Assembly: GCA_034530615.2 (NCBI GenBank)
Contig: JAVRCV020000054.1
Span: 1 to 33,925, forward strand
Reading direction: 5' to 3'
Length of the DNA stretch: 33,925 nucleotides
Source of the DNA: Aulosira sp. ZfuVER01
Lineage (GTDB): Bacteria; Cyanobacteriota; Cyanobacteriia; Cyanobacteriales; Nostocaceae
Within the stretch, counting starts at the first letter, position 1. Each line of letters starts with the position of its first letter. Position numbers and translations under genes: made by a program. The notes under the pieces were generated by a model. It searched no databases, was not told the origin of the DNA, and worked only from the letters and a program-made list of their open reading frames with translations. Shown here in pieces: positions 1-33,925 of this stretch.

Positions 1-2
1 TC

Positions 3-71
3 ATTGGTGGATTAAAATCGGAGCTTAATCATAAGTCATTTTCCGAACATGATATCAAAGCCTTATCCTGA
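3..71 (+). CDS. possible 3' end of a gene entering from the left edge
   Basis: Open frame IGGLKSELNHKSFSEHDIKALS* ending at TGA 69-71, convergent with the next gene; too short to identify. Confidence 0.25.
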   Translation: MGGLKSELNHKSFSEHDIKALS

Positions 72-136
72 CCAAAATCTCCATTTCAACCTGCGGAATG
101 TAGGATAATAATCCTCACTATTATGCCAAAGTCATG

Positions 137-165
137 AAAAAAGGGGCACAAAATTCTTGTACCCC
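137..165 (-). terminator. rho-independent terminator of the malectin-repeat gene
   Basis: Minus strand reads GGGGTACAA-GAATT-TTGTGCCCC followed by T6, about 80 bp after the stop at 248. Confidence 0.75.
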
Positions 166-247
166 GACTCTGCATAATTGGTAATCTAAAACTGAAGGAT
201 TATAGGTATCAGTGCATCAAAATCTCACCACTATCATGCAGACCTAG

Positions 248-3200
248 TTAAACGAAAGTGGCAGAACCATACAATGGCAAGTAGGCATCTGCAATTATTG
301 AAGACTGACCATTACTATTAACAGTCACATCCAACAAATCAATAGGATTGGTGTTGGTAAAGCTGGGCAAAATACCTTTAATTCTTTGGCTGGTAACTTC
401 GGTAAGAGTTGCAGCTTTGCCACCGATAATAACTTGAGTATTTGCCAAACTGCCAAAGTTTTTACCACCAATAACGAATGTATTCTTACCAGCATCATTA
501 TTTGCTGGTGCCCTCCAGGGGAAGATATCGTAAGCGGTGACACCGATTGCGGCTGCATCGTTAGGAGTTGCAACTGTTACTCTACTATCAGCATAATCAA
601 TACCAACGATCGCACCTCCAGGGCCAGTCAATACATCCAAACCATCTGCAACTCCAGTGTAAGTAGTTGTTTTTACTACTTTTGTACCATCTGGCGATAG
701 GGTAAAGTCATAGAGTTGTTGATTCCATTTCTGAGCAAGTAAATGCCCCCGCAGTTGGCCAGCGAATGTTGTTGCCCGATACACATCAATGCCATCGGTT
801 GATGACTCTGAAGTCGCTATTGGCGCTGTATATTTCCCACTACTAGGTTGAGAAGTTCCATAATAAACATTCTGGATCGGATCGGTCATGCCCCGATTGC
901 GATTGGGATGACCGTAGTATTGGCCTTGTGTGATTATGTTCAGCTCATCTTTATCACCATAGGTGGGTTGTTGAGTTGTTGCTGAGGTAGAAACATCGCC
1001 AAAGCCGGGGTTTGGGCCATTGTCTGTTGCATAAAGTATTCCGCCTGGAGTAAAGACGAGATCGTAAGGATTACGAAGTCCAGCACCGTAGACAGACACA
1101 TCGACACCAGGTTGTACAATTGCCTTATCTCCAAATTTTTGACTTGTGGCGGGGTCAAAGGTGATTCCACTAGGGGGTTTAAAATCGGATGGCAGAGAAT
1201 ATTTAATCTTGCCATTAAAGTTAGGTTTTGAAATTTCCGCTTTGAGGATAGCAGCTGAGAAAGGAGACTCTGGAAGACCGCCTATATTGTCATTGGTAAT
1301 ACCTGCATTAGTATTGCTACCAATACCAATGTATAAATCTCCTTTATTATCAAAGGCCATACCATTAACACCGTGGTCATGGTTGGAAGTAGGTAGCCCC
1401 GTAATCAAAGAGGTTCTCTGTGAGAAATCCGTTCCTTGGAGAATTGAAACTTCACCTGAATAAACAGAAAGCTCAGTATCTGGAAAAGCTCCACCACCAT
1501 TGCCATAGAGCTTAGTATGAGTAACGTAGATACTTGGTGAATCAGAGGTATCATAAGGATTAAAGGCAAGACCTAAGATATCACTGTTATATAAGTTCTT
1601 GATGGTGTTGATGATTTGGGTGTTGGTGACGTTGTAGTTTTGATCGAAGGTGTAAGCCCTGATTTCACCATCATAAGAAGCTACATACAGTCTGCCATCT
1701 GGGCCCCAAGCTCCTGTAGTAGGGTTATGGCCTGGTAAGGTAGCTACAGTTTTCTGTGTAAAGCTGATAGCAACAGTATCATTATCTGTAATGTTGACTG
1801 CAACGGGTGGAGCGCTGATATTGTTGTAATTACTATCTGTGCTGGTAACAGTATGGGTGATGTTTACTGTTTGAGCACCCTCTGGGGCAGTATCGTCAAC
1901 AGCATTGACAGTGACTGTTTGGGCAACATTCCAGTTAGTTGGGGTGAAGGTAAAACTAGTCTTGTTTGTGGTCAGCTGGTTAGCAACGCTAGTTTTCAGT
2001 GTAACTGTGACATCTGCGGTGGGTTTGGTATTGAGAACTAATGAGTAGCTATCACCAGCACCACCCTCGGTAACTGCGGTACTACCCCCTGTCTGCTGCA
2101 AAATTACTTGCGGCGCAGTTAGTGGGATGATTTCAATCCCTGAGATGGTAGCGTTGTTAACACTGGCATCTAAATTAATGTTGAGTACGCCATCACTCAC
2201 ATTCTGAGTTGGCACAGATAGAACTAAAGCAGAGTTATTACCTGTGAAGAAGGCATTTTTTGATAGTTCAAAGATATCTACGTTAGTAAAAGCTTTCTGA
2301 CCTTCCAGCGAGACATCGAATACTCGCTTATTGAAATCAGTAAAGTAATTTTCAGAAAAGTGTAGATTTACGGTATAGTTACCGTTTGCTACCGGAATTT
2401 GGTAAGCCAGGTTTTTAGCAAAGCGATCGCTTTGGTAAATAGCATCGTCTTCTGTCTTACCAATCGGCGCAGTAGTACTATAGACGCTAGTTGTACCGAC
2501 AAAGTAGTTATCAGCTTGCCAAACTTGACCCTTGGTGTCGGTGTAAGTTTTGGTTGCACCTGTATCAATCCGAATTGCGCCTGCTGTTGGTGCAGTGTCG
2601 TTATCGGTAATTGTGACCGGAAGAGGGTTAACAGCGAGGTTGTTGTATTTGGGATCGCTACTGCTGACAGTGTGGGTAATATTGACTGTTTGTGTCCCTT
2701 CCACAGCAGTATCGTTGACTGCTGTCACCGTCACAGTTTGGGCGATATTCCAATTAGTCGGGGTGAAGGTGAGGGTGGTTTTATCAAAACTCAGTTGATT
2801 ACCTGCGGCTAAAGCAATTGTGACGTTACTTGTAGGTGCAGAACTGAGAACTAATGAGTAACTATCAGTATTGCCTCCTTCTGTCACCGCAGTGCTACCA
2901 GCAGTCTGTTGCACAACTACCGATGGAGTCGGAGTGGTAGTGACGGGAATGACTTCTATCGCCGCAATTTTGGCATTATTAGCGCTGGCTAAGAAATTCA
3001 AATTCAGCGTGCCATCATTCACATCGACTGTGAAGGACTTATCCAAAGCGGTGTTGTTGCTTCCCGCTTGAGCAAAAATATCTAAGTTATCAATGAATAG
3101 CTGATTTTCTGCACTGACATCAAAGACTCGTTGACCGGAGCCAGTAAAGTACAGTTCGGCAAACTTGAGGTTGACATTGTATTTCCCGTTAGCAACTGGA

Positions 3201-4186
3201 ATCGCATAAGAAAGATTGTTGAGCCAGCGTTCACTTTGATAAAGCGGGTCATCTACAGTATTGGCGATCGCAGCTGTTGTGGAGTAAAGATTACCACCTA
3301 CGAAATACTGATCTGCTTGCCAGACATTACCTAGACTATCGGTGTAAGCTCCACCACCTACATTAATCCGAATTGCTTTTCCTGTGGGTGCTGGTGCAGT
3401 GTCGTTATCGGTAATCGTGACCGGAAGATTGCCAACAGCAAGGTTATTGTATTTGGGATCGCTACTGCTAACAGTGTGGGTAATATTGACTGTTTGTGTC
3501 CCTTCCACAGCAGTATCGTTGACTGCTGTCACCGTTACAGTTTGGGCGGTATTCCAGTTAGTTGGGGTGAAGGTGAGGGTGGTTTTATCAAAACTCAGTT
3601 GATTACCTGCGTCTAAAGCAATTGTGACGTTACTTGTAGGTGCAGAACTGAGAACTAACGAGTAACTATCAGTATTGCCGCCTTCTGTCACCGCAGTGCT
3701 ACCAGCAGTTTGTTGCACAACTACCGATGCAGTCGGAGTTGGGGTGATGGGAATGACTTCTATCGCCGTAACTGTGGCATTATTCACGCTGGCTAAGAAA
3801 TCCAAATTAAGCGTGCCATCAGCAACTTTGACATTGAAAGACTTATCTAAAGCGGTGTTGTTGCTTCCCGCTTGGGCAAAAATATCTAAGTTATCAATGA
3901 ATAGCTGATTTTCCGCACTAACATCAAAGACTCGTTGACCGGAGCTAGTAAAGTACAGTTCTGCAAACTTGAGGTTAACTGTGTAGTCACCGTCTGTGAC
4001 GGGAATCGCATAGGAAAGGTTTTTGAGCCACCGTTCATTTTGATAAAGCGGGTCAGAGTTAGTATTGGCGATCGCAGAAGTTGTTGAGTAGAGATTACCT
4101 CCTATGAAAAATTGATCTGCTAACCAATCAATACCATTACTATCTTTGTAAGCTCCACCACCTGCGTTAATCCGAATAGGAACCAT
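248..4186 (-). CDS. malectin-domain carbohydrate-binding protein: 3x[malectin + Calx-beta/Ig-like], then a glucose/sorbosone-dehydrogenase-like beta-propeller and a C-terminal IPT/TIG-like domain
   Basis: Malectin motifs IRINAGG..W.AD..F, LYQ.ER, Y.V.L.FAE.YF...RVFDV x3; TEGG..DSY..VL...PT..VT repeats; GLRNPYDL and DNGPN propeller motifs. Confidence 0.85.
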   Translation of the reverse strand: MVPIRINAGGGAYKDSNGIDWLADQFFIGGNLYSTTSAIANTNSDPLYQNERWLKNLSYAIPVTDGDYTVNLKFAELYFTSSGQRVFDVSAENQLFIDNLDIFAQAGSNNTALDKSFNVKVADGTLNLDFLASVNNATVTAIEVIPITPTPTASVVVQQTAGSTAVTEGGNTDSYSLVLSSAPTSNVTIALDAGNQLSFDKTTLTFTPTNWNTAQTVTVTAVNDTAVEGTQTVNITHTVSSSDPKYNNLAVGNLPVTITDNDTAPAPTGKAIRINVGGGAYTDSLGNVWQADQYFVGGNLYSTTAAIANTVDDPLYQSERWLNNLSYAIPVANGKYNVNLKFAELYFTGSGQRVFDVSAENQLFIDNLDIFAQAGSNNTALDKSFTVDVNDGTLNLNFLASANNAKIAAIEVIPVTTTPTPSVVVQQTAGSTAVTEGGNTDSYSLVLSSAPTSNVTIALAAGNQLSFDKTTLTFTPTNWNIAQTVTVTAVNDTAVEGTQTVNITHTVSSSDPKYNNLAVNPLPVTITDNDTAPTAGAIRIDTGATKTYTDTKGQVWQADNYFVGTTSVYSTTAPIGKTEDDAIYQSDRFAKNLAYQIPVANGNYTVNLHFSENYFTDFNKRVFDVSLEGQKAFTNVDIFELSKNAFFTGNNSALVLSVPTQNVSDGVLNINLDASVNNATISGIEIIPLTAPQVILQQTGGSTAVTEGGAGDSYSLVLNTKPTADVTVTLKTSVANQLTTNKTSFTFTPTNWNVAQTVTVNAVDDTAPEGAQTVNITHTVTSTDSNYNNISAPPVAVNITDNDTVAISFTQKTVATLPGHNPTTGAWGPDGRLYVASYDGEIRAYTFDQNYNVTNTQIINTIKNLYNSDILGLAFNPYDTSDSPSIYVTHTKLYGNGGGAFPDTELSVYSGEVSILQGTDFSQRTSLITGLPTSNHDHGVNGMAFDNKGDLYIGIGSNTNAGITNDNIGGLPESPFSAAILKAEISKPNFNGKIKYSLPSDFKPPSGITFDPATSQKFGDKAIVQPGVDVSVYGAGLRNPYDLVFTPGGILYATDNGPNPGFGDVSTSATTQQPTYGDKDELNIITQGQYYGHPNRNRGMTDPIQNVYYGTSQPSSGKYTAPIATSESSTDGIDVYRATTFAGQLRGHLLAQKWNQQLYDFTLSPDGTKVVKTTTYTGVADGLDVLTGPGGAIVGIDYADSRVTVATPNDAAAIGVTAYDIFPWRAPANNDAGKNTFVIGGKNFGSLANTQVIIGGKAATLTEVTSQRIKGILPSFTNTNPIDLLDVTVNSNGQSSIIADAYLPLYGSATFV
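2589..4186 (-). repeat. internal tandem duplication, period about 804 bp (268 aa)
   Basis: GGTGCAGTGTCGTTATCGGTAA occurs at 2589 and 3393; long near-identical DNA stretches between units 1 and 2. Confidence 0.9.
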
Positions 4187-4650
4187 AATTATCTAGATTA
4201 CAAATAATTTCTTACTCAATTTCACGGATAACCCAAACTTTACACAAGGCTTTTTGTAAACTTTTGATATTTTTTGTTTAAAACTTGAATTAAGAATTTA
4301 TAGCTTTATATGAATTAAATATTCATAAATTCTTGATAAAGAAATATATGTAATTTAAGGTAATTGATTGAACTTTATATAAAAGATTTTTAAGTATATG
4401 ATGAAGTTCTGTTGGGATATTGACGCATTAACGAAATGTGCTATAGCTATCAGATTTGATTTTGAAAAAAATCTCAGTAGCCTCTGATAAGAAATAGTAA
4501 GTTTTTTTATAACAATGGGGGAAATGGGGCAAGGGAAGGAAGAAAAAGCTGATTCCTGCGTTTATAAAAGAGTCCTAACTCACCCTTTGATGTAAAACCT
4601 ACACCTGTGAGGGATTGAGGGAGAACTCACTAAAAAGCTTGCTCCATATT

Positions 4651-4675
4651 ACTTTTGACTTTTGACTATTGACTT
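4651..4675. repeat. STRR-type 7-bp tandem repeat (TTTTGAC)
   Basis: ACTTTTGACTTTTGACTATTGACTT. Confidence 0.7.
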
Positions 4676-4835
4676 CCGCGCAGCAGTACTAGGTATCGGT
4701 TATTGGCTTACCTGTTACTTTTTCACGCTATGCGTCTTTGCAAGTTTTCTAAATGGCATCAGCACAGAATGCGATCGCGCCTGTCAATTACAGTAAGCTG
4801 TTTGAGGGCGTTTTTCACAATCTTCACAATCTCCT

Positions 4836-6071
4836 ATGGCAACGATTAACGACAACTACCTCAAGCTAAAAGCAGGTTATCTGTTTCCGGAAATTGCACG
4901 GCGGGTAAATGCCTTTGCCGAAGCTAATCCTGATGCTAAAATTATCCGCCTGGGCATTGGCGATGTTACAGAACCTCTACCAGAAGCTTGCCGCACAGCG
5001 ATGATTAAAGCTGTAGAAGAAATGGGCGCTCGCGCTACCTTCAAAGGCTATGGCCCAGAACAAGGTTATGCTTGGTTACGGGAGAAAATTGCCGCCCAAG
5101 ATTTTCAAGCACGGGGGGCTGATATTGATGCCTCGGAAATCTTTATCTCAGACGGTTCTAAGTGCGATACTGGGAATATTCTGGAAATTTTTGGACATGA
5201 TAATGCGATCGCCGTTACAGATCCGGTTTATCCTGTTTACGTAGATACTAACGTCATGGCAGGCAACACAGGCAACGCTAACGACAAAGGCGAGTTTGCA
5301 GGTTTAGTTTATCTACCCATTACCGCAGAAAACAACTTTACCGCAGAGATTCCTGCCCAAAAAGTTGATTTAATTTATCTTTGCTTCCCCAATAACCCCA
5401 CCGGTGCAACTGCCAGCAAAGAACATCTCAAAGCATGGGTAGACTATGCTAGAGCTAATAACTCAATTATTTTCTTTGACGCTGCCTACGAAGCTTATAT
5501 CACCGATCCCGACATTCCTCACTCAATATATGAGATTGAAGGTGCAAGAGAAGTAGCGATCGAGTTTCGGTCTTTCTCCAAAAATGCAGGCTTTACAGGA
5601 ACTCGCTGCGCTTTAACCGTCGTACCCAAAACCTTGAAAGCAAAAGCCGCAGACGGTTCTGATGTCGAACTGTGGAAGTTGTGGAATCGCCGCCAGTCCA
5701 CCAAGTTTAATGGAGTTTCTTACATCGTACAACGGGGTGCGGAGGCAGTTTACTCCCCAGAAGGGCAAACGCAAATTAAAACACTGGTTAGTTTCTATTT
5801 AGAAAACGCCAAAATTATTCGCGAAAAACTAACATCTGCTGGGTTAGCTGTATATGGTGGCGTGAATGCACCTTACGTTTGGGTAAAAACTCCCAATGGT
5901 TTATCGAGTTGGGAATTCTTTGATAAACTGCTGCAAACTGTTAACGTAGTAGGAACCCCTGGTTCTGGTTTCGGTGCTGCTGGTGAAGGTTACTTCCGCA
6001 TTTCGGCATTTAATAGTCGGGAAAATGTAGAAGAAGCAATGCAGAGAATTACAACTCGCTTGTCTTTATAA
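4836..6071 (+). CDS. dapL: LL-diaminopimelate aminotransferase
   Basis: [32 protein letters not shown] and the PLP lysine motif [12 protein letters not shown]. Confidence 0.97.
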
Positions 6072-6075
6072 GTAA

Positions 6076-6220
6076 GGCAGAAGGCAGAGGGCAGAGGGCA
6101 GAAGGGTTAAGATCACATGTCTTTACTTTGTGTCTTTGTGGTTACAAATTTTTTACCAGAAAGACACAGAGAAGTTTTCATGGCATAGTTGTGTAATTAA
6201 TTACATGACTGCCTTCTGCC
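6076..6220. repeat. Nostocales-type intergenic repeat (MITE/REP-like) with heptamer repeats and an inner hairpin
   Basis: GGCAGAAGGCAG at 6076 and its reverse complement CTGCCTTCTGCC at 6209-6220; GGCAGAR x4; inner hairpin CTTTGTGTCTTT..AAAGACACAGAG (6126-6171). Confidence 0.6.
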
Positions 6221-6427
6221 AATTTTATGTCACGCATCTTTGACAATATAAATTTGCCACTGCTACCGATTTTGCAAGAGATGCTGAAGGTGTCTTATCG
6301 GGCAGATTTTTGCGTTTACACGCTAAGTTATACTTAGTGCATCGCCAGTCCAGAGCGATCGCTTTCAATATCGCGTTAAATAATGACAACCAAAAAGAAT
6401 TTGGTATAAGCAACAAATACCTCGAAG

Positions 6428-6538
6428 TCGTATTCAGGTACTTCAATATCGTAATCGTATTTAGATACTTCAATATCGTATTTAGGTACTCCAATATCGT
6501 TTTGAGGTACTCCAATATCGTATTCAGGTACTTCAAAG
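6428..6538. repeat. five 21-bp tandem repeats (TCGTATTYAGGTACTYCAATA)
   Basis: Units at 6428, 6455, 6476, 6497 and 6518; a 6-bp insertion TCGTAA after the first unit. Confidence 0.9.
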
Positions 6539-7056
6539 TCCAGTAGCGTTATGCTGTCATAGGCCAGTTGTGATAGTGCTGTAGTCGCTACATCATTTAC
6601 ACAGCAAGCTTGTCAGGCGAAGGCAACTGGCTAAAAACGCAACCAGAACGCATCAACCTTGCACAAGGCGATGAATGCAGATAGTTGGTATTGCTCTGGG
6701 AGTGCGATCGCGCTGACAACTAATGCTTACACTGATTACAGCAGCCACAGTCAGGAATAAATCCAGAGAAAAATCTGGTGAGCAAACATTTGTTACCCAT
6801 CTTGAAAGTTTCATGGGTAAGGCAAATTAATTCATCAAGTTTTATTATACGGGTATAAGTGAAGAAACTTATCTAAAAGAAATTATGCTGGCGGTAAAAA
6901 ATCTTGCATTTGATGCAGACTTACAACAGCTAGAAGTGGAATATCAAATTTAAAGTCAGAGAAAAGATTTGATAGCCGATTGCGATGATGCAGCTTGGTA
7001 GTAATTTGTTCTAATTGCAGGCTGAAATTCTTAACCAGATTAAGTTGGATTTAGTA

Positions 7057-7157
7057 ATACCAATTTGAAAAAAGAATGCAACAGATGGATTCCCACAAGT
7101 GAGACACAGAAAGCAATTTCCAATCCAAAATCCAAAATCTAAAATCCAAAATGGTAT
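7057..7157. repeat. short inverted-repeat-bounded intergenic element containing STRR (AAAATCC)n
   Basis: ATACCAATTT...AAAATGGTAT ends; CCAAAATCCAAAATCTAAAATCCAAAAT inside. Confidence 0.6.
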
Positions 7158-7256
7158 AAGTCGAAAGAAGGCATCGCTCCCCAAACCACAACAGATTGCT
7201 GAGAAATATATTAAAATTTGTAAATAATATTACTGTGGTTGTACTAGCCCAATCCT

Positions 7257-8147
7257 ATGGCGATTCCGCAAAATCCTTTCTGGGAACGTTTTTTATCTCC
7301 TGTAGTCCGGTTTTTGATTGATGAAGAGGGGTTAGAACGTTATGCTCTAAGTATTGACTGGGAGAAACAGAGCGATCGCTTTCAAAGAGCAGATGTTGTA
7401 ATTCCCTCTTACTACAATAGCTACAAATTTCGCGGCATTGAGGGCGGCTATCTCAACCCGAAAGTAGTAGTTTCCTACGATTCAATTATCCAATACCTGC
7501 TGCCTCCTAACGAAACCCTTGTACGGCAGGCGTTGATTGATGCGATTCAAGTCCAACCCCGACGCATACTTGATTTGGGTTGCGGTACAGGTTCTACTAC
7601 TTTGAAGCTCAAACAAGCTTTCCCGCAAGCAGAGGTCATAGGATTAGATTTATCTGCTTATATGTTGGTAAAAGCAGAACTTAAAGCTACAAGTGCTGGT
7701 TTAGATATAGTTTGGCGACACGGTAATGCCGAGAAAACAGCCTTCTCTGATGCGTCCTTTGACTTAGTAACAGCTTCTTTGTTATTTCGGGAAATTCCAA
7801 CTGCTGTATCACAAGCAATTTTACGGGAATGCTTTCGGTTACTCGTGGTAGGTGGACAAGTATTAATTCTAGATAGTAATCAAAAGGCCCTGCGTCAGCT
7901 AGAATGGCTCAATGATGTTATTGAGGAGCCATATCTTCGTGAGTATGCTGCTCTCAATGTGAATGAGAGTATCGGTAAAGCAGGATTTGAAGCATTGCAA
8001 ACCCAAGATGTTTGGTGGATGCATCAGGTAATTAGCGGCGTAAAACCTATGTCCAACCGCAAACAAGTCCGCCAGTACGTATCAAAATCAACAGATAGCA
8101 GTGATTTGGAGGATCTAGGGTCCCCAGTTTTTGGCATAAGAGCATGA
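7257..8147 (+). CDS. class I SAM-dependent methyltransferase
   Basis: ILDLGCGTG motif I, IGLDLS, GNAE, SFDLV. Confidence 0.9.
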   Translation: MAIPQNPFWERFLSPVVRFLIDEEGLERYALSIDWEKQSDRFQRADVVIPSYYNSYKFRGIEGGYLNPKVVVSYDSIIQYLLPPNETLVRQALIDAIQVQPRRILDLGCGTGSTTLKLKQAFPQAEVIGLDLSAYMLVKAELKATSAGLDIVWRHGNAEKTAFSDASFDLVTASLLFREIPTAVSQAILRECFRLLVVGGQVLILDSNQKALRQLEWLNDVIEEPYLREYAALNVNESIGKAGFEALQTQDVWWMHQVISGVKPMSNRKQVRQYVSKSTDSSDLEDLGSPVFGIRA

Positions 8148-8869
8148 GTTTAAAGGCAGTTTTATTTGATTTTAATGGTGTCATCATTAATGATGAGCGA
8201 ATCCACCTGCAATTAATAGATCAGATTCTCATAGAGGAAAATCTCCAACCGCAACGAGACAATGAGCGTCAAGCTTCTCTAGGGCGTAGTGACCGCGCTT
8301 GTTTTCAAGAATTATTGCATAATCGCGGTCGTGTGGTCAGTGAAGAATATTTAACTCAATTGCTCAACCGCAAGGCTCAAGGATATGCCTTGGAACTAGA
8401 GAAACTTGAAAAACTGCCTTTATATTCAGGTTTAGACGACTTGATATTTCAGGTGCGATCGCGCAATCTCAAAATAGGGCTAGTTAGTGGTGCAATTCGC
8501 AACGAAATCGATTTAGTACTCCAACGCGCTAACCTAGCGGAACATTTTTCAGTTATAGTAGCCGATGATGATATCACTACCAGTAAGCCAAAACCCGATG
8601 GCTATCTATTGGCGGTGGAACGTCTTAACCACAAATATCCTCAGTTAAGTTTGCAACCACAAGATTGTTTGGCAATTGAAGATACCCCCGCTGGTATCCA
8701 AGCAGCCAAACGAGCGCAAATGCAGGTAGTAGGCGTAGCAAATACTTACCCATTTCATATGCTTCAGCGTTGCTGTAACTGGACTGTGGATTATTTAACT
8801 GATTTGGAACTGGAAAGAATACAAGAAGTTTATTCCCAAAAAGAGTTGCAGAAAACACCAAGTGAATGA
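8144..8869 (+). CDS. HAD-superfamily phosphatase (CbbY/beta-PGM-like)
   Basis: FDFNGVI, KPKPDGY and IEDTPAGI motifs; ATGA overlap with the upstream gene. Confidence 0.9.
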   Translation: MSLKAVLFDFNGVIINDERIHLQLIDQILIEENLQPQRDNERQASLGRSDRACFQELLHNRGRVVSEEYLTQLLNRKAQGYALELEKLEKLPLYSGLDDLIFQVRSRNLKIGLVSGAIRNEIDLVLQRANLAEHFSVIVADDDITTSKPKPDGYLLAVERLNHKYPQLSLQPQDCLAIEDTPAGIQAAKRAQMQVVGVANTYPFHMLQRCCNWTVDYLTDLELERIQEVYSQKELQKTPSE

Positions 8870-8904
8870 TATAATGGAAAATGGTGAGTACAAAAATTAG
8901 ACTA

Positions 8905-8977
8905 GGGGAATTAGCTCAGTTGGTAGAGCGCTGCGATCGCACCGCAGAGGTCAGGGATTCGAGTTCCCTATTCTCCA
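8905..8977 (+). tRNA. trnA: tRNA-Ala(CGC)
   Basis: GGGGAAT/ATTCTCC acceptor stem with G3:U70; D arm AGCTCAGTTGGTAGAGC; anticodon arm CTGCG-ATCGCAC-CGCAG; T loop TTCGAGT. Confidence 0.97.
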
Positions 8978-9140
8978 TTCAGATCAAGCCTTCTAGACTT
9001 TATAAACCTGTCCTAACTGTCCTAAGCTTAAGACACTTTAGGACACTTGGCTAGAGGATATTGCCAACATTTAACTTAGCTGTGATAGCTACAGGTTTAG
9101 TCAATGGTCATTAGTTATTAGCTAAGGCACTTATAAACCA

Positions 9141-9170
9141 AAAGACCCCAGATTGTTCTCTGGGGTCTTT
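9141..9170. terminator. hairpin terminator between the tRNA and the convergent ORF
   Basis: AAAGACCCCAGA-TTGTTC-TCTGGGGTCTTT. Confidence 0.75.
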
Positions 9171-9193
9171 ATGACTTGATAAGCCTAATCAAG

Positions 9194-9409
9194 TTACATA
9201 GCCTCTAACCACTGGTCTATAGTAGCTTCTGACTCGACGCTAAGGTCTTGCCTGTAGACCCTATATGTCTCTCCGTTATCTAGAGAGATTAATAAGAGTC
9301 CTTCATCTAAAGTTTTGATATTATTAATATCCCCTGGATCAATCTCTATTTCGGTAGTGTCTAAGATGTCCGGGTTATCGTCAGCTACAGGTAAAGTAAT
9401 AGTGTGCAT
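9194..9409 (-). CDS. small acidic hypothetical protein
   Basis: 71-aa ORF with an ATG start, followed by a terminator; no family recognised. Confidence 0.55.
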   Translation of the reverse strand: MHTITLPVADDNPDILDTTEIEIDPGDINNIKTLDEGLLLISLDNGETYRVYRQDLSVESEATIDQWLEAM

Positions 9410-9426
9410 AAGTTATTAACCTAGTA

Positions 9427-10454
9427 ACGCGATGTGCGACTTAATATTCTGTAACAAGATCGTCGAACTGAAGTGGGTCACAATTGTGGCGATTAAGCCA
9501 GAAACAGAGAGTATGAGCTAAAATCTTGCGATTGAGACGACTGGTAAGATGCCACATATCTCTAGCTCGAATCTTCTCTATATGAAATCTCTCAACTAAT
9601 TGACCAATTACTGTTTCAATTAGGCGGCGAAAGCGCTGCATTAATCGAACTGAAGATTGACTACGAGATTCAGACATATTAGAACGCAGAGGGGTTTGTA
9701 AATTAATACCCACTCTTTCAAGTTCTCCTGACAAAAACTGACTTAAATAACCCTTATCTCCGATTAATAAACCTTTAACTCGTGTGATTAAATCCCAAAG
9801 TGCTTCTCGTTCACTACCATTTGCCGGAGTGAGGGTAAACCCACTAATAACTCCTGTACCACTAATGATTAAATGCCCATAAAACCCATAGTAGGTCTGT
9901 TTCTTGGCAGCACAAAAGCCATAATCTGCTTGGGATTTAAAACTCCGGCAGTTGGGAGCGCGACTGCAGCCACACAAAGGTATTGGTAATCCATCAATCA
10001 AATGAAGTTGCTCAGAAAATGCCCCTAAATGCTGTGCTAATTTTTGTTGTAACAGTTCCTTGTACTGCCAACAATTAGCTGCTTGACGACTAAAAGCATA
10101 GCGACTCTTTAAATGAGGAAATAGCCCTAACCAATGACGGTGAAAGTATTTCCAAATGTCTTTGTCAGCATCTATTCCCAAAAACTCTGCTACTACTTCC
10201 ATTGTTAAAACTTCACTCTCCCTTAAACTCGGAGCAAAACCTCGTCTCTTAATTGGGTATATCTGGGTGATTTCAATCAGCCCGTCGTCAACACAGCAAA
10301 ATACAGCAATGATAAACTCTTCAATAGAAAACATTTTTCCCTCATTCCACTCACTGGTAACGATTTTCTCGCTCCAGTGCGGATTGTGGGAATTTTCTTT
10401 TCAATCGTTCATACACCAAACTTGTGTAACGAAACAATAAGTCGCACATCGCGT
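9427..10454 (-). mobile_element. IS982-family insertion sequence, about 1.03 kb
   Basis: Perfect inverted repeats ACGCGATGTGCGACTTA (9427-9443) / TAAGTCGCACATCGCGT (10438-10454) enclose one transposase. Confidence 0.9.
9441..10334 (-). CDS. IS982-family DDE transposase
   Basis: LIDGLPIPLC, GFCAAKKQTYYGF, LIGDKGY and RRLIETVIGQL motifs; the stop codon lies within the inverted repeat. Confidence 0.92.
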   Translation of the reverse strand: MFSIEEFIIAVFCCVDDGLIEITQIYPIKRRGFAPSLRESEVLTMEVVAEFLGIDADKDIWKYFHRHWLGLFPHLKSRYAFSRQAANCWQYKELLQQKLAQHLGAFSEQLHLIDGLPIPLCGCSRAPNCRSFKSQADYGFCAAKKQTYYGFYGHLIISGTGVISGFTLTPANGSEREALWDLITRVKGLLIGDKGYLSQFLSGELERVGINLQTPLRSNMSESRSQSSVRLMQRFRRLIETVIGQLVERFHIEKIRARDMWHLTSRLNRKILAHTLCFWLNRHNCDPLQFDDLVTEY

Positions 10455-10693
10455 TAGCTTATCTTGAGAAACATCGCTCTCGTATTGTCAACTACAGCTA
10501 TTACCAGGCTGAACAGCTTTCTTCTATTGGCTCTGGTGCTGTCGAATCTGCTATTAAACAGATTGGAGCTAGGATGAAAATTTCTGGCGCACAATGGAAT
10601 GTTAATAGTGTTAATCACATCCTTTCTGTTCGTTGTGCTTATCTCAATGGTTTACTCGCTATTTGACTATTTCTGCCAAAAGTGGATGCTCCC
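10455..10693 (+). pseudogene. 3' remnant of an ISKra4-family transposase with its right end
   Basis: AYLEKHRSRIVNYSYYQAEQLSSIGSGAVESAIKQIGARMKISGAQW...LAI* (10457-10666), then terminal GGATGCTCCC (10684-10693). Confidence 0.85.
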
Positions 10694-11100
10694 AAAGTTT
10701 TTCCCAAAAAACTTGACCCCATAGAAACCAGCCCAGCAGGAGTCATAGAAAAGCCAAAACTAAAACCTAAAAGTTAGGCTCATTACTATTGATGAAGGCG
10801 ATCGCTTTTGGGTCTGTTATTTGATTAACTTATGATGGCAGAAAATTTGGCACCTCGCGTCAATATAAGCTCAAAAAGTAACTAACACTAACTCAACGAG
10901 AATTTCCTCACTCTTAAGAGGCTATTTGAAAAGTTGTAAAATGTTAAATTTTATACTAAGTGTATAATCGCGATCCGGAGCATGGCAAGATAAATAAAAT
11001 TCTCCAATGTTTTGAATTTTTTCAATAATTAAATCGCACTCCTATAGCTTGCTAAGTGCAGAATTAGACATGATCTAATAATCAACTACTTTGAACTTTA

Positions 11101-12549
11101 ATGACTAAGAAGCGTTTGCTGGTGCTAATTTTTGCACTGTTGCTGATTGCCCTTTCTTGGTGGAGTGTGGTATCGGCACGGGCTGGTTTAGTAGTGCGTC
11201 AACTGGAGCGAGAAGGAGTGCCATTATTGTACGTAGCGCCAGAGAATGCATTAAAAGTACCTGGTGTTCTGGTAGCACATGGCTATGCAGGTTCTAAGCA
11301 GTTGATGCTTGGCTATGCATACGTCTTGGCCCATGCAGGTTACGCGGTAATGCTGTGGGATTTTGATGGTCATGGATCTAATGCCTTGCCTTTACGGACA
11401 AATTCGCTGCAAAAAAATCTGGATATTGCTTATGCAGCACTGGTAGCACAACCGGAGGTGGATGCATTGCGTTTAGCTACTTTAGGTCACTCAATGGGGA
11501 GTGGTGCAGTGATGGCAGCCGCTATTGGCAATGTCAATCGCTATGCTGCGACTGTGGCAGTTTCGCCTACAGGCGCGTCAATTACAGCCAATGTACCTCA
11601 AAACCTTTTATTACAAGCAGGGAGTTGGGAAAATAGATTTGTTGCTAATGCAGAGCGTTTACTGAGAGCTGGTGGTGGTGAAAATCACCAATTTGCTCGG
11701 GGTCAAGCCAGAAAACTCGTGATTATCCCCAATGCCGAACATATTACAATTTTGTTTCGCCATTCTAGTCATCAGGCTGCTAGAGATTGGCTAAATAGCA
11801 CTTTTAGGATCAACAGCCAGAGTAACTATGTTGATTACCGTATGCTATGGTATTTTTTGCACTTGCTGGCATGGTTAACTCTTCTTGCAGCAGTTTCCCC
11901 CGTTTTAGCGACTTCTTCTATTACTAACAAAGCAGGACACTTAAAAAGCTGGATGGGTTTATCAATAGCACCTTTGGTAGCCACTGGCACACTGATGTTA
12001 ATTAACCGTCTAGGCGATATTGATGACTTGGGTGGAGTATTAGTCGGTGGAGCAGTTAGTATTTGGTTTGGGGTAGCAGGTTTAAGTTGGTTGATTGCTA
12101 TGGTACAACTACAACTGCCATCATCCAGAGATTTGGTCATTGGCATCACCTTGTTTATCATCCTGTGGATTGGTTTTGGGGCAATGGCGCAGGTAGTATG
12201 GTTACAGTGGTGGTTGATTGGGGCGCGGTTGCGGATTTTCCCTATCCTGGCAGTTGCTTGTTTTCCTTGGTTTTTAGCTGCTGGAGTGGCACAGCAAAAT
12301 CTTAATTTGGGAGAGCGAGTTTTATGGTGGCTAGGACAAAGCACAGTCTTAATTGGTGGTTTTATTCTCGTGATTTATTTTCTGCCACAACTAAGTTTTA
12401 TTTATCTTTTGCTGCCATTATTTCCTATATTTATAGCGATTGTTTCATTCTGTTCTGCATTACTAAATAATCCTTGGAGTTATGCTCTTGGGAGTTCTTT
12501 ATTTTTTGGTTGGGTATTAGCATCTGCCTTTCCATTATCGAAAATTTAG
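11101..12549 (+). CDS. alpha/beta hydrolase fused to a polytopic membrane domain
   Basis: N-terminal hydrophobic helix; AHGY oxyanion motif, DFDGHG, GHSMG nucleophile elbow, AEHITIL histidine; multiple transmembrane segments in the C-terminal half. Confidence 0.85.
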   Translation: MTKKRLLVLIFALLLIALSWWSVVSARAGLVVRQLEREGVPLLYVAPENALKVPGVLVAHGYAGSKQLMLGYAYVLAHAGYAVMLWDFDGHGSNALPLRTNSLQKNLDIAYAALVAQPEVDALRLATLGHSMGSGAVMAAAIGNVNRYAATVAVSPTGASITANVPQNLLLQAGSWENRFVANAERLLRAGGGENHQFARGQARKLVIIPNAEHITILFRHSSHQAARDWLNSTFRINSQSNYVDYRMLWYFLHLLAWLTLLAAVSPVLATSSITNKAGHLKSWMGLSIAPLVATGTLMLINRLGDIDDLGGVLVGGAVSIWFGVAGLSWLIAMVQLQLPSSRDLVIGITLFIILWIGFGAMAQVVWLQWWLIGARLRIFPILAVACFPWFLAAGVAQQNLNLGERVLWWLGQSTVLIGGFILVIYFLPQLSFIYLLLPLFPIFIAIVSFCSALLNNPWSYALGSSLFFGWVLASAFPLSKI

Positions 12550-12710
12550 CCTGCTGTCTAACGGCGAGTATGTGAATGTAGAATCTCCGCGCTCGCGCAG
12601 TATCTCAATCATACAATCCTTGAGGAGAAGGCATCGCTACCCCAAAAGCAAAGATAGCAGAAGTATTTCCAGATTTTTTGTACCTTAACCGCTGCAATGG
12701 CGCACAGCAA

Positions 12711-13034
12711 TTACAAAGTATCAGTGCGATAGATGGATTCAATCAATTCTTCAACTTCTTCTTCGTCCAAACATTGTTTTACTTGGTTATTAAACCACTT
12801 TATCTCTTCGGGTTCTGTGTTTTGGAGTTGGTAAACTAGTAGTGTTCCTGCAACACGGGCAAAAGTCAGGGGTGATGGGGAAAGGTGGCTCAGTAGTTCA
12901 GATGCATTCTGGTATATTTGCATGACTGATGTTTCGTCCAAAGGAGACCCCAATTGAGCAGAAAGCTGTTTTAGGCTCTCTTGAACAGACAAATGAAAGT
13001 CTGAGTCTTCTTCAAATGAAATAGGGTTACTCAT
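12711..13034 (-). CDS. hypothetical protein
   Basis: 107-aa ORF starting about 30 bp after the FGE stop, on the same strand. Confidence 0.7.
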   Translation of the reverse strand: MSNPISFEEDSDFHLSVQESLKQLSAQLGSPLDETSVMQIYQNASELLSHLSPSPLTFARVAGTLLVYQLQNTEPEEIKWFNNQVKQCLDEEEVEELIESIYRTDTL

Positions 13035-13063
13035 AAACGCTAACTAAATGGACACTGCGTATT

Positions 13064-14068
13064 TTAAATATTTACAACACAACGAAAACCAATATGACAA
13101 GTTGATGTATCAATCATTTCTGGGTGACGAGCTGCTGGGCGATAACGACGACAATAGTTGGCAGCGCAAAGAAAAGACCCCCCTTTTACAACTTTTCGGG
13201 GAATTTGAACTTCTGGAGTTCTGGAATCAATACTTTCCTCTCTAGTGCATCCTCTCGGATTAACCAGAACACAACAAGATTTTGGCTTCACAAGTTGATA
13301 ATCTTGATACCAATCGGCTGTCCATTCCCAAACATTACCGATCATGTCATAAAGTCCGTAGCCATTAGCGGGGTATGAAGCTACTGAAGTTGTACCTGGG
13401 CGATGATTCTTCAGGTTTTGCCAAGGAAACTCACCCAACCAAAAATTTGCCATAACTTTCCCCTCTGGAACTAGTTCATCTCCCCAAGCATAGGGTTTCT
13501 CTACTAAGCCACCACGGGCCGCAAATTCCCATTGCGCTTCAGTTGGTAAAGTTTTACCCGCCCAGACAGAATAGGCTTCTGCATCTTCAACAGTCACATG
13601 GACAACAGGATGGTTTTCTTTTCCCTTAATGGAACTGCCCGGCCCTTCAGGATGTCGCCAGTTAGCACCAGGTACATAAGCCCACCAATTCGCTGAGTTA
13701 AGTTCAACACGAAAATGTGGTTGCTGAAATACCAGAGAGCCAGGTACTAATAATTCTGGTAGAGCGTCTGGGTAATCTTCTAACTTGGGAGAACGTTCGG
13801 CCATAGTAATATAGCCGGTTTCTTTAACAAATCGTTGAAATTGGCGGTTCGTAACTGGAGACTGATCTATCCAGAAACCATCTATTTTGACTTGACGAGA
13901 TGGATTTTCCTCTGGATAGTGGTGGTCTGACCCCATCAAAAAGCTACCACCAGGAATCCAAACCATTCCCTTGTGTGGCGCTCTGCCTACATGACCTGGA
14001 AATTTAGACTTTTCCGACTCACTAACTAATCTTTTTGCTGGGTTGTTCTTGCATAGGTGTGGCTTCAT
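13064..14068 (-). CDS. formylglycine-generating enzyme (sulfatase-modifying factor, SUMF1 family)
   Basis: HPVVHV, LPTEAQWEFAARGG, NGYGLYDMIGNVWEW, and KGGSFLCAANYCRRYRPAAR with both catalytic cysteines; start moved to ATG 14068 (GGAG upstream, removes the overlap with the sulfatase). Confidence 0.93.
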   Translation of the reverse strand: MKPHLCKNNPAKRLVSESEKSKFPGHVGRAPHKGMVWIPGGSFLMGSDHHYPEENPSRQVKIDGFWIDQSPVTNRQFQRFVKETGYITMAERSPKLEDYPDALPELLVPGSLVFQQPHFRVELNSANWWAYVPGANWRHPEGPGSSIKGKENHPVVHVTVEDAEAYSVWAGKTLPTEAQWEFAARGGLVEKPYAWGDELVPEGKVMANFWLGEFPWQNLKNHRPGTTSVASYPANGYGLYDMIGNVWEWTADWYQDYQLVKPKSCCVLVNPRGCTREESIDSRTPEVQIPRKVVKGGSFLCAANYCRRYRPAARHPEMIDTSTCHIGFRCVVNI

Positions 14069-14145
14069 CCAACGTTGCTCCGTTGACTTGTAGTCTTTAG
14101 AGGGGACAACATATATCCCCTCATTTTCAACTCTGAATATTAATA

Positions 14146-15549
14146 TCAGGCTGGGTATTGTGCTACTGGTAACACATCCAATTGCCACTTATTAAACAAC
14201 AGTTGTAAGCGCTGGAAAGTTTCCGGGTTGCTCTCCTTGAGATCGTTCTGTTCACCTGGGTCATTGTCTAAATCGTATAGGTATTTATTTAGACCCTCAC
14301 TACTACCTTGTTGTAGGTACTTCCATTTACCGAGACGGACAGCACCTTGAATATTGATTCCCGAACGATAACGCCAGAATAAAGGGCGTGACTCAAGTGG
14401 TTTTTCTCCAATGAGAGATGGAAGTAGATTCACCCCATCTAGTTGATATCCAGGGGCTACTGGTACACGGGCTGCTGCCAGAATAGTTGCAGTCAAATCC
14501 ATTGTGATTGTTGGCTGGTCATTGACTTGATTGGGTTCAACTTTTCCAGGCCAACGAATGATGGCTGGGACACGAATGCCTCCTTCATTCAGGCTGCCTT
14601 TCCGATTCCTAAATGGCCCAAAGAAAGAGTATCGTTCACCCCCATTATCACTAACAAAAATCACTAAAGTATTGTTAGCCTGTCCAGTTTCTTCCAATGC
14701 TTTTAAGACTTGACCAACTCCATCATCGAGGCTCTTCATCATTGCTGCATAAATTTCCGGTGAGCCTCCGGCTGTGTAGTTACCGTTGCTATAGAGCGTT
14801 GTACTTAATATTTCATTACCAGGCCCTTCCCACGGCCAGTGGGGCGCATTGTAATGCAAACTCAGATAAAACGGATGATTACGAGGTTTTTTAATAAATT
14901 CAATTGCCTTTTGAGTAAACAGATCAGTGGTATAGCCATCGACATTAATTAACTGCTCGTTGTTATAGAAATCAATATCACCACTGCCATCTTTATGACT
15001 GAAATAATCAATTCCTCCACTCATGTGACCAAAGAACTGGTCAAAACCACTTTTGTTGGGGCCGTAGTTAGGTAAATAACCAAGATGCCATTTCCCTACT
15101 AACGCTGTTTCATAACCCTTCGCTTTGAGTAATGAGGCAAGTGTGGGATGTGAGGGAGGTAATCCTACGGTGCTACCAATTTGACTAGAGTTAGGCAAAG
15201 GTTCTCGTAATCCTACTTCTAGTCGAGCTGGGTAGCGACCTGTCAAGAAGCCTACTCTCGTGGGTGTGCAAACTGTTTGCGCTGAGTAGGCATTGGTAAA
15301 TCTTGCGCCCTGTCTAGCGAGACCGTCTAGGTTTGGAGTCTGATAGTCACTACGACCATAAATACTCAAATCACCCCATCCCAAGTCATCTGCCAAAATA
15401 AAAAGAATATTTGGGGTTTTATCTTGAGCATCTTTACCCGCTACTGCTTTAGAGATCAAAGTTGAGCTACCAACAGTTGTCAGCGCACTAGCAGCCGCAG
15501 TTCCTAGAAACTTACGGCGATTCATCAAGCTAACATTAAAATTTGTCAT
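14146..15549 (-). CDS. Tat-exported Cys-type (formylglycine-dependent) arylsulfatase
   Basis: Twin-arginine NRRKFLG; PNILFILADDLGWGD; CTPTR (CxPxR) followed by LTGRY; GKWHLG, APHWP, SDNG. Confidence 0.95.
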   Translation of the reverse strand: MTNFNVSLMNRRKFLGTAAASALTTVGSSTLISKAVAGKDAQDKTPNILFILADDLGWGDLSIYGRSDYQTPNLDGLARQGARFTNAYSAQTVCTPTRVGFLTGRYPARLEVGLREPLPNSSQIGSTVGLPPSHPTLASLLKAKGYETALVGKWHLGYLPNYGPNKSGFDQFFGHMSGGIDYFSHKDGSGDIDFYNNEQLINVDGYTTDLFTQKAIEFIKKPRNHPFYLSLHYNAPHWPWEGPGNEILSTTLYSNGNYTAGGSPEIYAAMMKSLDDGVGQVLKALEETGQANNTLVIFVSDNGGERYSFFGPFRNRKGSLNEGGIRVPAIIRWPGKVEPNQVNDQPTITMDLTATILAAARVPVAPGYQLDGVNLLPSLIGEKPLESRPLFWRYRSGINIQGAVRLGKWKYLQQGSSEGLNKYLYDLDNDPGEQNDLKESNPETFQRLQLLFNKWQLDVLPVAQYPA

Positions 15550-15770
15550 CAATTTGTCTTTTTAATACCTACAAACACCACAAATGTGCATGGTCAAACT
15601 AGGCTGAAGCTAGTTTGCTAAAGCAAATTACTTCAACCATTCAACAAACTATTAACTGGGGTAATGTCAACGAGGACACGCTAATTACATACCCCTGTCA
15701 TCAGTAGTTAACCAATTTTGATGATTACTGAACTAGCTTTGCTGAACAGATACTAGATAGAACAAGAATC

Positions 15771-15796
15771 TACGGTAAATCATTGGTAATACAGTA
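15771..15796. promoter_or_regulatory. 26-bp palindromic operator, copy A (upstream of the sulfatase)
   Basis: TACGGTA-AATCATTGGTAA-TACAGTA. Confidence 0.7.
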
Positions 15797-15860
15797 TTTT
15801 TCTCAGCAGAATTAGTATTTCACATCTCTGTTTACGAAGACAAGGGGTTTTTCCAAAAAA

Positions 15861-15886
15861 TACAGTATTTCTACCGATTTATAGAA
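15861..15886. promoter_or_regulatory. 26-bp palindromic operator, copy B (weaker)
   Basis: TACAGTA-TTTCTACCGATT-TATAGAA; its reverse complement aligns with copy A without gaps. Confidence 0.55.
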
Positions 15887-16194
15887 GAATGATCTTAATA
15901 AACCCTAAAAACTCATCACTTAAGCAGTTTGTAATTGAATGATGGCAGGTATCTTGGTCGGTATACTTGCCTGTGTTACCAATACACCCAACGATAATCC
16001 CTGAGTATGCACAGATGCGCGGACTGTTTTTGTAGTATAATATACTATTTTTGTAGTATAAATGTCAGAGTTGTGACTGTAAAATCAGTTTTGATCCAAA
16101 AAACTTGTTCGTAAATTATTGCGTACTGTGCGAGAGTTTTAGTCAGAAATTTTTGCGATAGAAATCAAGGTCATAAATGATGTTTTTAGAGTCA

Positions 16195-16412
16195 AAATCC
16201 TTATATTTACCGTTGGTTTACCTTATAAATACCTTGCATCTGCCATTGCGAAACCTTATTTTTGGCAGAATAACCAATTTTTGAAAAAATCTAATTTGGA
16301 GCAGCAGTAAATCCTTATATCTGCCATTGGGAAGCTATTAAAATGCCATTGGTTTACCTTATTTCTGCCATGATTGAGAAAATCCTTGTAAATACCTTAT
16401 AAATTCCTTTGA
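16195..16412. repeat. array of 15 phased 11-bp direct repeats in blocks of 6+6+3 (iteron/centromere-like)
   Basis: CC core at 16199, 16210, 16221, 16232, 16243, 16254; 16313, 16324, 16335 (CT), 16346, 16357, 16368; 16384, 16395, 16406; each block starts AAATCCTT. Confidence 0.85.
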
Positions 16413-16443
16413 GGTTAAATAATAGTTAGGGTGCGAAGTTTAT

Positions 16444-16737
16444 ATGAAACCAAGAAAAGTTACTATCAGTCCGCCTAAGATGTCTGTTGATAAAAAGGAA
16501 TTGGTACGTCGCGTTTCCCAACGGTTGAGTAAGCAAACTGGAGCAGTTGAAGAAATTATTGATGCCACTATAGAAGAAATTTATGAATCTCTTAAACAGG
16601 GAGACAGTGTTGTTCTACGGAACTTCGGCACTTTCTATGTCAGAACAGGTCGAGATTGCTGGGTATTTAAGTTTAATCCTTCTCAACGGTTACGTCACGC
16701 ATTTGGTTGGTCGTCAACTCATAACCCCAAGTCCTAA
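16444..16737 (+). CDS. HU/IHF-family DNA-binding protein lacking the beta-ribbon arm
   Basis: DKKELV..VS, I.ESLKQGDSVVLRNFGTF and FKFNPSQRLR; no RNPxTG arm. Confidence 0.85.
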   Translation: MKPRKVTISPPKMSVDKKELVRRVSQRLSKQTGAVEEIIDATIEEIYESLKQGDSVVLRNFGTFYVRTGRDCWVFKFNPSQRLRHAFGWSSTHNPKS

Positions 16738-16847
16738 CATGATCTGAAGATGATATTTCTGCCGTGCAGTCAAGTTGTAGCCAACTTCAAGCCTAATAAA
16801 ATTCAGTAGCGAAAAATTTGAGTCTCAGATGAGCCAGGAGGCGAGGT

Positions 16848-17171
16848 ATGCAAGCAAAGAGCGAGGTCACACTAAAATTTAGCGGTGAATTACCAGCAGC
16901 CACACCAGCAGCTAAGAAAAAGGTTGAAGTCTCACTAACTGACCAGAATGGTGTAGTCTTCACTGCTCTGATTAACGCAAAAAGCTGGCGCAAGGCTGAA
17001 ACTAATGCCTCAGAGTTTGGGGATTGGGCAGGGGCTATATCTGGAAAGCTTGGTCAACGAACAGAAAACGGTTTTGAGGTAGTTGATGCGGGAATTCAAA
17101 TTTTTCAGAAGAAGGCAAAGGAGCCTAAACCAGAAGAAGGTGCTACTTTAGCTGAAACTGGTGCAAGTTAA
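16848..17171 (+). CDS. cyanobacterial plasmid-type protein resembling the family often labelled 'fertility inhibition FinO-like'
   Basis: Pattern KSEVTLKF..ELP...K.WRK...WAGAISGKLG..TENGF...IQIFQKK.K recalled from that family; AGGAGG/GAGGT RBS. Confidence 0.6.
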   Translation: MQAKSEVTLKFSGELPAATPAAKKKVEVSLTDQNGVVFTALINAKSWRKAETNASEFGDWAGAISGKLGQRTENGFEVVDAGIQIFQKKAKEPKPEEGATLAETGAS

Positions 17172-17201
17172 TAGAGCTGTCTCAAGCATAAGAGAGCAAA
17201 T

Positions 17202-17237
17202 TTCTACCTCTGCAATGAGGACTAAGCAGAGGTAGAA
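17202..17237 (+). terminator. stem-loop after the HU/FinO-like pair
   Basis: TTCTACCTCTGC-N12-GCAGAGGTAGAA. Confidence 0.6.
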
Positions 17238-17342
17238 GCATTCTCAGTTGCCGATTCCACTTTTTCCTAAATTCGTGTAATGTTTCTACTTGGGGTAAGT
17301 TTGGGGAGAATGAAAACAGAGTGGGCATCTCATGAGAATTGT

Positions 17343-17657
17343 TCAACAAATAGGGAGAACAATCTCAAATTCAGTCCCCTCGGTGGACTGAGAACGCACA
17401 GTTAAAGTGCCGCGATGTTGTTGGATAATGGAATAGCAGATAAATAACCCCAACCCTTGACCACGACCAACGGGTTTTGTGGTGAAGAACGGTTCAAAAA
17501 TCCGCTCTTGGAGGCTTACAGGAATCGTACTATCTGTATTGGCGATCGCAATTCGTAACCATTCACGATCTATCACTCCAGTACGAATCCGAATTCCTGG
17601 ATGTTTGCTGCTTTGGGCATTATCTCGAATCGCATCAATAGCATTGTTAATAATCAA
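17343..17657 (-). pseudogene. C-terminal HATPase_c fragment of a sensor histidine kinase
   Basis: N box NNAIDA, F box IFEPFFTTKPVG, G2 box GQGLGL; no HisKA or sensor domain; directly abuts the IS66 fragment. Confidence 0.85.
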
Positions 17658-18205
17658 GGTGTTTCATCTATATGAATGTTAGGTTGTGTCTGTTTTACCC
17701 AACTACTTAATTCAATAACGCTCGGTTCAATTGCTTGTTGTATTCGTTCATTAGTTGCAACTAACGTCCCCAGCCCAATATCGATTTGCCCCAGTTCCCA
17801 CAACATTTCTTGTTGTTTCTCATAGGGCATATGTGCATAATTATTTACCCATCCTAAAAATGCCTGTAACGACCTTCCTAAATCTTGTCCTGGAATCATC
17901 TGTTGTGGCCAGGCGGCTGTTTGTAAATTGCCACAACACTCACACATGCAGCTTTGGCGTTGATACTCCACTATTTCTATGGGTCGTTCCACTAGTTGCG
18001 CTACCGCGTGTTTTTCTACTTTGACTGCCACAGACGCAAATGCTTTTTGACCACAGTAAACACAATTAAGAGGGCGTAGGATTTCATAACGGTCTACTCT
18101 GCCAAAGCCTTTACGGGTTTTGCCTTGATGTCCAGGCTGCCCACTTGGTTTCTTCTTCGGCTGACTCGATTCTTCTCGGGAGGGTGCTTTTTTGTTTTCG
18201 CTCAA
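17654..18205 (-). pseudogene. internal fragment of an IS66-family transposase
   Basis: KKKPSGQPGHQGKTR, CxxCG and CxCCG zinc finger, ending at HIDETP (first catalytic Asp); both ends missing. Confidence 0.88.
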
Positions 18206-18318
18206 TTATCAATACTCAACATCTCAAAGCCTTATTTTATCGTACATTTCTCTAATTTCTCATCAGCGTATTTCTATCTTGTATGCCATTTATTTAAAGG
18301 CTTTCATCATTTTCGGAG

Positions 18319-18879
18319 ATGTCTATTGGAGACCGTAATTCTGGAATCAAGTTTTGTGAATATACAGGCTTCCCTCAAGAAGGGTTGTTTGTGGATGCAA
18401 AAGCTGAAATTCATGGGCTTTTAGGGCTTTATCGCGGTTTATCTCTACAATTCCCTATCCTATCAACATCACAAAAAGCCTGGCTGAATTTAATGTTAAT
18501 GTGTGCGGGGATTGGTAGTCCGGGAACTCTCAAGGAAGTTTTTCGAGGTTATAAAGGTGATAAAAAAGCTCCTCAGTTGATTGCTGATGAGGAAGTTGTC
18601 AGGGATACACCTTTACCACCAATAAAAGGTTCGTTTTTCAAAGCGGCTGGAGAAAAAGGCTTTCAACGTCCATTTGAACTAGCAACACTGCGCCTGCGAA
18701 ACATGACCGAAGTTTTAAGCAACTGGAATATTTATGTACCAGATTCATCTTATTTGACCCAACGCGGGGGAACTTTTCTATTTGATTCTCAAGGTCAATT
18801 AATTTATAAACATCGCGATCGCGGTATTCTGGGTTTTGCAGAAAATATGAGCAATCCCTTATCTTTCTTAGATAAATAG
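18319..18879 (+). pseudogene. AhpC/TSA-type (peroxiredoxin-like) protein, probably N-terminally truncated
   Basis: IGD..SG.KFCEYTGFP, LMLMCAGIGSPGTLKEV.RGY, RPFELATLRLRNM, TQRGGTFLF; the N-terminal segment expected for this family is not seen. Confidence 0.7.
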
Positions 18880-18929
18880 TTCATGAATGCGCTCGCATTC
18901 CTGGAGAGTTCCTTTGCGTTGCCCCGATA

Positions 18930-19340
18930 TCAATTGAGATCGTTGCTATTAGGTGTCGGCAATTGAAGCACTTCAGAAAAACGTGAATACTTAACCGCAT
19001 CGGTAGGAGGATAATCTGCCGACACTGCAATTAACCCAATTTTTATATCCTTAAAATAAATCACACCCCCAATACGCCGTTCAACTAGAAAAGGGGCATG
19101 AAAAAAATGATACTGTGCAATGTAGATTGGGAAAAAATCAGTAATCTTTACTGCCCTGCCAAACATTTGCTGACAAGTTTTGTGGATGACAGTATCTAGA
19201 TATTCATTATGGGTAGGCTTACCCATATCAGTAAATTGTGGATGATCTGCAAAATGATCCATATAAAATAACCAGATATCGGACAAGTCTGCAACACTCG
19301 TCAGTTTTTGCTTGAGTTCCTGAAATCGGTCGATGTTCAT
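18930..19340 (-). CDS. hypothetical protein
   Basis: 136-aa ORF with protein-like composition; no family recognised. Confidence 0.7.
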   Translation of the reverse strand: MNIDRFQELKQKLTSVADLSDIWLFYMDHFADHPQFTDMGKPTHNEYLDTVIHKTCQQMFGRAVKITDFFPIYIAQYHFFHAPFLVERRIGGVIYFKDIKIGLIAVSADYPPTDAVKYSRFSEVLQLPTPNSNDLN

Positions 19341-19752
19341 AAGTCTTCGCCAATTTTACTACTAATCGATGCGGCTGTTGTTTTTGATAACTATAACATT
19401 GATATACCTATTGATCTCGGAGTAAGTGAAGCAAGGCTGTGTAAAAAATAATTTAGGCTATAGAGTCTCTTTCAACAGTGACCTTTTAGATAAATTAGCT
19501 GCTAAATTAAAACGACAAAAATTTGAGAAAATCAAAGGTAAAAAGCACGGTAAATCTTGGCATATTACGTTAAACATTTCGTGCCATGAAAATAGTGGAG
19601 TAGCCAGAGCGCAGTTTGATGCTCTGGGAAAGAAAGATTGGAAACTCTGGCTTGTCAGAGAACCGTCCAAAGCTTGCCAATGCAGTGCTGAACAATGTGA
19701 TTCAAATTATTGGCAAGAAATTTAGGTTAGTTGAAACATACAAGGGCGTAGC

Positions 19753-20577
19753 CTATTCGACTAACTGTTGTAAGGCAGTGTTAAGACCAGGAATCTCAGG
19801 TAAAGTCAAACAGAATACTTGCTCCAGTACGGTACGTAAATCTATCACAGTATTTAGTACACGCGACTGCTTTTGACCATTGAGGTGATACGTTGTAAAT
19901 TTATTGTTTTGCAAGGCATATCGACAATCTACATCTGGTCGAGCAACTATCAGTGTGGTCACAAAACGTGAGTTGGGATGAGTTGAGACATACCAATTGC
20001 TGACCTCATAGTCAGCGAGTTGTTGCTCTTGCAGATCAAAACTATAAAGCGATTTCCACTCCTGACCAATATATGCTTGCATGATATAGGTGTAACCAGC
20101 CACGATCAATCGAAACATTTCATGCGGTGTACTCTGTTCAATGTTTGGGATCATAGATAAAGGAGCGGTGAGTGTTAATCCCCCGAATCCTACATCTGCA
20201 ACATATTTGCGTTCGTCAATCTCTACTAAAAGCAGCATATGAGAGCGGGGAGTAATCGTTCCTTGTGGAAGATTCCACAGTACACGGGCTGCTAAATTTG
20301 TGACCTTAAAGCCAAGGGCGAGCAAGACTGAGCGTAGCAATAAGTTTTGCTCAAAACAGTAGCCGCCACGCCCTTCATAAATAAGTTTTCTCGACAACGA
20401 TTTTAAATTCAGGGAGACAGGTTGTTTGAGTAATGAAGTTAGATTCTCAAAAGCAATCGCCTTGGGGTGGCATAGATGAATTGCTTGTAGCGTTTGCAGC
20501 GTGGCACAGCAATCTCCACTATAACCTATTCGTTGAAAATAAGCATTGAGGTCTACTGTATCGGATAAATGTTCCAA
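19753..20577 (-). CDS. arylamine N-acetyltransferase
   Basis: YFQRIGY, IAFENL, RGGYCFEQN (Cys), HMLLLV (His), DVGFG (Asp) catalytic triad. Confidence 0.95.
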   Translation of the reverse strand: MEHLSDTVDLNAYFQRIGYSGDCCATLQTLQAIHLCHPKAIAFENLTSLLKQPVSLNLKSLSRKLIYEGRGGYCFEQNLLLRSVLLALGFKVTNLAARVLWNLPQGTITPRSHMLLLVEIDERKYVADVGFGGLTLTAPLSMIPNIEQSTPHEMFRLIVAGYTYIMQAYIGQEWKSLYSFDLQEQQLADYEVSNWYVSTHPNSRFVTTLIVARPDVDCRYALQNNKFTTYHLNGQKQSRVLNTVIDLRTVLEQVFCLTLPEIPGLNTALQQLVE

Positions 20578-20634
20578 TTCGATCCCCTTCTACTGCCACC
20601 ATTTCTATAATGCCATCCTTGTTAAAATAGCCGA

Positions 20635-22911
20635 TCAATGAGGCGATCGCTGTTTTCCATACACTAGCACTGGCACCCGTTTGTAAGCAGGCGTACCGCA
20701 GCGCGTTTCTGTTCTGGCTTTAAAAATGACATTCACTTCCGGATAAAACATCAACGCTGCACCTTCGCGTACAGCACCGTAAATCACTTCCACGTTCTCT
20801 AGTTTATCGGCATCGCCCTGTACTGTGACGAGATCGTGTTCGGCTAACCCAATCTTTTTTGCATCTGTGCGATTCATCAAAATGCAGTGGCGATGAGGCA
20901 TTCCCCGATATTGATCGTCAATTTTATAAACCACTGTGTTGTGTTGGGAATAGCTGCGTCCAGTCATTAATGCTAGCACGAGACTATTTGCTCTATCATC
21001 AATGCCAAAGTCTTGAGGTTGAGGTAGAGCCAGATTCGGCAGTGGCGTAGTCAACATTTTTGCCTTACCTGACGGCGTTTTAAAATGGGGTTCGGTGACA
21101 ATGCGCCCAGAAATGGTGAACTCTTCACTAGTGTCGTCAATCGTCGCGATTTTTTCATAGCCAGGAATAGTTGTGGCAATTAGTTGCCGCACGTAGCGAG
21201 TATCTTGCAGTTTGCGCCATTCGACGGGATAATCACCCAGCAGCCGATGGGCTAGTTCAGTTAAAAACTCGACCTCGGAAATTAAATCTGCATCCTTAAG
21301 GTGAGTTTTGCCTTCATCATTAAGGCGCACAAAGTTGTTACCCGATTCAACGGTGGTTTTGTGGGGATTTTCAAAGCGGTTGAGCACAGGAATGATGATT
21401 GTGTTCGTTTTCGCCAATCCGTGAAAGTGCCCAATATTGGGTTTAGTAGCGAGATAGATGATAGTATCGATGTTACCCAATGCCCGTTTTGCCTGTGCTG
21501 AGTCAGGATTAGCACCATAGAGATTGCCACCTACACAGATGAGACTATCCACTTTGCCCGCTTGGGCTGCTTCGATGAGGTCACGAGTATGATAACCCTT
21601 GGGTAAAGAGAGTGATCGCCCCAACAACTGCTCTAACGCTTGCTTAATTTCTTCTTTGAGTTTCACGGTGACACCCATTGAGCCAAAGCCCTGGACGTTG
21701 GAATGTCCCCGCACAGGCATAACTCCGGCTCCCATTTTGCCAATCTGTCCGCTAATTAACGCTGTATTCGCGATGCTATAGACATTATCGACACCATTAG
21801 TATGTTGCGTAATTCCCATTGCCCAACCAAAGACCACAGCCTTTGATGTCCCGATAATGGTTGCTGCTGCTTCAATTTCTGGCTGGGACACGCCGCAGGT
21901 AGTCGCGATCGTTTCCCAAGGGAGCGATCGCGCCTGTTCTAATACCGCTTCCCACCCTTGGGTATGCGCTTGCAAAAAGTCGTACTGCACAAACCCCTGT
22001 TCAATTAACGCTTTTTGAATGCCCACAAACAGCGCCACATCACTACCCGGAATCGGCTGAAGATACAGCGAAGCAATGTCCGAACCAGGAATCAGAGATT
22101 TAACTGGAAATGCCGGAGAGCCAAATTTCACCAATCCAATTTCCATCACCGGATTGATGACGATCGCTTTGCCACCCCGCTCGCGCAGTTTGATTAACTC
22201 ATTCATCAAACGTGGATGGTTGTAAGCGGAATTTGCCCCTGCTAACACCACACAATCTGCCTGCTTCAAGCTTTCCAGGCTGACGATAGAGGTGTTTGTG
22301 CCAAACATCTCCTTGAGTGCGGTTGTAGAAGGAGCATGGCACAGATCTGAACAATCTGCCAAATTATTGGAACCTAGAGTTCGCAGCAGCAGTTGTAGTA
22401 AAAATGCCGCTTCGTTGGAGCCGCGCCCGGAACTGTAGGATGCAACTCGCTCTGCTGGTTTCTTAAAGGCATCTGTGGCGATCGCATAAATTTCCTTCCA
22501 AGAGATGCGCTCATAATGGTCACTACCAGCTCGTCGAATCACCGGGAAGCTAAGTCTTCCCAATCGATCCGCTTCTAGAGAGGATAGCTGTTGTAGGTCA
22601 GTAATTGTGTAGGAATCAAAGAAGTGGACTGGAATCGCAGGTTGGATTTCGGCTGAAATTGCTTCTACACTTTTCATGCAGCGTTGCAGTTTCTCACCCG
22701 CTTCATTGGTGAATCCACCTTTTTGTCCACCAGTCCCCCAAGAGCAAGACAGGCAAGCACTCTTGTGAAACAGGGTTTTCCAAAGATGTGGCCCTTCTGG
22801 TGACAGCGTGTGCTTTGCCCAATACTCAATTACAGGCAACCCACCACCCATCCCTGGGGTGTTTTCATTAGTTTCGTGGAAGGGCGGTTGGGGCCCGGAG
22901 TTGGTATCCAT
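20635..22911 (-). CDS. FdhF/YdeP-family molybdopterin oxidoreductase
   Basis: CLSCSW, GRLSFP, SGRGSNEAAF, NNLADCSDLCH, NHPR, WAMGITQH, PVRGHSNVQG, RSYSQHNTVVY, FYPEVNV. Confidence 0.93.
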   Translation of the reverse strand: MDTNSGPQPPFHETNENTPGMGGGLPVIEYWAKHTLSPEGPHLWKTLFHKSACLSCSWGTGGQKGGFTNEAGEKLQRCMKSVEAISAEIQPAIPVHFFDSYTITDLQQLSSLEADRLGRLSFPVIRRAGSDHYERISWKEIYAIATDAFKKPAERVASYSSGRGSNEAAFLLQLLLRTLGSNNLADCSDLCHAPSTTALKEMFGTNTSIVSLESLKQADCVVLAGANSAYNHPRLMNELIKLRERGGKAIVINPVMEIGLVKFGSPAFPVKSLIPGSDIASLYLQPIPGSDVALFVGIQKALIEQGFVQYDFLQAHTQGWEAVLEQARSLPWETIATTCGVSQPEIEAAATIIGTSKAVVFGWAMGITQHTNGVDNVYSIANTALISGQIGKMGAGVMPVRGHSNVQGFGSMGVTVKLKEEIKQALEQLLGRSLSLPKGYHTRDLIEAAQAGKVDSLICVGGNLYGANPDSAQAKRALGNIDTIIYLATKPNIGHFHGLAKTNTIIIPVLNRFENPHKTTVESGNNFVRLNDEGKTHLKDADLISEVEFLTELAHRLLGDYPVEWRKLQDTRYVRQLIATTIPGYEKIATIDDTSEEFTISGRIVTEPHFKTPSGKAKMLTTPLPNLALPQPQDFGIDDRANSLVLALMTGRSYSQHNTVVYKIDDQYRGMPHRHCILMNRTDAKKIGLAEHDLVTVQGDADKLENVEVIYGAVREGAALMFYPEVNVIFKARTETRCGTPAYKRVPVLVYGKQRSPH

Positions 22912-23118
22912 CTAGTTGCAGCGACAAATCAGTTCATTTTGTGCAATTTAATGTAATTTACTGAACATGAGAATTCCTCATTAGGTAGATTTTCGCAAGA
23001 AAGGTAGAGGGTAGGAGGCAGAAGGCAGTCCCAATGAAACAAGTTTCACAACCAAGCATGAAAATGCAACCTGGAACTACTTAATATAGATACTTATCTA
23101 AGAAGCATTTTCAAGCTA

Positions 23119-23448
23119 GTGGAGATATCGACACCATCAAAAAACTTGAGTCGAGTTTTCACTGTGATGAAGGCGGTTTCGGATTCGTTGCCTAGTGAAA
23201 CGGCCAAACAGTCATCTGAAACGCCGAAACAACGCGAAATTAATAGTTTCGGTTCACAAGAATTGCGTTTCACCCGTTTCGGCTTACTCCGAAATGAGGC
23301 AATAGCAGAGATTTTGCGCTTGCGAAATGAAATGAATCTCAACCAAACCAACATCATCAGAATCCTTTGGGATGCAAGACCTGGGGAGAATGAGGCTTAT
23401 CGAAACGCTGTTTCGGAATATAAAGACCTGATGGCAGATGTTGAATAA
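23119..23448 (+). CDS. hypothetical protein, possibly a C-terminal gene remnant
   Basis: S/E/T-rich linker followed by a helical NQT.II..LW.ARPG....Y..A..EY segment; weak start. Confidence 0.5.
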   Translation: MEISTPSKNLSRVFTVMKAVSDSLPSETAKQSSETPKQREINSFGSQELRFTRFGLLRNEAIAEILRLRNEMNLNQTNIIRILWDARPGENEAYRNAVSEYKDLMADVE

Positions 23449-23476
23449 CTCTTTCCTCAAACATCATTTAACATTA

Positions 23477-23534
23477 TAGTTCCGGTTAACTTCCGATAGA
23501 GTTCCAGTTGAGTTCCGGAAGTCAATCGGAACTA
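23477..23534. promoter_or_regulatory. 19-bp inverted repeat with 11-bp phased TTCC/GGAA sites
   Basis: TAGTTCCGGTTAACTTCCG ... CGGAAGTCAATCGGAACTA (2 mismatches); TTCC at 23480, 23491, 23502 and 23513. Confidence 0.55.
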
Positions 23535-23894
23535 AAAGTTAGTATTGGAAGCTAGACTTCTGAGGATGATTTTAATACTTATCTACTGATATCTAACACA
23601 CAGCTATCAACTACAGATCTAGATTACTCTTGTAAGTCATAGGCCTTGGCAGTGCTTTCTTCTTGAGAGATGCTGAAAAGTATTATCTTCAGCACGTTTG
23701 TGCTTGGTGATATCGAAAGCGTTATGAAGAATGTGGGCGAAGCTGGGATTATCCCTTACCTTAAAAGTATTCTCGCATATAATCACTTTTATTTATCAGT
23801 TCTAAAAAAAAGAGTATTTGATTCTATCGTTGGGAAAGCGTAAATTAAAAGTCATGAAGTCAAACGCAAACTGAATTAACGGAATAGGTGCAAC

Positions 23895-24557
23895 ATGAAT
23901 ACCGCCAAAAAAACATTATCGAATAGTGTTGATGTACAAGTAGTTCAAAATGCTCAACTTGTAGAAAAATCTCCAAACACATCTACAGAGCAATTAACGC
24001 GCGGAGAAAGACTTGCTGATAAATTAGCGAATCATGTAGGCTCTTGGAAATTTCTGATTTGTCAAAGCACTATCTTAGCAGGATGGGTGGGAATGAACTT
24101 AGCACCTGGAGTTCCCCACTGGGATGAATCACCGTTCATCATGCTCAACTTAGTATTCTCATTTGCTTCAGCCTATACAGCACCAATTGTATTGATGAGT
24201 CAGAATCGCCAGTCTGATACAGATCGCAGAAATGCCGAAATTGACCACCAAGTAAATCTGAGAGCTAATCAAAATATTGAACTGCTACATCAAAAATTCG
24301 ATGAATTACACGCTCAAAAACTCAACGAACTAACTCAAATTATCAAAGAGCAACAACAAGTTATCAATGAGCTTAAAGTAACTTTAGTGCATACTCCAAA
24401 TGATACTAAAGAAAATAAAGTTGCTCTATTACCAGGCGGCTTACATATTCAAACTAACCGCAAATTTCCCAAAGCAAGTTCCAGCAATAAACCTTTTACC
24501 ATTGAACAACCAGTTGGCGATAACAGCAAAGTTGTTGAAAAGCTAGCTCATCACTAA
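23895..24557 (+). CDS. DUF1003-domain membrane protein
   Basis: GERLADKLA..VGSW.F, WDESPFIMLNL.FS..SAYTAPIVLMSQNRQ. Confidence 0.9.
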   Translation: MNTAKKTLSNSVDVQVVQNAQLVEKSPNTSTEQLTRGERLADKLANHVGSWKFLICQSTILAGWVGMNLAPGVPHWDESPFIMLNLVFSFASAYTAPIVLMSQNRQSDTDRRNAEIDHQVNLRANQNIELLHQKFDELHAQKLNELTQIIKEQQQVINELKVTLVHTPNDTKENKVALLPGGLHIQTNRKFPKASSSNKPFTIEQPVGDNSKVVEKLAHH

Positions 24558-24888
24558 GAATCAGCCATCAGTGCTTTTCGGGTTACTAGCTAAGATCTGA
24601 ACATTTTTCTAAAACGATACATTTGTAGCTTTGTCTCTCACAGATCTGATACTAAGTACAAGTTATCCTTGAAGTTTTTTTAATACAACAGAATATTTGT
24701 GTTGAGCGATCGAATTCACAAAGTGAAATTATAGCTTTTGTACTTCATTCCCAGTAGACACAACTTATAAATTGAATTGGAAATGCTATATCTGCACGCT
24801 TCATTCAATAGCAATTTTCCCAACATTTGCAGACATCAACGAACGCTACTGTTTCCAGTAGCAGCAAGAAAATTGAGAAGAGATAGAC

Positions 24889-25590
24889 ATGAACGAACTT
24901 ATTACAGCTATTCCCACCGGAATCACAGCTTTTACAGCTACCAACCTAGATGATTTAGTTATCCTCACACTGTTATTCTCTCAGGCAAATGCCACTTTCC
25001 GCCGTCGGCACATTGTAATTGGTCAGTATTTAGGCTTCTGTACTTTAGTGATTGCCAGCCTAGTTGGTTTTCTCGGAGGATTAATATTACCATCTCAATT
25101 AATTGGGCTTTTGGGTTTAGTACCAATTACCATTGGATTAAATCGCTTGCTCAATCCCGAAATGAATTCTGCTGATGAAGAATCAGAAATAGAATTATCC
25201 CATGCTTCTCCTTTCGCTAGTTTTTTATCTCCTCAAGCGTATAGCGTGGCGGCTATTACCATTGCCAACGGCAGTGATAATGTAGGTATCTATATGCCGT
25301 TGTTTGCTAACAGTGCTGTTTCTGAGTTGCTAGTAATCATTGCAGTCTTTTTATTGCTGGTAGGTGTTTGGTGTTACGTAACTTATAAACTAACCTGCCA
25401 GAGTGCGATCGCCAATTTGTTAACTCGCTATGGCAATAATTTTGTTCCTTTGGTATTGATAGGTTTAGGTGTGTTTATTATCTTAGATAGTGCTTCGCTG
25501 ACTCCAATTGCTTTGACAGCTACTTGTCTATGTTTAATGGGATTGATCAAAGTAATTCAAACTTCCAAATTCAAAACTCAAAATTTGTAA
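24889..25590 (+). CDS. CadD (cadmium resistance transporter)-family membrane protein, LysE superfamily
   Basis: FTATNLDD, GQYLGF, GLLGL.P, ITIANGSDNVGIYMPLF, VLIGLG. Confidence 0.9.
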   Translation: MNELITAIPTGITAFTATNLDDLVILTLLFSQANATFRRRHIVIGQYLGFCTLVIASLVGFLGGLILPSQLIGLLGLVPITIGLNRLLNPEMNSADEESEIELSHASPFASFLSPQAYSVAAITIANGSDNVGIYMPLFANSAVSELLVIIAVFLLLVGVWCYVTYKLTCQSAIANLLTRYGNNFVPLVLIGLGVFIILDSASLTPIALTATCLCLMGLIKVIQTSKFKTQNL

Positions 25591-25637
25591 TTGTCAAAAT
25601 GTTTTATTACTAATCATCTCAAACCAAGGAGAAAAAT

Positions 25638-26261
25638 ATGCAGTTGATCAAAATTATTCTTGTCGCTCTCGTGTTTATCTTGAATCTGACAGTTGCTCAA
25701 CCTTCCTGGGCAGGCAAGGATTTCACTAAAGGGACTGACTATGCTGAGGTAACTCAGGAACTCTATCAACTACTAAGCGTGCAAGCTAACCCAGAGCAAG
25801 CTGGCTATACACCCGAACAATTTCAAGAGAGACTATCACAATTGCAGTCTCAAAAGTATGTAATGGAAACAGCTAGAAAACGGGCGCAGTGCTTTAATCA
25901 AACTGGTGGGACTTTGGGTGTCTATGCCAATAAACCAAAAAAATATCCAACGCAACTGTACTTCTTAGCAGTAGGGCAAATCACAGATGATGATTGGGAT
26001 TGCGATGGTATCTACTTCCCCACAGGTACAAGGATAGCTTTAAATCCGAATGCTCAAGTACAAGAGTTAACTGAACCAATCGCTGTCAAGTTTGTCGATG
26101 GTACGCAGTCAATTGCAAGAACTAATCCAGCTACTGGTGCCATTGAATTAAATGTTGCACCTGCCAAAATCTTCAAGGCTGGTGAAGGTAATTGGTTGCT
26201 TCCTACTTTATCTCAGACAGATATTAACGCACAGATTCCTAGCCCACAACTCATTGACTAA
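25638..26261 (+). CDS. secreted hypothetical protein
   Basis: Sec-type signal ending AQPSWA; AAGGAG RBS; TDDDWDCDG motif. Confidence 0.8.
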   Translation: MQLIKIILVALVFILNLTVAQPSWAGKDFTKGTDYAEVTQELYQLLSVQANPEQAGYTPEQFQERLSQLQSQKYVMETARKRAQCFNQTGGTLGVYANKPKKYPTQLYFLAVGQITDDDWDCDGIYFPTGTRIALNPNAQVQELTEPIAVKFVDGTQSIARTNPATGAIELNVAPAKIFKAGEGNWLLPTLSQTDINAQIPSPQLID

Positions 26262-26327
26262 TGTTTGTTAGGCATTCAATTTTGATGTCATAAGTGCATC
26301 AATTCTAATTACACCAAATCATACTAT

Positions 26328-26353
26328 ATCCCTCCTCAGCAGGAGGGATTTTT
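26328..26353 (+). terminator. rho-independent terminator
   Basis: ATCCCTCCT-CAGC-AGGAGGGAT followed by TTTT. Confidence 0.75.
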
Positions 26354-26591
26354 CATTAATTTAAAATTGGTATAATCTATTACGGCTTTAAATTACACAA
26401 TCACTTATATAGTTTATTGGCTGTTAACCTTCAGCAGCCAAACTTTGTGCAAAATTGACATTTCTATCAAGAAACCCTCATTGCTTAGTGTACTTTGTGG
26501 CTGCTTCTTTTTTAAGAGTTAGTGCTGTTTACTGATAGTAAGTTGCTGACTCAGTAACAAAAAATAATGATAGATATCACTTTATAGTGTG

Positions 26592-26632
26592 TATAATACT
26601 TTGAACAACGGTATCTCGCCCAATATACCGTA
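26592..26632 (+). promoter_or_regulatory. -10 box followed by the 26-bp operator, copy C, upstream of sbp
   Basis: TATAAT at 26592-26597; AACGGTA-TCTCGCCCAATA-TACCGTA at 26607-26632; AAGGAG RBS directly after. Confidence 0.75.
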
Positions 26633-26650
26633 AAAAAGGAGCAATTGCTG

Positions 26651-27781
26651 ATGAGCTTGCAATATCTAGCGCAATTAGCATACTTAATTGTGGATAAAAT
26701 TTTGCAGATTATACGGCATTACCAACACATATTTGCAAGTTGGTTAAAAGTACGTAATGTTCGCAGCTTTGTGAGTTTGTTGTTGGTAGGAGCTATTTTA
26801 AGTACAGCGATCGCATCTTGTTCAGAAAGTAAAATTGCTGGACAATCTGATGTTAGGCTCAAGCTCGTTTCTTTCTCAGTTACTAAAGCTGCTCACGACC
26901 AGATAATTCCTAAATTTGTCGAAAAGTGGAAAAAAGAACACAATCAAAATGTTACTTTTGAGCAAAGTTATGGCGGTTCTGGCGCGCAAGCCGCAGCTGT
27001 AATTGCAGGTTCGCAAGAAGCAGATATAGTACACTTAGCACTGCCTTTAGATGTTAGCAAAATTCAGCAAGCAGGTTTGATTAAATCAGGTTGGGAAAAC
27101 AAATCGCCGAGAAATGGTATTGTTAGTAGATCTGTGGCGGCGATTGTAACTCGTGAAGGCAACCCCAAAGGTATCAATAGTTGGCAAGACTTAGCAAAAG
27201 ATGGCGTAACATTAATTGCAGCTAACCCAAAAACTTCTGGTATTGCTATTTGGGAATTTTTAGCTTTGTGGGGTTCGGTGACTCTAACTGGTGGCGATGA
27301 AGCAACAGCTTTAGATTATGTCACTAAAGTCTATAAAAATACACCCATTCTTACAAAAGATGCTCGTGAAGCTAGCGATTTATTTTTCCAAAAAAATCAG
27401 GGAGATGTCTTAATTAACTACGAAAACGAAATCGCTTTATCAGAACAGAATGGCTCAAAACTGCCTTATACAGTACCCCAAGTAAACATTTCCATTGACA
27501 ATCCTGTTGCTATAGTTGATAAAAACGTTGATAAACACGGTAACAGAGAAGTTGCCGCAGCATTCGTTGATTTCTTGTACTCCACAGAAGCACAGCGCGA
27601 ATTTGCTAAATTACAATATCGTCCGGTTAATCCCACCGTTAGCCAAGAAGTAGTAGCAAAATATCCACCAATCAATACTTTATTCACATCTCAAGATTTA
27701 GGTGGTTGGGATTTAATCCAGAAGAAGTTTTTTGTCGATGGGGCAATTTTTGACAAAGTGCAATCTGGCAAAAAAGCATGA
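26651..27781 (+). CDS. sbp: sulfate/thiosulfate ABC transporter substrate-binding lipoprotein
   Basis: LVSFSVTKAAH, QSYGGSG, GNPKGI..W.DL, ANPKTSG, GDVLINYENE; lipobox IASC; ATG 26651 fits the RBS better than TTG 26645. Confidence 0.92.
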   Translation: MSLQYLAQLAYLIVDKILQIIRHYQHIFASWLKVRNVRSFVSLLLVGAILSTAIASCSESKIAGQSDVRLKLVSFSVTKAAHDQIIPKFVEKWKKEHNQNVTFEQSYGGSGAQAAAVIAGSQEADIVHLALPLDVSKIQQAGLIKSGWENKSPRNGIVSRSVAAIVTREGNPKGINSWQDLAKDGVTLIAANPKTSGIAIWEFLALWGSVTLTGGDEATALDYVTKVYKNTPILTKDAREASDLFFQKNQGDVLINYENEIALSEQNGSKLPYTVPQVNISIDNPVAIVDKNVDKHGNREVAAAFVDFLYSTEAQREFAKLQYRPVNPTVSQEVVAKYPPINTLFTSQDLGGWDLIQKKFFVDGAIFDKVQSGKKA

Positions 27782-27840
27782 AATCTCATTGCACGCAACA
27801 AGCCTCAAAATTTAAATTACTTGTAAATTTTGGATAGTTT

Positions 27841-28842
27841 ATGAATCGGCGTAGCCTGTTTAAATCTAGCTGTTATCTCACAAATTTAATGTTGATTATT
27901 AGCAGTATTACTGCTTGTAACAGCGGACAAGAATTGAAAAGTCAGGTGAGTATTGATGGTGCGGCTGTGGGTTTTCCGATTTCTTTAGCAGTAGCAGAAG
28001 AATACGGTAAGGTAAAACCTGAAGCTCAAGTAAGTGTCGCCTCTAGCGGGACTGGTGGTGGAATCAGTAAGTTTTGTAATGGTGAGATTGATATTGTTGG
28101 TGCTTCTCGTACCATCAGAGATGAAGAAATTAAAAAATGTCAAAGTAAGAAGATTGAATTTGTCGAGTTACCCATAGCTTTAGATGGCATTGCTGTGATT
28201 GCTAACCGTAAAAATAACTTTGCCAAATGCCTAACTATTAAGGAATTAGATAAAATTTGGAATGCTAAATCAGACGGTAAAATTTTAAATTGGAATCAAG
28301 TAAATCCGAAATTTCCTAATCAAAAACTCAAGTTATATGCGCCAGCTTCGGATACAGGCACATTTGATTATATGACTCAAGCTGTGACTGGCAAAGCTAA
28401 GAAAGGTAGAACAGATTATACTCCCAGTCACAATCAAAACCTACTCGTACAAGGAGTTTCAGGTGATGCGACAGCCTTGGGTTATGTCGGCATATCTTAT
28501 TACATTCAAAACCAAGACAAATTAAATTTAGTAGCAGTAGAAAGCCCAACAGGAAAGTGTGAAAAACCAGTTCCAGTAGATAACGTCATCAAAAATACCT
28601 ACACGCCCTTATCGCGTCCTTTATTCATCTATGTGAGTAAAAAATCTTTAGATAATAAACCAGCAGTTAAAGAGTTTGTCGATTTTTATTTAGATAATTC
28701 TTGGAAATGGGTAGATAGCGTTGGTTATGTAGCGCTACCAGATGAAGCTTACGTCAAAGTGAAACAAAAATTTGCGAAAGGCGAAACTGGGACAAAATTT
28801 AAAAAATCCAAACCTGGGGAACCAATCACCAACTTTATTTAA
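27841..28842 (+). CDS. pstS: PstS/SphX-family substrate-binding lipoprotein with a non-canonical binding motif
   Basis: SGTGGG..KFC, ASR.I, PIALDGI, GTFDY, YTPLSRPLFIY; lipobox ITAC; IDGAAVG in place of IDGSSTV. Confidence 0.88.
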   Translation: MNRRSLFKSSCYLTNLMLIISSITACNSGQELKSQVSIDGAAVGFPISLAVAEEYGKVKPEAQVSVASSGTGGGISKFCNGEIDIVGASRTIRDEEIKKCQSKKIEFVELPIALDGIAVIANRKNNFAKCLTIKELDKIWNAKSDGKILNWNQVNPKFPNQKLKLYAPASDTGTFDYMTQAVTGKAKKGRTDYTPSHNQNLLVQGVSGDATALGYVGISYYIQNQDKLNLVAVESPTGKCEKPVPVDNVIKNTYTPLSRPLFIYVSKKSLDNKPAVKEFVDFYLDNSWKWVDSVGYVALPDEAYVKVKQKFAKGETGTKFKKSKPGEPITNFI

Positions 28843-28868
28843 ATTATGCTGGATGCAAGAGAATTTTT

Positions 28869-29810
28869 ATGCAAAATATAAATCCTCAAGACGACTCATA
28901 TCAAAGGTTTAGACAATCACTAGAAAAAAATGTCTCAGACGATATCGTAGAAAAGTTAATTGGGATAATTTTATTTGCTTGCGCGTTAGTTTCCGTATTC
29001 ACTACTTTCGGCATTGTCCTCATTATCTTTAAAGAGGCATTTGGCTTTTTCCAAAAAGTTTCTTTCGCCCAGTTCTTTCTTGATACTAAGTGGACGCCTT
29101 TATTTGCCGAGCAACATTTTGGCGTTTGGCCTTTGATTAATGGTACGTTTTTAACAACAGCGATCGCAATGGCTGTGGCTATCCCTTTAGGCCTATCTTC
29201 GGCAATTTATTTGAGTGAATATGCTCAACCTAAAGTAGCAGCAATTTTACGCCCAGCGGTAGAACTTTTAGCGGGAATACCAACTGTAGTCTATGGTTAT
29301 TTTGCATTACTATTTGTCACACCATTACTACGAAATGTCATTCCTTTAGAATTATTCAACGCTTTAAGTGCAGGATTAATGATGGGAGTAATGATTACTC
29401 CTACTGTTGGTTCTATTAGCTTAGATGCTATTCAAGCTGTTCCCCGTTCTTTGCGAGAAGGCGCTTATGCTTTAGGCATTACTAAACTAGAATCTATTTT
29501 TAGAGTTGTGTTACCAGCCGCCCTTTCGGGGATTATCGCTTCGATTATTTTGGGAATTTCGCGCGCTGTCGGCGAAACAATGACTGTCGTAATTGCTGCG
29601 GGACAACAACCGAAACTAACTATTAACTTCGCAGAATCAGTAGAAACCATGACAGCTTATATGGCACAAATTTCTGGTGGAGATAGCCCCCGTGGTAGCC
29701 TAAATTTCCAGACTTTATATGCTGTAGGCGCGCTTTTGTTTTTAATTACCCTAGCTTTGAACATTATTAGTTACTGGGTTGCTAACCGATTTAAAGAAAA
29801 ATACGATTAA
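28869..29810 (+). CDS. pstC: phosphate ABC transporter permease
   Basis: AIYLSEYA, VELLAGIPTVVYG, SRAVGETM. Confidence 0.95.
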   Translation: MQNINPQDDSYQRFRQSLEKNVSDDIVEKLIGIILFACALVSVFTTFGIVLIIFKEAFGFFQKVSFAQFFLDTKWTPLFAEQHFGVWPLINGTFLTTAIAMAVAIPLGLSSAIYLSEYAQPKVAAILRPAVELLAGIPTVVYGYFALLFVTPLLRNVIPLELFNALSAGLMMGVMITPTVGSISLDAIQAVPRSLREGAYALGITKLESIFRVVLPAALSGIIASIILGISRAVGETMTVVIAAGQQPKLTINFAESVETMTAYMAQISGGDSPRGSLNFQTLYAVGALLFLITLALNIISYWVANRFKEKYD

Positions 29811-29815
29811 TAAAT

Positions 29816-30715
29816 ATGGCTACAACTTACCAACGAGATGATTATCTAGATTCGACAGCAGAATTTACTGATAACATTGAAAAAAGAGAAACTTTAGGAA
29901 AGGTATTTGAAATCCTTTTTTTAATAGGTTTGTTGATTGGCTTATTCGTCCTCGCCTTACTACTTTTTGATATTTTCCGCGACGGATTAGCCAGATTTTT
30001 AACGCCTGGTTTTCTCACAGAAACCCCTTCTCGTTTCCCCGATGAAGGTGGTATCCGTCCGGCAATTATTAGCAGTATCATCTTAGGAATTGTTGTGATT
30101 GTAGTAACAGTTCCAATTGGGGTAGGAGCTGCTTTATATTTAGAAGAGTATGCACCGAGAAATTGGTGGACAGCGATTATTGAGATTAATATCAGTAATT
30201 TAGCTGGAGTACCTTCTATTGTTTATGGCTTGCTAGGTTTAGGCGTTTTTAATTATTTGCTAGGATTTGGCCCAGCTTTAATTTCTGGTGCATTGACTTT
30301 ATCTTTATTGTCATTACCAGTAATTATAGTCACAGCTAGAGAAGCAATTCGAGCCGTTCCGAATTCCCTCAGATATGCGTCTTATGGGTTAGGTGCTACC
30401 AAATGGAAAACTATCAGTAGCCATGTTATACCCTATGCTATTCCTGGTATCTTAACAGGAGTAATTATTTCGATATCTCGTGCTATTGGAGATGCTGCAT
30501 CTTTAATTGTTGTTGGTGCTGTGGGTTTTCTCACGTTCAACCCTGGTTTATTCCAGAGATTTATGGCGTTACCCATTCAAATCTACAGTTACATTACTCG
30601 CCCAGAACCAGGTTTTGCAAATGCAGCAGCAGCGACAATTATTGCGTTGTTACTCTTAATTTTAGCTTTGAATGGGGTAGCAATTTATATTAGACAACGC
30701 TTCACTATTCATTAA
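29816..30715 (+). CDS. pstA: phosphate ABC transporter permease
   Basis: AALYLEEYA, NLAGVPSIVYGLLG, REAIRAVP, SRAIGD. Confidence 0.95.
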   Translation: MATTYQRDDYLDSTAEFTDNIEKRETLGKVFEILFLIGLLIGLFVLALLLFDIFRDGLARFLTPGFLTETPSRFPDEGGIRPAIISSIILGIVVIVVTVPIGVGAALYLEEYAPRNWWTAIIEINISNLAGVPSIVYGLLGLGVFNYLLGFGPALISGALTLSLLSLPVIIVTAREAIRAVPNSLRYASYGLGATKWKTISSHVIPYAIPGILTGVIISISRAIGDAASLIVVGAVGFLTFNPGLFQRFMALPIQIYSYITRPEPGFANAAAATIIALLLLILALNGVAIYIRQRFTIH

Positions 30716-30784
30716 TTGCTCGCCAAATAACTTGGATTTTTCTTTGATTAATTAGGCATTGTTAAATAGTAGGAGATTCGGAAA

Positions 30785-31615
30785 ATGCCCTATAGCAGCA
30801 ACAGCAGAAATCAATCAGATAGTGCTACACTAAACCAAAACAACACCGTATTTGATGTTGAAGGTGTGAAAGTATACTATGGGGGATTTCTAGCACTTCT
30901 AGATGTCTATTTGCAGATTCCTGAAAAACAAATAGTTGCTTTTATTGGCCCTTCAGGATGCGGTAAAAGTACCCTACTACGCTGCTTCAACCGCATGAAT
31001 GATTTGATTCCCGGTGCTAAGGTAGAGGGTAGGTTAAATTACCGCGATCGCAATATTTATGACCCCAGAATTAATTCGGTTAAATTACGCCGCCAAGTCG
31101 GGATGGTTTTTCAAAGACCGAATCCTTTCCCGAAATCAATATATGAAAATATTGCTTTCGGCCCGCGTGCTAATGGCTATAAAGGTAATCTGGAGGAATT
31201 AGTCGAAGATTCTCTTAGACGTGCTGCAATTTGGAACGAAGTCAAAGATAAACTCAAAGAGAAGGGTACTGCGTTATCTGGCGGACAACAACAACGGCTG
31301 TGCATTGCTAGAGCAATCGCTATGAAGCCAGATGTATTATTAATGGATGAACCATGCTCTGCTCTCGATCCCATTTCTAGCCGTCAAGTAGAAGAACTAT
31401 GCTTAGAACTCAAGGAGCAATACACCATAATTATGGTGACGCATAATATGCAGCAAGCTTCTAGAGTCGCAGATTGGACAGCTTTCTTCAATACAGAAAT
31501 AGACGAACATAGCAAGCGTCGGGGAAAATTAGTCGAGTTTAGTCCTACAGAGGAAATGTTCAGTTCTCCTCAAACTAAAGAAGCCGAAGACTATATTAGT
31601 GGACGCTTCGGTTAA
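30785..31615 (+). CDS. pstB: phosphate ABC transporter ATPase
   Basis: [46 protein letters not shown]. Confidence 0.96.
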
Positions 31616-31671
31616 GTAGAGAAAATGCACTTTATATTGATGAACTTACCAATAAATAATAGATTTTATAG

Positions 31672-31746
31672 TACCAAAAACTGCTATTAGAAAAACCTTA
31701 TTTGGCCTTTTTTGTTAATTTACGAGGTTTCTTCAATAGTTTGGTA
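31672..31746. terminator. imperfect long inverted repeat between convergent pstB and tauE
   Basis: TACCAAA..CTATT.GAA.AACCT ... AGGTTTCTTCAATAGTTTGGTA. Confidence 0.4.
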
Positions 31747-31804
31747 GTTCCCAGAGCTTGGATAGGTTTATTGGGGTCAATTCAAAATTACCGCAGTTCT
31801 GAGT

Positions 31805-32596
31805 CTAATAAACTAACTTTAAGCTCACCATCATCAATATAAAGTAAACCATAAACCGCAGTGGTTTTTGCGGCACAATTTGACAGACTTTAGCCCCTAG
31901 CAATACTCCTGGTACGGAGCCAAGCCATATAGGTAATACTAAATTCCAATCAACTGTTCCCAAGGTGAGATGTCCAATAGCAGTGAATAGTAACAGAATT
32001 GCTGCTTGGGAAATATCTGTACCCACTAACTTCCGCGCATCCAAACGAAAAAATGCAATCAGCACCAAGGCAAACATGGAGCCAGAAGAGACACTTGTTA
32101 GACCGACAACACAGCCTAAAAATGCTCCTATGCTTACCGTCTGTAAGCGGCCTAATTGAGTAGTTAAGTCAAATTTGGGTAGTTCAGGTAGTTGCAATTG
32201 TGGAAAGAAGGTCAATAGCAGCATTTGCACTAATGCCAAAACAGTGACTGATAAAATCGCCACACCCAACAAATGCAGCATAATGCTGTTCAGGTTAGAT
32301 TCGGCCTTGAATTTAATCAGGTGCAAGATTCCTACTCCCAACAAAGAGCCAGGAACGCTCCCCAAAGCCAGCCATTTTACTACTTCTGTATCGAGGGTTT
32401 GTTGTTGCCAATGTTTGACACTACCAACGACTTTCATTAACGTCGCCGCCACAACATCAGAACTGACTGCTACCGCAGGTGGTACTTGAAAAACAAAAAT
32501 TAACATTGGAGTGATGAGAGAAGCACCACCAATTCCTGTCAGACCAACGATAATACCGACAAGAAAGCTGAAAAGAGGCAACAATAAAAAATCCAT
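31805..32596 (-). CDS. TauE/SafE (TSUP) sulfite-exporter-family membrane protein
   Basis: VGLTGIGGASLITPML, repeated VGLTSVSSG, LVGTD, GSVPG; AGGAG RBS. Confidence 0.92.
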   Translation of the reverse strand: MDFLLLPLFSFLVGIIVGLTGIGGASLITPMLIFVFQVPPAVAVSSDVVAATLMKVVGSVKHWQQQTLDTEVVKWLALGSVPGSLLGVGILHLIKFKAESNLNSIMLHLLGVAILSVTVLALVQMLLLTFFPQLQLPELPKFDLTTQLGRLQTVSIGAFLGCVVGLTSVSSGSMFALVLIAFFRLDARKLVGTDISQAAILLLFTAIGHLTLGTVDWNLVLPIWLGSVPGVLLGAKVCQIVPQKPLRFMVYFILMMVSLKLVY

Positions 32597-32730
32597 ACTC
32601 CTGTCCTTAACCGGGGTTTTGCGAATGTGACTTTGTTTAGCTGAAACTGAAAGATTGGTTGTAACGCTGTTGTGTAGAGGTTTTCATGTAAGTGCAAGTT
32701 TGGAATTACTGCTGAGATAACTTAACTAAG

Positions 32731-32756
32731 TGCTAATATCCGACCAATTTACCGTA
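32731..32756. promoter_or_regulatory. 26-bp operator, copy D (upstream of tauE)
   Basis: Reverse complement TACGGTAAATTGGTCGGATATTAGCA; the first 10 bp are identical to copy A. Confidence 0.6.
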
Positions 32757-32915
32757 TTTTAAAGTGAAAGATAGTGAAAGTCTATTATTTTTGTGAATTT
32801 TGATTAAATACTAGTTTTTATTTATACTTATCATAAATAAGTTTTTTGCGAGCAATAGGATTTTGGAATATATTGACACTTCAGTAGTAGACTAAATGGC
32901 GGTATCTCAAAAAAC

Positions 32916-32941
32916 TACTTTAATCCAAGTTAAATACCGTA
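32916..32941. promoter_or_regulatory. 26-bp operator, copy E (just before the PAP2 start)
   Basis: TACTTTA-ATCCAAGTTAAA-TACCGTA. Confidence 0.55.
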
Positions 32942-32948
32942 CTTGACT

Positions 32949-33740
32949 ATGCCAGAGTTAGAAAAAGCTAATGTTGAAATTCAACAAACAGTAACTTTGT
33001 TAAAGTCGCGCTCACCCATCGGGTTTGTGCAAAAATTGTTAATTACCTACTGGCGTTCTTTGTTGCTGCTGTTCATAGCAGTATATGTACCACTACAAAT
33101 TTTTGGACTGCTGGCGTTAAGGCTGCGGTACAACGAGGGTGGTTTCCCTTGGGATTTACCGATATTGCTGACTATTCACTCTTTAGCACAGCCACATTTA
33201 GATGTATTCGCCGCGATATTGACAAAATTGGGTTCTTTTTGGACTGTGTTACCGATTTTGAGTGCGATCGCACTTATTTTACTAGTCCAACGTCGCTGGC
33301 GATCGCTTACTTATTTACTGATTACTGCTGCTGGTAGTGCTATTCTCAAACGCACAGCCAAAGAATTTTGGCACAGAGTACGTCCTGATTTGTGGACTTC
33401 AGTTGCACCAGAGTTTGATTATTCCTTTCCCAGTGGTCATGCTATGACGAGTATGACGTTGATTGCTATTTTGGTAGTTTTAACTTGGGGTAGTGTTTGG
33501 TGTCGGTTAACAGTGATTTTGGGTAGTGTGTATATCTTCGCCATTGGCTGGACACGCCTATATCTAGGGGTACATTTTCCCAGTGACATTATTGCAGGTT
33601 GGATGGTGGCGATCGCTTGGGCTGTTGGTGTGAGTTTAATTATTCGACCATTATCACAGTCAGCAAATATGACAACTGAAAAACCAGTGAGTGAAACGAT
33701 ATTACTTCCTAAAGAACAGCAATTGCTCAATAAAGAATAA
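32949..33740 (+). CDS. PAP2-superfamily membrane phosphatase
   Basis: K.....VRP, SFPSGH and TRLYLGVHFPSD motifs; ATG 32949 (TTG 32943 is an alternative start). Confidence 0.93.
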   Translation: MPELEKANVEIQQTVTLLKSRSPIGFVQKLLITYWRSLLLLFIAVYVPLQIFGLLALRLRYNEGGFPWDLPILLTIHSLAQPHLDVFAAILTKLGSFWTVLPILSAIALILLVQRRWRSLTYLLITAAGSAILKRTAKEFWHRVRPDLWTSVAPEFDYSFPSGHAMTSMTLIAILVVLTWGSVWCRLTVILGSVYIFAIGWTRLYLGVHFPSDIIAGWMVAIAWAVGVSLIIRPLSQSANMTTEKPVSETILLPKEQQLLNKE

Positions 33741-33870
33741 AAATTTTTCCGTTGTGCATATGAGTTTTTTAATAGAAAATGTTAAGATTCATAAAATCAT
33801 TCTAAAGTATTCAAGTTAATTTTCCAGCCAGTGCAAATTAAGTATGTGCAAACAACCATAAATTGAGCAA

Positions 33871-33925
33871 GGGAGCATCCCATTTTTTATTTAGTGAGCA
33901 AAGATTAATCCGTTGAGATAGGCAC
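33871..33925 (+). mobile_element. probable terminal end of another ISKra4-family element running off the window
   Basis: GGGAGCATCC is the reverse complement of the ISKra4 remnant end GGATGCTCCC at 10684-10693. Confidence 0.6.

Follow-up and report, generated by a model that had tools for sequence, protein, structure and literature searches.

The window, a stretch of 33,925 nucleotides from Aulosira sp. ZfuVER01, carries the genes sbp, pstS, pstC, pstA and pstB, called as open reading frames head to tail on the + strand (Table 1). Gene products are characterized with NCBIfam models, and bit scores are given as score/curated cut-off. Sbp passes the sulfate-binding model TIGR00971 (239.3/155.5) and falls below the cut-off of the enterobacterial subfamily models NF008022 and NF008106. 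PstS passes the PstS family model TIGR02136 (258.2/206.6). The equivalog cut-offs are passed by PstC (TIGR02138, 277/196.45), PstA (TIGR00974, 261.8/193.45) and PstB (TIGR00972, 372.8/343.2).

Table 1. Features of the sbp-pst locus and of the related palindromes in the window.
Feature	Position	Strand	Description
Terminator-like hairpin	26328..26349	+	9-pair stem, then TTTTTCATT; closes the upstream cadD/unknown gene pair
TATAAT -10 box	26592..26597	+	Conserved upstream of orthologues
26-bp operator-like palindrome, copy 1	26607..26632	.	1 mismatch to consensus; between -10 box and ribosome-binding site
sbp	26645-27781 (ORF); in-frame ATG at 26651 (gene 26651..27781)	+	Sbp-family lipoprotein paralogue of the pst-linked clade; TSGIAIWE replaces TSG-x-ARWN
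pstS	27841..28842	+	PstS paralogue; S-type scaffold, A41-A42-V43 replaces the Ser-Ser-Thr phosphate loop; lipoprotein signal
pstC	28869..29810	+	PstC-type permease; E. coli R237 and E241 equivalents retained
pstA	29816..30715	+	PstA-type permease; R220 equivalent retained; GETAPL motif changed to GDAASL
pstB	30785..31615	+	PstB-type ATPase, TIGR00972
Palindrome copy 2	15771..15796	.	1 mismatch; upstream of sulfatase/FGE genes 13064-15552 (-)
Palindrome copy 3, weaker	32916..32941	.	2 mismatches; between tauE (31805-32596, -) and PAP2 gene (32943-33740, +)

The original prediction placed sbp directly 5' of pstS-pstC-pstA-pstB, with no terminator in between and no cysT, cysW or cysA in the window. 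All of this agrees with the present analysis. The sbp-pstS gap (27781 to 27841) measures 59 bases, and a scan of it lists no terminator-like and no promoter-like site; no CysT, CysW or CysA is present among the 27 window ORFs scanned. The five genes would be co-transcribed as one unit, and this unit would have its own promoter, since the terminator-like hairpin ends the upstream gene pair. An Rfam scan of positions 26200-28000 (E up to 1) returned only a Phe-leader match of 22.4 bits, which is at chance level, so no known RNA family is recognized in the 5' region. The flanking cadD, unknown 207-aa, DUF1003, tauE and PAP2 genes were considered as parts of the module and rejected because they are common to only a few close relatives.

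The predicted promoter begins with the -10 box, and a palindromic operator would follow directly: AACGGTATCTCGCCCAATATACCGTA, ten bases past TATAAT. The palindrome consensus is TACGGTA-N12-TACCGTA, 26 bp in length. The same palindrome had been claimed for the sulfatase and tauE genes of the window. The first of these copies is present, 219 bases ahead of the point where the sulfatase gene starts. The second is also present in the tauE/PAP2 intergenic region, but it has two mismatches and lies nearer PAP2, right at the start of that gene. Both operator-adjacent PAP2 genes match the phosphatidylglycerophosphatase B and undecaprenyl-diphosphatase models far below cut-off.

At up to one mismatch, the genome of the strain holds 9 sites at spacing 12 versus 0, 0, 0 and 3 at spacings 10, 11, 13 and 14, an excess that argues against chance. 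These sites include the promoter between the divergent canonical sbp and sbp-cysTW, a sulfatase, tauD, an ABC permease/ATPase pair and a luciferase-type monooxygenase adjoining an FMN reductase. Two mismatches are present in the sites next to the gene for an NMT1-type binding protein, next to FGE with a sulfatase, next to an OprB porin and between PAP2 and tauE-cadD. Luciferase-type monooxygenases and sulfonate-type transporters are among the genes so marked. Judged by its neighbours, the palindrome marks the putative sulfur-scavenging regulon of Aulosira sp. ZfuVER01, and the claim that the sbp-pst operon shares a putative operator with sulfur-acquisition genes now extends to the canonical sulfate transporter promoter. 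In the best 80 Sbp-relative loci (1.06 Mb), 62 sites are present at spacing 12 versus 1, 0, 2 and 0 at other spacings. Of the 63 pst-linked loci in this sample, 55 have a site upstream of sbp, as do 10 of the 14 cysTW-linked loci; 8 of the 63 have no operator at up to two mismatches. In other families the palindrome is likewise found ahead of canonical sbp-cysTW. Because it reads the same in either orientation, it could act as an RNA hairpin instead of a DNA operator. No description of it was found in the open-access literature, nor of any regulator or binding site for sulfur regulation in filamentous cyanobacteria.

The operator would be bound by a dimeric regulator, and the simplest candidate is a repressor that leaves the DNA when sulfur is limiting. 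As the operator is common to sulfur-scavenging genes, such a regulator would switch on the operon along with the uptake of sulfate, sulfonates and sulfate esters. A regulator of the Rrf2 family is only a lead, suggested by gene neighbourhood. Four Rrf2 genes are present in the genome, one of them within a sulfur island (contig C56) and preceded only by a 4-mismatch palindrome site. In Calothrix PCC 7716 an Rrf2 gene lies directly upstream of sbp. The Rrf2 gene that adjoins sbp at locus L090 is 59% and 52% identical to the copies on contigs C73 and C80, versus 40% to the C56 copy. Another sulfur island, on contig C27, has no recognisable transcription factor among its genes. The arrangement resembles the regulon of CymR (Rrf2 family) of Bacillus subtilis in having a long palindromic site (~26 bp) near sulfur-uptake promoters; it differs in that the regulator of the Aulosira palindrome is a candidate Rrf2 lead only and the motif was not found described.

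Phosphate control is not apparent at the promoter. The Pho box of the SphR/PhoB regulon consists of tandem 8-bp repeats with an 11-bp period. A crude tandem-repeat score (maximum 24) was applied upstream of the genes, with random 400-nt windows as the null. No Pho box was detected upstream of sbp by this crude scan, where the best score was 18/24 versus a random mean of 16.9 (sd 1.1), thus about one sd over the mean. Two paralogous pst operons served as positive controls and do have a box: the operon on contig C53 scores 20, and that on C32 has three visible TT[AT]ACCT repeats, 11 bases apart. The predicted lack of a tandem SphR/Pho box at the promoter is borne out.

Linkage of sbp with pst genes is conserved in two samples, the best 80 Sbp-relative loci and a PstS-seeded set of 250 other genomes drawn evenly from the order. 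In the first sample, pst genes adjoin sbp in 63 of 80 loci (sbp first in 60, pstSCAB first in 3). In the second, this PstS clade is carried by 17 of 250 genomes (55-88% identity; next best match 51%), with sbp adjacent in 14 of the 17, again in both gene orders. Culturable carriers include Tolypothrix tenuis PCC 7101, Fischerella muscicola PCC 7414 and Trichormus variabilis ATCC 29413. A single SH-aLRT 100 branch of the Sbp tree splits 65 rows (64 pst-linked) from 18 (16 cysTW-linked), and the pst-linked clade is never beside cysTW in the 80 loci. Occurrence in 63 of 80 loci, in two orders and with one Sbp clade, argues that the association is not due to chance. Two exceptions are observed: locus L030 has sbp-pstS and no pstCAB within 5.8 kb, and at locus L111 the Sbp is of the canonical ARWN form and its partner PstS reads GGSVG. 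Open-access literature yielded no paper linking sbp with pst genes and none reporting a sulfur-induced Pst. Pst genes and binding motifs go unmentioned in the accessible part of the Synechocystis sulfur-starvation microarray paper (PMC2491639). In Chlorogloeopsis PCC 9212 both sbp genes are in canonical clusters, so the co-culture transcriptome of that strain (PMC11423583) is uninformative on the module. Among sequencing runs, three contain this DNA in full; all three are DNA runs, perhaps those behind the assembly, and no RNA run was listed.

The absence of CysTW from the window does not extend to the genome: a canonical cluster with a divergent sbp and sbp-cysT-cysW is present on contig C3, and canonical CysT (CysT/CysW) is present in 16 of the 17 other carrier genomes. 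The sbp-pst module is accessory, not a replacement for the CysTW system. With CysT so widely retained, the Sbp paralogue could still serve CysTW. It would then feed sulfate or thiosulfate to a CysTW encoded elsewhere and be merely co-regulated with an independent Pst part that has its own substrate. Docking usually takes place between a binding protein and a permease of the same family, and the direct sulfate-contact residues of Sbp are retained, both of which agree with this explanation. It is nevertheless quite improbable, as the pst-linked Sbp forms a separate single clade with fixed changes that is never found beside cysTW, the canonical clusters are already supplied with one or two sbp genes, and the link persists through a change of gene order.

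The fixed changes in Sbp are second-shell. Window Sbp retains Ser45, Ser130, Gly131 and Ala173 (Salmonella protein numbering), and the direct sulfate contacts are the same in pst-linked and cysTW-linked clades. After the start of the Ser130 helix, Arg134 is replaced by Ile and Asn136 by Glu; position 134 is Ile/Val in 64/64 pst-linked rows versus Arg/Lys in 16/16 cysTW-linked rows. W192 is replaced by Tyr, as in all cyanobacterial Sbp compared. The protein would be a derived Sbp-family binding protein.

Window PstS belongs to the S-type family, with Ser where E. coli has Asp56; retention of the Asp56 equivalent was considered and rejected on this residue. Residues 41-43, 71, 89, 115 and 172-174 correspond to SphX 15-17, 45, 63, 89 and 146-148, the numbering differing by 26 throughout, and all SphX-equivalent residues are retained except S15, S16 and T17, which are A, A and V. 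S89 at the D-type Asp position and the D115/R259 pair (SphX S63, D89, R231) are present, and T71 and T172-G173-T174 complete the retained S-type phosphate contacts. The N-terminal Thr/Ser of the Asp-Arg-Thr triad, contributed by the Ser-Ser-Thr loop, is absent. All sbp-linked PstS rows have the variant loop, G-[AG]-A-V-G except for one row with G-A-V-V-G. Among the best 150 representatives from a library of 1.84 billion proteins, Ser-Ser-Thr is present in 120 of the 136 loop stretches shown and the variant loop in only one (P0124, 64% identical). PstS has lost the hydroxyl loop and with it the proton-accepting Thr on which HPO4(2-) binding by S-type PstS proteins depends. Three observations in the accessible part of PMC13614923 bear on this loss: Thr17Ala of SphX abolishes Pi binding, the equivalent Ser13Ala of C. 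perfringens PBP-1 loses only ~30-fold affinity, and Thr148 of the SphX-type site can take over part of the proton-acceptor role. Weak phosphate binding by window PstS may remain, since the other contacts are retained and Ser13Ala costs PBP-1 only that much affinity. The clade-wide loss of a loop that includes the Thr whose Ala mutant abolishes SphX binding supports a changed substrate; these residues were absent from the original prediction, and the support they offer is independent of it.

The permease subunits combine conserved and altered positions. In E. coli, Pi transport requires the charged residues R237 and E241 of PstC and R220 of PstA, which lie in the membrane. Their equivalents all align and are identical in the window proteins. 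The signature R-x-x-G-E-T-A-P-L that follows PstA R220 is absent, and R-A-x-G-D-A-A-[SC]-L is present instead in 60 of 61 orthologues; E. coli PstA and the three PstA paralogues of the strain have GETAPL or AETAAL.

Conservation of these charged residues, of the equivalog scores of PstC, PstA and PstB and of most S-type phosphate contacts, with Thr148 as partial substitute, would also suit a module that continues to import phosphate but has come under the control of the sulfur regulon, with the Sbp paralogue and altered PstS as lower-affinity or differently tuned phosphate binders. Two PAP2 genes beside the same operator point the same way. Sulfolipid and phospholipid are exchanged under sulfur limitation, and replacement of sulfolipid by phosphatidylglycerol would raise the need for phosphate. 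This explanation is considered unlikely. Loss of all three Ser-Ser-Thr hydroxyls is fixed across the clade and occurs in no other family representative among the best 150, and the corresponding Thr17Ala of SphX is a null mutant for binding. An Sbp-family gene held beside pst in two gene orders is left unexplained, and three other pst systems are already present in the genome.

The lost hydroxyl donors would also fit an anion with one oxygen fewer, e.g. phosphite, and S-type PstS proteins are described as less selective. The cargo might accordingly be an oxyanion from which the cell gains no sulfur (phosphite, arsenate, selenate, molybdate or tungstate), with the operator belonging to a broader stress regulon. 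The probability of this is low: each annotated gene beside a strong operator site is of sulfur-acquisition type or in a sulfur island, and in other families, too, the operator lies ahead of canonical sbp-cysTW.

The preferred reading, with about an even chance of being correct, is a Pst-type importer that is induced by sulfur limitation and no longer has phosphate as its substrate, the new one probably being a sulfur oxyanion. PstC, PstA and PstB would form the Pst-type ABC importer, and one or both lipoprotein binding proteins would deliver to PstCA, Sbp docking included. Phosphate uptake would no longer be the main role of the module; the likelier cargo would be a sulfur oxyanion that is fully ionised or has fewer oxygens (sulfate, thiosulfate or sulfite). 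The full combination of a switch from phosphate to sulfur oxyanion, loading by lipoproteins of two families and control by a previously undescribed 26-bp sulfur operator, widespread among filamentous cyanobacteria, is proposed tentatively, at somewhat less than even probability. A complex prediction of PstC, PstA and mature Sbp (35-row alignments), run without controls, scored 0.00 and counts neither way.

Two known systems are comparable. The pst1 cluster of Synechocystis sp. PCC 6803 has the order sphX-pstS1-pstC1-pstA1-pstB1-pstB1'; both binding proteins are of the PstS family and bind phosphate, and control is by SphS/SphR. The window operon is likewise a Pst-type ABC importer behind two binding-protein genes, and its PstS has the S-type scaffold of SphX, in which Ser takes the place of the D-type Asp, Pro that of the Arg, and the Asp-Arg pair is present. 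It differs in the Sbp family of its first binding protein, a PstS without the Ser-Ser-Thr loop, the lack of a visible Pho box and an operator common to sulfur genes. The Sbp/CysP-CysTWA system (E. coli, Salmonella; sbpA-cysTW of Synechococcus) shares with it an Sbp protein that passes TIGR00971 with the four conserved contact residues and, as predicted for the window operon, two binding proteins feeding one permease and membership of a sulfur regulon. In contrast, the window permease and ATPase are PstC/PstA/PstB instead of CysT/CysW/CysA, Sbp carries the changes at 134 and 136 and belongs to a clade away from cysTW, and the second binding protein is from a different family.

If the substrate is a sulfur anion, the module would represent a natural specificity change in the best-studied anion-binding fold, by removal of the proton acceptor through which phosphate is distinguished from sulfate, and one permease would be served by binding proteins from two families. 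The operator offers a starting point for work on how filamentous cyanobacteria regulate sulfur acquisition. Annotation pipelines name these genes 'phosphate ABC transporter', and whenever the capacity for phosphate uptake is counted in Nostoc, Tolypothrix, Fischerella, Microcoleus and lichen cyanobionts, the total includes a system that possibly does not carry phosphate.

The sbp-pst operon consists of five ORFs on one strand of the window, with products that all exceed the curated NCBIfam cut-offs (table below). The database names of the operon proteins are those of phosphate transporter parts. The sbp frame begins TTG-CTG-ATG, and in the alignment its ATG matches the start kept in relatives. 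The Sbp and PstS N-termini, judged from sequence, are lipoprotein-type signals ending in Cys. Genes upstream are closed by a terminator-like hairpin. As the original prediction stated, sbp stands directly ahead of pstSCAB, with a spacing of 59 bases in which neither a terminator-like nor a promoter-like site was found by scanning; the predicted absence of CysT, CysW and CysA likewise held among the other window ORFs scanned. Searches of the open-access literature gave no description of the sbp-pst link, of a sulfur-regulated Pst system or of the palindrome; an account in a subscription journal is possible.

Positions of the operon, its control sites and neighbouring or related features (window positions unless a contig or locus is named)
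Feature	Position	Strand	Remark
Malectin-domain protein	248-4186		1312 aa
Repeat array	6406-6536		inside minus-strand ORF
Insertion sequence-like element	9425-10456
DDE transposase gene	9441-10334	-
Gene fragments	17343-18205
CadD-family and ~210-aa genes	24889-26261; C27:43839-46095; C56:52608-56020
Terminator-like hairpin	26328-26349
Palindrome	26607-26632		upstream of sbp
Operon	26645-31615	+
Sulfate-binding protein (sbp)	start 26651, frame from 26645	+	TIGR00971, 239.3 bits (cut-off 155.5)
PstS-family protein	second gene	+	TIGR02136, 258.2 bits (cut-off 206.6)
PstC	third gene	+	277 bits (cut-off 196.45)
PstA	fourth gene	+	261.8 bits (cut-off 193.45)
PstB	fifth gene	+	372.8 bits (cut-off 343.2)
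tauE and PAP2 genes	31805-33740; C56:50592-52526		divergent
CysT/W-like permease domain	C49:304026-304679
Rrf2-family gene with sbp-pstSCAB	L090:5933-8113		Calothrix sp. PCC 7716

The assembly (8.03 Mb, 83 contigs, the window being C54) carries a canonical sulfate cluster, sbp<->sbp-cysT-cysW, on contig C3, besides an orphan pstS and three further pst systems, to whose products the window proteins show no more than 45-61% identity. The sbp-pst module is thus a divergent addition to these systems rather than the sole route for phosphate or sulfate. On contig C49 a CysT/W-like permease domain lies within a longer open frame, and similar ORFs occur in three other genomes (G124, G062, G225), the frames being about 605-623 aa long; this may represent fusion of a permease with another domain, possibly as part of the sulfate system.

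The five-gene module is conserved. In the 80 best loci encoding Sbp relatives, where the window pst genes and the genome's cysT and cysW were sought alongside, pst genes adjoin sbp in 63 (sbp first in 60, pstSCAB first in L020, L059 and L072) and cysT-cysW in 14; three are short or unclear. The nearest relatives at the window locus are Tolypothrix tenuis PCC 7101 and Calothrix brevissima NIES-22. A quick maximum-likelihood Sbp tree has a branch with SH-aLRT 100 dividing 65 rows (64 pst-linked and one from a 2.9-kb contig) from 18 (16 cysTW-linked and two others). A second sample, an even draw of 250 further genomes of the order queried with the window PstS, gave matches of 55-88% identity in 17, the next best match being 51%. 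There sbp adjoins pst genes at 14 of the 17 (first in 6, last in 8), and the remaining three loci are ended on one side by the contig end. CysT is above the cut-off in 16 of the 17 carrier genomes; the one without it is an assembly in 760 contigs with 90% completeness. Locus L053 stops at pstS. In Nostocales cyanobacterium HT-58-2 (L030), sbp and a variant pstS adjoin and pstC, pstA and pstB are absent from the next 5.8 kb; the binding-protein pair may persist there without an adjacent permease.

When 55 orthologous regions upstream of sbp are aligned together with that of the window, TATAAT is conserved; TACGGTAT-N10-ATACCGTA follows some ten bases further on, and then a ribosome-binding site. 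Two loci alter both palindrome arms together (ACAGT...ACTGT). The simplest reading is an operator for a protein, overlapping the start of transcription; the palindrome may instead act as an RNA hairpin. No Rfam family matches the operon's 5' region. Scanning the genome with TACGGTA-N(10-14)-TACCGTA at up to one mismatch gave nine sites at spacing 12 versus 0, 0, 0 and 3 at 10, 11, 13 and 14. On C3 one of the nine lies at the promoter from which the canonical sbp genes diverge; in the window, sites adjoin the sulfatase/FGE pair and the sbp-pst operon. Others neighbour an ABC permease/ATPase pair, a TauD-family dioxygenase, and a luciferase-type monooxygenase accompanied by an FMN reductase. The last three are among unnamed small genes of C27, a 60-kb contig rich in genes for NMT1-type binding proteins, luciferase-type monooxygenases, TauD, TauE and sulfatase. 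The operator is thus common to the sbp-pst operon and sulfur-acquisition genes. At two mismatches, where each other spacing gives a background of roughly a dozen or more matches, a subset of sites adjoins genes for an OprB porin, an FGE/sulfatase pair and two kinds of binding protein, one NMT1-type and one phosphonate-bd-type, the latter beside an acyl-CoA-dehydrogenase-type gene; the two PAP2<->tauE regions of the genome also have such sites, and about ten more exist. The palindrome had been predicted to be shared with the sulfatase and tauE genes: this stands for sulfatase/FGE at up to one mismatch, and for tauE only at two.

Across the 80 loci (1.06 Mb), 62 sites with up to one mismatch occur at spacing 12 versus 1, 0, 2 and 0 at the others. 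With up to two mismatches, a site lies just upstream of sbp in 55/63 pst-linked and 10/14 cysTW-linked loci, including Microcoleus, Kamptonema and Coleofasciculus. The palindrome is thus probably a widespread cyanobacterial sulfate-transport operator, present also on the sbp-pst operon. The operon is without a recognisable Pho box, as predicted: a crude scan upstream of sbp and in the sbp-pstS gap found nothing above background; the pst operons on C53 and C32 have tandem repeats. In Calothrix sp. PCC 7716 an Rrf2-family regulator gene lies directly upstream of sbp-pstSCAB, with a two-mismatch palindrome 357 bases ahead of it and a Cys/Met PLP enzyme after the operon; it is a lead to the regulator of the palindrome.

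The best solved relative of the window PstS is the Planctomyces phosphate-binding protein 4jwo (243 bits), which reads DGSSTVFP versus DGAAVGFP in the window protein; its two closest genome paralogues read DGSSTV[FY]P. All aligned sbp-linked PstS rows have the variant loop, DG[AG]AVGF except one DGAVVGF. Of 136 aligned stretches printed for the top 150 representatives (50% clusters) in a library of 1.84 billion proteins, 120 have S-S-T and one, P0124, 64% identical to the window PstS, has the variant loop. The phosphate loop is lost, and its loss fixed, in the PstS clade. A 2026 structural study (PMC13614923) places Synechocystis SphX in the "S-type" class, with phosphate contacts Ser15, Ser16, Thr17, Thr45, Ser63, Ser146, Gly147 and Thr148. 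Its Asp89-Arg231-Thr17 triad takes up the HPO4(2-) proton, and SphX with Thr17Ala no longer binds phosphate; in C. perfringens PBP-1 the loss from the equivalent Ser13Ala is about 30-fold, Thr148 being able to substitute partly; and the N-terminal Thr is highly conserved among S-type proteins (PMC13614923). The available portions of that study make no mention of such a loop variant. Window residues A41, A42, V43, T71, S89, D115, T172, G173 and T174 map to SphX positions at a constant offset of 26, and R259 to Arg231 at 28. The scaffold is thus intact, and the three loop hydroxyls, the proton acceptor among them, are gone clade-wide. Four library proteins (P0107, P0110, P0123, P0125; 573-707 aa) are fused double phosphate-binding proteins: each is a tandem of two complete S-type PstS domains, and neither domain departs from the normal S-S-T.

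E. coli PstC R237 and E241 and PstA R220 are needed for Pi transport, and their equivalents are kept in the window PstC and PstA. The motif following R220 is GDAA[SC]L in 60 of 61 PstA orthologues, GETAPL in E. coli and two own paralogues, and AETAAL in the third. Salmonella sulfate-binding protein contacts its ligand through Asp11, Ser45, Ser130, Gly131, Gly132, Ala173 and Trp192 (PMC7177696); the sulfate-contact positions are identical between pst-linked and cysTW-linked cyanobacterial Sbp. Position 134 is Ile or Val in 64/64 pst-linked rows versus Arg or Lys in 16/16 cysTW-linked rows. In pst-linked Sbp, Asn136 is mostly replaced by Glu, and Ala at position 11 by Ser. The second sample has Ile at 134 in 10 of 14, one (L111) keeps ARWN, and three were unresolved by the search pattern.

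As an observation the sbp-pst system is well supported; its function is hypothetical. Sulfur limitation would turn the operon on, and the substrate would no longer be mainly phosphate. Because the SphX triad accepts the HPO4(2-) proton, loss of the acceptor would be as expected for a fully ionised anion (sulfate, thiosulfate) or an oxygen-poorer one (sulfite). Sbp may dock on PstCA or on CysTW. The strongest rival reading is that the system still imports phosphate and serves the cell when sulfur is limiting; the retained phosphate contacts and the two PAP2 genes behind the same operator agree with it.

In the window, tauE and PAP2 diverge around a weak operator copy, and the arrangement is duplicated on C56 (protein identities 96% and 85%). 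On three contigs, always in a sulfur island beside tauE, a CadD-family gene precedes an unnamed ~210-aa gene that matches no Pfam or NCBIfam entry. In a Chlorogloeopsis co-culture, sulfate transporters and "cadmium resistance transporters" are reported as enriched together among up-regulated genes (PMC11423583). The pair may serve sulfur metabolism rather than cadmium resistance. The DDE transposase gene lies between 32-nt inverted repeats (84% complementarity) in what looks like an intact insertion sequence. A 104-aa HATPase_c histidine kinase piece directly adjoins one of 183 aa that weakly matches IS66 transposase; as only these fragments are present, a gene broken by insertion is suggested. 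The Malectin-domain protein has three such domains and a glucose/sorbosone dehydrogenase domain, and its DNA contains near-identical repeats ~804 bases apart (95% over 300 nt). The repeat array has five copies with a period of ~21 nt, inside an ORF of 103 aa.
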